DNA from: Candidatus Nomurabacteria bacterium
GTDB lineage: Bacteria; Patescibacteriota; Minisyncoccia; Phycocordibacterales; UBA5272
Reading direction: 5' to 3'
Length of the DNA: 64,000 nucleotides
Assembly: GCA_028286645.1 (NCBI GenBank)
Contig: JAQBRF010000002.1
Coordinates: forward strand, 186,518 to 250,517
Below are positions 1 to 64,000 of the stretch, piece by piece. The notes beneath the pieces are model-generated. The model saw only the letters and a list, made by a program, of their open reading frames with translations, searched no databases and had not been told where the DNA came from. How positions within the stretch are numbered: position 1 is the first letter of the stretch; the number at the start of each line of letters is the position of its first letter. Position numbers and translations under genes: made by a program.

Positions 1-2
1 TT

Positions 3-1247
3 GTGCCTGATGCGGTAGCTGTAATAAATTCTAAACAAGACGTGTGCACCTATCATGACGACATGCTTTGCGGCTGTGCTGTTGCATGGAAGCTTTCCTG
101 TGCAATTTTAAGTAAATTAAAAGAGGAAAACGGAAAGAAGAAGATAAGTAAGGGTTATAAAGAAGTTTTAGATAAAGTCCAAGTGTTAAAGCCGGGATAT
201 GAAAAGTGGCTGCTAGATCTAGTGGGTATCTCCACTATTTCCGATATGGTGCCGCTTGTAAAAGAAAATAGAGCGCTCGCCTACTTCGGCTTAAAAGTAA
301 TCAGACAAACTAAGCGGCATGGGCTAAATTATATTTTGCGATCTCAAGGAGTAGACAGGGACCATATAACAGAAGATGATATCGCCTTTACTATCGCTCC
401 CCGAATAAACGCCGCGTCTAGAATGGGAGACCCGATTCAGGCGCATAACATGCTTTATGAAAAAAATTCTATAACAGCACAAAAATATACAGAAGACTTA
501 GAAATATTAAATACTGAGAGGAAACAGGGGGTAAAGGATATTATTTCAACGCTTTTATTTGATCATGAAGTGTATACAAACGATATAGTGGTTGTAGGAG
601 ATATTTCCTGGGGGCCGGGGATACTGGGGCTAATCGCGCAAAATATAATTGATGAAACGGGGAAGCCTACTTTTGTGTATGGTCAAGGAGAAGATAAAAA
701 AACCATCAAAGGATCATGCAGGTCACGCGGAGACGTGCACGTAGTAGAGCTTATGGCTAAAGCGCATGAAATGCATCCGGAAGTGGTGGTATCTTATGGC
801 GGACACGAGCAAGCGGGAGGATTTGAGTCCACAATGGAAAACGTTGGGGAGCTGAGCAGAGTTTTAAATGAGGCCATTAAACATATAGTGGTAAAAATTT
901 TAGAAAATGAAAGTCTTTTAGTAGACTCTCATCTCCAATTAAGCGATGTGAATATGGTTACTTATAATGCTATTTCCAGGCTTGCTCCCTTTGGAGTGGG
1001 TAACCCAAAGCCTTTATTTTCATTTGAAAAAGTTGTGCCAAAGGAAGTCAGATGGTTCGGAAAAAAGAACGAGCATTTAGAAGTTATGTATCCAGGAGAA
1101 AAGAATAATGTAAAAGCAATTTTATTTTTCGCTCCAAAGGAGTTGGCAGAAAAAGTAAAAAAAGAGCATACATTGCTTGCGCATGTTGAGAAATCAGCTT
1201 TCAGAGGGAAGATTGAGCTGAGACTGAGGATAAAGGAGGTGGTTTAA
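3..1247 (+). CDS. recJ: single-stranded-DNA-specific exonuclease RecJ, C-terminal portion (5' end lies outside window)
   Basis: ORF open to window edge; RecJ-like DHH-region motif MLCGCAVAWKL and DHHA1 motif YGGHEQAGGFE. Confidence 0.6.
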   Translation: MPDAVAVINSKQDVCTYHDDMLCGCAVAWKLSCAILSKLKEENGKKKISKGYKEVLDKVQVLKPGYEKWLLDLVGISTISDMVPLVKENRALAYFGLKVIRQTKRHGLNYILRSQGVDRDHITEDDIAFTIAPRINAASRMGDPIQAHNMLYEKNSITAQKYTEDLEILNTERKQGVKDIISTLLFDHEVYTNDIVVVGDISWGPGILGLIAQNIIDETGKPTFVYGQGEDKKTIKGSCRSRGDVHVVELMAKAHEMHPEVVVSYGGHEQAGGFESTMENVGELSRVLNEAIKHIVVKILENESLLVDSHLQLSDVNMVTYNAISRLAPFGVGNPKPLFSFEKVVPKEVRWFGKKNEHLEVMYPGEKNNVKAILFFAPKELAEKVKKEHTLLAHVEKSAFRGKIELRLRIKEVV

Positions 1248-1909
1248 ACTTTAAATGGACTAAAGTTAGTATTGTTATCGTAATAATCTTCGTTTTCAAC
1301 TTTCTTAAGCCACTTTACTATTCTTATGGTTATAGGGAGTGCGATAATTTCCCACACTACTTTTACTCCCCAGGCGGATAGAATTACTTGTAACATTTCC
1401 GACCTAGACATAATACCAGTGAAAGCAATCAGTACAAAAACAATGGTGTCTATACCTTCTCCTGCTATTGTGGATGCAACAAAACGTGTAGCAATCCCTT
1501 TCCCGTCAGTTCTTACTTTCATCTTAGCCAATATATAGGAGTTGCAGAATTCTCCTACAAAATACGCGATCATAGAGGCAAGAGCAATCCGCGGCACGCT
1601 TCCTAAAATTAATTGGAAGGCATCTTGATTTGTCCAGAAAGGGGCGGCAGGCAAAAGTTCTGCAGCCTTATATGTAAGTATCATAAAGATTTGAGCAATG
1701 AAACCTGTCCAAATTACTTTCCTAGAGTATGCATACCCATATACTTCTGTAAGGATGTCTCCAAATAAATATGCCAGAGGGAAGATGATTATCCCAGCAG
1801 GCAAAGCCAGATCCCATAATAGGAAAATCTTGCTTTCAATAGTATTTGTCACCAGCAAGGTTGCAACGAAAAATCCTGTAATCACCGCAAAGTATTTGTA
1901 ATTTTTCAT
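1244..1909 (-). CDS. yhhQ: queuosine-precursor transporter family membrane protein (YhhQ/DUF165)
   Basis: Multi-TM protein; FPLAYLFGDILTEVYG and ...IDTIVFVLIAF segments parallel E. coli YhhQ FPFIFLATDLTVRIFG / ...DTLAFFFIAF. Confidence 0.6.
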   Translation of the reverse strand: MKNYKYFAVITGFFVATLLVTNTIESKIFLLWDLALPAGIIIFPLAYLFGDILTEVYGYAYSRKVIWTGFIAQIFMILTYKAAELLPAAPFWTNQDAFQLILGSVPRIALASMIAYFVGEFCNSYILAKMKVRTDGKGIATRFVASTIAGEGIDTIVFVLIAFTGIMSRSEMLQVILSAWGVKVVWEIIALPITIRIVKWLKKVENEDYYDNNTNFSPFKV

Positions 1910-2008
1910 ATGAGTTTATCCTATTAGGACGTGTATGTGATGTCAAATGCTCTATGATGATAAAAATCTGACATTTGCTCTATATGAAATAAGGGTTACA
2001 ATAGACCT

Positions 2009-2776
2009 ATGTCAAAGGATCTTGATAAAAGCATCATAGCTAAGCTCGCTGTGCTCGGTTTAACGGAGAAAGAATCGATAGTTTATATAGATTTATTAAA
2101 AAGAAAGGGGCCCACAGGTACTTCGAAAGTAGTCTTTTCTACGGGGCTACACGGACAATATATCTATACCGCTCTTTCAAGTCTGGAAAAAAAGGGATTA
2201 GTAAAGCATAGTGTAATAAATGGAAGGAAAAAGTTTGAAGCAAACTCTCCTGAAAGAATAGCTCACTTAATAGATGCTAAAAAAGTAGTGGCGGACGAAG
2301 TAACGGACGAATTGTTTAAATTAAGCAAGAAGTCATTTGATCAGAACTTTGAAATTTATCAGGGGGACGCATCCTTCTCAAGCCATCAATTAGAAATGGC
2401 AGAAAATACGCCAAATGATAGCTATTGGTATGTGATTTCTTCCCAAGAAAGAAAATTCGTAGATATTATAGGAGATTCTATAAATATATTTATGGAAATT
2501 GCTAAGGAGAGAAACATCCGGACAAGGGTAATCGGAGTGGGGGCAGACGTCGAATGGTTCCTTAGGGCAAATAAAGACTTCCCAGGATATAAATATAAAA
2601 TGCTTCCAGGATTAAAAGAGGGAGCATCTAGCTTGGTAATCAGAGATGGAAATGTTTCTTTTGAATCGTTTGATCCAATTCCGCTTTGTTATACGGTGCA
2701 TAATAAGGTGGTGGCAGAAAATTATAAAAATATATTTGAAGTTCTTTGGAATATGCTGGAAGGGGAGAAGATCTAA
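2009..2776 (+). CDS. TrmB-family HTH transcriptional regulator
   Basis: N-terminal wHTH LAVLGLTEKESIVYIDLLKRKGPTGTSKV...LEKKGLV typical of TrmB family. Confidence 0.45.
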   Translation: MSKDLDKSIIAKLAVLGLTEKESIVYIDLLKRKGPTGTSKVVFSTGLHGQYIYTALSSLEKKGLVKHSVINGRKKFEANSPERIAHLIDAKKVVADEVTDELFKLSKKSFDQNFEIYQGDASFSSHQLEMAENTPNDSYWYVISSQERKFVDIIGDSINIFMEIAKERNIRTRVIGVGADVEWFLRANKDFPGYKYKMLPGLKEGASSLVIRDGNVSFESFDPIPLCYTVHNKVVAENYKNIFEVLWNMLEGEKI

Positions 2777-2850
2777 TTTAGAAGAAAGAACTATATAAAT
2801 GTGAATAGAGGAACCAATTGCACGTTATAGGGCTTATACTAGGAAGACAT

Positions 2851-3255
2851 ATGAAAAAAATAATTATAGCTCTTATAACAGTTTCTGCTTTATCGTTTGC
2901 TTTTGCAGATGAGGCAACGTCTACCATAATCCTTCCTTCAGCACCTAAAACAGGAGACGTGAAGATAGATGAGCAGATCAAGGGACTTATCCAAGAGAGA
3001 AACACCAAAATTAAAGCAATTAACGACGAGTATCAAGTAAAGATTAAAGCTATTATAGACGGTAGAAAGATACTAATGGCCTCGACTACACTTAAATTGA
3101 AAGAGGGGAAGGACTTAGGAGGCAAGTTAAAAGGTACGTCAACAATAGATAGACTAAAAGAAAAATTAAAAGGAGAAGTAAAAGGGGCGGCAACGACCAC
3201 TATAGGGGAAAGAAAGGGATTATTCGATTTCTTTTCTGGTTTTTTTAAAAACTAA
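2851..3255 (+). CDS. small secreted Lys-rich protein (signal peptide MKKIIIALITVSALSFAFA); ORF-track start 2818 probably over-extended
   Basis: Signal peptide after internal Met; Lys-rich repeats; followed by a clear terminator. Confidence 0.4.
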   Translation: MKKIIIALITVSALSFAFADEATSTIILPSAPKTGDVKIDEQIKGLIQERNTKIKAINDEYQVKIKAIIDGRKILMASTTLKLKEGKDLGGKLKGTSTIDRLKEKLKGEVKGAATTTIGERKGLFDFFSGFFKN

Positions 3256-3261
3256 TTTAAA

Positions 3262-3294
3262 TAAAAACCGCAGGTAAAGCCTGCGGTTTTTATT
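3262..3294 (+). terminator. rho-independent terminator (AACCGCAGG-TAAAG-CCTGCGGTT + T-run)
   Basis: Perfect 9-bp stem followed by TTTTTATTT. Confidence 0.75.
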
Positions 3295-3307
3295 TAAGTA
3301 ATTGTTA

Positions 3308-3415
3308 TACCCCCACACCTAAATTAAGGGTTGGTTTAAATTAAAAAATTTAATAACCATTATTACTCGTATGTTTTTTTCTATGTAAGTTTGTGTTAAT
3401 TTAGGTGTGGGGGTA
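3308..3415. repeat. 19-bp perfect inverted repeat TACCCCCACACCTAAATTA ... TAATTTAGGTGTGGGGGTA flanking ~70 bp AT-rich core
   Basis: Read directly; a second element with the same G/C core at 60381-60477. Confidence 0.8.
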
Positions 3416-3425
3416 AACTTCCATT

Positions 3426-3911
3426 ATGAAAATAACTATTTATACAGATGGATCGTCACGCGGGAATCCGGGTAGAGGGGGATGGGGGACCATCATCACA
3501 ACTCCAGAGGAAGTGATTGAGCTCGGGGGGAGAGAAGATTTAACTACTAATAATCGAATGGAATTAATGGCGGCTATAGAAGGTTTAAAGGAAATAGGCG
3601 AAGCTTCGGAAGTAGAAGTGTTTACGGATAGTCAATATGTCAAAAAAGGAATAAGTGAATGGATAGATGGATGGATTAAAAAGGGGTGGATTGGATCTGC
3701 TAAAAAGCCAGTCTTAAATAAAGATCTTTGGGAAATGCTAAAAAAAGAAGAAGATAGATTAAAAAAAGGCGGAGCAAAGATAGTGTGGAAGTATGTACCA
3801 GGACATGCCGGAGTAGTTTTAAATGAACGCGCCGACGTCATCGCTACTATGTATGCTGATGCGATAGACTTGCAATTATATCGCGGCGCAAAAGACGAGT
3901 ATTTATTATAG
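3426..3911 (+). CDS. rnhA: ribonuclease HI
   Basis: MKITIYTDGSSRGNPGRGGWG...NNRMELMAAIEGL...VFTDSQYV...GWIKKGW...NERADVIA, classic RNase H motifs. Confidence 0.85.
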   Translation: MKITIYTDGSSRGNPGRGGWGTIITTPEEVIELGGREDLTTNNRMELMAAIEGLKEIGEASEVEVFTDSQYVKKGISEWIDGWIKKGWIGSAKKPVLNKDLWEMLKKEEDRLKKGGAKIVWKYVPGHAGVVLNERADVIATMYADAIDLQLYRGAKDEYLL

Positions 3912-3964
3912 TAATTAGTTATTGGTAATTAGTAATTAGAAAAATACTAATCAATTTAACACTT

Positions 3965-5500
3965 ATGCACTTAAGAACTCTTATTTTTATAATCGGAGTT
4001 TTAGCAGGGGTCATAATAGGAGAGTCTTCATCATTCGGAAGTGAAATAGCAGTACTTGCTATTTTAATTTCTATAATTCAAGGGGCGATCTATTTCTTTG
4101 AAAGGAAGAATGTAAAGACTGAAAAACTTTATCTGTGTTTGTTTACAATTCTTATTTCGATCGGATTATTTACTGGAATAATTAGAGAACAATTATCAGT
4201 ACAAAAAGATAACTTCACGTGCGCCGCTTGCACCTTCACCGCAAAAGTTATATCAACCCCAGAAGTAAAAGATACATATCAAGTTTTTAATATTCATCCT
4301 GAAGTGAATAATAAAAATATTTATGATGTGGAAGTAAAGACGCCTTTGTATCCCAAATATAAAGCAGGGGACAGGCTTCAGATTTCTGGGAAGGTGAGCG
4401 AACCGAAAGCCATTCTTCCACACAATGATTCAAACTCATTTGATTATGTTTCTTATTTAAAAACAAAAAATGTTGGAAGTGAAATGTTTTATCCGAAAGT
4501 TGAAATATTGCCTAGTGACGGTATAACATTTCAAGAAAGATTAATTTCTTTAAAAGAAAGTCTTATCAGTAAATTAGAAACTTATGTAAGTGCTCCGGCA
4601 TCGTCGCTTGCTTCTGGAATGTTGTTCGGAAAGTCATCAATGCCAATTGAGCTTACAAATACATTTCGTATAGCCGGACTTTCCCACATTATTGTTTTGT
4701 CAGGTTTTAATATCGCAGTTGTGATATCTTTTATACTTTTTATATTCGCATTTATTCCGCTTACTCTTCGTATTATATTTGCCGGGAGTGCAGTTGTTAT
4801 TTTCATACTAGCTGTTGGCGGAGAGGCAAGCGTAGTGCGCGCAACGATCATGGCATTCATCGGACTTTTAGCAACTTTAATCGGTAAAGAGTATGTGGCT
4901 AAACAAGCCCTCATCATCTCATTACTTTTAATAGTAATGTATGAGCCATACTCATTGCTCCATGACGTGTCGCTTCATCTTTCGTTTTTAGCAACTGCTG
5001 GGATAATTTATTTGTCTCCGGTTTTTCAAATTATTTTTAATAAAATAAAAAGCGAATCATTTAGGTCTCTTATCACCACAACTTTGTCAGCGTACATTGC
5101 GACTCTTCCATATATATTATTTACATTCGGGAAGATCTCCATGTATGCACTTTTATCAAATGTTATTGCATTGCCGCTTGTCCCCGCCACTATGCTGCTT
5201 TCATTTCTCGTAATAGTTTCGTCATATATTTGGGGAGGGTTTGGAGTATTGTTTGGATTTGTTACGACGATTTTAGCAAACGTTATTATCTGGGTGGCGC
5301 AAGTAACTGAAAAGATGCCATACTCGTATATTCCGCTTCAAATAAATTTTTATAGCATGATCATGCTATATATTCTGATTGTATTGACGCTTACTTACGT
5401 TTATAAAAAGAAAAATAATAAAGAAAATGAAACGTTACAAACAGAAAACGTACTCATAAGTGGGGTAATTGCTTACTCGACAGTAGAAAATAGAGAGTAG
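3965..5500 (+). CDS. comEC: ComEC/Rec2 competence protein, membrane channel part (no MBL domain in this ORF)
   Basis: Polytopic membrane protein with ComEC signature FRIAGLSHIIVLSGFNIAVV; N-terminal OB-like region. Confidence 0.6.
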   Translation: MHLRTLIFIIGVLAGVIIGESSSFGSEIAVLAILISIIQGAIYFFERKNVKTEKLYLCLFTILISIGLFTGIIREQLSVQKDNFTCAACTFTAKVISTPEVKDTYQVFNIHPEVNNKNIYDVEVKTPLYPKYKAGDRLQISGKVSEPKAILPHNDSNSFDYVSYLKTKNVGSEMFYPKVEILPSDGITFQERLISLKESLISKLETYVSAPASSLASGMLFGKSSMPIELTNTFRIAGLSHIIVLSGFNIAVVISFILFIFAFIPLTLRIIFAGSAVVIFILAVGGEASVVRATIMAFIGLLATLIGKEYVAKQALIISLLLIVMYEPYSLLHDVSLHLSFLATAGIIYLSPVFQIIFNKIKSESFRSLITTTLSAYIATLPYILFTFGKISMYALLSNVIALPLVPATMLLSFLVIVSSYIWGGFGVLFGFVTTILANVIIWVAQVTEKMPYSYIPLQINFYSMIMLYILIVLTLTYVYKKKNNKENETLQTENVLISGVIAYSTVENRE

Positions 5501-5532
5501 ACGGTAGAGAAGATAATACAAATTACAAATTT

Positions 5533-6114
5533 TTAAAAGAGTCCTTTCTTTTTTAATTGCTTATAAACTACGAATAGAATAGTTAGACCGATGATGAGAG
5601 AAATGGCTGTGAAAGATTTCAAAGAAACCTTTTCCCCAAAGTAGTAGCCTAAGGTGATGAGTAATGACGCCCATATAAAAGACGCGCTTAAGAAAATAAA
5701 ATAAGTTAGTCTTCTCGGGGTATGAGCAAGCCCGGAAACAATAGGAATAAAAGCCTTAACTGACGGAGTGAGTTTCCCTAAAAATATCCACCACATGCCG
5801 GATGCTTGAAAAGTGCCATGAAAGGCTTGGTGGACTTTTCCAAAAGTTTCTTCATTCATCATAAGCAATTTTCGAGCAAGAGGCTTATCATATCTTTTCA
5901 CAAGTTCATAAGAGATAATATTTCCAATTGTATTTCCTAAAGACCCTATGATAATTGCAGGAATTAATAATAAATTTCCAGTACTTACAAAGTATCCAGT
6001 AATCAAATAAAGGAGCTGGGAAGATGGTAAGTTAATGACTCCATTTGAAATCATCAAAATAAAAATCCCGACATAAGAGAAAGATAGAAGCAAAGAATGT
6101 AAATCCATGTGCAC
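5533..6114 (-). CDS. DedA/VTT-family membrane protein
   Basis: LIPAIIIGSLGNTIGNIISYELVKRYDKPLARKL matches DedA G..GN..G..Y..GR core; 4-5 TM helices. Confidence 0.55.
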   Translation of the reverse strand: MHMDLHSLLLSFSYVGIFILMISNGVINLPSSQLLYLITGYFVSTGNLLLIPAIIIGSLGNTIGNIISYELVKRYDKPLARKLLMMNEETFGKVHQAFHGTFQASGMWWIFLGKLTPSVKAFIPIVSGLAHTPRRLTYFIFLSASFIWASLLITLGYYFGEKVSLKSFTAISLIIGLTILFVVYKQLKKKGLF

Positions 6115-6169
6115 ATTCTACATGGGATAAAAGTAAGTTGCTAGTAAACTATAAAGTAAGTTTACTAGC

Positions 6170-7057
6170 ATGCAAAGTCTCAAAGAAAATATAAATTCAT
6201 TCAATCGCGAATATGGAAAAGTGTTCTTTGTTGTTATTTGCGGTGTGGGAATAATATTAACTTCTATTTTTATATATGTAACGAGTACGCCGCAAAAGTT
6301 AAAAGTTTCATTCTTAGATATTGGACAAGGTGATGCTATTTTAATTCAAACGCCAAGCGGACAAAAGTTACTAATTGATGGAGGTCCAACTAATATTATT
6401 TTAGATCGGATTTATTCTCAGATTAGTTTCTTTGATCACACTATGGATGTAATGGTGTCTACTCATCCGGACGCGGATCATGTTACTGGGCTGATTCCAA
6501 TTTTAGAAAAGTTCAATGTAAATAAAATAATCACTTCATCTGTTCCAGGTGACACCGGGATATTTAAAGAGTTGGAAAGCAGCATTCAAAATGAGAACAG
6601 TGAAACACATATTGGAAATGCGGGAGACATATTAGATTTTCATGATGGAGTAACCGCCACGATACTTCATCCATATAATGATGAAAAATTTAAAGATACA
6701 AATGAAGGGTCAGTGACACTTTTATTAAAGTATGGAGATGAAACATTTTTATTAGACGGGGATTTGCCTACAACGAAAGAGCCTCTTATTCTTACTTCGC
6801 TTTTACCGCATAACATCACTGTATATAAAGCGGGTCATCATGGAAGCAAGTATTCAAGTGGCGAGCAATTACTCACATATATAAAACCAGAGTATTCAGT
6901 AATAAGCGCTGGAAAAGATAATAAGTATGGACACCCAAATCTGGAAGCCATGGAAAGATTGCAAAAGTATTCAAAAGAAATAATATCAACTATTGATCGC
7001 GGAACTATCTCATTTATAACTGATGGAAAGATTATAGAAGTAAATACGACTAAATAG
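6170..7057 (+). CDS. metallo-beta-lactamase-fold protein, ComEC C-terminal-domain-like, separately encoded
   Basis: N-terminal TM anchor; LDIGQGDAILIQTPSGQKLLIDGGP ... STHPDADHVTGL (variant HxHxDH). Confidence 0.55.
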   Translation: MQSLKENINSFNREYGKVFFVVICGVGIILTSIFIYVTSTPQKLKVSFLDIGQGDAILIQTPSGQKLLIDGGPTNIILDRIYSQISFFDHTMDVMVSTHPDADHVTGLIPILEKFNVNKIITSSVPGDTGIFKELESSIQNENSETHIGNAGDILDFHDGVTATILHPYNDEKFKDTNEGSVTLLLKYGDETFLLDGDLPTTKEPLILTSLLPHNITVYKAGHHGSKYSSGEQLLTYIKPEYSVISAGKDNKYGHPNLEAMERLQKYSKEIISTIDRGTISFITDGKIIEVNTTK

Positions 7058-7080
7058 TTATCGCAATTGATTCGCAGAAA

Positions 7081-7458
7081 TTACACAGGATGTATAAAAT
7101 ATGGAAGATTGCTTTCTTTGCAGGCTTGCTCTAATGCATCGTAATATGGCGCCCAACTTTGATCCCGCGGTTTTGCATAAAAGTGAAGTTCAGTAATATT
7201 GTTTTCTTTGATTTGAAGTTTAAGGAGTTTGGCCAGAGCCGGAGCTTCGTGCTCTACAAGCATGTGGTCATAGTAGCCGATCTGCTCATCTTCATTTATA
7301 AGTCCAAACTTTCCTGAGATTAAGAAAAAAGGCATTAATAAACTATTGGCGATATTTCGCACCTCTAAGATTCGTAGGGATTGATACTTTTTCCATATTG
7401 GAAGCGATTCAGTATTTTTTAACTTCTGTTCGCTGCAAATGGTGCAGATGGCTTTCAT
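7081..7458 (-). CDS. hypothetical protein
   Basis: 125-aa ORF, no recognised motif. Confidence 0.3.
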   Translation of the reverse strand: MKAICTICSEQKLKNTESLPIWKKYQSLRILEVRNIANSLLMPFFLISGKFGLINEDEQIGYYDHMLVEHEAPALAKLLKLQIKENNITELHFYAKPRDQSWAPYYDALEQACKESNLPYFIHPV

Positions 7459-7512
7459 GCCACTTAGTATAGAACAAATATAAAAAGAAAACCGCCTTAG
7501 GGGGCGGGTTCT

Positions 7513-7716
7513 TTATAGTTTTATCTGGAGATGAAGACCTCTTTTCATGCAGCTGGTGCAGATCCTAACTCTCGGGCCGTTAGGGATTCTTGCCCACTGG
7601 AGGTTTGGATATACCCGGCGCTTTGGGCATGGGTTAAACTTGGTAGCTCGAACACTGTTGCTGTACTTTCCGACAACTTTCGATCCTTTATTGCAAAGTG
7701 GACATGTGGCAGCCAT
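7513..7716 (-). CDS. rpmB: 50S ribosomal protein L28
   Basis: MAATCPLCNKGSKVVGKYSNSVRATKFNPCPKRRVYPNLQWARI...RVRICTSCMKRG, zinc-ribbon L28 pattern. Confidence 0.8.
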   Translation of the reverse strand: MAATCPLCNKGSKVVGKYSNSVRATKFNPCPKRRVYPNLQWARIPNGPRVRICTSCMKRGLHLQIKL

Positions 7717-7726
7717 GGAGATAGAT

Positions 7727-7756
7727 GTTAGATTTTAGACATTAGATTTTAGATAA
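7727..7756. repeat. dispersed motif copy (TAGATTTTAGACATTAGATTTTAGATAA); gene-sense for minus-strand rpmB, ends ~10 nt before its ATG
   Basis: Read directly; forms inverted pair with 7838-7865. Confidence 0.8.
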
Positions 7757-7837
7757 TTTAAAAAGATACCCAAAAACTTTGTTTTTAAATACTATCATGA
7801 ATTTCTAGCTATCGCAAGCCTGCGTTTCACCGATTTT

Positions 7838-7865
7838 CATCTAAAATCTAATGTCTAAAATCTAG
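7838..7865. repeat. dispersed motif copy (CATCTAAAATCTAATGTCTAAAATCTAG), 19 nt upstream of ATG at 7885
   Basis: Read directly. Confidence 0.8.
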
Positions 7866-7884
7866 TCCGTGGTATGCTATTTAT

Positions 7885-8505
7885 ATGAATGAGGCTTTAA
7901 CCATGTCGGCTGGTATTTTACCCATAATAATTGTTATATTTTCTATTATTTTGCATGAGGTTGCTCACGGATACGCGGCATATGTACAAGGAGACGAAAC
8001 CGCCTACCGGGCTGGCCGATTAACCCTAAATCCACTGCCTCATATAGATATGGTGGGGTCTGTGATTGTACCGTTTCTAACGTTCTTTACGGGTGGCTGG
8101 GTCGTGGGTTGGGCTAAACCCGTCCCATACAACGTTTACAATATTCGCTCAAAAATAGGCCAAGCATTTGTCGCGGCTGCGGGAGTGCTTACTAATCTTC
8201 TAATTGCAATAATTGCCGGGATTTTTTTCAAAGCCTTTTCTACGTATGGCATAGGTTCCTCTGGAGTATTCCAAGGTCTTTATACAATAATATTAGTAAA
8301 TGTATCACTTGCCTTCTTTAATCTAATTCCTATCCCTCCATTTGATGGAATGTCTATAATTCAGGCTATTTTTCCAAGGTTCCATATAAAAAGCGCGCTT
8401 GTATATAATCCTTTCTATATGATTTTAGCAATTGTAATAGCATCTGTCCTTTATACAAGCTTCATGCCATACGTATTTAGTGCGGTTATAAGAATTTTAG
8501 GGTAG
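7885..8505 (+). CDS. site-2 protease (peptidase M50) family membrane metalloprotease
   Basis: HExxH in TM helix (ILHEVAHGYAAY), multi-TM, ~200 aa like small S2P-family proteins. Confidence 0.5.
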   Translation: MNEALTMSAGILPIIIVIFSIILHEVAHGYAAYVQGDETAYRAGRLTLNPLPHIDMVGSVIVPFLTFFTGGWVVGWAKPVPYNVYNIRSKIGQAFVAAAGVLTNLLIAIIAGIFFKAFSTYGIGSSGVFQGLYTIILVNVSLAFFNLIPIPPFDGMSIIQAIFPRFHIKSALVYNPFYMILAIVIASVLYTSFMPYVFSAVIRILG

Positions 8506-8528
8506 TTTTTCCACAGGTTTGTTAAATA

Positions 8529-9050
8529 ATGTCTTTTATATTTGTCCTTTTTAGCTATACTAAAATAACGATGAAGAAATCCTCTGTCTTTTTAAATAAA
8601 CAAACGTCTAAAACTGTTCGTAAGAGTTCATTTAAAAGAAAAGGCGCTCTTTCTAAAATCACAAGGTCCACAAAACGATTCGGGAAACAAACTTTAAGAG
8701 ATATTTTGTTATCCAAGACATTTCACTCCTCATTTAAGGTTTTAATAGGGCTATTAATATCTGGAACTGCTTTATACGGGGCATATGCCTTTATTGGGAA
8801 TACATTTGCCAACGATATAATAGTGTCTAAGTCTGAAATACTAGCCCGAGTAGGGAAACATACGGATTTGCCGCAAGATCTGCCCGAGGCGGTGGTGAGG
8901 GTGCAGGATCCTGATATCTTAAAGAAGCAACAAGCATTCTATGAAAATGTTAAAGAAGGAGACTATATAATTATTTATCCTAAACTTGCTGTAATATACG
9001 ACTTAAGGAATGATTCTATTATCGCTCTTAAAAGAACAGAGTCGCGCTAA
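8529..9050 (+). CDS. hypothetical membrane-anchored protein (Lys/Ser-rich N-terminus, one TM)
   Basis: ORF only; start may be internal Met (MKKSSVFL). Confidence 0.3.
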   Translation: MSFIFVLFSYTKITMKKSSVFLNKQTSKTVRKSSFKRKGALSKITRSTKRFGKQTLRDILLSKTFHSSFKVLIGLLISGTALYGAYAFIGNTFANDIIVSKSEILARVGKHTDLPQDLPEAVVRVQDPDILKKQQAFYENVKEGDYIIIYPKLAVIYDLRNDSIIALKRTESR

Positions 9051-9075
9051 ATTTTAGACATTTGATTTTAGATTG
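9051..9075. repeat. degenerate dispersed-motif copy (ATTTTAGACATTTGATTTTAGATTG)
   Basis: Read directly. Confidence 0.6.
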
Positions 9076-9163
9076 TTAGAGGATTCAAGAAGCGGAAGAG
9101 GGGGTTTGCAGAAAATGAAAATTATGTTAATATCTAAAAACTATGGTTTTAGGGAATTTCCTA

Positions 9164-9192
9164 TAATCTAACGTCTAAAATCTACAATCTAA
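9164..9192. repeat. dispersed-motif copy (TAATCTAACGTCTAAAATCTACAATCTAA) ending 6 nt before rpsL ATG
   Basis: Read directly. Confidence 0.7.
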
Positions 9193-9197
9193 TTTCC

Positions 9198-9626
9198 ATG
9201 CCTACCGTTAATCAACTAATTAAGAAGCCAAGAACAAGAATAATAAAGAAGTCTCGTTCTATTGCAATGAGCCGTGGTTTTAACGCGATAAAAAATAAAC
9301 CAAACTTCTATAACTCTCCATTTAAAAGAGGTGTATGTCTAAAGGTGACCACCACAACTCCTAAGAAGCCGAACTCAGCTCTTAGAAAGATTGCAAGAGT
9401 TCGCCTTACAAATGGAATGGAAGTGACTGCATATATTCCAGGAATCGGACATAAGTTACAAGAGCACTCTGTGGTCATTATCCGAGGAGGACGTGTGAAG
9501 GACTTGGCTGGTGTGCGTTATCACATTGTGCGCGGAAGATTAGATGCAACGCCGGTAGACAAGAGGATGCAAGGAAGATCTCTATACGGAGCTAAGCGTC
9601 CAAAGGCAGCAGCTGCGAAGAAATAA
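9198..9626 (+). CDS. rpsL: 30S ribosomal protein S12 (with ~15-aa insertion relative to E. coli)
   Basis: [12 protein letters not shown]...[12 protein letters not shown]...[24 protein letters not shown] motifs. Confidence 0.95.
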
Positions 9627-9686
9627 TTATTAAAAACTAAGTGGAGTATCTGAAACTTTCAGAGAACACATTACACTAACAAAGAT

Positions 9687-10157
9687 ATGAGAAGAAAAGT
9701 TAAAAATAGAAATATTGTAGGTCCAGATGGAAAATATGACTCAGCCAAAGTAGCTAAGTTTATTAACTATGTGATGATGGGGGGGAAGAAAAATGCTGCA
9801 CGAGAAATCGTTTATGGAGCTTTTGATATTATTAAGGAAAAGACAAAGACCGAAAATCCTATTGAAGTGTTTGAAGCAGCTCTTCGAAACGCAGGACCTG
9901 TAACTGAAGTGCGCTCACGACGTATCGGTGGAGCAAACTATCAGGTGCCGAGAGAGGTTCGAGAAGAAAGGCGTTTTCTTTTAGCACTAAGATGGATCTT
10001 AGAGGCAGCGAACGCTAAGAAAGGAAAGGCTATGCGATTTAAATTAGCCGATGAGCTTATGGCTGCGGCAAATAACGAAGGAGCTGCGGTAAAGAAGAAG
10101 GAAGACACTCACAGAATGGCGGAGTCAAACAAGGCTTTCGCCCATTTTGCTTGGTAA
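9687..10157 (+). CDS. rpsG: 30S ribosomal protein S7
   Basis: 156 aa; GGANYQVP...RR motif; position after rpsL. Confidence 0.95.
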
Positions 10158-10334
10158 TTTTCTCAAGAAAATGGCGCGTTACTTTGTCGTGCTAAGAATT
10201 TTATTCGGTCAACTTACTAATTGTACGTTTCTCTCATAAAATTCTTGCACTTCGCGTACTGCATCCATTTTCTTGAGAAAATAATTGATGAGACTTTTAT
10301 CTAAAATACAAGCTTTAAAATTCATATTTAAAGA

Positions 10335-10363
10335 TTGTTTACATCAGGTATTTATGTTAAAGT
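10335..10363 (+). promoter_or_regulatory. candidate sigma70-type promoter TTGTTT-17-TAAAGT upstream of fusA
   Basis: Hexamer spacing only. Confidence 0.25.
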
Positions 10364-10511
10364 ATTAACTACCTGAAAACGGGTTTTATTTTTCCCTAAA
10401 CCACCAAAGGCGGCTGGGCGACACTATTAAAAGTGTTTAGCTTAAAAATTCAAAATCCTTTCGAATTTGTATTCACTAATGACTATTAACCAATAACTAT
10501 TAACTATCTTT

Positions 10512-12656
10512 ATGGCTCGCGACTATCCACTAAACAAAACACGTAACTTCGGAGTTATCGCTCACATCGATGCTGGTAAAACTACCACAACGGAGCGTAT
10601 TTTGTTCTATACCGGAGTTTCACATAAGATCGGTGAAGTTCACGAAGGGGAAACTGTTATGGATTGGATGGAGCAAGAGCGAGAGCGCGGTATCACTATT
10701 ACTTCTGCTGCTACTACTGCATTCTGGAATCCAACATATATGACAAAAGATGACACTTCTCTTAAGTGTCGTTTCAATATTATCGACACTCCTGGACACA
10801 TCGACTTCACTATTGAAGTGAAGCGTTCACTTCGCGTGCTTGACGGTGCTGTGGTCGTGTTTGACGGAGTAGCGGGAGTAGAGCCACAATCAGAAACTAA
10901 CTGGAGATACGCGTCTGACGGAAAAGTGCCGAGAATTTGCTATATCAATAAACTAGACCGAATGGGAGCGAACTTCGATAAGGCGTTTGATTCTATATTA
11001 GACCGTCTTTCAAAGAAGGCGGTGCGAATGCATATGCCTATTGGAACTGAAGAAAATTTCAATGGGATTATTGATCTTTTAATAATGAAAGAAGTAAAAT
11101 TCTCTGGAGACAAAGGAAAAGATGTAGACTTTACTGAAATTCCTGCAGAGTTATTAGAAGAAGCAAAGAAGAGGCGTGCGGAAATGGTGGAAAAGATCGT
11201 TGAAAGCGATGAAAACATGATGACTGCATTTCTGGAAGGAAAGGAATTTTCTGTAGTAGAACTAAAAGCTGCTATAAGAAAGGCAACGATAGCGAATGAA
11301 TTATTCCCGGTATTTTGCGGATCATCATTAAAGAATCGCGGAGTGCAATTAGTACTCGACGCGGTTATTGATTATCTTCCATCACCACTTGATATTCCTG
11401 CACCAAAAGGAATCGACCCAAATACAGGAGAGGCAATAGAAGTGGAAGTATCAGACACGGCTCCGCTTGCCGCTCTTGCTTTCAAGCTTCAATCAGATCC
11501 ATTCGTGGGACAGCTTACATTCTTCAGAGTTTACGCTGGAACAATTGAAGCGGGATCATATATTTATAACTCGACAAAAGATAAAAAAGAAAGAGTAAGT
11601 CGTATCCTTCGAATGCATGCAAATGAAAGAGAAGAAGTGAAAGCGGTATATGCTGGAGAAATCGCAGCTGCTGTAGGACTTAAAGATACTGTTACATCAG
11701 ACACTATGTGTACTGAAGAGCATCCAGTAATCCTTGAAAGAATTGTTATTCCTGAATCTGTTATTTCTATGCGTGTGGAACCGAAGACAAAAGCTGACCA
11801 AGAAAAAATGGGTCTTGCGCTTTCTCGTTTGGCTATCGAAGATCCTACTTTCCGCGTGGCATCAGATTCTGAAACAGGGGAGACTATTATCTCAGGAATG
11901 GGAGAACTCCATCTTGATATCATTGTCGACCGAATGAAAAGAGAATTTAATGTAGAAGCAAATACAGGCAAGCCTCAGGTGGCGTATAAGGAAACTATTC
12001 TTGGGTCAGCTGCAGGAGAGGGCAAATATATCAAACAGTCTGGCGGTCGCGGTCAGTACGGACATGTGAAAATAAATATTAAGCCAATTGACTATAATAT
12101 TCCCACAGAAGATCTTCCAAAGAACACGAAGAGATATGACGGATTTGAATTTGTTAACTCTCTAAAAGGAGGCTCAATTCCATCGGAATTCGTTCCTGCT
12201 GTAGAAAAGGGCTTGAGAGAATCAATGGATCGCGGAACACTTGCCGGATTTAAAATGGTGGATGTATCGTGCGAGGTATATGACGGATCTTTCCATGAAG
12301 TGGACTCCTCAGAAATCGCCTTCAAAATCGCAGCCGGTATGGCGCTAGCTGACGCAGTTGGCAAAGCCAAGCCTGTGATCCTAGAACCTATAATGAAAGT
12401 GGAGATAGTCACACCAGACAAGTTTTATGGAGATATAACAGGGAATCTTTCATCAAAGCGCGGTCAGATTGAAGGAATGGATGAAAGAGGACAGGACAAA
12501 GTAGTGCGCGCTATGGTGCCGCTATCGGAAATGTTTGGATATGTAAATAACTTAAGATCCATGACAGAAGGACGTGCTTCATATACAATGGAATTTGGAA
12601 AGTATGATGTGGTGCCACAAAATATCGCAAAGGACATTGCAGAAAATAAGAAGTAA
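10512..12656 (+). CDS. fusA: elongation factor G
   Basis: 714 aa; GVIAHIDAGKTTTTERILFYTG, DTPGHIDF, full EF-G architecture. Confidence 0.95.
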   Translation: MARDYPLNKTRNFGVIAHIDAGKTTTTERILFYTGVSHKIGEVHEGETVMDWMEQERERGITITSAATTAFWNPTYMTKDDTSLKCRFNIIDTPGHIDFTIEVKRSLRVLDGAVVVFDGVAGVEPQSETNWRYASDGKVPRICYINKLDRMGANFDKAFDSILDRLSKKAVRMHMPIGTEENFNGIIDLLIMKEVKFSGDKGKDVDFTEIPAELLEEAKKRRAEMVEKIVESDENMMTAFLEGKEFSVVELKAAIRKATIANELFPVFCGSSLKNRGVQLVLDAVIDYLPSPLDIPAPKGIDPNTGEAIEVEVSDTAPLAALAFKLQSDPFVGQLTFFRVYAGTIEAGSYIYNSTKDKKERVSRILRMHANEREEVKAVYAGEIAAAVGLKDTVTSDTMCTEEHPVILERIVIPESVISMRVEPKTKADQEKMGLALSRLAIEDPTFRVASDSETGETIISGMGELHLDIIVDRMKREFNVEANTGKPQVAYKETILGSAAGEGKYIKQSGGRGQYGHVKINIKPIDYNIPTEDLPKNTKRYDGFEFVNSLKGGSIPSEFVPAVEKGLRESMDRGTLAGFKMVDVSCEVYDGSFHEVDSSEIAFKIAAGMALADAVGKAKPVILEPIMKVEIVTPDKFYGDITGNLSSKRGQIEGMDERGQDKVVRAMVPLSEMFGYVNNLRSMTEGRASYTMEFGKYDVVPQNIAKDIAENKK

Positions 12657-12713
12657 ATTATTATTTACGACTATATTTTCTTAATCCCGCGACAAAAATA
12701 CTTTTTTGGAGTC

Positions 12714-12905
12714 GTGGTCGCAGAGAACAAAGCGTTAGTAAAAAAAGGACGTCTCTCAAAAGAGACTCTCGAAGAAAATAAGGATAAAATAATACAACAT
12801 TTGTCTAAGGACTATGAAATTAATCAAAGAACAGGAGTGGGGGGAGAGATTGGCATGCAAGTAGCGAAGGCAAGATATGAAGCAACCCTCGGCTCTATTG
12901 ACTAA
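12714..12905 (+). CDS. small hypothetical ORF (63 aa)
   Basis: ORF only. Confidence 0.15.
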   Translation: MVAENKALVKKGRLSKETLEENKDKIIQHLSKDYEINQRTGVGGEIGMQVAKARYEATLGSID

Positions 12906-13020
12906 ATATAAAGGTTCAAAAAAAGATGCTACTAGCGTCCTTTTTGCTCTATGTTGATAACTTCTACAAAGTGTGGTGTAGAAAGAGTATAATTCGTTCA
13001 TTATAAATAAATTTAAAATA

Positions 13021-13950
13021 ATGAACAAGAAGATCTACACAGTTAACTTTGCACTAATTCTCGCCTCTTTATACACGTTTGCTCTATATATAATATCTGC
13101 AGACGGAAATATTTTCACAAAGATTTCCCCTAACTTTTATGATTGTGACTGCGGTGGGTATACTTATTTTAATTATTTAACAATATCTATCGTGGGTCTT
13201 ATTGCTTTTATCGTTACTTCCTCTCTTTTTATTAGGAAGTACGGCTCTATTTCTGCGGACGATGAATATGTTTCTTTCTTAAATTACATAGGCAAGGCAT
13301 TATTTTGGGTATTTGCCGCTTATATATTATATGCACCAATAACTTATTTAGTGTCAGGAGGCCCATTCTTATCTTTCATCATTAATATGATCTGGCAGGT
13401 GGTAATTCTTTTCTTATCTGGGTATTTCTTATATGCACGAGGAGCATGGAGAAGTCACAGCGCTATGGTGGTTATTTGGGCAGTAATGGCTGTGCTTGCT
13501 ATTGTTTCTTTCGTCGGAGGATTCTTTGCTTACGGAACTCCAAGTGAACAGTATAAAGTATCAGCCGATCAAGAAACCTTAATTAGATTAGACAGCGCCT
13601 CGTATGATGTGGATGATTTTATTAGTTACAATAAAGTTTTCCCAACGATTGACCAACTAATGGAAGCAACCTCAACTCAAACACCGAAAGACAAGTTTGA
13701 AAATCCTGTTACTCACCAGCAATTTACTCTTACAGAATATAAAGATGAAACTCCTAACCAATATGGAGATATATATGGCCACTATGAATTATGCTCAACC
13801 GTATTCTTAGGATATGAAAAGGCTTATGATCTTAGTAAAAATTCTAGTTTCTTGAAGTCTCGCCAAAAGCCAGGAAAATATTGTGTTACGAGAAACTATT
13901 CAATATATAACGATACAACTAGCGGTAACTCACAAAGTGGAATGGAATAG
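13021..13950 (+). CDS. hypothetical polytopic membrane protein with C-terminal soluble domain
   Basis: 6+ hydrophobic helices in first 180 aa. Confidence 0.35.
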   Translation: MNKKIYTVNFALILASLYTFALYIISADGNIFTKISPNFYDCDCGGYTYFNYLTISIVGLIAFIVTSSLFIRKYGSISADDEYVSFLNYIGKALFWVFAAYILYAPITYLVSGGPFLSFIINMIWQVVILFLSGYFLYARGAWRSHSAMVVIWAVMAVLAIVSFVGGFFAYGTPSEQYKVSADQETLIRLDSASYDVDDFISYNKVFPTIDQLMEATSTQTPKDKFENPVTHQQFTLTEYKDETPNQYGDIYGHYELCSTVFLGYEKAYDLSKNSSFLKSRQKPGKYCVTRNYSIYNDTTSGNSQSGME

Positions 13951-14006
13951 TTGGATTTCTTAATTAAGCCTAATGGGTATAAACTTAGATGTAAGTTATT
14001 ATTAAT

Positions 14007-16328
14007 ATGCTTAGCATGAAAACTACTATCTATTTAAAGCCCTTATTTATTGTTTCCCTGGTTCTTGGTATAACTTCATCTACTTTTGCTCAAGTGGCTG
14101 ATGAAAATCCAAACGGAACTTCGTGCGCCATCATTACGTCAAATACAGGTTATGGGTCACGAGATAATTCTTATAATAGTAACGTTTCTATTCTTCAGGA
14201 CTTTTTAAGTTCCAATGGATATTTAAATTCGCAGCCGACTGGCTTCTATGGGCGCCTTACACTTAATGCTGTTTCTAATTTTCAAAGAGCAAATGGCATT
14301 TCGCCCACAGGTTATGTCGGATCTATAACGCGAGCGAGAATCCAAGCTATTGATTGTAATGGAGGAACCATACCCACACCCACTCCAACGCCTACAAATC
14401 TTCCATACGGATGCACTTCTATTATTGGGTATAGTCCAATTACTGGAGCAAGATGTGATAGCGGTACCACAAATCCTAATCCAGATTCTAATACTCAATC
14501 GCAAGTAGTGGCTTTGGCCATATCCAGGCTTGCTACAAAGCTAAATGTTTATTCCTCAAGTATTAGTGTAATAAATGTAGAAAGAATTACCTGGCCGAAT
14601 GGATGTTTGGGGATTGATTATGGAGCAGGATCAATTTGTACGCAGTCATTTGTTAATGGATATAAAATAACTCTTAATTATGGAGGGCAAACGTACGAAT
14701 ATCATGCAAATAGCAGTGGAAGTCAGATTGTAGAATTTATTAATAATGTTATTAGTAATGTGAGCTTCTCAGCAACTCCTCAAACAGGAGCTTCGCCTCT
14801 TGCTGTTAACTTTATTACTTCCGGAATTCCTTATACCGCAAGCTCTCCTTATTTGATTGATTTTGGAGATGGATTTTCTGGGACATCATGGGGGGTTGGT
14901 TTTGAAAATGGATCAATGCTAAATATGATTCACACATATTCTTCCCCAGGAACTTACACTGCTAAACTTCTAAAAAACACTTGCCCTCAAGGAGCTCAAT
15001 GTTTCGCCGGACCTCAAACAATTGGCACATTAGTGGTAACAGTAAATGGAGCGGCAACTTCAGGAGGTCTATCGGTTTCTCCTTTATCTGGAAGTGCTCC
15101 GCTTACCGTTTCAGTTTCAGGCACATCTGTGGGCGGCAGTTATTCAATTGATTTCGGAGATAATACTACTCCGTTGGTAAGCCATGCTACGTGTTTATAT
15201 GGAATGAATTGTTCTGGGGCTATATCTATTAATCAAACTCACACATATCAATTACCTGGTACATACACCCTAACCTTCAACGATATTTTGTCCAGTTATC
15301 CTTACTACACAAGTTATACAAAAACTATTACTGTTTCTGGAGGGTCGTCATCTAACTTACTAACAGCCATACCAACAACAGGATCTTCCCCGCTATTGGT
15401 TACCTTAAGTGTTCCGTCAGTTATACAAGGTAAGATGAACGCCTGCGTATATACACAAGGATTTTATGGAGCATCCGGGCAAGGAATAGATGTTAACTGG
15501 GGGGACGGAACTTTTTCTCCGGTGTTTTCTGATAGCAAGAGAGGTCAAAGCTGTTCGGATGAATTAAAGACTCACACATATACAACTCCTGGAACCTATA
15601 CAATAACTATGCGAAGCTGGCACCCAGGCCCGACAGATCAAGCGGTGATTGACTGGCAAGGGACTTCAACCATTGTCGTGGGTGGGACCCGGGCAGCAAA
15701 TGAAACATTTATAGCTACTCCGACTTCCGGCAATGCTCCATTAAATGTTTCATATCGTATAGATAACGCAGATGCCTCGCTTTATGCTTATTCGATTTCA
15801 TATGGGGATGGCACCTCTCCATCCCTCATAGCGCCTCCTGCGGGGTCAGGTAATTGCACTGGTTTCGGTAATGGCTGTTTCATTTCGGATTCCCATATAT
15901 ATTCACAACCGGGGACGTATACCGCGACTCTTTATAGAACAATCAATGTTGTATGTGCGGGAGGAATGGTGTGTAATGCTGGGGTGCGCGAAACTGTTAA
16001 AACAGCGACTATCACTGTGGGAGCTGCTTCTTCTAATAGCGTAAGTCTGTCTGCGTATCCTACATCAGGCAATGCGCCACTTGGTGTAGGCTTTTCCGCT
16101 TCTTACCTTCCCGCTAGCAGCTATTTTGTAATTAAATTCGGCGATGGAAATCAGTTAAGTTTATCTGGAAGCAACCAACAGGTATGTACCGCATCATATC
16201 CTGTAACATGTACAAGTTTTAATGGCTTTAATATTAGTCATGTATATAATACTCGAGGCATGTATACCGCAGAGGTGCTTACATCAGAAAATGTTTCTCT
16301 TGCGACAACGAACATAACAGTTAATTAG
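14007..16328 (+). CDS. secreted surface protein: signal peptide, Cys-bracketed peptidoglycan-binding (PG_binding_1-like) module, then ~5 PKD-like repeats
   Basis: SILQDFLSSNGYLNSQPTGFYGRLTLNAVSNFQRANGISPTGYVG; repeated ...TGxAPLxVxF...DFGDG / WGDGT / YGDGT PKD signatures. Confidence 0.55.
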   Translation: MLSMKTTIYLKPLFIVSLVLGITSSTFAQVADENPNGTSCAIITSNTGYGSRDNSYNSNVSILQDFLSSNGYLNSQPTGFYGRLTLNAVSNFQRANGISPTGYVGSITRARIQAIDCNGGTIPTPTPTPTNLPYGCTSIIGYSPITGARCDSGTTNPNPDSNTQSQVVALAISRLATKLNVYSSSISVINVERITWPNGCLGIDYGAGSICTQSFVNGYKITLNYGGQTYEYHANSSGSQIVEFINNVISNVSFSATPQTGASPLAVNFITSGIPYTASSPYLIDFGDGFSGTSWGVGFENGSMLNMIHTYSSPGTYTAKLLKNTCPQGAQCFAGPQTIGTLVVTVNGAATSGGLSVSPLSGSAPLTVSVSGTSVGGSYSIDFGDNTTPLVSHATCLYGMNCSGAISINQTHTYQLPGTYTLTFNDILSSYPYYTSYTKTITVSGGSSSNLLTAIPTTGSSPLLVTLSVPSVIQGKMNACVYTQGFYGASGQGIDVNWGDGTFSPVFSDSKRGQSCSDELKTHTYTTPGTYTITMRSWHPGPTDQAVIDWQGTSTIVVGGTRAANETFIATPTSGNAPLNVSYRIDNADASLYAYSISYGDGTSPSLIAPPAGSGNCTGFGNGCFISDSHIYSQPGTYTATLYRTINVVCAGGMVCNAGVRETVKTATITVGAASSNSVSLSAYPTSGNAPLGVGFSASYLPASSYFVIKFGDGNQLSLSGSNQQVCTASYPVTCTSFNGFNISHVYNTRGMYTAEVLTSENVSLATTNITVN

Positions 16329-16387
16329 CCTATAATTAATCTTAGTTATCCCTAAACGCATACAGTCTCATTTGGTATCATTTAAAT

Positions 16388-17503
16388 ATGAAAAAACTTA
16401 TTTTGGCACTTATGCTAACTTCCGGAATTTTGTATTCATACGCAGATACTTGTACCGATATTTCTATAAACCTTTCAAAAAAAGGAAATACAAACAGCCA
16501 AGTCCTTATCCTTCAAAACTTTCTTTTTAATAAAGGCTTATTAAATGCAAAACCGAATGGGTATTTCGGTCCTCAAACATTTACAGCAGTAAAACTATAT
16601 CAGAAGTCAAAAGGCATTACGCCAACAGGAGACGTGGCAGCGCTTACGAGATCATCTATAAAAAATGAAAGCTGCAATGGAACCACACCTGCTGTTTCGT
16701 CTCCCACAACATCGACAATGGCCACTACAACTTCACAAGTTATGGTTACGCCTTTAGTGCCTTCGGTTATTTCCATAAAAGTTTCTCCTTCTGTTATAAA
16801 TACTATTGATTACGCCACATTTATCTCCGGAGGAAAAATGGATACGCCGTTAACGATACGAGGATCAGGATTTAGCTCTTCTACAAATCAAGTTATTTTA
16901 AAATTAACTGGATCAAACAGAACCTTTGATTTAGGAAATTTCCCGTCCGTAAATGGGACGACAACTATTGTATCCTCAAGTTTTATAACAAACACATATC
17001 CCTGTGGGACGAGCTGCACCGAGCTTCTTCCGGTTGGCAATTATAGTGTGATTGTGAAAAATGAGGGAGGGGAAAGCAATGCGGGAGGAATAATAGTAAG
17101 AAATATAATCGCAACTGGCACATCAGGAAGTATTTCTACAGCAATAAAGCAGCAAAGCACTCAGGCAAAGCTTGCCACCTTTACAATAGGGACCAATACA
17201 TCGATTTCTCTTGAAGAGATGAACATCTCTCTAACTTCTTCACTTTCAAGCGGAGCAGGGATTTCAAATTTAAAATTAAAAGATGAATTATCCGGTGAAG
17301 TAATAGGAGGGTCATCATCATTTGATTTAGGCAAGAGAATGATAATTGAAAATCAATCAAAGATTTATTCTTTATATGGCGATATTGATGTACCCGTATC
17401 TGTCGGCGTAACTATTAACGCAGTCTTAAAAGTAAAAGAATTTATCGGAAATAATTTTATATATATAACAATTCCAACTGTTTTTGATACTATTTCTGGG
17501 TAA
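16388..17503 (+). CDS. secreted surface protein with same N-terminal PG-binding module, Thr-rich linker, Ig-like domains
   Basis: Signal peptide; VLILQNFLFNKGLLNAKPNGYFGPQTFTAVKLYQKSKGITPTGDV. Confidence 0.5.
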   Translation: MKKLILALMLTSGILYSYADTCTDISINLSKKGNTNSQVLILQNFLFNKGLLNAKPNGYFGPQTFTAVKLYQKSKGITPTGDVAALTRSSIKNESCNGTTPAVSSPTTSTMATTTSQVMVTPLVPSVISIKVSPSVINTIDYATFISGGKMDTPLTIRGSGFSSSTNQVILKLTGSNRTFDLGNFPSVNGTTTIVSSSFITNTYPCGTSCTELLPVGNYSVIVKNEGGESNAGGIIVRNIIATGTSGSISTAIKQQSTQAKLATFTIGTNTSISLEEMNISLTSSLSSGAGISNLKLKDELSGEVIGGSSSFDLGKRMIIENQSKIYSLYGDIDVPVSVGVTINAVLKVKEFIGNNFIYITIPTVFDTISG

Positions 17504-17525
17504 AAATGATATCCCCCAAAGGCCC

Positions 17526-17553
17526 TTGCATAAATTTTTACACGTTGTAGTAT
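17526..17553 (+). promoter_or_regulatory. candidate promoter TTGCAT-16-TAGTAT at left edge of GC-rich island
   Basis: Near-consensus hexamers in AT-rich DNA just before the G/C-rich leader. Confidence 0.35.
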
Positions 17554-17623
17554 AGGGGGGTCAAACCGCCTTGCCCCCATCCGGGGGTAAAGGAGAGGGG
17601 AGGCAACCTTCAGGAGACTCAAA

Positions 17624-18070
17624 ATGAAGAAGTTCGTTCTCGCGGCTCTCGCAGCCGCAATGTTGCTCACGGGTCCCATGGTGAATGCGGCGCCCCCGGA
17701 AGTCGGCGTGGCCAAAGCTCAGACGACCGAAGCGGTGCTCAAGGCCAAGCCGACGTCCGTCGTGACCGAGATCATGGTGCTCCAGGCGCCGAGCGCGCGC
17801 GAAATCGCGACCAGGCACGCCGACGCGGTCGCAGGATCGACGTATCTCGCGACCCAGGACATGATCGGCTTCCAGGAAATCGCCGCGAACCAGTCGAGCT
17901 CGGCCCGCGTGTTCACGTCGACATCGTCCGCGGGCCTGGTCGCCTTCGACGGCGCAATGGTGAACACCTCGCGCTTCGTGCCGACGCACCCCGCCCTTTA
18001 CGGTGAAATGGCATCCGCGTTCACGCACGGCGTCGCGCCGCCCGTCGTCACCGCCTTGCCGGCGATCTAA
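17624..18070 (+). CDS. secreted hypothetical protein (signal peptide MKKFVLAALAAAMLLTGPMVNAAP), high-GC
   Basis: Strong SD (AAAGGAGAGGGGAGG...CAGGAGACTCAAAATG) 8 nt upstream; terminator follows. Confidence 0.45.
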   Translation: MKKFVLAALAAAMLLTGPMVNAAPPEVGVAKAQTTEAVLKAKPTSVVTEIMVLQAPSAREIATRHADAVAGSTYLATQDMIGFQEIAANQSSSARVFTSTSSAGLVAFDGAMVNTSRFVPTHPALYGEMASAFTHGVAPPVVTALPAI

Positions 18071-18110
18071 CAAGCCGGCCGCTCCGATTCGCCGTCCTGG
18101 CGAATGCACT

Positions 18111-18140
18111 GCCCACCTCCACGGTGGGTTTTTTATTTTT
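18111..18140 (+). terminator. rho-independent terminator (CCCACC-TCCA-CGGTGGG + T-run)
   Basis: Read directly. Confidence 0.7.
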
Positions 18141-18235
18141 ATCTATTTATTTTTTAAGTAATAATTAATTATTTGTGACATAAAATCTTGTGACATGGTT
18201 CATGGATTTTTGATATTTAACCATTATTTAAAATA

Positions 18236-18264
18236 TTGACCAGTAGTAATAAGTATTGTAGGAT
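18236..18264 (+). promoter_or_regulatory. candidate promoter TTGACC-17-TAGGAT upstream of bactofilin-like gene
   Basis: Hexamer spacing; in AT-rich spacer that also carries TTGTGACAT x2. Confidence 0.3.
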
Positions 18265-18344
18265 GAAAAGTAATCTGTTCCAATTATTTCGAATTACCCA
18301 TGGAACGGACTTCCTTATCGTAATCACAATGGAGAGCCAGAATC

Positions 18345-19124
18345 ATGTTCAACAAAGACGCATTGTTCGGCCAGAGAGGTGACACCACCGATGCAAACGT
18401 GACCGGTATGCCGGGGTCCCACCCGCACCCTCGCCCCGTAAGTCCGGCCTTGCCGGCAGATCCGTCGCCCGCCCCTTCAGCAAACCTCGCGGACACTCCT
18501 TCAATGCTTCTCAACGAGGCTGCGTCGGAGTCTGAGGGGGCGGTAGCTCGTGCACGCTCTCGTGCTCCAGCGCCTTCTGATTCTGTGGTTGTGAATCGGG
18601 CGCACCGGCTGGCCGCAGAGCCTGTACGCGTCGAAGACTCCTCTGAAACTACGTCGACAATCGCAAAAAGCTGGAATATCAAAGGAGTGGGCTCCGCCAT
18701 CACAGGCGTCGGCACTCTCATCGTCGAGGGGGAGGTGGAGAGCGAGATCGAATGTCGCGTCATCAGGATTCTCCCCGGCGGCCTTGTCACCGGCCCGGTG
18801 ACAGCGGAAGTGGCCGAAGTCTATGGCACCGTTATAGGGGAGCTCACGGCGACCAAGCGCCTGGTGCTCTTCTCTACAGGCAACATTTCCGGACGAATCC
18901 GTTACGGGAAAATCCACGTCGAAGAAGGTGCGGAAATTTCGGGAGACGTCAACACTCTCGCGGCTGTGCATGCAGCGGTTGCCGAAGTAGCGGCAGACGA
19001 AATGGCCGCTTCCAGACTCGCGGCGGTCGCAAGCTCAAGCACCCAGCCTTCCACATCCGGAGATGACTCAAACGTGGCAGAATCGGAAGAACATGCCGAA
19101 GATGCCGGCGGATCGACTTCCTAG
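18345..19124 (+). CDS. bactofilin-domain cytoskeletal protein with Pro-rich N-terminus and acidic C-terminal tail
   Basis: Beta-helical repeat pattern IKGVGSAITGVGTLIVEGEVESEIECRVIRILPGGLVTGPVTAEVAEVYGTVIGELTATKRLVLFSTGNISGRIRYGKIHVEEGAEISGDV resembles BacM/CcmA-type bactofilins; SD GGAGAG 11 nt upstream. Confidence 0.6.
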   Translation: MFNKDALFGQRGDTTDANVTGMPGSHPHPRPVSPALPADPSPAPSANLADTPSMLLNEAASESEGAVARARSRAPAPSDSVVVNRAHRLAAEPVRVEDSSETTSTIAKSWNIKGVGSAITGVGTLIVEGEVESEIECRVIRILPGGLVTGPVTAEVAEVYGTVIGELTATKRLVLFSTGNISGRIRYGKIHVEEGAEISGDVNTLAAVHAAVAEVAADEMAASRLAAVASSSTQPSTSGDDSNVAESEEHAEDAGGSTS

Positions 19125-19172
19125 CCGAAATAAACCGGCGGGATCACAAATAAGGACGCTTTACCGCTTCAC

Positions 19173-19199
19173 GCAGCTCTTCGGGGCTGCATTTTTTTA
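19173..19199 (+). terminator. rho-independent terminator (GCAGCTCTTCGGGGCTGC + T7)
   Basis: Read directly. Confidence 0.7.
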
Positions 19200-19236
19200 T
19201 CTCTACACAAAAGTTTTGTAAAACTTGGTATAGGGT

Positions 19237-20388
19237 TTATTTTATTTCTACAAACTTCCCATTTTTAATAGTTTTAATTACAAACTGAGAGTCTTTAATT
19301 CCATGAATATCATTAAATTGGATATTTGGGACTGTTACTCCTGGAATATTAGTTTTTTCTACGGCTGTTTTAATATCAATTCCATTCTCGTAATGTTTCC
19401 TTAATGCATTTATGGCTACATTGGTAGCGTCGTATGCGTTAGTCACACTTGGCCCTGAAGGCTCAGTTCCATATTTAGAAATAAAGTTTGCTTTGAATTC
19501 TTCATACCCACCAGAAGCTTCAGGATATGTATAGATAACCCCGTTCATCGTTGAGCTAAATTGTTTTACAAGTTCTGCATCCTGTACATCTGCTGAGCTA
19601 AATAGCTGCACCGTAAGACCTAAGTCGTGTGCTTGCTTTAGAAATTTTCCTTTTTTTTCTGGGTTAGGAAAACTCGCGTATATGCCATCTATATTCATAT
19701 TTTTTAACTCAGCTATTTCTGTCCTAAAGTCTATATAGTTTGTAGGAAGTGTATATTCCTTTATTACTTTTATATTATGTGCATCGGCTTCATCTTTAAA
19801 AATCGACATAAGGATAACACCAAAAGGATCTTGGTCGTGCATTATAACTATATTTCTCTTATTGTTTTGATTCATGTAACTCTCCATCGCTTGTACCTCT
19901 TTCCTTTGAGGGAAATATGTCGAAAATATGTAATCAATTGGCAGTTTGCCATATATAACAGCTTCTATTGCAGCAGAAGGAGTGATTGAAACTATTTTAT
20001 TGTTATTTATCACAGGATAACCGCTCTGGTAAGTATCACTCCATGTGGGGCCAATTATTATCTCTGCTTTATCTGAGTCAATTAATTTGCTTACAGCATT
20101 TACTGTTCCTTTTTGAGAACATTCTGTGTCTTCGGTGATGAGTTCTAAGGGGTGTCCATTTATACCGCCTGATTTATTCGCTTCCTCAATGGCCAAAGTA
20201 ATGGACTTAAGTTCGTCCTCGCCCCACGAAGAGCAGTAGTTAGTGAGTGCAAGTGCCCCCCCAACTTTTACGGTGTCTCCATTTTCCTTGTGCGCCCCAA
20301 GTATGGAAGGGCGTTGCCCTAGGAAGAAGCTTATTAATAAAATAATAAATACTACGCTTAAAAAGCCCAATAAAATGTTTTTGGTCAT
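19237..20388 (-). CDS. periplasmic substrate-binding protein, type-I PBP fold (branched-chain amino acid / LivJ-like)
   Basis: N-terminal TM/signal anchor; VKVGGALALTNYCSSWGEDELKSITLAIEEANKSGGINGHPLELITEDT... ; no adjacent permease/ATPase. Confidence 0.5.
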   Translation of the reverse strand: MTKNILLGFLSVVFIILLISFFLGQRPSILGAHKENGDTVKVGGALALTNYCSSWGEDELKSITLAIEEANKSGGINGHPLELITEDTECSQKGTVNAVSKLIDSDKAEIIIGPTWSDTYQSGYPVINNNKIVSITPSAAIEAVIYGKLPIDYIFSTYFPQRKEVQAMESYMNQNNKRNIVIMHDQDPFGVILMSIFKDEADAHNIKVIKEYTLPTNYIDFRTEIAELKNMNIDGIYASFPNPEKKGKFLKQAHDLGLTVQLFSSADVQDAELVKQFSSTMNGVIYTYPEASGGYEEFKANFISKYGTEPSGPSVTNAYDATNVAINALRKHYENGIDIKTAVEKTNIPGVTVPNIQFNDIHGIKDSQFVIKTIKNGKFVEIK

Positions 20389-20545
20389 GTTTTTAAGAAG
20401 AAAGCTAGTTAATAATTACTATCTTAGCTTAAATCTATTTTGACTGAATTGATATTTTATTGTGTAGTATTTTACCCCGAAGAATGAAAATCCTTTGATA
20501 GCAAAGGTTTTTAACGGCAGAAAGTTGTAGGTATAAGACCTACAA

Positions 20546-21325
20546 TTATTCAGAAGTCTCCCAAATAATATTAAAAAGGATAGTAATCATGTTGGCTAAT
20601 GCTTCTGATTCTATCCACATGGCCATCTGCTCTTTATAAGAAACTATAATCACATTATTACCGAAAGCATCTATATTTGGCTCAAAGGTAAGGTTTTTAT
20701 TGGTCCGCTCAATAACATTTGATACTTTGTACCCCAGTTGCCCTTCCTTCCCGCATATACCTTTTCCAGATTTTCCTTTTTTTTCAAATGTTTTGCTCCA
20801 TTTAAGCCAATATTCCTGGGACAAATGCTTAAAATCTGGATTAAATTGAGCACCAAGGAAACAAATGAATTCGCCCCCCTCTAACTCTTTCTGCTCTTTG
20901 TCGTACATATCTCTAATCTGATCTAGTCCATAATAGTATTTTATTTTCATCAGTCTAGAGCTAACTCTTGGAAGAGAAAGAAGAGACTCTATAACCTTTG
21001 ACATATCTTGAGAAGCAGAATCTATTCTTTTTCTCTCTTGCTCTACTAAATCTCTTAAAGTGTTTGGATGTGCGGCTATAAACTTTGAGCTACTCCTTCC
21101 TGTGGGCTGAATTAAACCTTTATTTATAAGCCGGTCGCATTCTGTATAGAGCTGTTGGCGATTGATTCCTGTAATGGTAGATATTTGTAGAATGGAAAGA
21201 ATCCCAGAAGAGAGCAGGGTGCTGTAAACAACGATCTGATTGTCAGTTAGTCCTAGTTCCTTAAGAAAGAGAGTGACTTCTTTAGTGGGGGTTATCTTTT
21301 TAGGTAAAACTACATTTCTTTTCAT
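20546..21325 (-). CDS. TrmB-family HTH transcriptional regulator (second paralog)
   Basis: wHTH TLFLKELGLTDNQIVVYSTLL...ITGINRQQLYTECDRLINKGLIQ. Confidence 0.4.
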   Translation of the reverse strand: MKRNVVLPKKITPTKEVTLFLKELGLTDNQIVVYSTLLSSGILSILQISTITGINRQQLYTECDRLINKGLIQPTGRSSSKFIAAHPNTLRDLVEQERKRIDSASQDMSKVIESLLSLPRVSSRLMKIKYYYGLDQIRDMYDKEQKELEGGEFICFLGAQFNPDFKHLSQEYWLKWSKTFEKKGKSGKGICGKEGQLGYKVSNVIERTNKNLTFEPNIDAFGNNVIIVSYKEQMAMWIESEALANMITILFNIIWETSE

Positions 21326-21383
21326 TAAATTAGTATAGCTTCTTTGTCTTTATTAAATAAGAGATAAGACCCCAAAATAAAAA

Positions 21384-21412
21384 TTGCATAATTTATCCTT
21401 ATATGATAAGAT
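21384..21412 (+). promoter_or_regulatory. candidate promoter TTGCAT-17-TAAGAT for tuf
   Basis: Hexamer spacing only. Confidence 0.35.
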
Positions 21413-21550
21413 TATTTCTACTCACTTGGCATTTCCTTAACTTGCTTGGCTAAGGAGTACTGCAGTTAATTATTATCAGTTTCTTTATTTATATAACTTA
21501 ATAGTCCAATATCTCCGTCAAAGGCGGATGACAAGACCAAACAAAAACAT

Positions 21551-22744
21551 ATGGCAGAAACATTTAATCGCGACAAACCACACGTAAACGTAGGAACTAT
21601 CGGTCACGTAGACCATGGAAAGACTACTCTTACAGCAGCTATTCTTAACGTGCTTCACCTTAAGGATGCAACTGTAAAGATGAAAGATGTTAATGATATC
21701 GACAAGGCGCCCGAAGAAAAGGCCCGAGGTATTACTATTTCTCTATCTCACAGTGAATACTGGACAGAAAATCGTCACTACGCTCACATTGATGCGCCAG
21801 GACATGCTGACTATATTAAGAACATGATTACCGGTGCCGCACAGATGGACGGAGCTATTCTAGTAGTAGCCGCAACTGATGGACCAATGCCACAAACTCG
21901 CGAGCACATCCTCCTAGCCAAGCAGGTTGGAGTGCCTCGAATCGTAGTATTCATGAATAAGTGCGATATGGTAGAAGATGCAGAAATGCTTGATCTCGTT
22001 GAAGAAGAAATTCGCGAGCTTCTTACAAAGCAGGGTTACGACGGAGCAAATACTCCAGTTATCCGAGGTTCAGGCCTTAAAGCTCTTGAAGCAAAGGACA
22101 TTAATGATCCTTGGGCAGTGAAGATTGTTGAGCTTATGACTGCGCTTGATACTTGGATTCCAGTTCCAGAGCGTGATATTACAAAGCCATTCCTTATGCC
22201 TGTAGAAGACATCTTCTCAATCGAAGGACGTGGAACTGTGGTAACAGGACGTATTGAAAGAGGGACAATTAAACTTAACGAAGAAATTGAAATCGTGGGA
22301 CTTAAAGATACTGCAAAGACTGTGGTAACTGGTATTGAAATGTTCAATAAGCAACTATCTGAAGGAGTGGCCGGAGACAACGCCGGAATCCTTATCAGAG
22401 GTCTTAAGAAAGAAGATATTATGCGAGGACAAGTTCTTGCAAAGCCTGGAAGCGTGAAGCCTCATACAGATTTCGAAGCAGAAGTATACATTCTTAAGAA
22501 GGATGAAGGAGGAAGACACACTCCATTCTTAAATGGTTATAAGCCACAATTCTATGTACGCACAACGGACGTAACAGGAGAAGTGACTCTTGCACCAGGA
22601 ACAGAAATGGTTATGCCAGGAGATACTGTTAAGTTTACAGTTAAGCTGCTTGCCCCAATCGCTCTTGAGGAACAAGGACACTTTGCTATCCGCGAAGGAG
22701 GTAAAACTGTAGGAGCCGGAGTCGTTACAAAGATAATTGCCTAA
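21551..22744 (+). CDS. tuf: elongation factor Tu
   Basis: 397 aa; [29 protein letters not shown] motifs. Confidence 0.95.
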
Positions 22745-22819
22745 AACCTCCGAAGGAGGTCGGCCGACAAATCAAAGATTTGTTTAGGCGTAAAGATCTC
22801 TAAAATTATTTAAACAATT

Positions 22820-23209
22820 ATGGCAGCAACAACTACAGCAGCAAAAAAGACCAAAAGCGCGGCAAAGGCTGCTCCGAAGGTGACCAAGCTTAAACAAGCA
22901 GAAGTACAAAAGCTACGCATTCGCATTCGCGCATATGAAAGCAAAATACTTGATGCTTCAGTTAAGCAAATCATCGATACAGCAAGACGCTTCGAAGCTG
23001 TAATCTTAGGTCCTATTCCACTTCCAACTGAAATCAAGAGATACACAGTAAATAGATCATCATTTATTTATAAAGATGCTCGAGAACAGTTCGAAATGCG
23101 AATCCATAAAAGACTTATCGATATAGTTAACCCGAACGCTAAGCTTATCGAAGCATTAACCAACCTGTCTCTTCCTTCAGGAGTAGACATTGATGTAAAG
23201 ATGGCTTAA
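22820..23209 (+). CDS. rpsJ: 30S ribosomal protein S10 with ~25-aa Ala/Lys-rich N-terminal extension
   Basis: QKLRIRIRAY...GPIPLPT...KDAREQFEMRIHKRLIDI core. Confidence 0.9.
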   Translation: MAATTTAAKKTKSAAKAAPKVTKLKQAEVQKLRIRIRAYESKILDASVKQIIDTARRFEAVILGPIPLPTEIKRYTVNRSSFIYKDAREQFEMRIHKRLIDIVNPNAKLIEALTNLSLPSGVDIDVKMA

Positions 23210-23266
23210 ATAGATTGTAGATTGTAGAAATGCAGATACAATCGAAAATATCTAGAAATACACAAC

Positions 23267-23869
23267 ATGAAATTCTCACTAGCTACAAAACAGAATATGA
23301 CTGAATTCTTTGGAGAAGATGGAACCGTCCATCCTGCAACTATTCTTCGCGCTTCCGCGCTCACTGTGACCGCGATTAAGAATATTGATAAAGACGGTTA
23401 TCATGCTATCCAAGTAGCTCAAGGGGAACAAAAGAAGGAAAGGCTTTCTAAAGCGCTTCTCGGACATCTTAAAGGAAATTCATACAAAGTTGTAAAGGAA
23501 TTTAGAACAGAAGGCGGAGACTTGAATATAGGCGCGACAATTGCTTGCGATATTTTCTCAAAAGGAGACATCGTGACAATTTCAAGTATTTCTAAGGGTA
23601 AAGGTTTCCAAGGTGGAATGAAAAGACACGGGATGAAAGGAGGGTGGGGCCAGCACGGACAGAAGCACTCTGCTCGAGAAATTGGATCAATTGGTTCAAC
23701 TGGACAGCAAAGGGTGAACAAAGGAAAGAGAATGCCAGGAAGAATGGGAAGTGATCGCATAACACAAAAGAATGTAAAGATTCTTGATGTGGATGTAGAA
23801 AATGGGCTCATCCTTATTAAAGGGGCAGTTGCTGGTAAGCGTGGAACTTTGGTAGAGCTCAAGGGCTAA
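23267..23869 (+). CDS. rplC: 50S ribosomal protein L3
   Basis: SKGKGFQGGMKRHG motif; synteny. Confidence 0.9.
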   Translation: MKFSLATKQNMTEFFGEDGTVHPATILRASALTVTAIKNIDKDGYHAIQVAQGEQKKERLSKALLGHLKGNSYKVVKEFRTEGGDLNIGATIACDIFSKGDIVTISSISKGKGFQGGMKRHGMKGGWGQHGQKHSAREIGSIGSTGQQRVNKGKRMPGRMGSDRITQKNVKILDVDVENGLILIKGAVAGKRGTLVELKG

Positions 23870-23878
23870 ATAAAACTT

Positions 23879-24538
23879 ATGCAAGTAAACATATATACAA
23901 CTGAAGGAAAGAAATCAAAGACTCTAGAGCTGCCAGAGAATATTTTTGGTGCTAAGTGGAATGCTGATCTTGTTGCTCAAGTAGTAACTTCACAAGCTTC
24001 AAACCGCCGCGCGGGAACTGCGCATACTAAAAACCGCGCTGAAGTGAGAGGTTCACATAAAAAACCATGGGCTCAGAAAGGTTCAGGACGTGCTCGTCAT
24101 GGTTCTGCTCAGTCACCCCTATGGAAAGGGGGAGGTGTTACATTCGGGCCTAGAAACGAAAAGAGTTATAAAAAGACTATCACTAAGAGCATGAGAAGCG
24201 GAGCGCTTTTCTCACTTCTATCTGCGAAGCTAAAGGCTGGTAAAATAATTTTCGTGGAATCAGTCCCTTCTGTTTCCAAAACAAAAGATGCTGATGTATT
24301 AATGAAAGGCCTTACTAATATTGAAGGATTCAAAACTCTTACATATAAAAAGCCAAATAATGTATATATGACTGTGCAAGGAGTTGACGCAGCGGGAAAA
24401 AGAGCATTTAGAAATCTTCCATATATGACACTTCATAATGTTGAAGACTTAAACCCGCTTGATATCGCTAACTCAAGATACCTTGTAATTGCAAACCCAG
24501 AGGAATCAATCAAGTACTTATCTTCAAAATTGAAATAA
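23879..24538 (+). CDS. rplD: 50S ribosomal protein L4
   Basis: Synteny and L4-like sequence. Confidence 0.9.
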   Translation: MQVNIYTTEGKKSKTLELPENIFGAKWNADLVAQVVTSQASNRRAGTAHTKNRAEVRGSHKKPWAQKGSGRARHGSAQSPLWKGGGVTFGPRNEKSYKKTITKSMRSGALFSLLSAKLKAGKIIFVESVPSVSKTKDADVLMKGLTNIEGFKTLTYKKPNNVYMTVQGVDAAGKRAFRNLPYMTLHNVEDLNPLDIANSRYLVIANPEESIKYLSSKLK

Positions 24539-24542
24539 ATAT

Positions 24543-24854
24543 ATGGCAACCAAGAAAACAACAACTAAAGACGAAGTAGCAGAAGTAAAAAAGCTTATTA
24601 TTTCTCCTCGCATTACTGAAAAAGCATCAGCTCAATCATCTGCAAATGCTTACACATTTGTTGTTGAAAAAAATGCCAATAAAAAAGATCTCATGGAAGA
24701 AATCAAGAAACAGTATAAAGTAACTCCTAAAGCTATTAATATCACCAATCTGCCTCGAAGAAGCACTTTTATTAGAGGCAGAAAGGGTTTCACCACCGGG
24801 ATCAAGAAAGCAATTGTTTTCTTAAAGAAGGGGGACACCATTAACTTGTCCTAA
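24543..24854 (+). CDS. rplW: 50S ribosomal protein L23
   Basis: Synteny; 103 aa. Confidence 0.9.
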   Translation: MATKKTTTKDEVAEVKKLIISPRITEKASAQSSANAYTFVVEKNANKKDLMEEIKKQYKVTPKAINITNLPRRSTFIRGRKGFTTGIKKAIVFLKKGDTINLS

Positions 24855-24861
24855 ATAAGAC

Positions 24862-24877
24862 GTTAGATTTTAGATAA
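24862..24877. repeat. half copy of dispersed motif (GTTAGATTTTAGATAA), 16 nt upstream of rplB ATG
   Basis: Read directly. Confidence 0.6.
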
Positions 24878-24892
24878 CACGAATTCAAACTT

Positions 24893-25732
24893 ATGAAAAC
24901 ATACAGACCCACAACCCCATCACGAAGAAAAATGTCTACGGTATCATACCGAGGAGTAATCACTGCAAGCGAGCCATACAAGCCGTTAACTCGTGGATTT
25001 CGTCGTGGATCAGGAAGAAATGCGTATGGAAGAATCACTTCACAACATCGTGGAGGAGGACATAAGCGATCTTTCCGAGAAATTGACTTTTCATATGACA
25101 AATTAGACATTCCTGCGAAGGTTCAGACAGTTGAATATGATCCAAACAGATCAGGATTCATCGGGCTTGTAGCATATGCTGACGGAGCAAAGCGTTATGT
25201 TCTTTTACCGAAATCAATGAAAGTGGGGGATAAATTTATAGTTTCAGAAAAAGCAGACCTTGTGGCTGGAAACAGAACAGCCCTTAAGAGCATTCCTGTA
25301 GGAACATTTGTATATAATATCGAACTCAAACCAAGGACCTCTGCTAAGCTTGTTCGTTCAGCGGGAGTATATGCGCAAGTGGTAGCCCATGATGAAGGAT
25401 ATACATCAATCAAGCTTCCTTCATCGGAAGTAAGAAAGGTGACAGATACGTGTTTTGCCTCAATTGGGGAAGTATCTAATGATGAATATCGTTTAAGAAA
25501 TTTAGGTAAGGCAGGACGATCACGCCATCTAGGCATCAGACCAAAGACACGTGCTATGGCCATGAACCCGGTAGACCATCCATACGGAGGAGGAGAAGGA
25601 GCACAGCCTCGAGGAACTCGTCGTCCAAAGACCCGCCATGGAAAGATCACTGGAGGCCATAAGACTAGAACTCCAAAGAAATACTCAAATGTTCACATTG
25701 TTTCAAGACGAGTAGTAAGAAAGAAAAAATAG
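24893..25732 (+). CDS. rplB: 50S ribosomal protein L2
   Basis: 279 aa; GGGHKR, GRNAYGRITSQHRGGG motifs. Confidence 0.95.
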   Translation: MKTYRPTTPSRRKMSTVSYRGVITASEPYKPLTRGFRRGSGRNAYGRITSQHRGGGHKRSFREIDFSYDKLDIPAKVQTVEYDPNRSGFIGLVAYADGAKRYVLLPKSMKVGDKFIVSEKADLVAGNRTALKSIPVGTFVYNIELKPRTSAKLVRSAGVYAQVVAHDEGYTSIKLPSSEVRKVTDTCFASIGEVSNDEYRLRNLGKAGRSRHLGIRPKTRAMAMNPVDHPYGGGEGAQPRGTRRPKTRHGKITGGHKTRTPKKYSNVHIVSRRVVRKKK

Positions 25733-25788
25733 CATGAATACTGTCTTTACTTTAGCTAAAAAACTGATATAATTAAGCCCTATTAACT

Positions 25789-26133
25789 ATGACACGATCA
25801 CTTCACAAAGGACCATATGTAGACGAAAGAGTACTAAAAAAGGTGCTCGGCAAGCGTCCTGACCAAACAGGGGTGATTAAGACATGGATCAGAAGAAGTG
25901 ATATTTCTCCTGAAATGGTTGGGTTTACTTTCGGAGTTTATAATGGAAAAACTCACATTGAAGTTTTGGTAACAGAAGATATGGTGGGACATAAGCTCGG
26001 CGAATTCTCTCCAACACGGAAGTTCATCCGCCATGGAGGAAAGATGCAGAAGGAAATTGACCAGAAGAAGTCACAATCAGAAATCACTCAAGCTAAATCT
26101 GCTAAAGCTACAGTAGAAACAAAGAAGAAATAA
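25789..26133 (+). CDS. rpsS: 30S ribosomal protein S19 with ~20-aa Lys/Gln-rich C-terminal extension
   Basis: [13 protein letters not shown] motif. Confidence 0.9.
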
Positions 26134-26138
26134 TACAT

Positions 26139-26495
26139 ATGAAAGCCTCTATTAAAAACTATCGCCAAGCGCCGCGTAAAATTCGCCTTATTACAGATCT
26201 TGTAAAGGGTAAATCTGCCGCACAAGCGCAAGCGATATTAACTCATTTGATTAAAAGAGGCTCACTTCCGGTTAAAAAGCTTCTTGATTCAGCCGTGTCT
26301 AATTCCGGAGAAAAAGCAGAAAATTTAATTGTAAAGAAAATAACAACAGAAAAAGGCGTCGTTATAAAAAGATGGATGCCGCGAGCCATGGGACGTGCGT
26401 TCCCAATTCACAAGCATACAAGCAACATCGTAATCGAATTGGCTTCTAAGAATTCAAAGAAGGATGAAAGCATTAATCTAAAATCTAATGTCTAA
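26139..26495 (+). CDS. rplV: 50S ribosomal protein L22
   Basis: Synteny, L22-like sequence; last 8 codons + stop lie inside a dispersed-motif copy. Confidence 0.9.
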   Translation: MKASIKNYRQAPRKIRLITDLVKGKSAAQAQAILTHLIKRGSLPVKKLLDSAVSNSGEKAENLIVKKITTEKGVVIKRWMPRAMGRAFPIHKHTSNIVIELASKNSKKDESINLKSNV

Positions 26496-26502
26496 CATCT
26501 AA
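26474..26502. repeat. dispersed-motif copy (TAATCTAAAATCTAATGTCTAACATCTAA) overlapping rplV 3' end and 12 nt upstream of rpsC ATG
   Basis: Read directly. Confidence 0.7.
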
Positions 26503-26513
26503 TAACTATTTAT

Positions 26514-27188
26514 ATGACACACGTAGTACACCCATATTCACATAGACTTGGAATCATACGCGACTGGAAGTCACGCTGGTTCGGCAAGGACACCACAAAG
26601 TATGTAGATCATCTTCGTACTGATGTTTTAGTTAGAAGCTGGCTTACTAAACGTCTTCGAGGTATGCATCTTTCTGTAATTGAAATTGAAAGAAGTGAAA
26701 AGCAGTACAGAATAATGATCCACACATCACGCCCTGGTATGATTATCGGACGAAGCGGGGAGGGGATTGAAAAACTTCGAGTTGCTTTAAAGAAGGAGAT
26801 GCACCGATCAAAGATCGTTATTCCTCAGGATATGAAGCTAGATATAGTTGAAGTTAATAATCCAGAAGCGGACGCTGCAATTGTGGCTTCAATGGTAGCA
26901 GAAGGAATCGAAAAGCGTCTTCCTTTCAGAAGAGTTCTTAAGAGTACGATAGAAAAAGTTATGGCCAACAGAGATGTGATGGGAGCTGCTATTGCGGTGT
27001 CCGGACGTCTAGGAGGGGCTGAAATGGCGCGACGTGAAATGATGAAGCGTGGAGGTATTCCACTTCAGACGCTTCGCGCTGACATCGATTTCGCTCGCGA
27101 TAAAGCATACATGACATATGGAGTAATCGGTATTAAGGTATGGATTTATCGAGGAATGAAGTTTGATAAGAAAGAGCAGCCCAAATAA
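26514..27188 (+). CDS. rpsC: 30S ribosomal protein S3
   Basis: KH-domain S3 sequence; synteny. Confidence 0.95.
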   Translation: MTHVVHPYSHRLGIIRDWKSRWFGKDTTKYVDHLRTDVLVRSWLTKRLRGMHLSVIEIERSEKQYRIMIHTSRPGMIIGRSGEGIEKLRVALKKEMHRSKIVIPQDMKLDIVEVNNPEADAAIVASMVAEGIEKRLPFRRVLKSTIEKVMANRDVMGAAIAVSGRLGGAEMARREMMKRGGIPLQTLRADIDFARDKAYMTYGVIGIKVWIYRGMKFDKKEQPK

Positions 27189-27199
27189 TTTAAAAATAT

Positions 27200-27619
27200 A
27201 TGTTATTCCCCAAGAAAGTTAAACATCGAAAGTGGCAGACAGCACGACTCTCAAAAGAGAAGCTGCTTCGACCTGAGACAAAGGGGATTACAGTTTCGTT
27301 TGGCGCTTTTGGATTAAAAGCAGAAACTCCAGCCCGAGTAGCCGCAAATCAAATCGAAGCAGCAAGACGTGTTATGACTCGCCATGCCGGCAAGACTGCG
27401 AAAGTTTGGATTAGGATTTTCCCAGATCGTCCAGTTACTAAAAAAGCTGCAGAAACTCCGATGGGTAAAGGAAAAGGAGATCCAGATCGATATGTATTTG
27501 AAGTTCGTCCAGGAAGAATCTTATTTGAAATAGATGGAGTGTCGGAAGTGGTAGCACGCGAAGCTCTTCGAAAGGCTGGAGCCAAGCTTCCAATTAAGTG
27601 TTTCGTAGTAGCAAGATAA
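27200..27619 (+). CDS. rplP: 50S ribosomal protein L16
   Basis: Synteny; L16 sequence. Confidence 0.95.
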   Translation: MLFPKKVKHRKWQTARLSKEKLLRPETKGITVSFGAFGLKAETPARVAANQIEAARRVMTRHAGKTAKVWIRIFPDRPVTKKAAETPMGKGKGDPDRYVFEVRPGRILFEIDGVSEVVAREALRKAGAKLPIKCFVVAR

Positions 27620-27623
27620 ATAT

Positions 27624-27893
27624 ATGGAAAAAAATACTCAACAAGAAAATATTGCAAACCGAAAGAAGATTACCGGCGAAGTAGTTTCGGATAAAATGGA
27701 TAAAACCGTGGTAGTAAATACATCACGTTATGTTGCTCATAAGAAATACGGAAAGAGATACAAAATAAACAAGAGATACAAGGCGCATGACGAAAACAAC
27801 GAATACAAAGTTGGAGATAAGGTGATCATCGAAGAGTCTCGTCCAATATCTAAAGATAAGACGTTTGTAGTAATTGGCCACGTAGGAAAATAA
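27624..27893 (+). CDS. rpsQ: 30S ribosomal protein S17
   Basis: VVSDKMDKTVVV...HDENNEYKVGDKVIIEESRPISK matches S17; no rpmC between rplP and rpsQ. Confidence 0.9.
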   Translation: MEKNTQQENIANRKKITGEVVSDKMDKTVVVNTSRYVAHKKYGKRYKINKRYKAHDENNEYKVGDKVIIEESRPISKDKTFVVIGHVGK

Positions 27894-27904
27894 TTTAGAA
27901 ATAT

Positions 27905-28285
27905 ATGATACAAGCAGGAACAAATGTAAAAATAACAGATAACTCAGGCGCAAAGTTCGGCCGTGTTTTCAAGATACTTGGAGGATCAAAGAGGAGATAC
28001 GCGTCCTTGGGAGATTTGGTAGTGCTTTCAGTTAAGGTCGCAGAGCCTCGTAAGCAGACAAAGAAGAAGGATATCGTATACGCGGTAGTGGTTAGAACTA
28101 TAAAGCAGGTTAGAAGAAAGGATGGATCATATATTTCTTTTGATGATAATGCTGTGGTTATAGTGGACAAGGTAAAGAAGGAGCCTCGAGCGGGACGTGT
28201 TTTCGGACCAATTCCCCGAGAGCTTTCAGAGTCGGGTGTAGACGGATATAAGAAAATAGCCTCATTAGCTCCTGAGGTAATATAA
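27905..28285 (+). CDS. rplN: 50S ribosomal protein L14
   Basis: MIQAGTNVKITDNSGAK N-terminus. Confidence 0.95.
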   Translation: MIQAGTNVKITDNSGAKFGRVFKILGGSKRRYASLGDLVVLSVKVAEPRKQTKKKDIVYAVVVRTIKQVRRKDGSYISFDDNAVVIVDKVKKEPRAGRVFGPIPRELSESGVDGYKKIASLAPEVI

Positions 28286-28322
28286 CTAGATGGTAGATAT
28301 TAGACATTAGATTTTAGATAAA
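28286..28322. repeat. dispersed-motif copy (CTAGATGGTAGATATTAGACATTAGATTTTAGATAA), 13 nt upstream of rplX ATG
   Basis: Read directly. Confidence 0.75.
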
Positions 28323-28334
28323 TACAAAAATACC

Positions 28335-28637
28335 ATGCACATAAAAAAAGGAGACAAAGTAATAGTGATCGCTGGGAAGGAAAAAGGAAAATCCTCTACT
28401 GTCGTTCGTATTCTTCGTGAAGAGAACAAGGTTATCTTAGAAGGATTGAACATGGTAAAACGCCATACTCGTCCACTAAAGGCGGGAGAAAAGGGAGGTA
28501 TCGTAAATATTTCAATGCCGATCCACGCTTCAAATGTGAAGCTCGCGGAAAAGAAGGTTAAAGGTGAAAAGAAGGAAGATAAGAAGCCTGCAGCAAAGAA
28601 AAGGTCAGCCAAAAAAGTCGTTAAAGCAGAAGAATAA
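28335..28637 (+). CDS. rplX: 50S ribosomal protein L24 (Lys-rich C-terminal tail)
   Basis: KKGDKVIVIAGKEKGK...KRHTRP KOW motif. Confidence 0.9.
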   Translation: MHIKKGDKVIVIAGKEKGKSSTVVRILREENKVILEGLNMVKRHTRPLKAGEKGGIVNISMPIHASNVKLAEKKVKGEKKEDKKPAAKKRSAKKVVKAEE

Positions 28638-28666
28638 AAAAAGCCGCTCGTTGAGCGGCTTTTTCA
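28636..28666 (+). terminator. rho-independent terminator (AGCCGCTCG-TTG-AGCGGCT + T-run) inside the ribosomal cluster
   Basis: Read directly. Confidence 0.7.
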
Positions 28667-28885
28667 CACGAAGAACGTTGTTACTATGGATGGCAACCAC
28701 ACCATTGTGCCGAACCATACCCATAAAGTTAAAGCCAGCACTCCGACCATCCACACTATTCTGCTGGTTTTGCAGCTCTCTCCTATTTCGAAGGTCACTT
28801 TAGTTATAACGTATGAAACAAGGCTGAGGACAAAAAAGAAAGATATGGTTTTATCCCACTGGAGCATCTCCAAGATTTCGATCAT
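28664..28885 (-). CDS. small two-TM membrane protein (73 aa)
   Basis: ORF with two hydrophobic helices. Confidence 0.3.
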   Translation of the reverse strand: MIEILEMLQWDKTISFFFVLSLVSYVITKVTFEIGESCKTSRIVWMVGVLALTLWVWFGTMVWLPSIVTTFFV

Positions 28886-28901
28886 GTATCCTCCCGGAGC
28901 T

Positions 28902-29105
28902 TTAGTTTAGGGGTAAACGCGGCATTAAGATTTCTGCGGACATTAGAAGCAGTGTGGCGATAAATGCCCATTTCCCCACGAACCAAATTCGCTGCCATGT
29001 TAGGTCAGGCGAGTTTCTCTTTATAAAGCCCGCTATTGCCAAGGGGCCAAATAAAAAAAAGAGCAGGCCTAGCATTACTGCAACTGCTGATATAGAGCTA
29101 TACAT
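28902..29105 (-). CDS. small two-TM membrane protein (67 aa)
   Basis: ORF with two hydrophobic helices. Confidence 0.3.
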   Translation of the reverse strand: MYSSISAVAVMLGLLFFLFGPLAIAGFIKRNSPDLTWQRIWFVGKWAFIATLLLMSAEILMPRLPLN

Positions 29106-29195
29106 CTTCTACCCCCGGCAGTAAGTATCTCTTAATTATACCATATATGTTATGAATAGTCAATAGGAATGAAATGGTGTTAAAATAATCTAATT

Positions 29196-29879
29196 ATGAG
29201 AGTTTTAACTTGGAATATCGCAAGTATTATTATCTTTAAATTTCTAAGATTTATAAAGCATAATGGTAAAAATATAGACCACTGGGCATTTCATCCGTTT
29301 ATAAATGCAGACTTTGTCTCGAAGCTTATTGGCAATATAAACCCCGATATTATTTTTCTTCAGGAATTTCAATTTAAAGAAGATGCTGAATCCATAAATG
29401 GCTTAATTGAATATCCATACAAGACCTTTATTCTTACATCTTTGCCTCATAATACTTATACTCTGATAGCTTCTAAACAGCCGTTTGTTATTGAAACACA
29501 TAATGGAATTACGCTTATTAAATATGAAAACATAATTTATATTCCTATTCATTTGCATGCCTTTTCATCCAGAAAACGTTCTCAGGAACTTATAAACATT
29601 TTAGGTTTATTCTCAGAAGGAGAAAGATATGTAATTATTGGAGACGCGAATATGGCATCTCGCGGAAGCAAGTATATCTTTTCTAAAGATAGAAAAAGCT
29701 ATAAAAAGATTTTAAGTAAATTAAATGATATTACATCAAATATAAAATCAACAACTATTTTTTTACTCTCTCTAGATAAGGTATTTGTATCAAAAGATAT
29801 TAATATAAAACACGTGGAAAGATTAAAAGAAAGAGGGAAGTATATGGACCATTATCCTGTTTATTTTTATTTTGAATAA
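29196..29879 (+). CDS. endonuclease/exonuclease/phosphatase (EEP) family protein, cytoplasmic, catalytic residues intact
   Basis: LTWNI ... DIIFLQEF ... IGDANM ... MDHYPV are the EEP N/E/D-N/D-H motifs; no signal peptide. Confidence 0.6.
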   Translation: MRVLTWNIASIIIFKFLRFIKHNGKNIDHWAFHPFINADFVSKLIGNINPDIIFLQEFQFKEDAESINGLIEYPYKTFILTSLPHNTYTLIASKQPFVIETHNGITLIKYENIIYIPIHLHAFSSRKRSQELINILGLFSEGERYVIIGDANMASRGSKYIFSKDRKSYKKILSKLNDITSNIKSTTIFLLSLDKVFVSKDINIKHVERLKERGKYMDHYPVYFYFE

Positions 29880-29924
29880 AAAAAGCCGCCCTTGCCAAAG
29901 GGGCGCTTGGTTATAATTGATCCT

Positions 29925-30140
29925 CTAGTATGGGGATGTCTGTGGAGTGCTCAGCAGCATCAGGGTCAAAATAACTCCGATTATGATGAGCAATGCTGCG
30001 CCTGAAATGGTGATGCCTCGCTTCCACCACCGCTCATATCGTGATCCGGTTTTCTGTTTCCGGTGTTCTACTTCTGCGAACCGGTGAATGCCAGCCAGGA
30101 GGAGGCCAAGCACAAGGGCTACCCAAAATCCATGATGCAT
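29925..30140 (-). CDS. small two-TM membrane protein (71 aa), GC-elevated, SD-like AGGGGT upstream
   Basis: ORF; composition visibly more G/C-rich than flanks. Confidence 0.3.
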   Translation of the reverse strand: MHHGFWVALVLGLLLAGIHRFAEVEHRKQKTGSRYERWWKRGITISGAALLIIIGVILTLMLLSTPQTSPY

Positions 30141-30480
30141 GTTGCAATACCCCTAAAGAGAAGCTACGTATACATATTACTGCAATATCTTCTTTTGTCA
30201 ATAAACATAGACAAAGTTTTTTAATATGAAAATAAGCTATTTTACAATAGTCACTTTTTATAGTAGAGTATAAGTCTATTACAAATAACGGACTTTCGGG
30301 TTCAAGAAGCGACGTATGACGTTTTGCCGGAGATGATCTGAGCAAGCCAATCGTGCTTAAAATAATAAGGAGCTTCGCGACAATAATATTTTGCCTAATA
30401 TCACTTTTTAGAAAATTAAGAAAAAGTAACATTAGGTGATGATTTTAAAAAATCGCTTCGCTCATTAAAATCAATCAAAT

Positions 30481-31062
30481 ATGGCAGTAAAAAAAACAGG
30501 GGAATTTATGGGAGTAGAAGAAAAGCAGAAAGTTGCATTTGAAAAGCTTTCAAAGGAATTTGGTTATAAGAATGCTATGGCCGCACCGCACTTGGTGAAG
30601 GTTTCTGTTTCTGTGGCGACTGGATCAGCAATGAAAAGAGATAAGAAAAGAAATGAAGTGGTAATGGATCGTATATCAAAGATTACCGGACAAAAGCCAA
30701 CTCTTAGAAAAGCCAAGAAAGCTGTGGCATCATTTAAGACTCGTATAGGAGATGAAATCGGAGTAGCAGTGACTATTCGTGGAGCTCGCATGTATGGCTT
30801 CCTAGACAAGCTTCTTAATGTTTCACTTCCTCGTACAAAAGACTTTAGAGGAGTCTCACGAAGATCAGTCGATGATATCGGAAATATAACTTTCGGAATA
30901 AAAGAACATATAATTTTCCCGGAAATTAAAGATGAAGAGCTCAAGGATGTGTTCGGTCTAGCTATTACAATAGTAACTACTGCAAAGACAAAGCCAGAAG
31001 CTACAAAGTTTTTCGAAATAATCGGAGTGCCATTTAAGGCAGAAGAAGGAAATAAGAAATAA
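30481..31062 (+). CDS. rplE: 50S ribosomal protein L5
   Basis: L5 sequence; synteny. Confidence 0.95.
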   Translation: MAVKKTGEFMGVEEKQKVAFEKLSKEFGYKNAMAAPHLVKVSVSVATGSAMKRDKKRNEVVMDRISKITGQKPTLRKAKKAVASFKTRIGDEIGVAVTIRGARMYGFLDKLLNVSLPRTKDFRGVSRRSVDDIGNITFGIKEHIIFPEIKDEELKDVFGLAITIVTTAKTKPEATKFFEIIGVPFKAEEGNKK

Positions 31063-31132
31063 GGAAATTACAAAAACTATAAAATCATATAGTTTTTGTT
31101 TTTTGTATCCAGTCGTAGTACTATTGAAGTAC

Positions 31133-32503
31133 ATGGAAAACCAACCGCCAAATGAAGTCTCTAAGATAAATACTCCGGACTCCTCAGTTAATGAAAAGGC
31201 TATTGAAGAATATTTGATTAGCCTAAATGCAGACGAACGAAGACTCGCTCTAGAATTGGTTATAGAAGCAAAGGGAGATATATCTAAAATTGGCGCAATT
31301 TACGATAAAGCCAGCGTATATATAAAATCAATATTAGGAGCAGTAGTTTTTGCTACGGCTATGCAAGGAGATGTCCCAAAGACAGAACATTTACAGGCTC
31401 ATGGTTTAGAATTAGCGGATGACGTTGAAGCATTAAGGAAAGAAATAAAATCTATAACAGATTTTGATTTTATAGAAATGGCAAATAGTAATAGTAGAGT
31501 TGCCACGCTAATGAAGGCTGAGACTCCGAGCCAATTAACAATTGTCCACCTTGGACAATCTCATAAGACAGATATAGAAACAAATGATGCAAATAGTTAT
31601 GAAATAATTCAAAGCCAAAAACAGATTTCCAGAATATTGTCATCTTTTGCAGTTCCCGCTACGCGTGTTTTTGTTGAAGGGTACTATGAAGAGACAATGA
31701 AAGCCGTAGAAGATGTAGTGAGTATTTCAAACAAATTTGAGGCTCTGGATTCATTTACTGATATTGCATACGAATATTATTATTTTATTCAATCCTATCA
31801 AACCACTGAATCTATCGCAGTTATAAACAAAATAGTTTCTGATAAATTAAATAAAATTGGCTTTAAAGAAATTTTACCGCTTCAATTAAGCAACGGTAAG
31901 GACAAGTTATCGTTAGTTGCTCCAGCAAATCTTCCTACCAAGTCTTCTTTTTCTACTGATTCTGAAAGTCATGCATTGCTAAATGGATCAAGCGTATTGC
32001 TTAATACAAAAGGTGTTATACAGATGATGCCCGCGGAAACAGAGCGCGGGAGCATTAACCCATTCATGATGACCGATGTCCTTAAAGAAAAGGGAAAGAA
32101 GTTAGGAGAGATACTTTTAACTATTAATCCGAAAGTTTATAAATATACAGCAGATAATATTCTCCCTGAGATTTCGGCATTTTCTTCATATGAGATTACA
32201 CAACTAACCCAGGGAGATAATTGTCAGAAGAATGTAAAATGCCAAATGCTAGCAAAAGAAATATTGGAAAATGATATCCCTAAAATCTCTACAGCTATTT
32301 ATGAGGATAGAGAGAATGTGGCAATAGAGCAAATAGCAAAATATGCTAAAAGTGGTCAAAAAGTTATACCTCTTGTATTTGGACAAGGGCATGACTTTAC
32401 TGGAGCGGTTGTAAAGTGGAATAAATCTCATCCTGATAAGCAATTTAACTTGATAACCATCAAACCGCCTTCTTTTGCTTATGGCCCCAGCACATCCCAG
32501 TAA
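31133..32503 (+). CDS. hypothetical protein, possibly TraB/GumN-like (ORF-track TTG start 31103 likely over-extended; ATG at 31133)
   Basis: TIVHLGQSH near N-term and VIPLVFGQGHDFTGAVV near C-term resemble TraB-family GT.HL / G.GHL.G motifs; weak. Confidence 0.3.
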   Translation: MENQPPNEVSKINTPDSSVNEKAIEEYLISLNADERRLALELVIEAKGDISKIGAIYDKASVYIKSILGAVVFATAMQGDVPKTEHLQAHGLELADDVEALRKEIKSITDFDFIEMANSNSRVATLMKAETPSQLTIVHLGQSHKTDIETNDANSYEIIQSQKQISRILSSFAVPATRVFVEGYYEETMKAVEDVVSISNKFEALDSFTDIAYEYYYFIQSYQTTESIAVINKIVSDKLNKIGFKEILPLQLSNGKDKLSLVAPANLPTKSSFSTDSESHALLNGSSVLLNTKGVIQMMPAETERGSINPFMMTDVLKEKGKKLGEILLTINPKVYKYTADNILPEISAFSSYEITQLTQGDNCQKNVKCQMLAKEILENDIPKISTAIYEDRENVAIEQIAKYAKSGQKVIPLVFGQGHDFTGAVVKWNKSHPDKQFNLITIKPPSFAYGPSTSQ

Positions 32504-32541
32504 ATAAAATGAAGAAGGTAGTATATACTACTTAAATATTT

Positions 32542-33144
32542 ATGGAAAATACTCTGATACTTATCGGCATGTCGGGAATTGGGAAAAGCCATTACTCCAG
32601 ACGGCTAACAGCAAACTATGGTTATAAAGTTCTGGAGGTAGACAAGATGATAGCAGAAGAGCTCGGTAGGCATGATGTATACGATGTAACCAATTTTCTA
32701 GGACACCCTTATAGTGAAGAATATAAAGAAAAATGTAAACAATATTTGGAACTAGAAGAAAAGTTTACAAATATTGCTTTAGATTATGCAGAAGCCCATC
32801 CCGAGGAACTTGTCATCATTGATCCCACAGGAAGCATGGTGTACTTGCCACCAGAGACTCTTGAAAGGTTTGGAAAATTTAACTATACGATTTACCTAGA
32901 CGTTGATGACTCAAAAGTAGGCACGATGGTCGCAAAGTATTTTAATGATCCGAAGCCGGTGATCTGGGGCGAGTTCAATGATTTTACTGAAGATAATTTT
33001 AAAGAAAGAATTTTAGAGCAGTATCCTAAGTTATTAAATAAAAGGCGAGAGTTATATGCCAAGCATAGCAAAATTGTAATCCCATATCGAGATCACGAAG
33101 ATGGATTTTTAGATGTTAAAGAGTGGTTAAATCAACATAAATAA
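32542..33144 (+). CDS. P-loop kinase, shikimate-kinase-like fold
   Basis: Walker A ILIGMSGIGKSHYSRRL; VIIDPTGSMVY resembles SK ATGGG region. Confidence 0.4.
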   Translation: MENTLILIGMSGIGKSHYSRRLTANYGYKVLEVDKMIAEELGRHDVYDVTNFLGHPYSEEYKEKCKQYLELEEKFTNIALDYAEAHPEELVIIDPTGSMVYLPPETLERFGKFNYTIYLDVDDSKVGTMVAKYFNDPKPVIWGEFNDFTEDNFKERILEQYPKLLNKRRELYAKHSKIVIPYRDHEDGFLDVKEWLNQHK

Positions 33145-33185
33145 TCATACTTGACAAGAGTTTGGAGGAATGGTAGGGTGCTAAT

Positions 33186-34565
33186 ATGATAAAAGGAATA
33201 AAAAACAGCGCTTTAGCGCTTGCAGTTACAGGATTTTTTATAAGTAATATAGTTTCAGTATCGGCTGCGTATTTTGACAACGCTCCAGCACCTGCTTGCG
33301 GCATCCAAATTACAGGCAGTCTTTCACAAGGCTCTACAAACCCAGAGGTCTATATTTTACAAGGCTTTCTTAAGCAATCGGGATATTTAAATGCTATTCC
33401 TAATGGAACATTTGGAGCTCAAACTAAGCTCGCGGTAAAGTCATTTCAGAGAGATAACGGTATCCAGCCTACTGGATCAGTTGGTCCGGCGACGAGAAAT
33501 GCTATCAATGAAAGAATCTGTGATAGTGACCAGTCTGTCTTAGGAGATGACTATGGATATTCGGGATATTCTGGATACTCCGGATATCAAACAGGAGTTA
33601 CATATGTTGCTCCAAACGATCCGTACGTTAAGGTTATTACTCCTCAAACAAGTAATCCTGCAATTTATTCAAATCCTGGAACAAGCTATGTTTCTTCAAC
33701 ATATCAGTCAACTCCACCCTATACTTCGATTCCTTCATACGCTCCTCCTGTAGTTAATTCAAATTCCTCAGTATTTTCACAAGGCGGAAGTGCAAATATA
33801 ATTTATTCTTCTGCCATTGGTTATACATATGGTCTTACACCTCAGCCAGGATCTCTTACCATAAATAATCCACAGGCTAACACCTCTTACAGAGAAGGGG
33901 ATACAGTATATCTATCTTGGACTACAAATAATTTAACATCAAATAATCAGTTTCAGATCATATTAGAAAGTGTAAATGCCAATCAAAATAAAGTTGTCTC
34001 AGTTACATCTGGAAATAGCGCGTCATTTACCTTGACTAAAGAACTACTTGATTCAATCTGCTCAGGCACATGTGACTACAATTACAATAGCCAAAACGCT
34101 CAATATAAAGTAGTTCTTGCTACTCCGATCACAGATATATCAGGACAGTCATCAATATTTAGAGCAAGTGTTCCTATAAATGTAACAAGACCGTTCTCTT
34201 ATAATGGTACTGCAACTATTTCTCCAAATAAGACGCCGGTAAACAGTGGAGAAGTATTCAGGCTTTACGTAAACACTCCAGCTAATCTGAATAATAGTAA
34301 TTATCTTTACCCAACTCTTACATTTAGATTAAGAGCAATATGCCCATCTAATGTAACTGTAAGTATCGCGGGCGCACAATGTGGAAGCGAGTTTACACTT
34401 CCTTATACTTATTCAAATAATCAGCAGGAAGTTCCAGTTACTATCAACAACGCTGGCTATTATCCTCAAAAAGTAACATTTGAAATCGTTACTTATAACG
34501 GGGGAGTGGAAGTAAGCAAGTCTCAAACAGAAGTATCAGTAAATGGATTATCATTTAGCTACTAG
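33186..34565 (+). CDS. secreted surface protein with Cys-bracketed PG-binding module (third paralog), Tyr/Ser/Gly-rich linker, Ig-like C-terminal domains
   Basis: Signal peptide; VYILQGFLKQSGYLNAIPNGTFGAQTKLAVKSFQRDNGIQPTGSVG. Confidence 0.5.
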   Translation: MIKGIKNSALALAVTGFFISNIVSVSAAYFDNAPAPACGIQITGSLSQGSTNPEVYILQGFLKQSGYLNAIPNGTFGAQTKLAVKSFQRDNGIQPTGSVGPATRNAINERICDSDQSVLGDDYGYSGYSGYSGYQTGVTYVAPNDPYVKVITPQTSNPAIYSNPGTSYVSSTYQSTPPYTSIPSYAPPVVNSNSSVFSQGGSANIIYSSAIGYTYGLTPQPGSLTINNPQANTSYREGDTVYLSWTTNNLTSNNQFQIILESVNANQNKVVSVTSGNSASFTLTKELLDSICSGTCDYNYNSQNAQYKVVLATPITDISGQSSIFRASVPINVTRPFSYNGTATISPNKTPVNSGEVFRLYVNTPANLNNSNYLYPTLTFRLRAICPSNVTVSIAGAQCGSEFTLPYTYSNNQQEVPVTINNAGYYPQKVTFEIVTYNGGVEVSKSQTEVSVNGLSFSY

Positions 34566-34597
34566 TTAGACTAGGTTTTAGACCAGAGACATTGGAT

Positions 34598-34640
34598 TAA
34601 AGACAAAGGCGGCTCATACGGTGCCGCCTTTGTCTTGTTA
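34598..34640 (+). terminator. stem-loop terminator candidate (AGACAAAGGCGGC-TCATACGGT-GCCGCCTTTGTCT)
   Basis: 13-bp stem; weak U-tract. Confidence 0.45.
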
Positions 34641-34756
34641 ATAAGATTGATCACTTTTCAATTATAAGATATATACTTGTATTAGAAATTATTAATTTAG
34701 AAAAAAGAATTTTAATGTGCCAATGACTGACGACTATTGGCTATAGACTATTTATT

Positions 34757-35590
34757 ATGCCTCCACAAGAATCGAACCAAGCTTCCAATCAGCCTACTTC
34801 AGAACCTGTAATTCCTATAGCTTCTATCCCGACTCCAACTTTTACTCCACCACCTGTAGCTCCTACACCTCTACCCACGACACCACCAGTACCCCCAGTT
34901 TCTCCTGTAAATGTGCCTCCAGCTAGTACAGATCCAAAGAAGTCTCACCTCCTTCCTGTGTTACTTGGTATTTTACTTCTTGTGCTTATTGCTGCCGGCG
35001 GATACGCATACTATAAATGGGGACAAGCTCCCGCGGAACAATCTGTAGTAGTGCTCACTCCTCAGCCAGTAAAAGAAGAAAAGAAAGTAGAAGCGATTCC
35101 TACAGTGTCTTCACCCATTTCACTTAGTAGTGGAGGCCTTGGAATAGTGAGCTTCGGATCTTCTACTATAGATGTTATTGCAAAGATCAGTAGTGTTTAT
35201 GGTACCTCAACGAAAGACACTGGGTGGACAAGCAGTTTCTCTACATATGGGACATGCCCAGGAAAACAAATACGAGTAGTTGAATGGGGTAAATTAAAAG
35301 TATTCTTCGGGGATACTGTTTTTGGAAAGCAAAGTTTTTTCCATTATGAATATACAAATAACAGCACTACGACAGTTGGTTCGGGAATAACGACGGGGAC
35401 AGGGCTCACATTAGATGTTTCAGAAGATCTGCTTAAGAATCTTTATCCGACGGCTCAAATTACTACAGATCAAAATAACACACAATGGTTTACTCTTGGA
35501 GTAAATGCCTCCACCACTGCTAGTTTCCTCGGAACTATAAATAACGGGAAAATAGCTTCAATTGCTGGTGGTATACAGTGCGGAGAATAG
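34757..35590 (+). CDS. Pro-rich N-terminus / single-TM / extracellular-domain protein, hypothetical
   Basis: PTPTFTPPPVAPTPLPTTPPVPPVSP then TM LLPVLLGILLLVLIAAGGYAYY. Confidence 0.35.
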   Translation: MPPQESNQASNQPTSEPVIPIASIPTPTFTPPPVAPTPLPTTPPVPPVSPVNVPPASTDPKKSHLLPVLLGILLLVLIAAGGYAYYKWGQAPAEQSVVVLTPQPVKEEKKVEAIPTVSSPISLSSGGLGIVSFGSSTIDVIAKISSVYGTSTKDTGWTSSFSTYGTCPGKQIRVVEWGKLKVFFGDTVFGKQSFFHYEYTNNSTTTVGSGITTGTGLTLDVSEDLLKNLYPTAQITTDQNNTQWFTLGVNASTTASFLGTINNGKIASIAGGIQCGE

Positions 35591-35758
35591 CTCATAGAGC
35601 TTCTAGTTTACTTATCTATTAGAATATGATAGTATTTTAGAACTGTCTGTAATCCGTGTATCTCCGCAAGTTTTAAACACACGTTTAGAATTTACGGACA
35701 TAAGCGCGATATTCAGATGGCATAATTCCGTAAATCCTTACGGTAACTAATTATATAA

Positions 35759-35944
35759 ATGGCAAAAACATCAACCATCGCAAGAGCAAATAAGAAGCCT
35801 AAGTTTTCAACACGAAAAGTTAACCGTTGCTTTAAGTGCGGTCGAAAACGAGGATTTATGAGAGATTTCGGTCTTTGCAGAACTTGTTTTAGAGAGCTTG
35901 CAAACGAAGGAATGGTTCCGGGAATTAAGAAAGCCTCATGGTAA
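35759..35944 (+). CDS. rpsN: 30S ribosomal protein S14, zinc-binding type Z
   Basis: 61 aa; [23 protein letters not shown]. Confidence 0.9.
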
Positions 35945-35961
35945 GTAAATAGATAAATTAT

Positions 35962-36345
35962 ATGGATCAAATAGCAAACATGCTTACTTCAATAAAAAAT
36001 GCTGGCCTTGTAAAGAAAGCCACAGTTACTATTCCTTCATCAAAAATGAAGGTGGCAATTTTGGAGCTTTTAAAGCAGGAAGGGTATGTAAAAACATATC
36101 ATGTTACGGATTCTGCTAAGCCTGAGGTAGAAATCGTCTTGGAATACAAGAAAGATGAACCGAAAGTTAAAGGAGTAAAAAGAATTTCTAAGCAATCAAA
36201 GCGTGTCTACACTGGAGTAAAAGATATTACACAGGTTAAGTATGGGTTTGGAATGTCAGTGCTTTCTACCCCAAAAGGTATTTTAAGTGATAAACAAGCC
36301 CGGAAGGAATTGGTCGGAGGCGAAGTGTTATTCACAATTTGGTAA
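35962..36345 (+). CDS. rpsH: 30S ribosomal protein S8
   Basis: MDQIANMLTSIKNA N-terminus. Confidence 0.95.
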   Translation: MDQIANMLTSIKNAGLVKKATVTIPSSKMKVAILELLKQEGYVKTYHVTDSAKPEVEIVLEYKKDEPKVKGVKRISKQSKRVYTGVKDITQVKYGFGMSVLSTPKGILSDKQARKELVGGEVLFTIW

Positions 36346-36352
36346 TAAATAT

Positions 36353-36886
36353 ATGAGCAGAATAGGAAAACTACAAATAAATATACCAACAGGCGTCGAA
36401 GTAAACTTTGACTCATCTTTTGTGCGCGTAAAAGGCCCTAAAGGAGAGCTATCACGTGCTTTGCGCGAAGAAGTTGCTTTCAAGAATGAAAGCGGTGTTA
36501 TAACTTCAGAACCAAGAAGAAACGATAAGTTCTCTCGTGCGCTTTGGGGAACATATATGTCTCATATTAGGAATATGATACAAGGAGTTGTTACTCCATT
36601 TGAAAAGAAGCTTTTAGTGGACGGAGTCGGATTTAAATGGGAAGTAAAAGGAACTAATCTACAGCTATCATTAGGATTCTCACATCCTGTAATTATGCCG
36701 ATTCCTGAAGGTGTTACTGTTACCGCAGAGAAAAACGCGCTTACTATTTCTGGAATCGATAAAGAAGCAGTTGGGTTATTTGCAAACAAAGTACGAAGTA
36801 AAAAGAAGCCTGAACCATATAAGGGTAAAGGAATTCGTTACAGCACAGAAGTTGTTCGTCGTAAGCAGGGTAAGAAATCTGAATAA
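36353..36886 (+). CDS. rplF: 50S ribosomal protein L6 (ORF-track start 36287 over-extended into rpsH)
   Basis: MSRIGKLQINIPTGVEV start. Confidence 0.9.
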   Translation: MSRIGKLQINIPTGVEVNFDSSFVRVKGPKGELSRALREEVAFKNESGVITSEPRRNDKFSRALWGTYMSHIRNMIQGVVTPFEKKLLVDGVGFKWEVKGTNLQLSLGFSHPVIMPIPEGVTVTAEKNALTISGIDKEAVGLFANKVRSKKKPEPYKGKGIRYSTEVVRRKQGKKSE

Positions 36887-36903
36887 TCCTGTAAGTTAAA
36901 TAT

Positions 36904-37254
36904 ATGAATAAAAATATTAAAACAGAAAAGAGAATAAGGCTACATAAGAAAATCCGTACAAGAGTAGGGGGAACTGGAGAGCGACCGAGACTTGCAGTAT
37001 TCAGATCAAATAAATATATGTATGCTCAGCTTATAGACGACACATTAGGCCAAACCCTTGCTTCGGCATCTGACCTTTCTATTTCTGGAAAAATAAATAA
37101 AGTAGAGCGTGCAAAGACTGTAGGAAAGACCCTTGCAGAAGAAGCAAAGAAGAAAAATATATCTCAAGTAGTTTTTGACCGGGGAGGATTTTCGTACAGA
37201 GGTCGAGTACGAGCATTAGCAGACGCTGCGCGAGAAGGCGGCTTGCAATTTTAA
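36904..37254 (+). CDS. rplR: 50S ribosomal protein L18
   Basis: [18 protein letters not shown] motif. Confidence 0.9.
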
Positions 37255-37266
37255 TTAAAAATATTT

Positions 37267-37941
37267 ATGGAAGAAAACAAAGAAATCAAAATAGACGCGA
37301 CTCCTACTGTTGTACCAACAGGTAATGTTGCTGTGGCTCAGGAACCACAAGCTAGACAAGTTCGTGGAGCTCGTGGAGGACAGTCTGGAAAGGGTGGCAA
37401 ACAAGGAGGTCGCGGAGGGAGACCTCGCACACCTCGAGAAAAGCCAGAATTTGATAGCAAGACTATCAGTATTCGTCGCGTGACTCGCGTGGTTTCTGGA
37501 GGACGAAGATTTACTCTTTCTGTAGCGCTTGTCGCAGGAGATAGAAATGGCCGTATTGGTCTTGGAACTGGAAAATCACTAGATACTCAGGTCGCTATTG
37601 AAAAAGCTTTGAAAGCTGCGAAGAAGAATATGATTCGTTTAAGATTAAACAAGAACAAGTCCCTTCCTCATGACATTGATGCCAAGTTCAAGTCATCACG
37701 CGTTATGATCATGCCGAACAAGGCTCGCGGATTAATTGCTGGATCTTCTGCTCGTACTATTTTATCTCTTGCTGGAGTAAACAATGTTACTGCAAAGTTT
37801 TATTCAGGAACAAAAAATAAGTTAAATAATGCTCGTGCAACCATGAAAGCTCTACAAGAGATTGCTTATGCTCACGGTGAAGCGCCTGTCGAAGTTGCGA
37901 AGATTCCTGAAGCGCCAGTTGAAGCAGCAGTTAAATCATAA
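37267..37941 (+). CDS. rpsE: 30S ribosomal protein S5 with RGG-rich N-terminal extension
   Basis: S5 dsRBD + C-terminal domain; synteny. Confidence 0.9.
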   Translation: MEENKEIKIDATPTVVPTGNVAVAQEPQARQVRGARGGQSGKGGKQGGRGGRPRTPREKPEFDSKTISIRRVTRVVSGGRRFTLSVALVAGDRNGRIGLGTGKSLDTQVAIEKALKAAKKNMIRLRLNKNKSLPHDIDAKFKSSRVMIMPNKARGLIAGSSARTILSLAGVNNVTAKFYSGTKNKLNNARATMKALQEIAYAHGEAPVEVAKIPEAPVEAAVKS

Positions 37942-37952
37942 TTAAAAAATTT

Positions 37953-38480
37953 ATGCAGATACATGAAATAAAACGCGTTCACGCGCTTAAGAAAGGAAAA
38001 CTCGTTGCTCGTGGAGGCAAGCGCGGTAAGACTGCCGGAAAGGGTGGAAAGGGACAGACAGCTCGTGCTGGTCACAGAGTTCGTCCTGCAATGAGAGATA
38101 TCATCAAGAAGCTTCCTAAGTTAAGAGGCCATAGCAAAAATCGTGCCAAGTCAGTATTTTACAGAGGATTAGAAGCTGTAGTTAATGTACGCGAGCTTAA
38201 TGTATTTAAGGCTGGAGAAGTAGTAACTCCTACATCACTAGTTGCGCAAGGATTAATTGGAGATAAGTTTGGTAAGAATCCAAAAGTAAAGATTCTAGGT
38301 ACTGGAGAAATCAGCGTGGCCCTCACTATTGAAAGATGCGACCTATCAACTTCTGCTCGCGAAAAAATTGTAAAAGCAGGGGGAATAGTTCCAGAGATAA
38401 AAGTAGAAGAAGTTAAAGAAAAGAAAGAAAAGCCAGTAAAAGTGGCAAAAGCTAAACCCGCTAAATCAAAGAAGAAATAA
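37953..38480 (+). CDS. rplO: 50S ribosomal protein L15 (Lys-rich C-terminal extension); no rpmD between rpsE and rplO
   Basis: GGKRGKTAGKGGKGQTARAG motif. Confidence 0.9.
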   Translation: MQIHEIKRVHALKKGKLVARGGKRGKTAGKGGKGQTARAGHRVRPAMRDIIKKLPKLRGHSKNRAKSVFYRGLEAVVNVRELNVFKAGEVVTPTSLVAQGLIGDKFGKNPKVKILGTGEISVALTIERCDLSTSAREKIVKAGGIVPEIKVEEVKEKKEKPVKVAKAKPAKSKKK

Positions 38481-38550
38481 CAAAAATCCGCCATTGAGCG
38501 GACTTTTTGTTCCTTGACGCTCAAAGCCAAGGGAGTACACTTTATAGCAT

Positions 38551-39198
38551 ATGAAATTTAATCAAGATCCAAGCAAACCTGAGGCTGGAATAGAGGCGGT
38601 TATAGAAAGCGGAGAATTCCCGGAAACTCAAGAAGAGCGAGAGGCTAGATTGGGACAATTGAGGATGGATGAAACTCTACATGAGGCGCATGTTGAAGCA
38701 AGTATAGAAGATCAAAAAGCAAGATTCCAGAAATATAAGCAAGAAGCGGAAGAAAAATTATCTAAGCTCAGTAGTAATGATTCATATAAATATGTTATAG
38801 GAGATAAGTACAGTCCTTTCTATACTTTCTTTTATTCATTGCAGGGAAAGCCTTTAGAATTAGGAGAAGGGGGAAGATTTATAATTGCCAACTTAGAAGA
38901 AATAAAAGCATTAGCTAAAAAAGGATTAGCAATTTATTATCAGGCTCTAAAAGAAAATCCCCCGACACAAAAAGAAGTCATCAATGATAGCATGCCTCAT
39001 TTAGCAAGAGCAATCAGTAATGATCTTTTAGCAGAGAGAACTTTGAAAGGTAATAATGACCCCAAGGAGTACTATCACATTCTCGATGAAGAAGATTACA
39101 GAAAATTGCGTTTTCTCGGAGATCAAGGCGGACATAATAGCGAAGAAAGAGATAGAGAAAAATATCTCACGACACTAGAATTTATAAAAAAGCTATAG
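38551..39198 (+). CDS. hypothetical acidic protein inserted between rplO and secY
   Basis: ORF only. Confidence 0.3.
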   Translation: MKFNQDPSKPEAGIEAVIESGEFPETQEEREARLGQLRMDETLHEAHVEASIEDQKARFQKYKQEAEEKLSKLSSNDSYKYVIGDKYSPFYTFFYSLQGKPLELGEGGRFIIANLEEIKALAKKGLAIYYQALKENPPTQKEVINDSMPHLARAISNDLLAERTLKGNNDPKEYYHILDEEDYRKLRFLGDQGGHNSEERDREKYLTTLEFIKKL

Positions 39199-39409
39199 TT
39201 ATTTATTTACTATGAGCTTCAATGAACTTCCTCAGAAAGAGAAAGAATGAAGGATGAGGCAGATATCATTTTTGGTGAAGATGTCATAGAAGAAAGCATT
39301 AAATATATGAAAGAAAAGAGTTCCCTTGTAGAAGCTAATAAACTTTCTGATTGATCTGAAAGAAGCGCATGCAGAAGGCTAAAAGCTACTGGCTAGAAGC
39401 TACTTTTAG

Positions 39410-39418
39410 TGTTATAAT
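39410..39418 (+). promoter_or_regulatory. extended -10 element TGTTATAAT 9 nt upstream of secY ATG (near-leaderless transcript implied)
   Basis: Perfect TATAAT with TG at -15/-14. Confidence 0.35.
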
Positions 39419-39427
39419 ACCTAAATT

Positions 39428-40696
39428 ATGAATACAATCAAGGCTATTTTTACTGATAGAGTTCTCCGAGGCCGTATTATTTTCGTTATTGCTATCCTTA
39501 TCCTTACTCGCATACTAGCCGCTATTCCAATTCCTGGGGTGACTCCAGCGGATATCGCAGGATTTCTAGGAAACAGCTCAAGTGGCATATTTGGGCTTTT
39601 AAACATATTTTCAGGAGGAGGACTTTCTACATTTTCTATAGTGATGCTTTCCGTAGGTCCATATATTACATCTTCCATTATTATGCAACTAGGAACAGTG
39701 CTCTCGCCTCGTCTTAAAGAGATGTATCAAGAAGAAGGGGAAACAGGCAGAAGAAAGTTCGTACAATACGGACGTATTCTTACACTTCCATTTGCGTTGA
39801 TCCAAGGATATGCGCTTCTGACTCTTTTAATGAGACAGGGCCATATTCCTCATTTAACTACTCCGATGCTTGTAACAAATTTAATGATTATTACTGCAGG
39901 AACCATGCTCATGATGTGGCTTGGAGAACAGATTAACGAAAGAGGTATCGGAAATGGAGTATCATTAATAATTTTCGCCGGAATAGTAGCAGCGCTTCCT
40001 CAAAAGCTAAGCCAATTTTTCATCACATTTGATGTGTCTCAAATACCAATGGTAGTGGGACTGCTTATTCTTTCTCTTATAGTTATAGCTGGGGTTGTAT
40101 ATGTTACAGAGGCAGAGCGCCCTATCCCAGTGACATACGCTCGGCAGTCCAGAATAGGCAGCGGCGGAACTCTTACTCAGTCTACATATTTACCCCTCCG
40201 GCTTAATCAAGCAGGAGTAATACCTATAATTTTCGCAGTCTCTATTCTTCTTTTCCCGCAGCTTATAGCCCAGCTATTAGTTACTTCAAGCAGCGCAGGG
40301 CTTCAAACAGTTGCTCGGGAGGTGATTAATTTATTAGGGAACATCTGGATCTATGGAGCGATTTATTTCTTGCTTGTAGTTGCGTTTACATACTTTTATA
40401 CAGCGGTCATGTTTGACCCTGAAAAGACATCAGAGAATTTGCAGAAGAATGGCGCATTCGTTCCAGGATTCCGTCCAGGAGCTGCTACGGCGGATTACAT
40501 CGGTTATGTACTAGCACGAGTCACTTTGTTCGGAGCAGTATTCTTAGGAGTAGTAGCGGTGCTTCCTGTGGTAGTTCAAGGAATTACTGGATTAACTGCT
40601 GCAACGATTGGTGGAACATCGCTTCTGATTGTGGTGAGTGTGGTATTGGATCTTATCAAGAAAATCGACGCGCAGCTTTCAATGAAGGAATACTAG
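39428..40696 (+). CDS. secY: preprotein translocase subunit SecY
   Basis: 422 aa, 10 TM, SecY sequence; synteny. Confidence 0.95.
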   Translation: MNTIKAIFTDRVLRGRIIFVIAILILTRILAAIPIPGVTPADIAGFLGNSSSGIFGLLNIFSGGGLSTFSIVMLSVGPYITSSIIMQLGTVLSPRLKEMYQEEGETGRRKFVQYGRILTLPFALIQGYALLTLLMRQGHIPHLTTPMLVTNLMIITAGTMLMMWLGEQINERGIGNGVSLIIFAGIVAALPQKLSQFFITFDVSQIPMVVGLLILSLIVIAGVVYVTEAERPIPVTYARQSRIGSGGTLTQSTYLPLRLNQAGVIPIIFAVSILLFPQLIAQLLVTSSSAGLQTVAREVINLLGNIWIYGAIYFLLVVAFTYFYTAVMFDPEKTSENLQKNGAFVPGFRPGAATADYIGYVLARVTLFGAVFLGVVAVLPVVVQGITGLTAATIGGTSLLIVVSVVLDLIKKIDAQLSMKEY

Positions 40697-40741
40697 TTTT
40701 TCCATGGTCAGATAAGTGATTTTCTGTGTTAGTATTATTCC

Positions 40742-41338
40742 ATGGATAAACAATTCTTTATTTTAATAGGACGGTCGGGGAGTGGAAAAGGAACGCAGGC
40801 TGATTCGCTAAAGGCTTATTTAGAAAAAAAGGGGGCGTCCAAGGTTATACATATAACTACCGGTGGAGCTTTTAGAAAGTTTATAGAAGGGGAAACACAT
40901 GCGGGGAAATTGGCTAAAGAAATTACCAATAGCGGAGGATTGCTTCCAGAATTTCTCGCAGTATGGAATTGGTCAAATATTTTTATTGAAAGCATCGAAG
41001 GGAATGAAACTATATTACTCGACGGTGCACCACGGCGCATGGTGGAAGTTGAAGCTATTCATAGCGCACTTCATTTCTTTGGATATGATCATGCAACTGT
41101 CGTATATATTGATGTAAGTGAAAGCTGGGCATTAGACAAGCTATCTTCACGAGGCAGAGAAGATGACGCCAGCTTAGAAGACACAAGAAAGAAGATGGAA
41201 TGGTTTAATGAAGATGTATTGCCAGTGCTAGATCACTATTCCCGTGATCCACTTTTTAAATATATCCATGTAAATGGCGAGCAGACAGTAGAAGAAGTTC
41301 ATAATGAAATTGTTGCTAAATTAGAGGTATTGAATTAG
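40742..41338 (+). CDS. adk: adenylate kinase
   Basis: GRSGSGKGTQ, ITTGG, LLDGAPRR motifs; synteny after secY. Confidence 0.85.
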   Translation: MDKQFFILIGRSGSGKGTQADSLKAYLEKKGASKVIHITTGGAFRKFIEGETHAGKLAKEITNSGGLLPEFLAVWNWSNIFIESIEGNETILLDGAPRRMVEVEAIHSALHFFGYDHATVVYIDVSESWALDKLSSRGREDDASLEDTRKKMEWFNEDVLPVLDHYSRDPLFKYIHVNGEQTVEEVHNEIVAKLEVLN

Positions 41339-41373
41339 TATTACCATTAGCTAATTACCCATCGCTTTTATTT

Positions 41374-42141
41374 ATGAAATACGATATTAAATTAAAAACC
41401 GAAACAGACATAATTAACTTACGTGAAAGCGGAAGAAGACTTGCTGTCGCTTTAAAAGAAACTGCAAAAGAAGTTAGACCAGGAGTGACTACAGGATATT
41501 TAAATGACTTTTTTCATAAATTGGTAGTAGATCAGGGGGACGAGCCGGCGTTTTTAAACTATCAGCCATTTGGAGCGGATTATCCATATCCAGGGAGCAT
41601 TTGTATATCAGTAAATGAAGAAGTGGTGCATGGCATTGGAGGAGATAGAGTTTTAGAAGAAGGGGATATTGTCGGACTTGATGGCGGTATAAAGCATAAA
41701 GGGATGATATCAGATTCTGCTATTACTGTAGGAGTCGGGGGAATAAGTGATGAAGACAAGGAATTAATGGAGGTGACCAAGAATGCTCTTATGGCGGGGA
41801 TAAATGCAGCGGTGGGTGGAAAGTATGTAAATGATATTTCAAAGGCTATTGAAAAGTCTATTCCTAAGAAGTACGGAGTAGTAAAGATTCTTTCAGGTCA
41901 TGGTGTGGGGTACAAGGTCCATGAAGAGCCGTATGTGCCTAACTTTGATGACGGTGTAAAAGGGCCAAAGCTCGTGCCAGGACTTGTGCTTGCGCTTGAG
42001 CCAATGGTAAACCACGGAACGGACGAAGTATATTTGGACAAGGACGGATATACATTTATAACAAAAGACCATAAAAAGTCAGCGCATTTTGAGCATACTA
42101 TTTTAATAACAGAAGGAAAGGCAGAGATATTAACAGCCTAG
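41374..42141 (+). CDS. map: methionine aminopeptidase type I
   Basis: VHGIGGDRVLEEGDIVGLDGG, GHGVGYKVHEEP. Confidence 0.9.
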   Translation: MKYDIKLKTETDIINLRESGRRLAVALKETAKEVRPGVTTGYLNDFFHKLVVDQGDEPAFLNYQPFGADYPYPGSICISVNEEVVHGIGGDRVLEEGDIVGLDGGIKHKGMISDSAITVGVGGISDEDKELMEVTKNALMAGINAAVGGKYVNDISKAIEKSIPKKYGVVKILSGHGVGYKVHEEPYVPNFDDGVKGPKLVPGLVLALEPMVNHGTDEVYLDKDGYTFITKDHKKSAHFEHTILITEGKAEILTA

Positions 42142-42194
42142 TTGACTTCTTAAAGCAGAGGAATACACTTTATATATGGAAATGAATACACCTT

Positions 42195-42413
42195 TTGAAT
42201 CAGACCCCCCACAATATTAAGTTTCTTTCACCGGAAGATAATATAAAAGATATGGAAGCTAGGTTAGGAATGTATGAATCTATTCCTAGTCCCACAGAAG
42301 AAGATCTCCGGCAAATTAATTACTTAAGAAGCAATATTGAGATTCAAAAACAAGCAATTAAAGACAAAGATAGTAAAAAAGACAAAGATAGTAAAAAGGA
42401 AATTATACATTAA
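42195..42413 (+). CDS. small hypothetical protein with KDKDSKK tandem tail
   Basis: ORF only. Confidence 0.2.
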   Translation: MNQTPHNIKFLSPEDNIKDMEARLGMYESIPSPTEEDLRQINYLRSNIEIQKQAIKDKDSKKDKDSKKEIIH

Positions 42414-42469
42414 TAACTCTCTTCTAGTATTCACTGGTAACTGTCAACTGAAAACTGTAAACTGTTCCT

Positions 42470-45184
42470 ATGAATTCCCAATTCTCCACGCCTGAAGAAG
42501 AAATTGCTTATTTGCGAGCACAAGTAAAAGAAAAACAAGAAAAAGCCAAAGGATTTGAAGATCGCTTCACTCCTATTGATCATGCAAATGAAGTTGTTAG
42601 AGAATATAGAGAAACTCCTACAGAAAAAGTAATAACTCCAGAGTTTCAAGCAAGTTCGGCCACACATAAAAAGTTATTAGAATGGCTTGCTCCGAAATCA
42701 ACCGATGAGCAGATATTCATGCTTTCTCAAGTTATAGCAGAAAAGGGCATAAAAAATGCTTTTAATCTTCTTGAGAAAATGAATAGTCCCGAGCTTGACG
42801 ATGACTTTGAAAGATATTTGGCACAATACATCATTTCAGGACATGAAATAAAAAACGATATTTCAAAGGATGAGTGGAAAGCGCTTCACATGAGACTTTT
42901 TGAAATAGTATTGCCGGACGCGGATGGATCCAATGGAAAGTCGATGAAAGAAATGATGGCTCTTATGGAACAATGGTATGCCTCTATGCAAGCACTCGCC
43001 CGAGATGCCACAAACAAGGAAAAGAATTATTACTCTCTTGAAGTCGGGGTTTCTAATGGTTCGACGACTGCATCATTTTATTGTGCTGTTCACATTGATT
43101 ATGCTGATCTTTTCGAGAAGGTGGTTCTGGGAGTGTTCCCGACAGCACAAATTAGGGAAAATAAAGAAGATTATAATATTTTCCATGAACATGCCATAAC
43201 TACAGCATCTTACGCTACTCATAGCACGCACCCCGCCTTACCTATTAAGACATATGCGGATATGGAGGCTGATCCGATGTCCCTTATTCTTTCTTCCTTT
43301 ACTAAGATTGCAAAAGACGGAGAAGGCTTAGCTCTTCAATTGTTAATTCGACCAGCAGGGGATGTGTTCGCAAAGAGATTTGGAGAGATGTTGGAAGACT
43401 TACGCAAGGGAGAAACAATGAAGCGGGTTATTGATAAACAAAGTGCGCTTAAAGAAACTTTGTTTTTATTAAATTCGATGTTTTCGTCCCCTAAACCGAA
43501 AGAGGAGGAAAAAGAAAAGAAGCAAACCTTCATTGATGAAAATGCAATTAAGTATGTTCAGGATAAATTATCCAAAACAATCATCGAGTCTAATTTAAGG
43601 ATCATCTCTTCTGCGAGCTCTCTGCCTCGTGCGCAAGCTATCAGACATGATTTAGAAAGCTCGTTTATTCAATTCACTCAAGTGGGGGGCAATAGCATTG
43701 TCTTTAAGGAAGTAACAGGGAGCCGCCAGAAAGCCATGCTTCATAGATATTCATATAGATTATGGAATGAAGACGAAAGTTATCCTCTTAACTTAACAGA
43801 ACTTGCTTCAATCTTCCATTTTCCTACGCAATCTAAAGATGTATCAAATGTGCGTGAGCAAACGGCCGCCATGGCCCAGCCTCCGCTTGATATGCCGCAG
43901 GACGGCGTAATTCTGGGGGTAAATAATTTCCGCGGAGAAGAAAAGACGATTCACTTTAGTCGAGAAGATCGTATGAGGCATTTATATGTTATAGGACAGA
44001 CAGGAACCGGTAAGACGGGAATTCTCAAGAATTTAATTATTCAAGACATTAAAAATGGCGATGGATGCTGTTTCATTGATCCGCACGGGTCTGACCTCTT
44101 AGATATTTTAGCGAATGTCCCGCCTGAGCGAGCAAAAGATGTGATTTACTTTGACCCGGCGTATACAGAACGCCCCATGGGATTAAATATGCTGGAGTAT
44201 GATAGAAATTTCCCTGAACAAAAGACTTTTGTGGTAAACGAGCTCTTGGGTATTTTTGATAAGCTTTTTGATATGAAAGCAACGGGAGGTCCGGGATTTG
44301 AGCAATACTTCAGAAATGCGACCATGCTAGTTATGGAGCACCCAGAGTCTGGCAATACACTTTTGGAAATTTCTAAAGTATTTTCTGATAAGGATTTCAG
44401 GGATTATAAATTATCAAAATGTAAAAATCCTATGGTGTTACAATTCTGGCAAAATGCTGAAAAGACCACAGGAGATCAAGGGCTTCAGAACTGGACGCAG
44501 TACGTAAATAGTAAATTCGATGTCTTCATGACTAATGACATTATGCGTCCTATTATTGCTCAGGAAAAAAGCTCATTTAATTTTAGAGATATTATGGACA
44601 CCAAAAAGATATTTCTCGTTAATTTATCAAAAGGACGACTGGGAGATCTAAACTCTTCTCTTCTAGGTCTTATTATTGTAGGGAAGTTTTCACAAGCGGC
44701 GCTCTCCAGAGTAAATATAGTCGATGTTAAAGAAAGAAAAGATTTTTACTTGTATATTGATGAATTCCAAAACGTATCAACGCCTTCAATTGCCACGATT
44801 TTATCTGAAGCTCGTAAATATAGGCTATCACTTAACATTGCTCATCAGTACATAGGCCAGCTTACGGAAGAAATAAAAGGCGCGGTTTTCGGCAACGTCG
44901 GGTCTATGGCCGTATTTCGCGTAGGGCCTGACGATGCAAAATATTTAGAAACTCAGTTTGCTCCAATATTTACCGCAACTGATATAATGAGGATAGAAAA
45001 TCGTCATGGATATTTAAAGACTCTTGTAAATGGAGAGCCTAAAAAGCCTTTTGATATAAAAACACTTAATACCGAGCACGGAGACGCCAGCCGTATCGAG
45101 CCATTGAAAGAATTAAGCTACTTAACATATGGAAGACCGAGAGAAGAAGTGGAGGCAGAAGTGCTCAAGAAGTTCCAATTATAA
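42470..45184 (+). CDS. P-loop ATPase of the VirD4/TraG/TrwB (T4SS coupling protein, AAD_bind)-like class with ~480-aa novel soluble N-terminal domain
   Basis: Walker A YVIGQTGTGKTG followed by ...CCFIDPHGS; Walker B LYIDEFQNV; ARKYRLSLNIAHQ; no N-terminal TM helices. Confidence 0.5.
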   Translation: MNSQFSTPEEEIAYLRAQVKEKQEKAKGFEDRFTPIDHANEVVREYRETPTEKVITPEFQASSATHKKLLEWLAPKSTDEQIFMLSQVIAEKGIKNAFNLLEKMNSPELDDDFERYLAQYIISGHEIKNDISKDEWKALHMRLFEIVLPDADGSNGKSMKEMMALMEQWYASMQALARDATNKEKNYYSLEVGVSNGSTTASFYCAVHIDYADLFEKVVLGVFPTAQIRENKEDYNIFHEHAITTASYATHSTHPALPIKTYADMEADPMSLILSSFTKIAKDGEGLALQLLIRPAGDVFAKRFGEMLEDLRKGETMKRVIDKQSALKETLFLLNSMFSSPKPKEEEKEKKQTFIDENAIKYVQDKLSKTIIESNLRIISSASSLPRAQAIRHDLESSFIQFTQVGGNSIVFKEVTGSRQKAMLHRYSYRLWNEDESYPLNLTELASIFHFPTQSKDVSNVREQTAAMAQPPLDMPQDGVILGVNNFRGEEKTIHFSREDRMRHLYVIGQTGTGKTGILKNLIIQDIKNGDGCCFIDPHGSDLLDILANVPPERAKDVIYFDPAYTERPMGLNMLEYDRNFPEQKTFVVNELLGIFDKLFDMKATGGPGFEQYFRNATMLVMEHPESGNTLLEISKVFSDKDFRDYKLSKCKNPMVLQFWQNAEKTTGDQGLQNWTQYVNSKFDVFMTNDIMRPIIAQEKSSFNFRDIMDTKKIFLVNLSKGRLGDLNSSLLGLIIVGKFSQAALSRVNIVDVKERKDFYLYIDEFQNVSTPSIATILSEARKYRLSLNIAHQYIGQLTEEIKGAVFGNVGSMAVFRVGPDDAKYLETQFAPIFTATDIMRIENRHGYLKTLVNGEPKKPFDIKTLNTEHGDASRIEPLKELSYLTYGRPREEVEAEVLKKFQL

Positions 45185-45406
45185 GATTATTTTATAATGG
45201 ACTTTATAAGTGTACTAGGTATACTTATCCTATGTTGGGTTTCGTAATCCTTATCCTTTCTCTAATCGTATATATACCTCTTGCAGCAGTTTTACTTTAT
45301 GTATGGTGGAAGTATGGGAGAGGTGAGAAAGGGGTGACGGTCGCTAGAAATTTCTTTCTGGCCGGATCTTTCGTCCTGCTTTTTTCTATGCTGTTTATAT
45401 AGATGT

Positions 45407-45955
45407 ATGAAATTTGAAAAAGAACATATTTTAGAAGAAGGGGAAGAGATAATTTCTACCATTAGAAAGCATTGGATAGTATATGTGCATGATTTTTTCT
45501 TACATGCTTTTGGTTGCCTCTTGTTAATTGTTGCCGTCTATTATTTTTCAAGTGGAGATTTATTTAAAAATTATTCAAATGAAACTGCGTACGGCACGAT
45601 GGTCCTGATATTATTTGTCCTTATTTTCTGGACAAGCTTTTTTTATTCATGGACGAAAGATTATTTTGACGTCTGGTATGTTACGAATAAGCACATAGTA
45701 GCTGTAAATCAAAAGGAGATTTTAAGCAGGGATGAAGCATTTATGGAACTTCTCCGCATTCAAGACGTCTTCTTCGAGAAAAATGGCTTTCTTTCAAATA
45801 TCTTTGATTATGGACAGTTAAAAGTCCAGAGTGCAGGCACAGAACAGCAGTTTGTTATGGAATACGTAAAAGAAGTAGAGACTGTAGCTCATAAAATAAT
45901 GCTTCTTCGTGATGAAGCGCATAATAAATTCCCTACGCCTACATCAGGTTTATAA
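45407..45955 (+). CDS. two-TM membrane protein, bacterial PH-like (DUF304-like) domain, hypothetical
   Basis: Two hydrophobic helices flanking short loop, then soluble domain. Confidence 0.3.
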   Translation: MKFEKEHILEEGEEIISTIRKHWIVYVHDFFLHAFGCLLLIVAVYYFSSGDLFKNYSNETAYGTMVLILFVLIFWTSFFYSWTKDYFDVWYVTNKHIVAVNQKEILSRDEAFMELLRIQDVFFEKNGFLSNIFDYGQLKVQSAGTEQQFVMEYVKEVETVAHKIMLLRDEAHNKFPTPTSGL

Positions 45956-45971
45956 ATTTATATTTAGAACC

Positions 45972-46553
45972 TTATTTGACTCGTTCTACGTATTCACCAG
46001 TCTCAGTATTCACTACAATCTTTTCTCCCACTTCGATAAAAAAGGGAGTAGTAACTTGCGCGCCGGTTTCTAGAGTCACTAGTTTTCCGCCTCCAGAAGC
46101 CGTATTTCCTTTAATAGCAGGAGGGGCATCTTTAACTTCAAAAGTCATTTTTATTGGAAGCTTAAGTCCTATTACTGTTTCTTCATCCTCATATTCAAAT
46201 ATCTGAAGTTCTACAATAGTATCTCCTTTTAAGAATTTGGCTTTATCTCCAATTATATTTTCGTCTACTGTAAATCTATTTTTAGGATCTTTCGGATCTG
46301 TAAACCAAAATTCTCCTTTTGATGCATAAATAAACTTTGCTTCTCTTTTTGTAACATCAGCTTCATCTGCTGTTTCTGTCGAGTGAAATGTGGCAGGAAT
46401 AACTTTTCCATTAATGAGGTTTCTCATCTTTACTTGGTTCTGTGGCTTTCTCTGCTGAGTACGCGCTACATGAGACTCAAGCACTTCAAAAGGCTCATCT
46501 TTATAGATAATGTACTTTCTCTCTTTAATTTCGTTGTATTCTAGTTTAGCCAT
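45972..46553 (-). CDS. efp: elongation factor P
   Basis: 193 aa; EF-P three-domain sequence. Confidence 0.9.
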   Translation of the reverse strand: MAKLEYNEIKERKYIIYKDEPFEVLESHVARTQQRKPQNQVKMRNLINGKVIPATFHSTETADEADVTKREAKFIYASKGEFWFTDPKDPKNRFTVDENIIGDKAKFLKGDTIVELQIFEYEDEETVIGLKLPIKMTFEVKDAPPAIKGNTASGGGKLVTLETGAQVTTPFFIEVGEKIVVNTETGEYVERVK

Positions 46554-46560
46554 AAGACTA

Positions 46561-46596
46561 GGTATTAGATTTTAGACATTAGATTTTAGATAAACC
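46561..46596. repeat. dispersed-motif copy (GGTATTAGATTTTAGACATTAGATTTTAGATAAACC), gene-sense for efp, 7 nt upstream of its ATG
   Basis: Read directly. Confidence 0.8.
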
Positions 46597-46698
46597 TAAT
46601 ACAAATACTGATAATCTCAAGATTATAGCAGAAAATAGGGGAATTTCAATTTTTGACAATTTGATTTTAAAGTAGCAGGATAGGGAGATTCGACTCTT

Positions 46699-46911
46699 TT
46701 GGAGTTTCCAGTGTTCTTCCAAGTCTTTTTAAAATCTCAAGATAAAGTTCCCTGTGCTACATGTGGAATGCGAACATATGTTTGTGCGTATACGGGGGAT
46801 ATCGATTGTCCCTATACAAAGGGAAAGCTTTTCTGCTCAGTAGAATGTCAGTACACTCTTAAGTGGAGGGAGAAATTTCAAATATTTACCCTTAAAGGGA
46901 AGGAAGGGTAG
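46699..46911 (+). CDS. small Cys-rich (7 Cys) putative zinc-ribbon protein
   Basis: ORF; CATCG...CAY...CPY...CSVEC. Confidence 0.2.
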   Translation: MEFPVFFQVFLKSQDKVPCATCGMRTYVCAYTGDIDCPYTKGKLFCSVECQYTLKWREKFQIFTLKGKEG

Positions 46912-46941
46912 TCGCGACCTGATTGGCCGCGATTTTTTTAT

Positions 46942-47802
46942 TTATTCACTCCTTCCAAATTGCTTTGGAAAAGTCTCTGCATTATCTTTTGCAAATTGCT
47001 CTTTATCTTTATACGCTGGAATAATTTTATATTCTAATATAGCCATCCCCGCATTTACTAACAATTTATGCGGAATAAAGCTAGTGGCAAAGTTAAGAGC
47101 GCTAAGCATTGCTCTTTCAGGGTGGCTTTTAAAATTTGCGAGCTCTGACTTAACATCAAATCCCTTATTAATATAGCTTGCAAAGATACGCGATCTTCCT
47201 GGAACCATTCGTCCGAGATTAGATCCTGCTTCTATTTTATCCATTAGCGACGTACTCTCGGATCTTATTTTACTTATATCTCTTGTCACAGGTTTAAGGG
47301 TCTCCTTTCCAAGGAATGAAACTAGCGCCATACTGGCACTCACTATTTCGGTTGGAGTCTGCTCACCCTTACTTACTCTTGGGACCGTGTCTCCCAATTC
47401 GGCATTTTGTTTTTCAATAAGCTCTATATCTTCGTCGGAAGTATTTTTATAATCCTCTATATTTTCCACGCTTGATGAATCTGGGGATGGAGGTTGTTCT
47501 GTATCTTTTGTTTGGGCTAATGCGGACACTGAAGAAATTCCAATTAAAAATATTGCAGCATTTCCGAGAAGGGAAAGTTTCTCTTTCATTTTTCCTAGTA
47601 ACCCTCTCTTTTCTATCAGTTTTTCTTTTAGTTTTATTTCTTCTTCCGTTTTTGCATGAATTTCATTTATGCGTGATGAAGTAGCCTCAATCCTCTCTAA
47701 GAGTATTTCTTTCTTATTTTCGACAGATTCAAGCAGTGAGGAAGGGGATTCTATCGCGCTATCAACCGGCCTTTCGTTTGGATTTAATGAATGAGATTCC
47801 AT
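46942..47802 (-). CDS. hypothetical coiled-coil protein with central hydrophobic segment
   Basis: ORF; heptad-like KLKEKLIEKRGLLGKMKEKL region. Confidence 0.3.
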   Translation of the reverse strand: MESHSLNPNERPVDSAIESPSSLLESVENKKEILLERIEATSSRINEIHAKTEEEIKLKEKLIEKRGLLGKMKEKLSLLGNAAIFLIGISSVSALAQTKDTEQPPSPDSSSVENIEDYKNTSDEDIELIEKQNAELGDTVPRVSKGEQTPTEIVSASMALVSFLGKETLKPVTRDISKIRSESTSLMDKIEAGSNLGRMVPGRSRIFASYINKGFDVKSELANFKSHPERAMLSALNFATSFIPHKLLVNAGMAILEYKIIPAYKDKEQFAKDNAETFPKQFGRSE

Positions 47803-47805
47803 ATT

Positions 47806-47970
47806 ACATATTTGCGATTATTTTATCTATTTTTTCTATATCTTCTCGAATTCTAATTCTCTTCTCTAATCCGGCCACTTCTTGATCAAGCTCATTTAAA
47901 ACACCAGAAATCTCTTCAGTTGCTTCTCCCGCTCTTTCAATATAAAGCTTGTAGATACCTTCCTCTGTCA
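47806..47970 (-). CDS. candidate 54-aa small ORF (below ORF-track cutoff) between recA and downstream gene; ATG overlaps recA stop region
   Basis: Manual translation MTEEGIYKLYIERAGEATEEISGVLNELDQEVAGLEKRIRIREDIEKIDKIIANM. Confidence 0.2.
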
Positions 47971-47973
47971 TAT

Positions 47974-49074
47974 CTATTCCGCAGGATCTTCATTTTCTTC
48001 TGGGTCTGCCTTACCTTCGTATGCTAATGCGCCGGACTCTAAGCATTTCTGAATTTCTTTCGTTAGTTTGTCCTGTACTTTTTTATTTTCTCTTAAATAT
48101 GTTCTAGCAGCATCATATCCTCGGCCAAGCTTCTCATCGCCATATGCATAACTAGCTCCTGATTTTTGAATAACCTTAAATTTCTCACCGAGAGCCAGAA
48201 GTTCTCCTTCTCTAGAGATTCCTTCGTTATACATAATGTCAAACTCTGTGGTCTTGAAGGGGGCAGCAACTTTGTTCTTTACGATTTTAACTTTCGTGCG
48301 TGCTCCCACCACATCTTCTCCCTTTTTAATTTGAGCGATTCTTCGTATGTCTATTCTTACTGAAGCATAAAACTTAAGCGCCTTTCCTCCTGGAGTTGTT
48401 TCGGGATTTCCGAACATAATTCCAATTTGCATACGTATTTGGTTGATGAAAACAATTACCGTCTTAGATTTGTGCGCTATTCCCGTTAGCTTTCTAAGAG
48501 CTTGCGACATTAATCTTGCTTGCTTTCCAACGTGCTGCGCTCCCATATCTCCCTCAATTTCATCTTTTGGAGTAAGCGCTGCTACTGAGTCGATGACAAC
48601 CACATCCACTTGTCCGCTTCTTACAATAGATTCTGTAATTTCAAGTGCCTGCTCTCCGTTATCTGGCTGTGAGATAAGAAGTTCATTTATATTTACGCCA
48701 AGCTTCTTGGCATACTCTGGATCCATAGCATGCTCGGCATCAATGAACGCGCAAATGCCACCGAGCTTCTGAGCTTCTGCGATGACGTGTAGTGTAAGAG
48801 TTGTCTTGCCTGATGATTCTGGTCCAAATATTTCGACTATTCTTCCGCGTGGGAGTCCTCCTACACCAAGGGCAGCGTCTAATCCTAAAGACCCAGTAGG
48901 CACAACCCCCACATCAACCTTCGGAGCTTCGCCTAATTTCATCATCGAGCCTTCCCCAAATTTATTTTGAATCTCACGCAAAAGGGCATCTGAATTTCCA
49001 GTTCTATTTCCTTTCTCGTCCATATTTTTTACACCTATTGTCTTACTTGGCTTTGCAACTTTTTTCTTCATCAT
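47974..49074 (-). CDS. recA: recombinase RecA (N-terminal Lys-rich extension; true start may be an internal Met)
   Basis: [10 protein letters not shown] Walker A; full RecA core. Confidence 0.95.
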
Positions 49075-49176
49075 AGGAATAGTTTTTTAGTTAATGGTTA
49101 ATTGTTACTAATGGCTAAGGATTTTAGATGGATGCTGATATGAATTTAGCTAACATCGCTATCTAATATCTACCAT

Positions 49177-49533
49177 CTAGTCCTTGGGTATTACTCGCAG
49201 CGTCTTTGTAACTTCCGCGCCGTACTGGTCCTTCGCGCTTATTATAATTATAGTATATGGATAGTATGGAACCAAGGTTTCTTTAAAGTGCCCTTCAGTG
49301 TCTATAGTTATTTGGCGGCCCTGAAGAGTGATTTCCCGTGATCTTAAAACCCTTCCAGAGACCTCAAAAGTAGTGCTTGCTACTGGATCGCCGTCTCCTG
49401 GCGAGTATATTGTTATTGAAGGCCCGGAAAGGAGGGGATAAGCCCTAAAAATGCCATAAAATACCGCGATTAGCACCAGTAGGCCTATTATATAAGGCTC
49501 TAATTTTTTTCTTAAATCGTAGGTTTCTATCAT
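49177..49533 (-). CDS. hypothetical membrane-anchored protein
   Basis: N-terminal TM, soluble beta-rich domain. Confidence 0.3.
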   Translation of the reverse strand: MIETYDLRKKLEPYIIGLLVLIAVFYGIFRAYPLLSGPSITIYSPGDGDPVASTTFEVSGRVLRSREITLQGRQITIDTEGHFKETLVPYYPYTIIIISAKDQYGAEVTKTLRVIPKD

Positions 49534-49545
49534 AATCCATTAGAG

Positions 49546-51828
49546 TTAATTCCTAAAGATGTCGTCCGCTGTGGCGTCTACTGAAGACTCTTCGGTAGTA
49601 TCGGAAGGGGCAGGGTTTCCAGAAAGAACTTCTCTGTATCTCTCACCAGACCTAGCAGGGCCTATTATATTATGTCTTTCCAGATCATTAATTATACGAG
49701 CGGCTTTATTATATCCCCATCGAAAGGCAGTTTGGAGTGAAGAAGTGGAAGCTTTCCCAGTAGAAGTGACATAATCCTTTGCACTCATATAATCTTCATC
49801 GTCTTCTGGCTCGCTTCCGCCATCTCCATCATTTGAGATGTTCCCGCTTGCAATACCGACTCTAACTTTTGAAATATCAATGCTATCTGGTATGAAATCC
49901 AAATATGTCTGCTTTATATTTGCTACTACGGCTTTTATTTCTTCTGTAGAAATAAAAGGAGCTTGTATTCTAACGAGGCGGGGGTTGTCCGATGCCATAT
50001 AAAGCATATCTCCATTTCCAAGCAAATCTTCTGCTCCCGAAGCATCTAAAATAGTTCTAGAGTCAATCTGAGAAGTTGTCTTAAGCGCGATACGAGCTGG
50101 AATGTTTGCCTTAATAGTTCCGGTGATAACTTTTACATCAGGCCGCTGGGTTGAAAGTATGAGGTGTACTCCGGCGGCACGACCTTTTTGAGAGAGCGAT
50201 GTGATAAGCGGGCTTATTTCTTTTGGATACGAAAGCATGAAGTCGTTGTATTCGTCGAAGATAATAACTATATATGGCATCTTAGGCGGAACCCCTTCCA
50301 GCTCTTCACCGATTTTAGATTTTTTACGAGCTTTCTCGAGAGCGGGGGCTAATACTTTTTTATTGTAATCTGTTACGTTTACCTGGCCATATTCTGAAAG
50401 AATTTCATATCGGCGCTCAAGTTCTTGTACAGCCCAGTTGAGTGCCTTAATAGCGCTTTTCGGTTCTTTAATAATAGGGGTATAAAGATGGGGAAGATTG
50501 CTGTACATTGTAAACTCTACTCTTTTTGGATCAAGGATAATCAGCTTTAAATCATAAGGCGAGTTCTTGTAAAGAAGAGACATTAGGAGATTTTGGAGGG
50601 TGACAGATTTACCTGTACGTGTAGCACCAGCCACAAGCAAATGCGGCATTTTTTCTAAGTCTCCAAAGATGGGCTTACCAACGATTGATTTTCCTATTGC
50701 TAAGTTAAGGGGTCCGCTTTCGATGAACTCAGTAAGCTCAAGCATTGATCGGAGACCAAGAGTGGCTTTTCTTTCATTAGGGACTTCGATACCAACCAGA
50801 GATTTCCCTGGAATAGGTGCTTCAATACGTAAAAACTCAGATCCAAGTTCCATGGCAAGATTATCATGAAGGGTAACTATCTTAGATAGGTTCACTCCTT
50901 GCGCTGGTTTAAGGGTAAATTGGGTAACTGTTGGTCCAACTGTTACTTCTCCCATTTCTACATGAATACGGAAATGTTCTAACGTTCTCTGAATAGTCTG
51001 CATTTTCGCTCTAGAATCTCCTGCGCCACTTTTTCCAGAATCTACATTAAGAAGTTCAAGCGGTGGAGGAACAAACTCAGGAGTAAGAATTACCGGTCTT
51101 GCTTTTATTTCTCTTTTCGAGGCCTCTTCCTCCTCTATCGGAGAAAGCTCTCCAAATATTTCGCGTCTTAAGTCAGGTCCATCTTTTCCGTGTACCACTA
51201 CTTCTTCAATTTCTTGGGGGACTTCTTCTTCTATTTTATCTTCTAAAAGAATGGCTTCATCATCGATTGGCTTATTTCTAAATAATCCAAACATTTTTTG
51301 TAGCTGAATAAATGGATATGAAAGGATAATAAATAGAGGAGACAAAGATGGTTTTCTTTCTAGAATTACAATTCCTCCAATGGCAGCTATTCCGCCTAGT
51401 AAGGCAACGCTTGGATAGTATGCGAAATATTTTACAAGGGGCCCTGTTATAAGGACGCCTAATAATCCGGCAAATGTTGGGCTAAAGAAAAGCGTTCCTA
51501 AGCCTGATATTCCTAATAATAAAAAAAGCCAGCCAAGAGCCATCATAAATCTTATATTTGGCAGCTCCTCTTTCCATAGATAATAAGCAATGTAAAAACA
51601 TATAAGAGGGGTTACATAAGAAAAGAATCCGATTATGGATTCAATTCCCGAAAAGAGAATCTCTCCTCCATCTCCTCCTGCGTGTACCATGGAAAATATT
51701 AAAAGAGCTCCTATCATTACGAAGATAACAGAAAGTACGCCTAATATTGTTTCTGCAAGTACTGGGTCTTTTACTCTCTTACGTCTTCCTCGAGGGAGCG
51801 CATCTCCACGTGTGTCTTCCTTTGCCAT
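49546..51828 (-). CDS. ftsK: DNA translocase FtsK/SpoIIIE
   Basis: N-terminal TM helices; HLLVAGATRTGKSV Walker A; C-terminal gamma wHTH. Confidence 0.9.
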   Translation of the reverse strand: MAKEDTRGDALPRGRRKRVKDPVLAETILGVLSVIFVMIGALLIFSMVHAGGDGGEILFSGIESIIGFFSYVTPLICFYIAYYLWKEELPNIRFMMALGWLFLLLGISGLGTLFFSPTFAGLLGVLITGPLVKYFAYYPSVALLGGIAAIGGIVILERKPSLSPLFIILSYPFIQLQKMFGLFRNKPIDDEAILLEDKIEEEVPQEIEEVVVHGKDGPDLRREIFGELSPIEEEEASKREIKARPVILTPEFVPPPLELLNVDSGKSGAGDSRAKMQTIQRTLEHFRIHVEMGEVTVGPTVTQFTLKPAQGVNLSKIVTLHDNLAMELGSEFLRIEAPIPGKSLVGIEVPNERKATLGLRSMLELTEFIESGPLNLAIGKSIVGKPIFGDLEKMPHLLVAGATRTGKSVTLQNLLMSLLYKNSPYDLKLIILDPKRVEFTMYSNLPHLYTPIIKEPKSAIKALNWAVQELERRYEILSEYGQVNVTDYNKKVLAPALEKARKKSKIGEELEGVPPKMPYIVIIFDEYNDFMLSYPKEISPLITSLSQKGRAAGVHLILSTQRPDVKVITGTIKANIPARIALKTTSQIDSRTILDASGAEDLLGNGDMLYMASDNPRLVRIQAPFISTEEIKAVVANIKQTYLDFIPDSIDISKVRVGIASGNISNDGDGGSEPEDDEDYMSAKDYVTSTGKASTSSLQTAFRWGYNKAARIINDLERHNIIGPARSGERYREVLSGNPAPSDTTEESSVDATADDIFRN

Positions 51829-51923
51829 ATAGATTAATCTTATGAAAAAAGTATATCAAAAATATTCTTTATTATATAAGGAATAACTTGGTACTAGATA
51901 GTAGAGGACAGATGTTAGATTTT

Positions 51924-51959
51924 AAATGACATTCTTTCCGAAAGGAAAGAATGTCATTT
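51924..51959. promoter_or_regulatory. perfect 16-bp stem / GAAA-loop hairpin (AAATGACATTCTTTCC-GAAA-GGAAAGAATGTCATTT) flanked by dispersed-motif half copies
   Basis: Read directly; in divergent intergenic region upstream of ftsK. Confidence 0.6.
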
Positions 51960-52166
51960 CGCTTTTATTAATCTACCATCTAAAATCTGTTGTCTATATA
52001 TCTCCTGTATACAGGGACATAAAATTTCTATTCGACAAGTCTTTACAGGATAAATAAAAGGCATAGAATGGACACATATAAAATAATATATAGGACATTT
52101 TAAGAAGAAAGGTAGAGGGAAGGAAAAGTTATTTTATATAAGAGACATTAGCCCGTATGTTGTAAG

Positions 52167-53072
52167 TTGAAAGGACATATAAGAGACATTATGCAAGAAG
52201 AGACAAAAATTGATTATAATAATTTAGTAGCTAAAAAATCTGAAAAACTTGTTACTGCACTGTATCTGGTTACGGATTTAATGACCGACAACGAAGCTAT
52301 AAAACATGCTCTTAGGAAGAACGCCGTGACTCTTTTGTCCTCTATGAATACATTATCTCAAATGGACGTTAAAGACAGAATAAAGGAATTTAAAGTTTCT
52401 CTTAAAACTGTGACCGAAATAACGTCTTTGCTGCATGTGTCTATTACCACGGGCATTGTCTCAGAGATGAATGGCAAATTACTAATGGACGGATTCCGGG
52501 CTCTTCAGCTTGCCCTAGAAAAAAGACAGCCAATTCTCACTAAAGAAATGTTACACATAGAAGGTGAGGAAAACTTAAATAAAGAAGAGAGCTTCTCTTC
52601 TGCTGTGACGTCTACATCATACGATGTCATCACCCCGCTTTCATTAGTAAGGCTGCATAGTAGCGAGAAGGATTTAAGAGAAACAGAAGAAGCTTTAAAA
52701 CACTCCAGACTGCTTTCTAAGTTTGATAATATAAAGGATAACAAAAGACAGGAATATAATAATATGTCCGATAGACAAGATCACAAAAGGGACACTCATC
52801 CTCAAAAGGAGTCTACTCATAGTTTATTAATGCAACATGCTTCTAAGACAGATGCATCTCTCGCCTCATCTTTTCAAATGCGGAAGCAATCTAGAAGGGA
52901 CCAGATCCTAGCTCTTTTTATTAAAGGGGTAGATATAAGTATAAAGGACATATCTTCGCGCATTAAAGGTTGCAGTGAAAAAACCATCCAAAGAGAATTG
53001 AATGCTCTGCTTGAAGATAACGTAATTGATCGAATCGGCGAGAAAAGATGGAGTAGATATGTCCTTAAGTAA
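52167..53072 (+). CDS. hypothetical protein with C-terminal winged-helix DNA-binding domain
   Basis: C-terminus ...DISSRIKGCSEKTIQRELNALLEDNVIDRIGEKRWSRYVLK. Confidence 0.3.
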   Translation: MKGHIRDIMQEETKIDYNNLVAKKSEKLVTALYLVTDLMTDNEAIKHALRKNAVTLLSSMNTLSQMDVKDRIKEFKVSLKTVTEITSLLHVSITTGIVSEMNGKLLMDGFRALQLALEKRQPILTKEMLHIEGEENLNKEESFSSAVTSTSYDVITPLSLVRLHSSEKDLRETEEALKHSRLLSKFDNIKDNKRQEYNNMSDRQDHKRDTHPQKESTHSLLMQHASKTDASLASSFQMRKQSRRDQILALFIKGVDISIKDISSRIKGCSEKTIQRELNALLEDNVIDRIGEKRWSRYVLK

Positions 53073-53586
53073 AATAGGATAGTAGGTTTTAGACGCACGC
53101 ATCAAATGTAGAGGTTTCAATGAATTATATCTTCGTATTAATCTGCCATTTATTCTCTAATATTCTAATCTCTGGTTTTTTGACTTTACCCTGTAAATGT
53201 GGGAGAATAACGTCCTAGTACAGTAATGTACTACGGGCAGTATTATCCACACATATTTGCAACCTAAAATTGCAATATATATATGGAACAACTATACTGT
53301 CTGCAGACGTCTCTGTTTGAGAGCGTCCTCTGGTATTTGAGATACAATTTATAAGGTATCTTGAAGACAGATAAGATCGTTGACAACAGAATAGTGACGC
53401 AGATTAAAAGTAATAATTAAGGTATGAAAATATTTTTAATTTTTACTAATTTTCGAAATCAACATTCGGTCCGAAACGGTCGTCTGTCAAAAAAGCGATA
53501 TGTTTAGTTATGTCGAAACTAAATAAACATATTGCGTGGTGCGTATTAATAAACACATCATTTCACAAATCTTATAAGCATAGTTT

Positions 53587-56500
53587 ATGTCTAAAACTCA
53601 AATGAAGATTGCTACATCAATAGCAATCGTCGGAGGTATGATCGCTAGTGCACTTAGTGCATCAGCGGCTCTCAACCTTCCAACAGTGAGCTGCTCATAT
53701 ACGTTTAATACGAATATGAGACTTGGCTCAAGAGGTACAGATGTTATGAATCTTCAAAAGACTCTTAACATGTGGCCACAGACACGTGTAGCAGTATCAG
53801 GTGCAGGTTCTTCAGGAATGGAGACTTCAACATTTGGTCCAGCAACTCGTGCCGCAGTGAATAAATTCCAAGCTCTACATCTTGTAGAACTAGGAATCAC
53901 TGCACCAACAGGAAATGTGTACGCAGGTACACGTGCCCTACTTAACATGGCATGCGCCGGTCAGTCGACTCTTCCAGCAGGTTGTACATCAACTTCTGGA
54001 TTCAGCCCAACTACAGGACAGTCATGTGGAAACGGTCAGCCTACAACAACAACTCCTGGTCAGACAAGTGGCCCAGTTAGCGCAGTGCTATCAGGTTCAC
54101 AGCCTACAGGAACTATTGTTTCAGGACAGGCCGGTGCTCGTTTAGCTGACATTACTTTCACTGGAAACGGTACAGTTACAAACGTACAGTTACAGAGAAT
54201 CGGAGTGTCATCTGACGCAACACTAAATAATGTCTACCTATATGATGGAAATGTTCGTATCACAGATGCAGCATCCGTTATAACAGGTGGTTACATTAAC
54301 TTCAACGCTCCTTCAGGACTCTTTACTGTAAATGGATCACGTACAATAACTGTACGCGCTGACATTGCAGCAGGGACTACAGCGGGTCAGACAGTTGGAG
54401 TAAAACTTAACAGCGTAACTGCAGGAGGAAATAAGACTACATTTACAAATGTAGTTGGAAATACTCTTTCAACAGCGTCTGTTACTACAGCTTCAGTTAA
54501 CTTTGCAACAATTGCAACAACAACACGAACTGTCGATGCTGGAACTACAAACTTCAACGTTTGGTCAGGTTCAGCTAACGTCGGAACACGTGATGTATGG
54601 TTCAGAGCCGCAACTTTCAAGTTCGTCGGTTCAGCTCCAGTTGATTCACTAGCAAACCTTAGCCTCTATGTAGACGGTACTAAGGTAGCTGGTCCTGCAA
54701 CAGTTAATGCTGCAAACAACAACAAAGTAACATTTGATTTCGGTAATGCACCATATCTTCTAAAGACTGGTACACACACAATCGATGTCCGCGGAGATGT
54801 TGTAAAGGGTTCAAACAGAACAATTACTTTCTCAGTTGAGAACGTATCTGATCTAATGTTTGAAGACTCACAGCTTTCTGGCGTTAACATCGCCGCCGTT
54901 GTAAACAACCAACCGTTTACACAAAGCGGTGCAACGTATGGAACAATTACTGTTAACAGAGGAACTGTAACAGCAAATGTAGACCCAGCATTTACAGCTA
55001 ATCGCGTAACTGGTGGTGCTACAAATGTTCCAATCTCACAGTTTATTCTTAAGGCATACGGTGAAGATGTAAAAGTTAACACTCTTACAGTAACTCCTAC
55101 ACTTTCAGGTGCTCAGATCTCCGGATCTACAACTCCTGTAGTAACCGGACTTCAGAATGTAAGCCTATATGTAAACGGTGGTCAAGTTGGAACTTCACAA
55201 AATATGACTGGAAATTCACAAGCGTTAACCTTTAACTTAGGTTCATCTCTAGTTGTTCCAGCTGGTCAGACAGTAACTCTTACTGTAAAAGCTGACACAG
55301 TGAACGGAAACAATTCTGCTTATACAGCAGGTACTGTTTCTGCTTCAATCAGCGGTTCAAACAATGCACAAGGACAAAGTTCATATGAACTTACATCTGT
55401 GCCAGGTGCTGCTGTAACAGGTAATACTCTTACAATAGGTGCCGGAGCTGGTACATTTGCTCGAACATCAGGATTTGCTGCTACTACAGTTTCTCCTAAT
55501 TCAACAAATGTAAGAGTTGGATCATTCACACTACAGGCAAATTCATCTGAAGCAGTGCGAGTTAACTCAATTGGAGTTAACACAAACGTTTCAGGTTATG
55601 CTCAAACAAATATCAGTAACTTAAGAGTGCAGACCGGCTCAACAGTTCTTGGAACTCCAGTAGGAAATCCAGCAACTGGAACCACAACATTCTCATTTAA
55701 TGACGTTACAATTCCTGCAAATGGAACAATGACATTCGATGTGTATGCTGATATCGGTGGTGCTACAACTGGCTCAACTACAGTTGCTATGGACATTACT
55801 TATCGTGGTGCTGTAAGTAACACAACAACAACCTCATCAGCTGCAGGTTCAACTGTTACTACATCAGCCGCAACTCTATCTGCCCCAACATTGAACTCAA
55901 GCTCACCAGTTTCACAGTTCGTAGTTGGTGGATCAACATTTGGAATTGCAACATTCAAGCTAGGTACAGTTACATCTGGAACTCAGGCGAATGTTCGTGA
56001 ATTACGCTTCACAACAACAGGAACAGATGCTATTGAAAGCATCACTGTTGGAGGTGTAACTTCATCGGTAATTTCTAACGGAACAACAACTGTTTCAGGA
56101 ATCAACATCCCTATCTCTTCAAGCGGTACAGATGTTCCTGTAATAGTTAAGTTCGCACAATTCCAGAACAATGCAGTGGGTCAATCAGGCTCACTACAGT
56201 CAGGTGCTACTACAACTGTAACCCTAGGTTACATTGAAGCAACATCTGGATCAGGTTCAGTAGTTTCTACTACAACAACAGCAACTTCTAACGCTATGAG
56301 ACTAGTAGGATCAAAGCCTACAGTTTCAGTAAGTGCAGGAGCAACAAATTACCTTCAGTTAAATGCTGAAAGTAAGGTTGGTGAAGTAACGGTAACTGCT
56401 GACGCTAACGGAAGAATCTCTGTCGATCAGATAAGATTCAATGTTAGTGCTAACGGTGTATCTGCAGCAACATTCGGTTCATTCAGAATTGCTGACGGAA

Positions 56501-56790
56501 ACACAACTATCAGCAACAGCTCTACAGTTGTTACTTCAACAAGTACTAACTCAGCTGTTGTCACATCTACGTTCTCACCAAGTTACGACATAACTGCAGG
56601 TACATCAAAGACCTTCACACTATTCGGAACAATCGGAGGAACACAGACAGGTAGCGCAATCCCACAGGCTGTATCATCAGTCGATGCATCTAACTTCCTT
56701 TGGAAAGATGTTATTGGAGGAAACACTCAGTACTCTGGTGTTCTAATCTTTAACTTCCCAACAAATAGTTACGCTACTCGTTCACAATAA
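53587..56790 (+). CDS. 1067-aa secreted surface protein: signal peptide, Cys-bracketed PG-binding-like module (fourth paralog), long Thr/Ser/Gly/Val-rich beta-repeat region
   Basis: N-terminal module bracketed by Cys, conserved FGP.T..AV..FQ core; low-complexity Ig-like repeats. Confidence 0.5.
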   Translation: MSKTQMKIATSIAIVGGMIASALSASAALNLPTVSCSYTFNTNMRLGSRGTDVMNLQKTLNMWPQTRVAVSGAGSSGMETSTFGPATRAAVNKFQALHLVELGITAPTGNVYAGTRALLNMACAGQSTLPAGCTSTSGFSPTTGQSCGNGQPTTTTPGQTSGPVSAVLSGSQPTGTIVSGQAGARLADITFTGNGTVTNVQLQRIGVSSDATLNNVYLYDGNVRITDAASVITGGYINFNAPSGLFTVNGSRTITVRADIAAGTTAGQTVGVKLNSVTAGGNKTTFTNVVGNTLSTASVTTASVNFATIATTTRTVDAGTTNFNVWSGSANVGTRDVWFRAATFKFVGSAPVDSLANLSLYVDGTKVAGPATVNAANNNKVTFDFGNAPYLLKTGTHTIDVRGDVVKGSNRTITFSVENVSDLMFEDSQLSGVNIAAVVNNQPFTQSGATYGTITVNRGTVTANVDPAFTANRVTGGATNVPISQFILKAYGEDVKVNTLTVTPTLSGAQISGSTTPVVTGLQNVSLYVNGGQVGTSQNMTGNSQALTFNLGSSLVVPAGQTVTLTVKADTVNGNNSAYTAGTVSASISGSNNAQGQSSYELTSVPGAAVTGNTLTIGAGAGTFARTSGFAATTVSPNSTNVRVGSFTLQANSSEAVRVNSIGVNTNVSGYAQTNISNLRVQTGSTVLGTPVGNPATGTTTFSFNDVTIPANGTMTFDVYADIGGATTGSTTVAMDITYRGAVSNTTTTSSAAGSTVTTSAATLSAPTLNSSSPVSQFVVGGSTFGIATFKLGTVTSGTQANVRELRFTTTGTDAIESITVGGVTSSVISNGTTTVSGINIPISSSGTDVPVIVKFAQFQNNAVGQSGSLQSGATTTVTLGYIEATSGSGSVVSTTTTATSNAMRLVGSKPTVSVSAGATNYLQLNAESKVGEVTVTADANGRISVDQIRFNVSANGVSAATFGSFRIADGNTTISNSSTVVTSTSTNSAVVTSTFSPSYDITAGTSKTFTLFGTIGGTQTGSAIPQAVSSVDASNFLWKDVIGGNTQYSGVLIFNFPTNSYATRSQ

Positions 56791-56873
56791 TCTGCGCCAC
56801 AATATTCTGCTTGACCGGTATTTCATAAGAAATACTTAGGTTAAAGAATAACTAACAAAGATTAGTTGTAGAA

Positions 56874-56902
56874 AAAACCACCCGAAAGGGTGGTTTTTTC
56901 GT
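56874..56902 (+). terminator. rho-independent terminator (AACCACCC-GAAA-GGGTGGTT + T-run); tail GTGGTTTTTTCGTT duplicated at ~56976-56995
   Basis: Read directly. Confidence 0.7.
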
Positions 56903-57049
56903 TTCCTTTTCCCAACCCGGAAGGCTCCCGATTTCTTAGATTTTAATAAATCTTTTGAAATCGCAGTACTTATAAGTGGTGGTTTTTTCGTTGTCATTAA
57001 TGAAGCCTGAAAGCAGTAAAAATTAGATTTCTTTGCTCTGTCGGCAAGA

Positions 57050-57078
57050 TTGCTAAGTCTAAAAATTTCTGTTAGTAT
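57050..57078 (+). promoter_or_regulatory. candidate promoter TTGCTA-17-TAGTAT for rplJL, followed by ~170-nt leader containing GGCTAACGGCTAACGGCT tandem repeat
   Basis: Hexamer spacing; L10 leaders are commonly autoregulatory. Confidence 0.35.
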
Positions 57079-57251
57079 GGATTTTGTAAACCAAAGAAGT
57101 CAGTGAAAATAGTTTATTTTCATAAATCTGGCGGAGGTAACTTATATAGATAAACTCTGTATATTTACTCTAAATTTGTTTTATCAGATAGTTAGTTATC
57201 TGTTTATTGAATTCCGCTAGCGGCTAACGGCTAACGGCTTATAGCTACCAC

Positions 57252-57743
57252 ATGGCATTATCACGCACAAAGAAAGCCGAACTTATAAAGGGTTATGAAG
57301 ATGCCCTTAAAGGTTCAAAAAGTGCTGTGTATATTAAGTTCAAGGGGCTTTCGGTTCAGGACACAAGCATTCTCCGCGGACAGTTATTTAATGAAAATAC
57401 TCATTATACAGTAGTAAAGAAAACTCTTTGGAAGCGAGCAACAGATGCTGCTAAAATCCAAGGAGAAACACCTACTACAGGAGAAGAGCTTGCGGTTGTT
57501 TGGGGAGAAGATCTCCTGGCTCCTGCTCGAATCTCATATGAATTTAGTAAGACTCATAAGGACAGTTTCGCAATTTTAGGAGGCATTTTTGATGGGGTTT
57601 TCAAAAACCAGCAAGAAATGCTAGCTATTGCGACTATTCCTCCTCGTGAAGTTCTGTTATCACAGCTTGCATACCTTCTAAAATCTCCAATAACAAGACT
57701 TGCTATTGGTTTATCAGAAGTTGCAAAGACAAAGTCAGCATAA
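57252..57743 (+). CDS. rplJ: 50S ribosomal protein L10
   Basis: L10 sequence; precedes rplL. Confidence 0.9.
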   Translation: MALSRTKKAELIKGYEDALKGSKSAVYIKFKGLSVQDTSILRGQLFNENTHYTVVKKTLWKRATDAAKIQGETPTTGEELAVVWGEDLLAPARISYEFSKTHKDSFAILGGIFDGVFKNQQEMLAIATIPPREVLLSQLAYLLKSPITRLAIGLSEVAKTKSA

Positions 57744-57846
57744 AGGTAAATTGATTTAAGATTAAAGATTCACGATTTAAGAATTTATTCATAAATCATA
57801 AATCCTAATTCATAAATCAAAATTATAAAAATAATTTTTAACAAAC

Positions 57847-58209
57847 ATGGATAAATTTAAAGATCTATTAGATAAGATTGACGGGATGTCAGTTCTTGAG
57901 CTTAACGATTTAGTTAAGGCTATTGAAGAAAAGTTCGGAGTCTCAGCTCAAGCGGTTGCAGCAGCACCAGCTGCAGCAGCTGCTGCAGATGAAGGAAAAG
58001 ACGCATACACTGTTCACTTAGCTTCAGCTGGAGAACAGAAGATCGCAGTTATGAAAGTGGTGAAAGAGGCTCTTGGTCTTGGTCTTAAGGAAGCAAAGGA
58101 TATGGTAGACGGAGCTCCAGTAGATCTTAAGGCTAATGTTAAGAAGACAGAAGCAGAAGAAATGAAGAAGAAACTGGAGGAGGCAGGGGCCAAGGTAGAG
58201 TTAAAGTAA
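57847..58209 (+). CDS. rplL: 50S ribosomal protein L7/L12
   Basis: Ala-rich hinge [14 protein letters not shown]; conserved CTD. Confidence 0.9.
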
Positions 58210-58214
58210 ACAAA

Positions 58215-58248
58215 ATAAAAATCCCCATTGAGGGGATTTTTATTTTGT
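58215..58248 (+). terminator. rho-independent terminator (AAAAATCCCC-ATTG-AGGGGATTTTT)
   Basis: Read directly. Confidence 0.75.
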
Positions 58249-58261
58249 TTAAACTACTTTG

Positions 58262-58400
58262 GTCCCGGCTTGGGAAGGGGTCGGGAAACGGGAGTTTCCC
58301 GATGTAGGAGAACAGCGAGCTTGCGAGCGATAGGAACCGCGGGTTCCTATGGAGAAGCTAATGCTTCGACGGCTGGTGCGAAAGTTGATTCATTTAAATT
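58262..58400 (+). ncRNA. candidate structured RNA / leader: two strong hairpins (TCGGGAAAC-GGGA-GTTTCCCGA at 58281-58302; ATAGGAACC-GCG-GGTTCCTAT at 58330-58350) in a GC-elevated segment
   Basis: Perfect 9-bp stems read directly; no family assignment possible. Confidence 0.2.
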
Positions 58401-58530
58401 AGTAGATGCGGTTCGGAGTATTTATAGAAAAATACATTTTATTCTTTGCGAAATAACGTAACCCACGATAGTATAGAACCTTACCCATGCTCATTTCTGG
58501 GCGGGAGTTGTTCAAAAAAAGGGGATTGGA

Positions 58531-58704
58531 TTGATAAAGAATGTCCTGATTGCTTGCGTTGTTGCCCTGATTGCTCTTTCCTGCAAGGGGGAGAGAAAAA
58601 AGAAAAAACAGCAACCTCCTGCAGAAAGCGTCGAAGCCTATAAGCAAGATGATCTTAACGAAGCCCTTATGGGTTTCCCGGGGGTTCCTTTCAAAAAGCG
58701 GTAG
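58531..58704 (+). CDS. candidate 57-aa lipoprotein (TTG start; MIKNVLIACVVALIALSC lipobox), SD AGGGGA upstream
   Basis: Manual translation in frame not reported by ORF track; classic signal peptide + LSC lipobox. Confidence 0.3.
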   Translation: MIKNVLIACVVALIALSCKGERKKKKQQPPAESVEAYKQDDLNEALMGFPGVPFKKR

Positions 58705-58715
58705 CGAGAGCCTTT

Positions 58716-59393
58716 ATGGCTTATGGTCTCGGGTCATCCCGGGGCCTTTTATTTTACCTCCGTTTTCTGTACAATGTAAGACATATGGAACTTCTGTCGC
58801 GATTGCTTGGCGGTGTAGATAGGGTGAAAATCATGCGTTTTTTCTTGCATCATGACGACGGAACTTTTACACCGAAAGACATTGTAGACAAAACAAAGTC
58901 CAAGAATAACATTATAAGAAAAGAACTCGGAGCCCTGTCAGCTATTGGATTTATAGAAAGAAAGAGGACTCGAACTATTTCAAAAAATGGAAAAGGCAAG
59001 GAAATCCTCGGATATAGGTTAAACCAAAGTTTCCCGCATAATCAAGCGCTTAAAGATTTACTCTTTGATTTTGAATTATTAGATAAAAGAGAGTTAGCAT
59101 CCAGATTTAAAACTGTTGGACGCATAAAGCTATTTATAGTTTCGGGAGTATTTGTAGGTGAAGAAAAATCCCGTGTTGATATATTGATTGTAGGAGAGGC
59201 CATTAAAAAACCAAAAGCAGAAAAGATTTTAGAAACGCTGTCGGCAGAACTTGGACGAGAAGTAGTCTATTCGATTATGGATGTAGAAGAATATGAATAT
59301 AGATACAAAATGTACGATAAATTCGTAAGAGACATATTTGATATGCCACACGAAAAGGTAGTAGATAAAATTACAGAAAAAGTTTTTATATAG
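58716..59393 (+). CDS. hypothetical winged-helix protein (alternative start at Met 58785, MELLSRLLGG)
   Basis: wHTH-like KDIVDKTKSKNNIIRKELGALSAIGFIERK. Confidence 0.3.
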   Translation: MAYGLGSSRGLLFYLRFLYNVRHMELLSRLLGGVDRVKIMRFFLHHDDGTFTPKDIVDKTKSKNNIIRKELGALSAIGFIERKRTRTISKNGKGKEILGYRLNQSFPHNQALKDLLFDFELLDKRELASRFKTVGRIKLFIVSGVFVGEEKSRVDILIVGEAIKKPKAEKILETLSAELGREVVYSIMDVEEYEYRYKMYDKFVRDIFDMPHEKVVDKITEKVFI

Positions 59394-60324
59394 AAGGGGT
59401 AAACTGAAGCAGGTAAGATTTATAGATTGAGATATATTTATTGAAACGATCCTGATCTTCTTTTGTGGTAGTTGCCGGGGTTCCCACTTTTGTAAAAACT
59501 GTATTTGTAAGTCCCATAGTTTTAGCTTTTTGATTCATATAATCTACGTAGGTAGGTTCACCTAAAGCGTAGGTATAAATCTTGCTTACATCATCATCTT
59601 CCTTTAATAAAAGTCTGGGGATTAATCTCCTTCTTGTCGTTACAGTAACTCTGTCAGTATCTAGTATGTCATTATCTTGAGGCAAAACTTCAAGCGAGAC
59701 TATCGCAACCATCTGTCTAGTCATTGTCATGTCTTCTATTTTATCGCTTGAAGTTGCCGTAGGAAGGAAATCGTTTTCGCCTCCACGAGTAATAATAATA
59801 GGAGTTCCTTTTTCAATAAACTCATATACAGTCTTAGCGTCTTCATCTCCTATTCGTATGCACCCTCCGCTGTATTCGCTAGACACTTTTTCTCCGCCTT
59901 CATAATAAGGAATGCCATGAATGAAAAAGTTGCCGAAAACGTGAACGCTATAGGGCATATAAACGTGCCCTATAGAGCTGAAGTGATTTCGTATTTTATA
60001 ATCATTTACATATTCTCCTCCGATTGTTTCATAGTATTTGCCTTGAGGCCCTTGAGCGACTATCGGCATGGTGGCAACGGTCGTGCTTCCATCGTGCAGT
60101 TCGAGCGTCATTTGATCTAAATGAACTACTACATACTTACCAGTTCTTACATATGGCAAAGGGGTATCATTTTTAATATCAATTTTAGTGTCGAGAGTTT
60201 GTATAACATTCTGAACTACGGGGCTTTCTTTAAATGAAGGAGAGATTATATGGATAATTCCGCCAATAAACAAAATCACTACGAGGATGGCGATTATTTT
60301 ACTTAAGTTAAAAGATGTAAACAT
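59386..60324 (-). CDS. L,D-transpeptidase (YkuD-family) with N-terminal TM anchor (ORF-track TTG start at 60399 over-extended)
   Basis: FFIHGIPYY...SGGCIRIGDE catalytic His/Cys motif. Confidence 0.55.
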   Translation of the reverse strand: MFTSFNLSKIIAILVVILFIGGIIHIISPSFKESPVVQNVIQTLDTKIDIKNDTPLPYVRTGKYVVVHLDQMTLELHDGSTTVATMPIVAQGPQGKYYETIGGEYVNDYKIRNHFSSIGHVYMPYSVHVFGNFFIHGIPYYEGGEKVSSEYSGGCIRIGDEDAKTVYEFIEKGTPIIITRGGENDFLPTATSSDKIEDMTMTRQMVAIVSLEVLPQDNDILDTDRVTVTTRRRLIPRLLLKEDDDVSKIYTYALGEPTYVDYMNQKAKTMGLTNTVFTKVGTPATTTKEDQDRFNKYISIYKSYLLQFTPSI

Positions 60325-60380
60325 ATGTTTCCGACTATACCATATAAGTGGATAATCGCGAAAATGTGACAATTTTAAAG

Positions 60381-60477
60381 GTATACCCCCCCACACCAAA
60401 GCTTGTTTATAAAACTTTTTCTAAAACCCTAAATATGTACATAAACATCTTTATATAACTTTGGTGTGGGGGTATAC
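60381..60477. repeat. inverted repeat GTATACCCCC(CC)ACACCAAAG ... CTTTGGTGTGGGGGTATAC flanking ~57 bp; same G/C core as 3308-3415
   Basis: Read directly. Confidence 0.8.
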
Positions 60478-60613
60478 TAAAGGTACCTTTATATGTCGAA
60501 GTATAAAGGTGTTTGCCCCGTAGTAAACATTTTATTTAAGTCTTTGTATAAAGATTGATTCTAAGTTTAATTACAGGGCATAATACACACTTTTATAATT
60601 AATAATTTCTAAT

Positions 60614-61297
60614 ATGTATAACAATTCACTAAATATTTTGGGACAAGCCTTAGTCGACACAGGGCTCACATTAATAGCGTTCCTTCCAAGCGTTGTTATC
60701 GCAATAATAATATTTGCACTAGGATGGCTCGCTGGAACTATTCTCGGTCGCGCCGTTTATCATCTTATTACTGTATTACGCATAGACACAGCTCTTCATA
60801 AGGCGGGCTTTGATAAGCTAAGTCAAAGAGCTGGTATGCGAGTATCTCTTGCAGGATTTCTTGCTAGCCTAATTAAGTGGTTGATAATAGTGGCGTTCAC
60901 TATTGCTTCTGCAGAAATTCTAGGCCTTACACAAGTAACACAGCTTCTAAGAGATATTCTAGTATTTATTCCGCAAGTAATTATCGCAGCTATAGTCTTG
61001 GTTATCGCAGCTCTTGTCGGAGATTTCGTTGCAAGATTGGTTGATCACTCAACGCGGGCCACAGGATTAAAAGGTCACTTTGCGGCACAAGTTGCTAAGT
61101 GGGCAATTATAATTATCGGAGGTATTTTCCCGGCACTTGCTCAATTGAAGATTGCACCAGGACTAGTTGAGGTGCTTTTCACAGGAATCGTATTCGCAGT
61201 TTCACTTGCTCTTGGTCTGTCGTTTGGACTTGGAGGGCGCGAGGCTGCTGCAAGAACAATAGAAAAGATGAAGTTTGAAGGGCCTACAGGTCTATAA
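60614..61297 (+). CDS. polytopic membrane protein with repeated conserved-TM-helix segments (MscS N-terminal-like), hypothetical
   Basis: 5-6 TM helices; no MscS beta domain. Confidence 0.3.
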   Translation: MYNNSLNILGQALVDTGLTLIAFLPSVVIAIIIFALGWLAGTILGRAVYHLITVLRIDTALHKAGFDKLSQRAGMRVSLAGFLASLIKWLIIVAFTIASAEILGLTQVTQLLRDILVFIPQVIIAAIVLVIAALVGDFVARLVDHSTRATGLKGHFAAQVAKWAIIIIGGIFPALAQLKIAPGLVEVLFTGIVFAVSLALGLSFGLGGREAAARTIEKMKFEGPTGL

Positions 61298-61312
61298 GAT
61301 TAGTATTAACAG

Positions 61313-61336
61313 AATGCAAACAAAAAGCCGAAAGGC
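61313..61336 (+). terminator. rho-independent terminator (AAAAGCC-GAAA-GGCTTTT)
   Basis: Read directly. Confidence 0.65.
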
Positions 61337-61384
61337 TTTTTGTTTATGTGATAGGATTTATAATAAGCTAAAAGGAGGGTAGAC

Positions 61385-61579
61385 ATGATCTTTCGAAAAG
61401 ATGACAAGGTTTACATTTTGCTCTGTCCCCAAACTCGCGAGGACTGTCTGAGCGGTCAAGGGCTTGGAGAAAACAGCGCTTATTGCGCTCGTTGCTTCAA
61501 GTATCATCTCCTCGGCGAATGCGAAAAACAGCCTATAACGGAGGCCGAGGCCCAAGATTTCGAGGCCCGCCTGGGCTGA
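61385..61579 (+). CDS. small Cys-containing protein (64 aa), GC-elevated, strong SD AAGGAGGG
   Basis: ORF with CxxC; SD 6 nt upstream; terminator follows. Confidence 0.3.
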   Translation: MIFRKDDKVYILLCPQTREDCLSGQGLGENSAYCARCFKYHLLGECEKQPITEAEAQDFEARLG

Positions 61580-61604
61580 AATACGAGGTTTGCGCTGCGT
61601 GGTA

Positions 61605-61637
61605 TTAGCCCCAGATTTATGGGGCTTTTGTTTTTGT
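61605..61637 (+). terminator. rho-independent terminator (AGCCCC-AGATTTAT-GGGGCT + T-run)
   Basis: Read directly. Confidence 0.65.
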
Positions 61638-61656
61638 TCATTTTCTCTAATAACTC

Positions 61657-61685
61657 TTGACTTCTATAGACCGTTTTGTTAAGAT
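61657..61685 (+). promoter_or_regulatory. candidate rRNA promoter TTGACT-17-TAAGAT
   Basis: Hexamer spacing; ~320 nt upstream of 23S 5' end. Confidence 0.4.
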
Positions 61686-62004
61686 ACTCCTACTGCTTAA
61701 TGTTAAAAACACAAGAAAAAACTGACTAACTAAACGGAGGAAAGTGACATCTTGTCCCTTGCCGCCGAAAGGCGTTTTTATTTTCTTAAATATTAAGCAG
61801 ATGTCGAACTTTGACAATAGAATCCCATGCACGACACGCGTTAACTAACTGTTATTCCAGTAGTAGAATTTTATCACTGGGGTCTAGCGGAGTTCGTGAC
61901 ATGGAAAACATGAAATAGACAATTAAATTACATATGCGATCTTTGTCGTATATGTGATTAGCACATTAAGAGAAGGAGCGGTCCTAATCTTAGTGGTAGT
62001 TATG

Positions 62005-64000
62005 TTTCCTAATAGGAACATAAGAGCATACGGTGAATGCCTAGGCTCTAAAGAGCGAAGAAAGACGTGATCAGGCTGCGATATGTTTCGGGGAGGTGCC
62101 TTATAACCTACGATCCGGAAATTTCTGAATGGGGAAACCCTCTTGGAGTAATGTCCAAGAGTCTAATGGAGCATTCCATAGACGCGCACCCAGGGAAGTG
62201 AAACATCTCAGTACCTGGAGGAAAAGAAAATAAAAATTATTCTGCAAGTAGCGGCGAGCGAAAACAGAGAAGCCCAAACCAAAAGTAGTAATACTTTTTG
62301 GGGTAGTAAGACAAAAACGTAGATTTCTAGAAGAGTTACAAAAGATAAGTATAGATAAAGTTGTTGGAAAGCAACGCCATAGAAAGTGAAAGCCTTGTTA
62401 TCGAAATATTTATCTCTCTTTTGTTTTTGATCTTGAGTAGTTCGAGACACGAATAGCTCGGATGAATCAGCCGGAACTAACCGGCAAGGCTAAATATCTT
62501 TAGAGACCGATAGTGAACTAGTACCGCAAGGGAAAGGTGAAAAGAACCCCGGGAGGGGAGTGAAATAGAACTGAAACCGTATGTTTACAAAGAGTAGAAG
62601 AGGTATTTATACCTCGACTGCGTGCCTATTGAAGAATGAGCCAACGAGTTGTAGGTTACTGCAGGCTAAGGGGCATAAAGTCCTGGAGCCATAGCGAAAG
62701 CAAGTATGATAAGTGCGACCAAATTGTAGTAGCTTACAGACCCGAAGCCGGATGAGCTTACCATGAGCAGGGTGAAGTATACCGAAAGGTATATGGAGGC
62801 CCGAACCAGTAGACAGTACAACTTCTTTGGATGACTTGTGGTAAGGAGTGAAAAGCTAATCGAATTCGGTAATAGCTGGTTCTCTCCGAAATAGTTTTTG
62901 GACTAGCGTCGCGTGTTCCCTCTGGGGGTAGAGCACTGGAAGGTTTTTACTAGTAGCAATACGGAAAAACCTATCAAACTCCGAATACCAGAGGTTAAAA
63001 ATGCGGCAGTAAGACCACGGGGGCGAAGCTCCGTCGGTCAAAAGGGAAACAGCCCAGATCTCAAGTTAAGGTCCCTAAGTATATATTAAGTGTAAGCGAG
63101 GAGGTGGAGTTTCATTGACAATGAGGATGTTGGCTTAGAAGCAGCCATCATTGAAAGAAAGCGTAATAGCTCACCCATCGAGAGACTCTGCGCCATAAAT
63201 GATCGGGACTCAAATATATCACCGAAACTGAGGGCTTGATAACTTTTCGAAGTTTTCAAGCGGTAGGAGAGTGTTCCACTCTGCGTTGAAGCGGAAGGGG
63301 TAACCCACCGTGGAGCGTGTGGAAGTACGAATGTTGGCACAAGTAACCGCAATGGGGGTGAGATCCCCCCACGCCGAAAGAATAAGGTTTCCTTTGCAAT
63401 GATTGTCAGCGAAGGGTTAGTCGGGCCTAAGGAGATGGCAAACGCCGGATCCGATGGACATAAGGTTAATATTCCTTAACTCGGTACTAATGTGATGGGA
63501 TGACGGAGGGTAGTATATAAGGCGTCTTATTGGATTGACGTTTATTATGTAAGAACGAGAGGCAGGGAAATCCACCTCTCTGACTTTAATGTCAAGTTCA
63601 AGCATCGTATGAAGGCGCGGGGCAACCCAAACCAACTTTATAAAGCACGCTTCCGAGAAAAGTCTCTACATTCTGTGAATACAGAACGTCTATATGTGTC
63701 TTGGTTTATTCTAAGATACATATAGATGCTTAAGTTAGTATTGATCCGTACCGCAAACCGACACAGGTATTCAGGTCGAGTAGACCAAGGCGAACGAGTG
63801 ATATCTCCCAAAGGAACTAGGCAAAAAAGCGATCGTAAGTTAGCGATAAGATCTGCCCCCATCACTTTGTTTTTAAACAAAGTGCGGGTCCTAGAGAATT
63901 GGATAGAGACAACCGTAACTATGCTAGAGCTAGCATGGTTACAAAAAATGTTTGTGTTTATTAGTGAGTGATCGTGTATTTCATTGAGAATTTTTGTTCT
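62005..64000 (+). rRNA. rrl: 23S rRNA, 5' ~2 kb (continues beyond window); start approximate (+/-30)
   Basis: AAGAGCATACGGTGAATGCCTAGG...GAAGAAAGACGTG, GGGAAGTGAAACATCTCAGTACC...GTAGCGGCGAGCGAAA, CCGATAGTGAACTAGTACCGCAAGGGAAAGGTGAAAAGAACCCCGGGAGGGGAGTGAAATAGAACTGAAACCG match universal 23S domain I-III. Confidence 0.9.

Follow-up and report, generated by a model that had tools for sequence, protein, structure and literature searches.

The dispersed motif of about 26 nt that an earlier note had located just before several start codons in this stretch of DNA is real, and it represents one family, with the unit RTCTAAN, of short heptanucleotide tandem repeats located at gene boundaries; short heptad repeats at gene boundaries also populate many other bacteria. 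The whole stretch, called here the window (64,000 nt), belongs to a Candidatus Nomurabacteria (Patescibacteria) MAG and contains the str/S10/spc ribosomal gene region and part of the 23S rRNA gene, and no tRNA genes were found in it. It is possible, and we tentatively prefer to think, that the array is a transcribed spacer that takes the place of the Shine-Dalgarno (SD) region in SD-independent translation initiation or re-initiation. Among the three functions previously offered for the motif, a role in translation initiation fits best, and any effect of the arrays on translation is inferred.

With at most one mismatch, TCTAAAATCTA is present 26 times in the window against 3.5 expected, the maximum in 100 shuffles being 9, and all the sites that had been reported for the dispersed motif exist. 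The 26-mer is exact at 7729-7754(-), 7839-7864(+) and 46566-46591(-), carries one mismatch at 26476-26501(+) and 28294-28319(-), and two at 9048-9073(-). What had been described as a 26-nt motif turns out to be an array of tandem heptads, (TCTAANN)3-5, in which TCTA returns every 7 nt in runs of three to five units. Nine runs of at least three units are found in the window (0.02 expected), and seven of at least four units (0 expected). At every site TRF calls both period 7 and period 14; the 14-nt superperiod is TCTAAAATCTAATG, and TCTAAAA and TCTAATG frequently alternate within arrays. The consensus unit over 84 arrays reads R-T-C-T-A-A-N: a purine stands before the T and the sixth position is free. 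Six of the seven positions are constrained by one count and five to six by another.

The gene identities that had been assigned next to the motif were borne out for the M50 protease, S12, L22, S3, L24, L2, RecA and EF-P, the remaining one, L28 (rpmB), being a sub-threshold full-length match. The sense copies had been placed just before the ATG of rpmB, the M50 gene, rpsL, rpsC and efp, and the measured distances from the last TCTA are 5, 20, 6, 12 and 12 nt, respectively. The 5-unit array at 7722-7753(-) precedes the ATG of rpmB at 7716, and together with the 4-unit array at 7840-7864(+), upstream of the M50 gene (ATG 7885), it forms an inverted pair. Further 4-unit arrays are located at 9167-9191(+) before rpsL (ATG 9198), at 46566-46590(-) before efp (ATG 46553) and at 26477-26501(+) before rpsC. 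The last of these also provides the final codons and the stop of rplV, which ends at 26495; the overlap is as reported in kind and covers about 6-7 codons and the stop, not eight.

All six antisense copies detected in the window lie against the stop codon of the preceding gene or extend over it. A degenerate 4-unit array at 5484-5508(-) overlaps the comEC stop (5500), the copy at 9048-9073(-) begins on the stop of ORF 8529-9050, and ORF 49177-49533(-) shares its stop with a 3-unit array at 49162-49179. Within the ribosomal operons, a 3-unit array (TCTACAA, 23211-23228(-)) lies 1 nt past the rpsJ stop, a 2-unit copy (24864-24874(-)) lies 9 nt past the rplW stop, and a 5-unit array (28287-28318(-)) lies between rplN and rplX, 1 nt past the stop of the former and 16 nt short of the ATG of the latter, a junction where antisense heptads are present in two relatives too. 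Reversed copies before rplB and rplX had been seen earlier; rplC, downstream of rpsJ, is added to them. Four TAGA...TCTA inverted pairs are present in the window (7722/7840, 9048/9167, 49120/49162 and 51895/51972). The third, at 49120-49179(+), occupies the spacer upstream of recA. The fourth consists of degenerate outward-facing arrays (51895-51926(-) and 51972-52005(+)) between ftsK and a divergent gene, which flank a perfect 16-bp hairpin at 51924-51959; the split "half copies" once described at 49119-49180 and, with a hairpin, at 51911-51992 are thus both present.

The TCTA family is only one of several heptad families in the window. TRF detected 17 period-7 arrays built from other units (TAGTAAT, TATTAAC, AACTGTA, GCTAACG, GATTTAA, TCATAAA), nearly all of them just upstream of starts, as at comEC, fusA, a VirD4-like gene, rplJ and rplL. 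The fusA array (TATTAAC x5.4, 10470-10507(+)) ends 4 nt before the ATG; further ones are located at 3909-3939, 42439-42465, 57216-57239, 57753-57829 and 60592-60613. In the 50 nt upstream of starts the identity at lag 7 is 0.350 against about 0.29, and it is still 0.332 once the TCTA arrays have been left out. Of 15 period-7 arrays in the window, 12 place a stop in each of the three frames, where 1.2 would be expected. Four points go beyond the first reading of this DNA: the motif belongs to a known kind of heptad repeat, other leaders carry other heptad units, antisense copies sit on stops, and an origin resembling that of REP or MITE elements is possible.

The positional rules were followed in 204 distinct arrays drawn from the window, from 19-mer loci and from syntenic relatives, a sample ascertained through a 19-mer search and with genes called by a simple ORF rule. 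In this sample a start codon lies within 70 nt of 73 sense arrays and 15 antisense arrays; within 35 nt, sense arrays outnumber antisense ones 37 to 7 in loci of low GC content and 16 to 0 in those of high GC content. The arrays are mostly intergenic, those near a start codon stand predominantly in forward orientation, and the modal gap between array and ATG is 5 nt (for example TCTA-CCCCT-ATG), which leaves no room for an SD sequence. SD-like 4-mers are rare upstream of starts, not exceeding 5% at -5 to -8, and no canonical ribosome-binding site is found between repeat and start, as judged from the upstream sequences and these 4-mers. Both the bias towards start codons and the lack of SD sequences that the earlier note had proposed therefore hold. 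The pentamer CCCCT precedes many ATGs; a 16S gene, whose 3' end might carry an altered anti-SD complementary to it, was found in none of the loci. About one quarter of the arrays are antisense, at stop codons. An antisense partner is present within 150 nt for 35% of arrays (background 1.8%), the polarity of pairs is TAGA...TCTA in 66 cases and the opposite in 3, and the loops are mostly 16-60 nt long.

The family is spread widely. The exact 19-mer TCTAAAATCTAATGTCTAA was found in more than 120 metagenome contigs with a GC content of 30-65% and in one viral contig, and looser TCTAANN arrays are present in Bacteroidota, Cyanobacteria, Patescibacteria, Clostridia and others among the matches listed. 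When the degenerate pattern TCTAANNTCTAANNTCTAANNTCTA was compared with genome contigs, perfect TCTAAAA repeats of Microcoleus dominated among the matches listed, which reflects breadth and not a sample of relatives. The density varies, with about 20 arrays in 12.6 kb in the saturated contig L125. Outside the window the downstream genes are diverse (MreB, LysRS, a PilB-type ATPase, RecO, nuoE/H/I, ClpP), and consequently neither the proposed coordination of highly expressed genes nor a regulon of translation genes can be upheld. Arrays upstream of nuoE, nuoH and nuoI are confirmed only in metagenome contig L215; Flavobacterium and Chryseobacterium matches (L050 and L077) taken for nuoH-upstream arrays were dropped, as the ORFs are just 14 and 33 aa long.

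Whether the arrays belong to promoters or to transcripts depends on the promoters of the lineage. TAnnnT is found 6-9 nt before the ATG in 89 of 255 genes against 37 of 255 in a control window, and the extended -10 element TGnTAnnnT has a sharp peak 6 nt before the ATG (28 of 378 genes). Judged from these predicted elements, the host lineage is largely leaderless; no paper linking Patescibacteria or Parcubacteria to SD-less or leaderless initiation was found, and a literature search on the literal motif returned nothing relevant. Upstream of six arrays, however, TGnTAnnnT lies at a distance of 29-35 nt, and in the search window it is found at 8 of 39 arrays against a background of 4.3%. These include the elements of rpmB (TGaTAGTAT, 7789-7797(-), 35 nt upstream of the array), rpsL (TGtTAATAT, 9125-9133(+), 33 nt) and efp (TTGAAA-16-TGcTATAAT, 46622-46649(-), 31 nt, 11 of 12 matches with TG). 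The efp promoter is conserved in relatives, among them ones whose leader has no TCTA array. Since the predicted extended -10 lies upstream, the arrays of rpmB, rpsL and efp would be transcribed within 5'UTRs of about 65 nt, and the array is probably part of the mRNA leader rather than of the promoter. Whole-region promoter scans gave no enrichment over shuffles; only individual conserved matches were used here.

The leaders themselves fold weakly (MFE -1.3 to -12.5, z -2.0 to +1.8), as do the inverted pairs of the window before rpsL and recA (z = -0.23 and -2.2), and no common RNA structure was found across six promoter-to-ATG leaders. The leaders of rpmB and rpsL share a short segment consisting of TGnTAnTAT and a small 5' hairpin.

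On the preferred reading, that of a spacer replacing the SD region, the arrays would have originated by slippage or insertion, as is presumed for other heptamer repeats. Sense copies would be transcribed as the last ~25-32 nt of the 5'UTR or of the intercistronic spacer, with their end about 5 nt from the AUG, and would substitute an A-rich, weakly structured stretch for the SD region. Having UAA in all three frames, such a stretch would halt ribosomes arriving from upstream and could act as an SD-independent landing or re-initiation site, perhaps with a periodic single-strand binder (S1- or Csp-like) as its reader. Antisense copies, located on the upstream stop codon and bringing UAG in three frames, could pair with a sense copy in read-through transcripts.

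Several observations favour this reading. First, heptads occur above chance, sense copies are biased towards starts, the gap is 5 nt and SD sequences are rare; second, predicted promoters lie upstream, some arrays fill whole spacers and arrays are conserved between orthologues; third, leader folds are weak, stops occupy three frames and the anatomy resembles that of the TAACTGA repeats (PMC4679880). On the other hand, in other phyla two tRNA genes have an array 9-11 nt before them, and arrays also lie inside the RNase P RNA gene (RF00010 matches outside the window, with an inverted pair within the match at 4014-4462 of L233 and an array in that of L093), places where translation is irrelevant. 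The reading is also weakened by the antisense quarter of the arrays and by a second class that comprises four genes or more (M50, mreB in two contigs, L194), in which the array stands upstream of an extended -10 that is itself 6-8 nt from the ATG. In front of the M50 gene this element is TGgTATGCT (7870-7878(+), 6 nt before the ATG), a geometry of leaderless type; the arrays of this class would not be transcribed from such a -10, which does not fit a role in RNA only. In addition, the constraint on six of the seven unit positions is more than a generic unstructured spacer needs, and many arrays form stable hairpins, such as the L107 pair with a stem of about 30 bp ending 8 nt before the AUG (z = -8.5), which contradicts the term "unstructured".

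The comparison of relatives bears both on constraint and on turnover. Spacer lengths in the S10 operon, compared across four relatives, range from 4 to ~110 nt, and heptad arrays come and go while recurring at the same junctions: rplV-rpsC has TCTA (two genomes) or GCTA (one genome), rpsQ-rplN has ACTAA or TCTA, and rplN-rplX has antisense TTAG-type arrays in three genomes. Whole intercistronic spacers are arrays in this operon and in a nuo operon (before nuoE, nuoH and nuoI). In one orthologue comparison the array is identical at 34 of 34 positions against ~80% in the flanking coding DNA, and six contigs have retained the array of the nuoH-nuoI spacer, the far-upstream DNA being unalignable. 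Between relatives with 93% protein identity the efp leader has been replaced. No copy-number variation was seen between the orthologous arrays compared. Such conservation between orthologues argues for constraint, although conversion from copy to copy could mimic it.

It is unlikely that the array is instead a promoter module, either with its last TAANNT (a unit and the next T) as the -10 of a leaderless or short-leader mRNA or with the whole array as a -35-region element for an adjacent extended -10. The leaderless character of the lineage, with its TAnnnT enrichment and TGnTAnnnT peak, would suit such a module, and so would the 8 nt that separate the last hexamer from the ATG in arrays of the modal class, the four arrays that adjoin an extended -10, the TTGTAT-like motif often found before arrays and the arrays upstream of tRNA genes. 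However, the hexamers of the array lack the TGn or TTG of the lineage promoters, their 8-nt spacing is off the 6-nt peak, and separate extended -10 elements lie further upstream. The comparison with sigma-70 promoters gave weak matches (9 of 12). The compact promoter once proposed is disfavoured at rpmB, rpsL and efp, which account for three of the five sense copies and each have such an upstream element, and the M50 gene has its own element between array and ATG. Furthermore, heptads at the same sites in relatives (CTAAACC, ACTAATT, GCTAACG) cannot be -10 elements, any more than TAACTGA arrays can, and some arrays constitute entire intercistronic spacers in tight operons. Promoters of Bacteroidota have a different -7 motif, yet the arrays there are just as close to the ATG. 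A composite with a fixed register between the -35 (TTGTAT) and the -10 was rejected, as the spacing varies.

A similarly low probability is given to the arrays being selfish or neutral repeats of STRR, REP or MITE type, which would have arisen by slippage or insertion and be tolerated, functionless, at the boundaries of genes without SD sequences. In cyanobacteria, STRR are also found inside the RNase P RNA gene, as the arrays are in L233 and L093. The scatter of the exact 19-mer over contigs of very different GC content and a viral contig, the frequency of inverted pairs, the saturation of some contigs and the fast turnover of the efp leader and of the S10 spacers, here put at 4 to 60 nt in length, would all be expected of such repeats. 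Heptamers are moreover the commonest long simple repeats in prokaryotes, according to Mrazek 2007 as cited in PMC4679880. Against this stand the orientation bias at start codons, which is about 5:1 or more, the fixed polarity of pairs, the reuse of the same operon junctions with different units, and the conservation of arrays well above flanking coding DNA, although gene conversion could mimic the last. The window pairs also differ from MITE or Correia elements, for their inverted arms enclose, in the two 143-144-bp pairs, cores that cannot be aligned with each other, and there is no sign of a duplicated target site.

The SD-replacing spacer could be extended to a broader claim, that RUCUAAN heptads are a sequence-specific, cross-phylum signal for SD-independent starts in Patescibacteria, Bacteroidota and others, read by a conserved protein with a 7-nt footprint, either a single-strand binder or a nuclease. 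This we consider quite doubtful. The reader, an endoribonuclease or a protein of S1, Csp or KH type, would load ribosomes or trim the transcript to a 5'-proximal AUG; if so, ribosomes adapted to leaderless mRNAs could translate internal or leadered cistrons.

We regard it as improbable that the arrays are double-stranded operators for a protein that binds contiguous heptads and regulates adjacent promoters, on the model of the omega repressor of pSM19035 or of ToxT/H-NS at the ctx TTTTGAT repeats. Contiguous heptads, three to five per site, overlap or flank predicted promoters in both orientations, each of the promoter regions at 7722-7864 and 9048-9191 is enclosed by an inverted pair, and five to six constrained positions per unit would suit sequence-specific recognition. 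A double-stranded site would nevertheless need neither an orientation bias nor a narrow spacing from starts and stops, some arrays are internal to operons or to an RNA gene, and the very distant phyla would require a near-universal binder. No candidate heptad binder was found among 17 distinct window ORFs (10 scanned with Pfam and 10 with NCBIfam, 3 of them shared).

Just as improbable, in our view, is a processing hairpin, in which the antisense copy at a stop would pair with the sense copy at the next start in read-through RNA and the A-U stem would be cut, for example by RNase III, uncoupling the cistrons and leaving the AUG near a new 5' end. The pair polarity and loop lengths, the L107 stem and the fold of the recA-upstream pair (z = -2.2) are consistent with it, as is the preference of the lineage for 5'-proximal AUGs, and in Haemophilus a 5'UTR with a heptamer repeat is reported to be targeted by RNase III (PMC12721329). 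Nevertheless, 65% of sense arrays have no partner within 150 nt, the rpsL pair folds no better than shuffles (z = -0.23) and the rpmB/M50 pair lies on divergent transcripts.

Two further candidates can be dismissed: a mini-ORF (ATG TCT AAA ATC TAA) within the array is not universal, as rpsL has ACG and other arrays ATC or ATT, and phase variation agrees neither with the imperfect units nor with the constant unit number of orthologous arrays (six contigs and two contigs).

The arrays bear on how a start codon is chosen without SD pairing, especially for internal cistrons, and on the heptamer repeats noted beside starts in sulfur bacteria and cyanobacteria since 2015. The same anatomy is now found in a largely leaderless genome of the Candidate Phyla Radiation (Patescibacteria). 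Rules of orientation and distance, predicted promoters upstream, conservation between orthologues and an antisense class on stops make the question testable, and the leaders of rpmB, rpsL and efp and the rplV-rpsC spacer are concrete objects for such tests. Should the arrays be inert, they would still be of value for annotation, because they mark gene boundaries, supply stops and explain odd spacer lengths in ribosomal operons.

Among known systems, the sites of the omega repressor of pSM19035, (WATCACW)n, and the TTTTGAT repeats of ctxAB in Vibrio cholerae are heptads bound by proteins as double-stranded DNA, upstream of or over the -35. Like RTCTAAN arrays, they are unspaced direct or inverted heptads at promoters, in 3-10 copies; they are not known to be linked to start or stop codons, and the unit sequences differ. 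Correia, REP and MITE elements resemble the RTCTAAN pairs in having inverted arms of ~25 nt around a short core in intergenic positions near gene starts, and also in being dispersed in many copies with possible co-transcription and hairpins. Here, in contrast, the arms are heptad tandem repeats, the window pairs share no common core and no target-site duplication, and many arms are single.

The STRR of filamentous cyanobacteria are closer relatives, together with the contiguous heptamer repeats near start codons of Nostoc PCC 7120 (bioRxiv 10.1101/2022.06.06.494920). These, too, are dispersed heptanucleotide tandem arrays in intergenic positions near promoters or starts. Their presence within RNase P RNA, for STRR as insertions in its variable helix, is a further shared trait, Vioque having reportedly placed an STRR inside that gene in 1997. 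They differ in their units (CCCCAGT, TTGGTCA, TTCAAAA and GACYAAT there, RTCTAAN here) and in their cyanobacterial hosts, and STRR arrays are usually perfect and longer; the Microcoleus TCTAAAA arrays are likewise perfect repeats, with conserved flanks of their own.

By analogy, the closest known counterpart is the TAACTGA direct repeat of marine Beggiatoaceae and of some Cyanobacteria and Bacteroidetes (MacGregor 2015, PMC4679880), for which translational roles through S1 or Csp have been proposed (PMC4679880). Both are tandem 7-nt direct repeats of 2-6 copies per set, almost entirely intergenic, and both stand in forward orientation directly upstream of starts with no ribosome-binding site. 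Both in some cases extend into the upstream ORF and provide its stop, are found inside ribosomal-protein operons (fusA, rplC and others), precede diverse genes and include a minority class directed towards stop codons. On the other hand, the unit here is RTCTAAN with one or two free positions and a 14-nt superperiod, only the window array at 42439-42465 (nAACTGn) resembling TAACTGA; the modal gap to the ATG is 5 nt here and 1 nt there; antisense copies on stops and inverted pairs are common here; and the host, from a largely leaderless lineage, belongs to the Patescibacteria. What is new in comparison with the known heptamers is therefore the unit, the host phylum, the common antisense class at stops with its inverted pairs, and the leaderless background in which the arrays are set.

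The position of promoter-like sequences relative to start codons was considered across the window and the Parcubacteria-like loci compared with it (L121-L250), where SD-like motifs are rare. The distance between the extended -10 motif, TGnTAnnnT, and the ATG peaks at exactly 6 nt upstream (28 of 378 genes), and TAnnnT lies 6-9 nt before the start in 35% of those genes that carry no heptad array. Judged from these sequence features, leaderless mRNAs appear to be in wide use across this lineage. The leaders of rpmB (7760-7797, minus strand) and rpsL (9125-9160, plus strand) have a similar segment in common directly after the extended -10, in which TGnTAnTAT is followed by yTAAAAAC...GTTTTwGGG, and this segment could form a small 5'-terminal hairpin.

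In the S10 operon, the 56-nt spacer between rplB and rpsS (25733-25788) is near-invariant across the window and four relatives, whereas the adjacent spacers are free to vary. It holds a promoter-like TTTACT-17-TATAAT, placed 15 nt ahead of the rpsS ATG, and could be an internal promoter or some other conserved element. Synteny is kept beside efp, which is adjoined in all relatives examined (loci L242-L246) by a gene for a DUF8128/TraD-VirD4-like ATPase of about 900 aa (42470-45184 in the window). A 23S rRNA gene starts at 62010 (62010-64000), and the 62 kb before it contain no gene for 16S rRNA; the rRNA genes are therefore unlinked. No tRNA gene was found anywhere in the 64 kb.

Between ftsK and a divergently oriented gene for 293 aa there is a hairpin (51924-51959) with a perfect stem of 16 bp and a 4-nt loop, AAATGACATTCTTTCC GAAA GGAAAGAATGTCATTT, which is flanked on both sides by degenerate heptad arrays facing outward. 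A similar arrangement of hairpin and outward-facing arrays is present in locus L158. Four metagenome contigs of 41-51% GC (L125, L136, L202 and L232) are saturated with TCTAACG/TCTAATG arrays, of which L125 has about 20 in 12.6 kb. Neighbouring arrays are set apart by short palindromes that are conserved, among them GGGTCTGCGACCC and CCGCGCTAGCCC; this repeat system is denser and more complex than that of the window. TCTAANN runs of at least 10 units occur in L189, L230 and L241, the last being an IMG/VR contig classed as viral. Heptad arrays also lengthen RNase P RNA genes (RF00010) in L233 (4014-4462), a contig of 63% GC where the gene contains a TTAGAC...TCTAA inverted pair, and in L093 (1-344).

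The window itself contains heptad arrays built of other units, namely TAGTAAT, TATTAAC, AACTGTA, GCTAACG, GATTTAA, TCATAAA and TTTATAA. These arrays (3909-3939, 10470-10507, 42439-42465, 57216-57239, 57753-57829 and 60592-60613) are located directly upstream of genes, which are comEC, fusA, the VirD4/TraD-like gene, rplJ, rplL and ORF 60614. The AACTGTA array is similar to TAACTGA, the published heptamer repeat unit of marine Beggiatoaceae (PMC4679880).

Follow-up and report, generated by a model that had tools for sequence, protein, structure and literature searches.

Two GC-rich gene cassettes, one of them encoding a bactofilin, in the chromosome of a Candidatus Nomurabacteria bacterium

We analyzed a stretch of 64,000 nucleotides (the 64-kb window) from the chromosome of Candidatus Nomurabacteria (Parcubacteria/CPR). 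Two small GC-rich cassettes lie inside the gap that separates two convergent host genes. An earlier note on this DNA, which was made by reading the sequence, had correctly named the core genes rpsL, fusA, tuf, secY, and recA. Within the window, fusA and tuf are split by an 8.9-kb run of non-core genes, and the gap with the cassettes is inside that run. The features of the locus, with positions in the window, are:

16388 to 17503, plus strand: left flanking gene of the host, encoding a 371-amino-acid exported protein with a PG_binding_1 domain (GC3 0.28)
17526 to 17553, plus strand: candidate promoter for ORF1, TTGCAT-16-TAGTAT, in AT-rich DNA that abuts the GC step; about 7 of 12 matches by our count
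17555 to 18128, plus strand: GC-rich cassette A (GC 0.66 by segmentation), comprising a 5' leader, ORF1, and a terminator stem
17612 to 17616, plus strand: Shine-Dalgarno sequence of ORF1, AGGAG, 7 nt before the ATG
17624 to 18070, plus strand: ORF1, 148 amino acids, with a Sec-type signal peptide (GC3 about 0.85)
18111 to 18139, plus strand: intrinsic terminator after ORF1, with 5 GC pairs in its 7-bp stem and then a T-run
18129 to 18296, no strand assigned: AT-rich spacer of 168 bp (GC 0.20) with host intergenic character and several promoter-like sites
18236 to 18264, plus strand: best promoter-like site for ORF2, TTGACC-17-TAGGAT, 9 of 12 matches in a consensus scan
18297 to 19190, plus strand: GC-rich cassette B (GC 0.59 by segmentation), comprising a leader, ORF2, and a terminator stem
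18331 to 18334, plus strand: Shine-Dalgarno sequence of ORF2, GGAG (within GGAGAG), 10 nt before the ATG
18345 to 19124, plus strand: ORF2, a 259-amino-acid bactofilin (GC3 about 0.62), deposited as MDB5260017.1, "cell shape determination protein CcmA"
18345 to 18368, plus strand: residues 1-8 of ORF2, MFNKDALF, which resemble the membrane-targeting sequence of bactofilins
18369 to 18656, plus strand: residues 9-104 of ORF2, an Ala/Pro/Ser-rich linker that is predicted to be disordered (pLDDT below 50)
18657 to 18950, plus strand: residues 105-202 of ORF2, the beta-helix domain, from the match to PF04519 and the AF2 model
18957 to 19121, plus strand: residues 205-259 of ORF2, a predicted helix (residues 205-231) and then an acidic Ser/Ala-rich tail; the pI of the segment is 4.1
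19173 to 19198, plus strand: intrinsic terminator after ORF2, GCAGCTC-TTCG-GGGCTGC and then a T-run
19237 to 20388, minus strand: right flanking gene of the host, encoding a 383-amino-acid Peripla_BP_6 solute-binding protein (GC3 0.31), convergent with the island

An abrupt shift in GC content had been reported at this locus, and we found it in 200-bp windows, by change-point segmentation, in the GC content by codon position, and in tetranucleotides. Across 17500-18100, the GC of 200-bp windows goes up from 0.30-0.39 to 0.55-0.69; it is 0.285 at 18100-18299, rises again to 0.55-0.65 across 18300-19200, and then falls to 0.28-0.39. The host's mean GC is 39%, and 450-bp windows from the rest of the window have a GC content of 0.388 +/- 0.038 and do not exceed 0.496. 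The tetranucleotide distance between the island and the host gives z = 6.8. At the first, second, and third codon positions, GC is 0.62, 0.52, and about 0.85 for ORF1 and 0.65, 0.54, and about 0.62 for ORF2, while the GC3 of the other ORFs called in the window is 0.22-0.41. Long antisense ORFs are present as well, as had been noticed (shadow ORFs of 182, 168, and 156 amino acids). In other words, the island deviates from its host in GC, GC3, and oligonucleotides, as is expected of horizontally acquired DNA.

We placed the boundaries by maximum-likelihood segmentation, for which five segments gave the best BIC: host DNA up to 17554 (GC 0.36), block A (cassette A), the spacer, block B (cassette B), and host DNA again (0.33). 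The outer change points, at 17555 and 19190, agree with the coordinates in the earlier note. That note had described a single GC-rich island. The foreign GC-rich DNA is there, but it forms two cassettes with a 20%-GC spacer between them. Within the spacer, the 9-nt sequence TTGTGACAT occurs twice as an exact direct repeat, at 18173-18181 and 18188-18196. As had been proposed, the junctions are at gene boundaries: every switch in composition is in non-coding DNA, beside promoter-like or terminator elements, and no gene is truncated. From the stop codon of the left flanking gene to the GC step is 51 nt.

The signals for translation also set the cassettes apart. The earlier note had described host core genes as lacking Shine-Dalgarno sequences, and among 50 host genes that we checked, essentially none has one. 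Just 10% have any GGAG, GAGG, or AGGA upstream, and the mean energy of the duplex with the anti-Shine-Dalgarno sequence is -1.1 kcal/mol, which is weaker than for a random control (-2.4). The 3' end of the host's 16S rRNA lies outside the window. Both of the foreign genes do have a Shine-Dalgarno sequence, although not the one that had been quoted for ORF1. For that motif (AAAGGAGAGGGGAGG, 17589-17603), the distance from its end to the downstream ATG is 20 nt, more than a canonical Shine-Dalgarno sequence allows, so the proximal AGGAG is the plausible one.

Similarly, of the two host-style promoters that had been suggested, the site at 18236 passes the consensus scan, but the site at 17526 is weak and is not reported by the scan. 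Terminators had been noted after both genes, and our scan finds their stems at 18111-18129 and 19173-19190. A second 7-bp hairpin, at 18087-18105, is ahead of the ORF1 terminator. We rejected the terminators as markers of the donor because the host has similar hairpin-plus-T-run terminators. The ORF1 leader gave no significant sign of a structured RNA (fold z-score of -1.27), and a search of 17400-19300 against Rfam found nothing above threshold.

ORF1 has the features of a Sec-exported protein. By rule-based checks, its signal peptide (MKKFVLAALAAAMLLTGPMVNA) would be cleaved before AP, with V at -3, A at -1, and no Cys; it starts with MKK, continues with a hydrophobic region (FVLAALAAAMLL, mean Kyte-Doolittle hydropathy of 2.76), and ends with TGPMVNA, with A following the cleavage site. 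A lipobox Cys is lacking, and the rest of the protein has no hydrophobic segment. The mature protein would have about 126 amino acids and is rich in Ala, Val, Thr, and Ser. A word-indexed search of 5.8 billion proteins matched ORF1 only to itself. Among 1.84 billion representatives, HMMER had a single match, a 4,644-amino-acid RTX/DUF5801 adhesin from Pelagibius. We rejected this match because one alignment of about 30 bits was repeated over 12 near-identical repeats, which inflated the summed score; also, ORF1 itself has no match to DUF5801 in Pfam. Searches against NCBIfam, PHROGs, PADLOC, PDB sequences, plasmids, JGI metagenomes, and IMG/VR found nothing credible (the single listing was from PHROGs, with E = 0.32). 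A single-sequence AF2 model was unusable (pLDDT of 41). Because we found no homologue, it is the composition of ORF1 that argues for its foreign origin.

ORF2 had been identified as a bactofilin, and both its Pfam match and its predicted fold agree. It matches PF04519 (DUF583) with 60.3 bits (the cut-off is 27.9; E = 2.2e-16) across profile positions 2-97 of 98, and phmmer matches it to BacA (PDB 2N3D) with E = 1.5e-8. In an AF2 model that was built on a four-sequence alignment, the core is a compact beta-helix, as in other bactofilins, with stacked beta-strands at about residues 117-204 (pLDDT of 88-97). The top matches of this model in Foldseek are the two bactofilins with solved structures, 2N3D (target-normalised TM of 0.80, rmsd of 1.6 A) and 6RIB (0.77, 1.7 A). 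The membrane-targeting peptide of bactofilins is MFSKQAKS in BacA and has the consensus MFSKKKK, with M1, F2, K4, and K7 as the key residues (PMC12448750). The start of ORF2 (MFNKDALFGQRG) has M1, F2, and K4; at position 7 it has L, and no basic residue follows before R11. The closest match to its N-terminal MFNKDALF is MFNKPALF, the start of the protein from Rhodocyclales.

To find relatives of ORF2, we scanned GTDB and identified 73 loci, on contigs with GC contents of 0.42-0.72. The best 27 are from Betaproteobacteria or unclassified Proteobacteria, the remainder are almost all from Alphaproteobacteria, and none are from CPR, although the scan (and the choice of taxa for the tree) relied on one peptide pattern from betaproteobacterial sequences, which may miss divergent CPR bactofilins. 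The earlier note had reasoned that closest homologues within the same CPR lineage, at similar GC, would speak against a foreign origin; instead, the nearest relatives of ORF2 are from Betaproteobacteria and then Alphaproteobacteria. A neighbour-joining tree has a clade of betaproteobacterial sequences (Rhodocyclales and Methylophilaceae), with ORF2 as its sister in 185 of 200 bootstraps. The sampled clade is monophyletic in 200 of 200 bootstraps, with ORF2 outside rather than nested within it. The closest relatives that we found are at most about 50% identical to ORF2 in the domain and about 36% identical over the full length, and in the JGI metagenomes the best match is just 31%. ORF2 retains 19 of the 23 columns that are universally invariant. 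As no closer relative was found, we infer the donor clade, probably allied to the Betaproteobacteria (Rhodocyclales, Methylophilaceae), from a sister position on a long branch (see below) in a neighbour-joining tree. Phylogenetic incongruence is seen for ORF2 only, as ORF1 has no homologues.

The flanking genes belong to the host. For the right flanking gene, we found 77 homologues, and all of the named ones are from CPR; a scan of GTDB with this protein gave no matches. In the nearest sibling, the flanking gene is 58% identical and GC is 0.38-0.40 across the 188-213 bp where the island would start, and the contig stops 213 bp beyond the flanking gene. On the contigs of the closest homologues of the right flanking gene, the TrmB/binding-protein pair is conserved and the island side is not. 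More distant siblings have no synteny at this locus. Absence of the island from siblings is thus weakly supported at best.

We also searched for signs of a mobile element. There is no tRNA in the 64-kb window, there are no meaningful direct repeats flanking the island, and no integrase or transposase came up when the flanking genes and other non-core genes were scanned against Pfam, so the locus lacks the classical marks of a genomic island or mobile element. At the three boundaries, on either strand, there is no pair of integron attC core sites (RYYYAAC ... GTTRRRY, 45-140 nt apart), and no intI was seen either. The window does encode ComEC.

Could the cassettes be an artifact, with reads of another, GC-rich member of the metagenome misjoined into the CPR contig? 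The change in composition is extreme and abrupt, and the sequence is present in one sample only, which would fit. Still, we consider a chimera very improbable. The host-like 20%-GC DNA between the GC-rich blocks means that four mis-joins would be needed, not two. All four switches are in non-coding DNA, the genes, leaders, and terminators to either side are complete, and the spacer and the junctions share no exact repeat of more than 14 nt with the rest of the window, so there is no repeat (of 15 nt or more) to seed a mis-join in the assembly graph. Furthermore, a second assembler gave the same sequence through every junction: a contig in Logan (run SRR13312974) is identical to positions 13827-20450 of the window (6,624 bp), which covers both flanking genes and the four switches. 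(This run may be the one behind the MAG, so the Logan contig is independent of the assembler but perhaps not of the reads.) Base-for-base agreement across the junctions makes a chimera unlikely. The earlier note had left both options standing, and the Logan contig, the non-coding switches, the lack of linking repeats, and the non-CPR relatives of the bactofilin together favour a genuine horizontal acquisition.

If the DNA was acquired, it might have arrived all at once, with ORF1, the spacer, and ORF2 as one fragment of about 1.6 kb from a single GC-rich donor or mobile element. ORF1 and ORF2 are neighbours with the same orientation, they share the architecture of a Shine-Dalgarno leader, an ORF, and a hairpin terminator, and in a three-segment model a single block (17555-19190) already accounts for most of the composition signal. 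We think that this is unlikely, if quite conceivable. GC3 at four-fold sites is 0.87 for ORF1 and 0.62 for ORF2 (P = 1.5e-7 for the difference in synonymous-site GC, Fisher exact test). The GC content of the spacer is at or below that of host intergenic DNA (0.28-0.40) and is far under what is expected for a fragment of 60-66% GC. At the 73 bactofilin loci, tblastn found no ORF1, and the neighbours are unrelated genes. Neither protein has relatives in phage collections or in IMG/VR, and the plasmid collection gave one distant match, for ORF2 only (40.6%, on a Comamonas plasmid). The "cytoskeletal module" of the earlier note therefore did not hold up: the cassettes would be transcribed separately, they differ in synonymous-site GC, and none of the 73 loci with relatives of the bactofilin has ORF1 linked to it. 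Because of the contrast in synonymous-site GC, the 20%-GC spacer, and the lack of a shared neighbourhood in those genomes, the number of events that we infer is two: separate acquisitions are most likely. For ORF2, another scenario is an old transfer of an ordinary bactofilin from Rhodocyclales or Methylophilaceae, followed by fast divergence and partial amelioration in the CPR host. The betaproteobacterial orthologues are very uniform (73-100% identity in the domain within the clade, and 81% across orders), but the identity of ORF2 to each of them is just 44-49%, its terminal branch is 0.37 (versus at most 0.07 for the other branches printed), and it keeps just 36 of the 58 columns that are invariant within the clade. 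Its GC3 is also under the range for Rhodocyclales (0.72-0.92). On the other hand, its four-fold GC3 is far from the host's (0.27) and within the native range for Methylophilaceae (0.37-0.73), its substitutions show no bias towards amino acids with AT-rich codons (FYMINK 0.22 vs. 0.24; GARP 0.28 vs. 0.30), and it falls outside the betaproteobacterial clade. An old transfer of this kind seems rather improbable to us.

Overall, we think it likely that two GC-rich, non-CPR gene cassettes are truly lodged in the Nomurabacteria chromosome, that the bactofilin is allied to those of Betaproteobacteria, and that there were probably two events. Each cassette is made up of a 5' leader of donor type that has a Shine-Dalgarno sequence, one ORF, and a hairpin terminator. 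Upstream of each, the abutting AT-rich DNA of host character contains the only candidates for sigma-70-like promoters. Cassette A, with its small Sec-exported orphan, is probably from a donor of roughly 65-70% GC. ORF2 would come from a divergent, unsampled donor that is allied to the bactofilin clade of Rhodocyclales and Methylophilaceae. Entry could plausibly have been through ComEC, the DNA-uptake channel of the host. ORF2 probably polymerises without nucleotides into non-polar filaments through its beta-helix core. Its N-terminal MFNK... peptide may tether it to the cytoplasmic side of the membrane by way of the disordered linker of about 95 residues, and it could act as a scaffold for client proteins.

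Horizontal gene transfer into Patescibacteria has been documented, with Pseudomonadota among the donor phyla (PMC12455944), so this kind of event is not new; the bactofilin is already annotated publicly, and the transfer is clean but of an ordinary kind. In the literature that we searched, no paper mentions bactofilins for CPR, and none deals with the accession of the sample. What the locus offers is a well-bounded gene transfer between phyla, into a streamlined CPR genome, for which an artifact is unlikely and in which one of the acquired genes encodes a cytoskeletal scaffold. Two Shine-Dalgarno-led genes within a genome that avoids these sequences are a natural probe of how CPR initiate translation, and the GC-rich genes next to an AT-rich promoter region suggest how foreign ORFs may plug into host-type expression signals. 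The alliance of the donor signal with Betaproteobacteria also leads to a hypothesis about the organisms that live alongside this Nomurabacteria. Rhodocyclales and Methylophilaceae are known from wastewater and fresh water. We speculate, with considerable doubt, that the cassettes are host-to-symbiont transfers that record the physical partner of this lineage of Nomurabacteria, a GC-rich proteobacterium allied to these groups. In this doubtful scenario, the episymbiont would have taken over a membrane-scaffolding bactofilin of its host, together with a secreted protein, and would keep the donor-type translation signals although its own genes start without Shine-Dalgarno sequences. If this were true, the cassettes would be a lead, from sequence, to the host of a Parcubacteria lineage for which none is otherwise known, as well as a natural test of how a CPR ribosome that does without Shine-Dalgarno sequences handles mRNAs that are led by them.

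The two cassettes resemble the genomic islands of Patescibacteria (PMC12455944) in that foreign DNA is marked by its deviating GC and tetranucleotides within a streamlined CPR genome. Those islands are 2.7-45 kb, whereas here there are two single-gene cassettes with a total of 1.6 kb, no mobility genes, a sharper contrast in GC, and no donor that is identifiable among the sampled genomes.

Among bactofilins, the closest sequences to ORF2 are the betaproteobacterial group (Methyloversatilis, Azoarcus, Thauera, Pseudothauera, and Zoogloeaceae; Methylobacillus and Methylovorus), with 43-53% identity over the best segment from tblastn. ORF2 shares indel states with this group, and also the clade-specific N-terminus (MFNKPALFPK or MLNKQGLF in the group), but the genomic neighbours differ. 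More broadly, ORF2 has the layout of known bactofilins, with a short N-terminal M-F-x-K peptide, a disordered linker, a core, and a tail (PMC12448750), and its predicted core superposes on Caulobacter crescentus BacA (2N3D) and on the bactofilin of Thermus thermophilus (6RIB) at an rmsd of 1.6-1.7 A. It departs from them in several ways. Its N-terminal linker is long (about 95 residues), while the whole protein has 183-213 amino acids in betaproteobacterial relatives with clean start calls. L stands in place of K7 of the experimentally defined targeting peptide, and the first winding of the beta-helix (residues 105-116) is divergent and is predicted with low confidence. Finally, the gene for ORF2 belongs to a CPR genome.

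We conclude that the GC-rich island between two convergent genes of this Candidatus Nomurabacteria contig consists of real foreign genes. In 200-bp windows, GC content rises from about 0.30-0.39 to 0.55-0.69, falls to 0.285, rises again to 0.55-0.65, and then goes back down. A maximum-likelihood change-point model, with its best BIC at five segments, places the boundaries as follows.

Segments from the change-point model, and the genes of the island and its flanks
16388-17503, + strand: left-flanking gene (PG_binding_1)
to 17554: host segment, GC 0.36
17555-18128: block A, GC 0.66
17624-18070, + strand: ORF1 (148 aa), in block A
18129-18296: spacer (168 bp), GC 0.20
18297-19190: block B, GC 0.59
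18345-19124, + strand: ORF2 (259 aa, bactofilin), in block B
from 19191: host segment, GC 0.33
19237-20388, - strand: right-flanking gene (Peripla_BP_6 solute-binding protein)

The window averages 39% GC, and the maximum for any 450-bp stretch outside the island is 0.496. The island's tetranucleotide profile is 6.8 standard deviations away from that of equally long host chunks. GC3 is 0.85 for ORF1 and 0.62 for ORF2, far above the range for the window's remaining called ORFs (0.22-0.41), so amino-acid usage does not account for the shift; at four-fold sites, GC is 0.87 for ORF1, 0.62 for ORF2, and 0.27 for the host. GC windows, change points, tetranucleotides, and GC3 all agree with the abrupt shift that the earlier note had seen by eye. 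The long antisense ORFs that it mentioned are present too, including one of 182 aa. Within ORF1, GC3 exceeds GC1, which exceeds GC2, as expected for a genuine frame where GC is high. Because this pattern is mirrored in the 182-aa antisense ORF, the plus-strand frame of ORF1 is the real one.

A chimeric assembly, which the earlier note offered as the alternative to genuine acquisition, is very improbable. An independent (Logan) assembly of run SRR13312974 includes a 6,624-bp contig that is identical to 13827-20450 of the window; it extends from the PKD/PG-binding gene across blocks A and B and reaches the end of the gene for the solute-binding protein. Because host-intergenic-type DNA lies between blocks A and B, a chimera would need four mis-joins, and each would have to hit non-coding DNA and spare complete genes, leaders, and terminators. 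Also, the window has no second exact copy of any junction sequence longer than 14 nt. We favor genuine acquisition.

Bactofilins are a well-studied family. The ORF2 product is identical to MDB5260017.1 ("cell shape determination protein CcmA"), which is encoded on a contig of 251,735 bp, and its residues 105-202 match PF04519 with 60 bits (the cut-off is 27.9). Its sole sequence match in the PDB is C. crescentus BacA. An AlphaFold2 model, built from a four-sequence alignment, has a core of β-strands (pLDDT 88-97); outside the core, residues 1-104 are disordered, residues 205-231 form a helix, and the acidic tail is disordered. The top structural matches are the two solved bactofilins (target-normalised TM of 0.80 and 0.77, rmsd of 1.6-1.7 Å). 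The domain match and the predicted fold bear out the initial identification of ORF2 as a bactofilin.

When we scored the 8,000 best word-sharing candidates, the closest match to ORF2 was a Methylobacillus protein (36%). Suspecting that its low-complexity tails had displaced real relatives from these candidates, we aligned just the domain to one genome per GTDB species, which gave 73 loci. The best 27 of these are from Rhodocyclales, Methylophilaceae, or unclassified Proteobacteria (41-53% identity), and almost all of the others are from Alphaproteobacteria. With proteobacterial nearest relatives and no CPR among the 73 loci, the foreign origin proposed for ORF2 stands. (In the literature searched, we found no paper that discusses bactofilins in CPR.) In a neighbour-joining tree, whose taxon sample is biased because loci were retrieved with a single peptide pattern from betaproteobacterial sequences, ORF2 is sister to the clade of Rhodocyclales and Methylophilaceae in 185 of 200 bootstraps, and the sampled clade is monophyletic in all 200. 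ORF2 also has both indel states of this clade. Among proteins extracted from 30 of the 73 loci, those from Rhodocyclales begin with MFNKPxLFPK, those from Methylophilaceae with MLNKQGLF, and most from Alphaproteobacteria with MFRRKK or MFSRKK; the start of ORF2 (MFNKDALFGQ) resembles the Rhodocyclales form.

Across the domain, the two betaproteobacterial orders are 81% identical to each other, and ORF2 is 44-49% identical to them. Its terminal branch is 0.37 (the other branches printed are at most 0.07). This long branch could reflect rapid decay inside the CPR host. We favor a donor from a divergent, unsampled GC-rich lineage instead, because 19 of the 23 universally invariant columns are intact in ORF2 and we saw no drift toward AT-codon amino acids.

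For ORF1, we found no credible homologs in two large protein collections or in Pfam, NCBIfam, PHROGs, PADLOC, PDB, plasmids, JGI metagenomes, or IMG/VR. Its lone HMMER match, a giant RTX adhesin, was rejected: one alignment of about 30 bits was counted 12 times in near-identical repeats. By rule-based inspection, its N-terminus is a textbook Sec signal peptide. ORF1 is in a protein collection only via the Logan gene call, with no NCBI source, and NCBI entries exist for ORF2 and the flanking gene; the annotation of the deposited MAG may have missed ORF1.

For 50 host genes, the anti-Shine-Dalgarno (SD) duplex energy averages -1.1 kcal/mol, which is weaker than in random windows (-2.4 kcal/mol), and only 10% have a four-base SD core. 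ORF1 has AGGAG 7 nt 5' of its ATG, and ORF2 has GGAG 10 nt 5' of its ATG. Both foreign genes are SD-led and these host genes are essentially not, as had been claimed, but the motif originally quoted for ORF1, a longer purine run at 17589-17603, is probably not its ribosome-binding site, as it ends 20 nt upstream. Across the 50 host starts, from all of the window, SD-like motifs are rarer than in random sequence, and very AT-rich stretches (for example, "aaatat" or "ttaaat") often come just before the start; this suggests that the host initiates translation independently of SD sites genome-wide.

The clean terminators that had been noticed were detected shortly after both stop codons, but because host terminators are similar, they are uninformative about origin. 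Of the two promoters proposed, TTGACC-17-TAGGAT in the spacer passes a consensus scan and the other does not. The spacer also contains an exact 9-nt direct repeat, TTGTGACAT, at 18173-18181 and 18188-18196 (15 nt apart). A regulator might bind at this repeat, which is 40-60 nt 5' of ORF2's best -35 element.

We lean slightly toward the view that ORF1 and ORF2 were acquired in two events, both into a permissive gap between the convergent genes, because their synonymous-site GC differs (P = 1.5 · 10−7), the spacer is 20% GC, a separate candidate promoter, SD site, and terminator accompany each gene, and none of the 73 loci has a counterpart of ORF1. (The bactofilin relatives' neighbors are housekeeping genes.) That a single composite fragment carried both genes is rather unlikely. 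We found no integrase, tRNA, flanking repeat, or attC site to mark the insertion mechanism. Foreign DNA might enter through a ComEC-type competence channel (Competence and DUF4131 domains, 3965-5500), whose gene is in the window. A separate metallo-β-lactamase-fold gene is nearby (6170-7057).

The right-flanking gene has 77 homologs, with at most 58% identity; those with names come from Pacebacteria, Taylorbacteria, and similar groups. Its pairing with TrmB recurs in their contigs, which show no synteny on the island side. The closest sibling has 38-40% GC in the 188-213 bp 3' of its homolog, whereas in the window, the GC-rich block begins 46 bp past the stop codon, which is weak evidence that the sibling lacks the island. 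Pairs of TrmB-family regulator and Peripla_BP_6 genes also occur, sometimes in tandem, in two related CPR contigs (L002, 197-4456; L006, 6751-9152 and 13530-16361), and we saw no ABC permease or ATPase gene adjoining the pair in these two contigs or in the window. The pairing of sensor and regulator may be specific to this lineage.

NCBI taxonomy places the host in the Patescibacteria/Parcubacteria group, in keeping with the tiny-genome CPR organism described at the outset. The window's core genes include rpsL, fusA, tuf, a ribosomal-protein cluster, secY, and recA. The rpsL-rpsG-fusA-tuf cluster is usually contiguous, but here (9198-22744) about 8.9 kb of non-core genes separates the end of fusA (12656) from the start of tuf (21551): a 309-aa protein without a Pfam match, two exported PG_binding_1 proteins (one with PKD domains), the island, and the Peripla_BP_6 and TrmB genes. 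This gap looks like a variable insertion zone within a core operon. PG_binding_1 domains are N-terminal in three separate proteins (14007-16328, 16388-17503, and 33186-34565), with hydrophobic N-termini visible in the first two. This may point to an expansion of wall-binding surface proteins, which might help the cell attach to a partner. A 904-aa protein (42470-45184) weakly matches TraG-D_C and TrwB (type IV coupling protein) and is possibly a conjugation- or T4SS-related ATPase. The 23S rRNA gene begins at 62010 (62010-64000 is in the window), and the rRNA genes appear to be unlinked, as the preceding 62 kb contains no 16S rRNA gene; it contains no tRNA genes either.

The main value of the island is a possible host-tracing signal from the relatives of ORF2, along with SD-led genes within an SD-less genome. 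This kind of event is already known: horizontal transfers into Patescibacteria have been catalogued, including rare ones from Pseudomonadota (PMC12455944). The membrane-targeting peptide of bactofilins was defined experimentally as MFSKQAKS in BacA, with MFSKKKK as the global consensus (PMC12448750); the N-terminus of ORF2, MFNKDALF, retains M1, F2, and K4.

Follow-up and report, generated by a model that had tools for sequence, protein, structure and literature searches.

Comparison of the rplX-rplE junction of a Nomurabacteria genome with those of its relatives suggests that, in the clade to which it belongs, the spc cluster of ribosomal protein genes has been split at this junction into two transcription units. 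The upstream unit would end at an intrinsic terminator behind rplX, and rplE would restart from a sigma-70-type promoter followed by a conserved, structured leader devoid of an SD; the pattern implies that the DNA between terminator and promoter is transcriptionally insulated, so that genes could be inserted there while ribosomal protein expression stays unbroken. Different genomes would fill this slot with different, unrelated genes or leave it empty. In the window (the whole stretch of 64,000 nt that was analysed) it would hold three independent units: the minus-strand pair orf67-orf73, a stand-alone plus-strand gene for an EEP-family enzyme and the minus-strand orf71. The EEP protein most likely processes damaged DNA, as judged from its fold, its profile similarities and the neighbours of its homologues, candidate substrates being AP sites and DNA with a blocked 3' or 5' end, in the manner of ExoIII/APE1 or TDP2; no evidence was found for a functional link of the small ORFs to it. 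To the split operon, the permissive slot and its contents, taken together, we give a probability of about 0.6.

The first-pass annotation had read this DNA as an accessory module placed between two normally adjacent genes and expected rplX and rplE to be contiguous in relatives. This is true of distant Paceibacteria, where the gap between the two genes is -38 to 50 nt (38/45 relatives with both genes). Among close relatives it spans 28-5,196 nt, with some 30 of them between about 120 and 5,200 nt, and holds unrelated cargo or none, the cargo being a mixture of giant PG_binding_1 proteins, a T2SSE ATPase, NrdR, AAA_28, a sortase with an ice-binding-like protein, and ORFans, among which no integrase was found. 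Neither the EEP gene nor the small ORFs stand at the rplX/rplE site of any relative (tblastn, phmmer), which bears out the claim of lineage-specific cargo inside the spc cluster. A close strain without the insertion was not found, exact-protein look-ups of rplN, rplE and EEP returning only the same SRR13312974 contig; a Logan assembly of SRR13312974, made independently, shows the same junction. A hairpin with a T-run lies at most 90 nt past rplX in 23 of 27 close relatives and is found also at the eight most compact sites, where the rplX stop codon and the -35 box are at most about 64 nt apart. The annotation had reasoned that the same insertion in close relatives would mark an old lineage feature: the genes are not shared, and the terminator and the rplE restart are, clade-wide and even at empty sites, so neither is special to the insertion as had been supposed. 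As judged from these sequence comparisons, the insertion between rplX and rplE is real and its cause is clade-shared architecture rather than a mobile element, because a terminator follows rplX in nearly every close relative and rplE has a conserved promoter and leader of its own.

Table 1. Features of the rplX-rplE junction (positions in the window; promoters and terminators are consensus matches from sequence)
Feature	Position	Strand	Details
rplX (uL24)	28335-28637	+	Last gene of upstream transcription unit; Pfam ribosomal_L24 and KOW
Direct repeat, copy 1, GAATAAAAAAAGCCGC	28632-28647	+	rplX stop codon and terminator start
Predicted bidirectional intrinsic terminator, rplX (+) / orf73 (-)	28638-28664	both	12-nt arms, 100% complementary, 3-nt loop
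orf73, hypothetical 73-aa two-TM peptide	28664-28885	-	SD GGGAGGA; two hydrophobic segments
orf67, hypothetical 67-aa two-TM peptide	28902-29105	-	SD GGGGG; two hydrophobic segments
Promoter-like site for orf67-orf73, TTGACT-17-TATAAT, upstream TG	29135-29163	-	11/12 matches
Promoter-like site for EEP gene	29157-29186	+	9/12 consensus matches, with TG
EEP ORF, 227 aa	29196-29879	+	Pfam PF03372
Direct repeat, copy 2	29874-29889	+	EEP stop codon and hairpin start
Hairpin between convergent EEP gene and orf71	29887-29905	.	T-run on minus strand only
orf71, hypothetical 71-aa two-TM peptide	29925-30140	-	SD-like AGGGG
Promoter-like site for orf71, TTGACA-16-TAATAT	30174-30201	-	10/12 matches
Clade-conserved rplE promoter, TTTACA-17-TAGAGT	30241-30269	+	Consensus scan and relatives
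Structured rplE 5' leader	30307-30358	+	Conservation and covariation
Extra spacer, leader to rplE ATG, 122 nt	30359-30480	+	Only this genome
rplE (uL5)	30481-31062	+	Pfam Ribosomal_L5 and L5_C

The hairpin behind rplX has an A-run upstream and a T-run downstream, suggesting that it acts as a terminator in both directions, and the one between the EEP gene and orf71, judged by the placing of its T-run, would mainly terminate orf71. Contrary to the earlier picture of a coherent module made of a nuclease and its membrane partners, the block consists of three separate predicted transcription units of very unlike composition (GC3 of 0.22 for the EEP gene vs 0.47-0.57 for the small ORFs). An inverted repeat in the same region (I1, 28895-28915 / 30148-30168), 81% complementary, is likely a chance match.

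Between orf71 and rplE, the "~340 nt of AT-rich DNA" of the first description was correct as to length and composition (30141-30480, 340 nt, GC 0.31), although it is not plain filler, given that it contains a promoter and a leader conserved across the clade. Ahead of rplE, 30 close relatives and 0/45 distant ones have the -10 box GTAGAGT, with one mismatch allowed; the -35 box is near TTTACA in most close relatives and has diverged in several. The leader is composed of a stem, P1 (30307-30314 paired with 30352-30358), and a hairpin, P2 (30321-30347), separated by the internal loop UAUGAC/CAAU. Promoter and leader motifs are present in the window and at 33 close-clade loci, and at none of the 45 distant loci. 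In the leader alignment, which was hand-spliced around the variable apex of P2, 87% of the cells are paired vs 78.8% in shuffles and 40 cells have a change on both sides, values that 0/500 shuffles reach; slid controls gave 28-49% paired. Compensatory changes affect 8 of the 13 pairs over the 34 loci, with a covariation score again reached by 0/500 shuffles. A conserved, covarying structure in the 5' UTR of a ribosomal protein gene is one of the marks expected of an autoregulatory leader, and such a structure is seen across these 34 loci. Neither the 16S nor the 5S rRNA is encoded in the window. Rfam returned no match to the leader, the spacer or the GC-rich DNA, only sub-threshold matches driven by the terminator, and the presence of a known RNA in either of the last two was rejected on this account. 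Tentatively, and a little short of even odds, we suggest that the element directly ahead of the rplE start, which has no SD, is an undescribed autoregulatory leader bound by S8 or uL5, which would have arisen together with the internal terminator and promoter in one Nomurabacteria clade, splitting the spc operon and making the junction an insertion hotspot.

P1 and the rplE ATG are 8-15 nt apart in 29 of 31 genomes; the exceptions are one genome with 34 nt and the present one with 122 nt. As the long spacer is unique to the window, the leader may work differently here than in relatives. Tandem duplication of the leader was rejected as an explanation for these additional 122 nt, since 22/500 shuffles reach the score of the local alignment, which is too weak; in the analysis of this spacer the fold z-score was -1.4.

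The annotation had described orf73 and orf67 as small minus-strand proteins with two TM segments; the ORFs, their strand and their hydrophobic segments stand, and their status as genes could not be confirmed, for want of homologues and in view of a codon usage like that of spurious ORFs. orf67 sits 16 nt upstream of orf73, and the promoter-like site ahead of the pair is the best of an 8-kb scan. For orf71, listed as a "fourth" small membrane protein, the GC richness (0.52 vs 0.39 for the window) and the SD were correct; the ORF lies on the minus strand, converges with the EEP gene and shares with it the hairpin at 29887-29905, and its gene status is equally doubtful. The three ORFs are mutually dissimilar and have no homologue in 5.8 billion proteins or among all ORFs of 106 loci, nor any identical copy in the protein collection; plasmid blastn with them gave nothing meaningful. 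Their codon-usage scores (orf73, 0.007; orf67, -0.016; orf71, -0.053) match those of spurious ORFs, which average -0.036, the 5th percentile of real genes being 0.076. It is quite possible, if distinctly below even odds, that some or all of them are non-genes, the GC-richer stretches being decayed earlier cargo or non-coding DNA and the EEP gene the sole functional cargo. ORFs of similar length overlap them on the opposite strand, and on the Logan contig the gene caller passed over all three and predicted a 132-aa antisense ORF instead. However, each has a well-spaced SD and the profile of a two-TM hairpin, each unit is delimited exactly by a near-consensus promoter and a terminator, and orf67 and orf73 fill a 442-nt stretch save for the 16-nt spacer that holds the orf73 SD. 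Either the small ORFs encode mini membrane proteins, foreign or novel, or they are no genes at all.

The EEP ORF matches PF03372 with 33.9 bits (cutoff 24.5) over residues 4-212, and the motifs WNI, LQE, GDAN and DHYPV are present. E57 (motif II), H119 (III), D150 and N152 (IV), D194 (V), and D218 and H219 (VI) do not vary among 40 family members, of which at least 90% also have N7 (I); with no catalytic residue lost in this alignment, the motifs are intact as had been claimed. The cytoplasmic location given to the enzyme is likewise upheld, neither a hydrophobic segment nor a signal peptide being found in the protein. The family is rare, with 56 clusters among 1.84 billion representatives. 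The codon-usage score of the gene (0.149) is within the native-gene range and its GC3 is like that of native low-expression genes. With 9 nt between the -10 box (TAAAAT) of its promoter-like site and the ATG, and with no SD, the gene may be transcribed into a leaderless mRNA.

A structural model built from three sequences reached a pLDDT of 65 and was replaced by an AF2 model with a 40-sequence input (pLDDT 96.4, pTM 0.92). This model has an alpha/beta sandwich fold and matched 242 EEP chains of the PDB at E<=1e-3 (Foldseek), with AP endonucleases on top (TM about 0.7); E-values are near-equal for AP endonucleases, TDP2, nocturnin and sphingomyelinase, so that the fold does not settle the substrate class. 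The best PDB profile match is TDP2 (E about 1e-8), mainly over residues 38-160, a second stretch being insignificant; sphingomyelinases (4.5e-5), mannosyl-6-phosphatase (3e-4) and DNase gamma (0.098) are weaker. The protein fails the ExoIII/Xth equivalog HMMs (TIGR00633, 15.6 bits vs a cutoff of 99; TIGR00195, 12.9 vs 182.6). Its motif III, vHLns, aligns with LYLPS of Neisseria NApe, with His where Tyr stands, and the family consensus HLNS aligns with SHLES of TDP2, the window protein reading HLHA. By profile and fold, the nearest characterised relatives are thus TDP2 and ExoIII/APE1-type DNA repair enzymes and not the DNase I or sphingomyelinase types first proposed; a secreted enzyme of DNase I, CdtB or sphingomyelinase type finds no support, since there is no hydrophobic segment and the sphingomyelinase and DNase gamma matches are weaker than those to TDP2/ExoIII. 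We infer that the EEP protein is an intact, cytoplasmic, metal-dependent (Mg2+) phosphodiesterase of a rare and compact family.

Further indications come from the genes around EEP homologues. In 7 of the 13 contexts examined these are genes of DNA repair or DNA metabolism: one homologue is near a LexA-like protein and a Y-family polymerase; a UvrD-PD(D/E)XK helicase-nuclease overlaps an EEP start, and a divergent UDG is also among the neighbours; a protein with the MGMT DNA-binding domain lies 3 nt downstream of a homologue, Pur_DNA_glyco is found two genes away from one, and the gene orders EEP-dnaG-rpoD and dprA-EEP-topA occur. The six other contexts have no DNA link; MsrB-EEP-MsrA is a further arrangement, several homologues have membrane-protein neighbours and one is beside a Y1 transposase. 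Within the window, no DNA repair gene is next to EEP. The share of DNA-linked contexts leads us to read EEP, with moderate confidence, as a cytoplasmic DNA-repair phosphodiesterase; less likely, the family would be the bacterial counterpart of TDP2 and clear away trapped adducts of type-IA topoisomerases.

The partnership between EEP and the small ORFs proposed at first finds no echo elsewhere, the small ORFs having no homologues and the EEP homologues no conserved small-membrane partner in the contexts examined. We consider it unlikely that EEP is instead a phosphatase or a lipid or sugar phosphodiesterase, of the sphingomyelinase, inositol-phosphatase or mannosyl-phosphatase kind, working with the neighbouring small membrane proteins at the inner face of the membrane: small membrane ORFs flank it here and at three further loci (L086, L087 and L004), sphingomyelinases and mannosyl-6-phosphatase are among its profile matches and the His of motif III is that of sphingomyelinase, CCR4 and DNase I types, yet the membrane neighbours are non-homologous between loci, the protein itself has no membrane or export signal, and the stronger TDP2/ExoIII profiles, the top fold matches and the seven neighbourhoods all point to DNA.

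A 16-nt exact direct repeat has its only two copies in 64 kb, even with two mismatches, at the rplX and EEP stop codons (Table 1), and 0/100 shuffles gave two matches; the copies bracket orf73, orf67 and EEP, delimiting a 1,242-bp unit, and the repeat fits an insertion event. This unit could be a small mobile or accessory cassette recombined in at 16-bp identity, possibly a former circle in which EEP and orf73 converged on one bidirectional terminator, and possibly encoding a nuclease toxin along with immunity or partner proteins of the membrane. The absence of the cargo from all relatives, its mosaic composition, in which the small ORFs are atypical in GC3 and non-native in codon usage, and the Y1 transposase beside one EEP homologue favour such an origin; against it, EEP is native-like in composition, its homologues lie among housekeeping genes of DNA metabolism and have no conserved small partners, and the stop codon, A-run and GC stem that make up the 16-mer are functionally constrained, so that partial convergence is possible. 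No integrase, transposase or relaxase is encoded in or near the block (ORFs of 26500-35600); of the integrated accessory module, the flanking repeat thus speaks in favour and the missing recombinase or transposase against. PADLOC gave no match for EEP, the three small ORFs or three downstream proteins, PHROGs gave none, and the viral-contig scan detected no relatives on viral contigs, results that led us to reject a toxin/immunity function, as first suggested, along with defence or phage origin. Overall we regard a mobile cassette as improbable and retain clade-shared architecture as the cause of the insertion.

Few gene arrangements in bacteria are as conserved as the str-S10-spc-alpha cluster, which is the backbone of CPR phylogenomics. 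We propose a clade in which a terminator, a promoter and a new candidate leader RNA would have reorganised it into separate units; with a gap that collects different genes in each genome, it offers a testable example of an essential operon turning permissive to insertion and adds a candidate ribosomal protein leader in a phylum whose regulation has hardly been studied. In reduced Patescibacteria genomes, the EEP family may provide a missing base-excision or end-cleaning repair nuclease and, if this is true, would aid the reading of their DNA repair capacity. Nothing here is a new kind of system: we are dealing with a variant of operon architecture and, within an enzyme superfamily already known, a subfamily that is uncharacterised.

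Among known enzymes, EEP resembles ExoIII/APE1 (Xth) in its four-layer fold (Foldseek TM about 0.7), in its Mg2+-binding and catalytic set (Asn, Glu, Asp, Asn, Asp, Asp-His) and in that its homologues adjoin the monofunctional glycosylases UDG and MPG, which need an AP endonuclease. It differs by a sequence identity of 11-18%, a length shorter by about 30-50 residues, the failed equivalog HMMs, an insert peculiar to its family behind strand 1 (about residues 9-33) and a His in place of the motif-III Tyr, which is Y171 in APE1. With TDP2, the best profile match, its family has the xHLxS motif III in common, and one homologue lies between dprA and topA; topoisomerase IA forms 5'-phosphotyrosyl DNA links, and the His and Ser of the TDP2 SHLES motif contact the 5' phosphate. 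However, the match is confined to residues 38-160, Ala stands in place of the Ser in the window protein (HLHA), a UBA domain is lacking, and TDP2 is, to our knowledge, a eukaryotic family. As for the gene cluster, the canonical str-S10-spc-alpha order is broken here between rplX and rplE by variable cargo, four non-ribosomal genes separate rplE from rpsN, and rpmC is missing from its usual position. In E. coli, S8 represses translation of the spc operon at the rplE start (PMC3616713, PMC4176348), and Fu et al. report most E. coli ribosomal protein regulatory RNAs to be narrowly distributed to Gammaproteobacteria (PMC3616713). The candidate leader has the same location, being an RNA of helix, internal loop and helix directly upstream of the rplE start codon; unlike the S8 site, its sequence is unrelated to any Rfam family and it lies behind a promoter of its own, past a terminator, which would make rplN-rplX a separate unit.

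The locus comes from a MAG of Candidatus Nomurabacteria (CPR/Patescibacteria), and an independent Logan assembly of SRR13312974 yields the same 9-kb stretch. Upstream, the ribosomal-protein genes run rpsC, rplP, rpsQ, rplN and rplX; the block under study separates rplX from rplE, and four non-ribosomal genes lie between rplE and the series rpsN, rpsH, rplF, rplR, rpsE, rplO, secY, adk and map. The gene rpmC (uL29) is absent between rplP and rpsQ, which are separated by just 4 nt (27619–27624); in CPR, uL29 is reported to have been lost in a lineage-specific manner (PMC9297842). An intergenic repeat family, TTAGACATTAGATTTTAGAT, composed of TAGAYNN heptads, has eight copies at ≤3 mismatches (about 0.02 expected), at 7735, 7839(-), 9054, 24856, 26476(-), 28300, 46572 and 51978(-); its sites include the rplN–rplX spacer and positions just upstream of rpsC (26476) and of an ORF starting at 24893.

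The first-pass annotation, which described a strong terminator, small two-TM ORFs and a cytoplasmic EEP enzyme within this block, was largely right. The terminator, whose perfectly paired 12-bp stem is capped by a 3-nt loop and flanked by an A-run and a T-run, is common to rplX and orf73 (small ORFs are named by their length in amino acids). Both orf73 and orf67, 16 nt apart, show a strong SD and a pair of hydrophobic segments, and the strongest promoter match of an 8-kb scan (TTGACT-17-TATAAT with TG, 11/12) stands directly before orf67, on the same (minus) strand. The EEP ORF, whose product is identical to NCBI "JWN37_264", scores above the Pfam PF03372 threshold and has zero hydrophobic segments. 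As described, orf71 is GC-rich (0.52) and preceded by an SD-like AGGGG; it also has a promoter-like site of its own (10/12). Its strand needed correcting, the ORF being convergent with the EEP gene. The AT-rich 340 nt upstream of rplE (GC 0.31) are present, but are not a plain spacer, as they contain promoter and leader motifs.

Features of the rplX–rplE region and its surroundings (window positions)
Feature	Position	Strand	Remark
rplN	27905–28285		
rplX	28335–28637		
Repeat copy 1	28632–28647		spans rplX stop codon and terminator start
Terminator	28638–28664	both	
orf73	28664–28885	-	doubtful gene
orf67	28902–29105	-	doubtful gene
EEP gene	29196–29879	+	227 aa
Repeat copy 2	29874–29889		spans EEP stop codon and hairpin start
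orf71	29925–30140	-	doubtful gene
132-aa ORF	30034–30432	-	very likely false call
rplE promoter	30241–30269		
Candidate leader	30307–30358		
Extra stretch	30359–30480		122 nt
rplE	30481–31062		
Second interruption	31103–35590		four non-ribosomal genes
Region upstream of rpsN	35591–35758		may hold a leader
rpsN	35759–35944		

Using uL5 as query, 80 loci were gathered from one-per-species genomes, and uL14, uL24, uL5 and uS8 were located in each. The contiguity of rplX and rplE expected in relatives holds for distant Paceibacteria (uL5 63–74% identical), where the distance from rplX stop to rplE start is -38 to 50 nt in 38 of the 39 loci carrying both genes, the sole exception (L047) having a gap of 3,101 nt. 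Among close relatives with both genes (uL5 72–82% identical) the gap is 28 to 5,196 nt. The terminator is no special feature of this insertion: a hairpin followed by a T-run occurs within 90 nt after rplX in 23/27 close relatives, including the eight most compact sites (rplX stop to -35 at most ~64 nt). Upstream of rplE, close relatives share three motifs in order, a -10 box GTAGAGT, GACGTATAACGT and AATCGTGCT (30263, 30311 and 30349 in the window). The last is found in the window and 33 close-clade loci, and the other two each in most of those; adjoining rplE, it occurs in none of the distant loci, one of which (L050) has a single match farther off (~160 nt upstream) and neither of the companion motifs. 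Given these shared hairpins and motifs, the terminator and rplE restart appear to be ancestral to the clade and not products of the present insertion. From sequence comparison, we consider the spc cluster to be really divided at rplX/rplE throughout the clade, with terminator, promoter and a candidate leader RNA that is new, and a variable cargo slot to be present between terminator and promoter. Terminator and restart would create an insulated gap which, judging from the distribution of cargo, could accept genes with ribosomal-protein expression undisturbed.

Whether relatives keep the same insertion had been proposed as a check. They do not: the EEP gene and the three small ORFs are absent from all 80 loci (tblastn; phmmer at E≤1), so that the cargo is, by these searches, lineage-specific. 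Relatives carry large PG_binding_1 surface proteins (up to 1,575 aa), a T2SSE/PilB-type ATPase, NrdR, an AAA_28 protein, a sortase with an ice-binding-like protein and many ORFans; no recombinase gene was found anywhere in their rplX–rplE cargo. Very large secreted PG_binding_1 proteins (402–1,575 aa, one with an LCCL domain) occupy the slots of L006, L015, L017, L020, L025, L029 and L047. The second spc interruption, between rplE and rpsN, encodes an ORFan (466 aa), a SKI/AAA_33-like P-loop kinase (200 aa), a PG_binding_1 protein (459 aa) and a Pro-rich protein (277 aa) that has a single hydrophobic stretch. This PG_binding_1 protein is kept at the same position in most of the close clade (36–48% identity), and since such proteins also fill the rplX–rplE slot of several relatives, genes for the cell surface turn up repeatedly as cargo both before and after rplE. 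Across Paceibacteria the uL5–uS8 distance ranges from 360 to 5,629 nt.

The EEP family is rare: three proteins matched in a word-indexed search of 5.8 billion, and 56 clusters among 1.84 billion representatives. Its members are all ~220–240 aa, one being annotated from another Nomurabacteria genome (QQR50212.1). In agreement with the claim of intact catalytic motifs, E57, H119, D150, N152, D194, D218 and H219 are invariant across 40 members and N7 nearly so, hence the enzyme should be active. An AlphaFold model from the 40-sequence alignment reached a pLDDT of 96.4; its best Foldseek matches in the PDB were AP endonucleases (D. radiodurans, Arabidopsis ARP, M. mazei ExoIII, H. pylori XthA, human APE1; TM ~0.7), with TDP2, nocturnin and sphingomyelinase scoring nearly equal. 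The top match of the family profile was TDP2 (1e-8), followed by an uncharacterised Enterococcus EEP, Neisseria NApe and nocturnin. Motif III has His, as in TDP2 (SHLES), whereas ExoIII and APE1 have Tyr; because of this difference, and because the protein fell far below the cutoffs of the Xth equivalog HMMs, membership of the Xth family was rejected.

Readable context was available for 13 family members. The neighbours are a LexA-like protein and Y-family polymerase downstream; a UvrD-PD(D/E)XK helicase-nuclease whose gene overlaps the start codon of the EEP gene; a divergent family-4-type UDG at 70 nt; an MGMT DNA-binding-domain protein 3 nt downstream, with a Metallophos protein upstream; a methylpurine DNA glycosylase two genes away; the arrangements EEP-dnaG-rpoD, dprA-EEP-topA and MsrB-EEP-MsrA; and, in the remaining five, the window's small ORFs, DUF2238, a histidine phosphatase, a HAD hydrolase and a Y1 transposase. 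Seven of the 13 are DNA-related, two unrelated monofunctional glycosylases among them, which points to a phosphodiesterase that processes DNA damage, either as an AP endonuclease or by cleaning 3' or 5' DNA ends, a reading to which we give a probability of 0.5–0.55. The slot of this genome thus holds an intact enzyme, from a rare and compact EEP family, that is probably a DNA repair nuclease. One homologue lies just downstream of dprA (L106 4001–4702, P0008) and just upstream of topA (L107 534–1235); together with the TDP2-best profile, this prompts the idea that a bacterial enzyme might remove 5'-phosphotyrosyl topoisomerase adducts.

The small ORFs, with their two-TM profiles, exist as described, but their status as genes is doubtful. 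Either they are genes, recently acquired or novel, as their SD sites, promoters, terminators and clean two-TM profiles would suggest, or they are not genes at all, in agreement with the lack of any homologue in a collection of 5.8 billion proteins, their omission from the gene calls on the collection's Logan contig, and a GC3 of 0.47–0.57 vs 0.22–0.39 in genes of the surrounding region. Their codon-usage log-odds (orf73 0.007, orf67 -0.016, orf71 -0.053) resemble those of spurious ORFs (mean -0.036; 5th percentile of real gene chunks 0.076), the EEP gene scoring 0.149. The 132-aa ORF called on the Logan contig, which overlaps orf71 and crosses the conserved promoter and leader of rplE in antisense, is of low complexity and very likely spurious.

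As to the arrival of the cargo, a 16-nt exact direct repeat, GAATAAAAAAAGCCGC, with only two copies in the window, brackets a 1,242-bp unit containing orf73, orf67 and the EEP gene. Joined end to end, this unit would bring the 3' ends of the EEP gene and orf73 together at a single complete bidirectional terminator shared by both, the layout that recombination of a small circle at the 16-bp identity would leave. We regard such an origin as suggestive only, as a recombinase is absent at the block, the 16-mer is under functional constraint (it holds a stop codon, an A-run and a GC stem) and GC3 is very heterogeneous within the unit. The proposal of an accessory module, possibly toxin/immunity, with the membrane proteins as EEP partners, is unsupported: nothing ties the small ORFs to EEP, and the homologue contexts examined contain no conserved small partner.

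The rplE promoter is near TTTACA-17-TAGAGT in most of 31 sequences, the -35 having diverged in several. The leader 3' of it folds into a closing helix of 7 bp in which one A is bulged, an internal loop where near-invariant UAUAAC (5' side) faces YAAU (3' side), and a second helix of variable length with compensatory changes at its base (GUUUC/GAAGC, CUGG/CCAG, CUCGCU/AGCGGG, CGUGUA/UACACG). In an alignment spliced around the variable apex of this helix, 87% of cells are paired vs 78.8% in shuffles and both sides change at 8/13 pairs; neither the paired fraction nor the 40 double-change cells were reached in 500 shuffles, and pairing falls to 28–49% with slid partners. An Rfam search gave zero matches. 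Upstream of rpsN, ATAAGCGCGATAT...CTAAT resembles the 5' part of this leader, lacks the CGTRCTT partner strand, and may belong to another r-protein leader. In this genome alone 122 nt separate leader and rplE ATG (8–15 nt in relatives, 34 nt in one), which is an oddity; the stretch contains AATCGCTTCGCTC, resembling the leader's 3' strand, and its origin by duplication is statistically unsupported (score reached by 22/500 shuffles). In 29/31 genomes just 8–15 nt, free of any SD, separate the closing helix's 3' strand from the rplE ATG. We propose the leader, which with its promoter occupies 30241–30358 and recurs just upstream of rplE in close relatives (L005–L039), as a candidate autoregulatory r-protein leader, a helix–internal loop–helix RNA at the location where, in E. 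coli, S8 represses rplE translation through a site of the same architecture (PMC3616713, PMC4176348).
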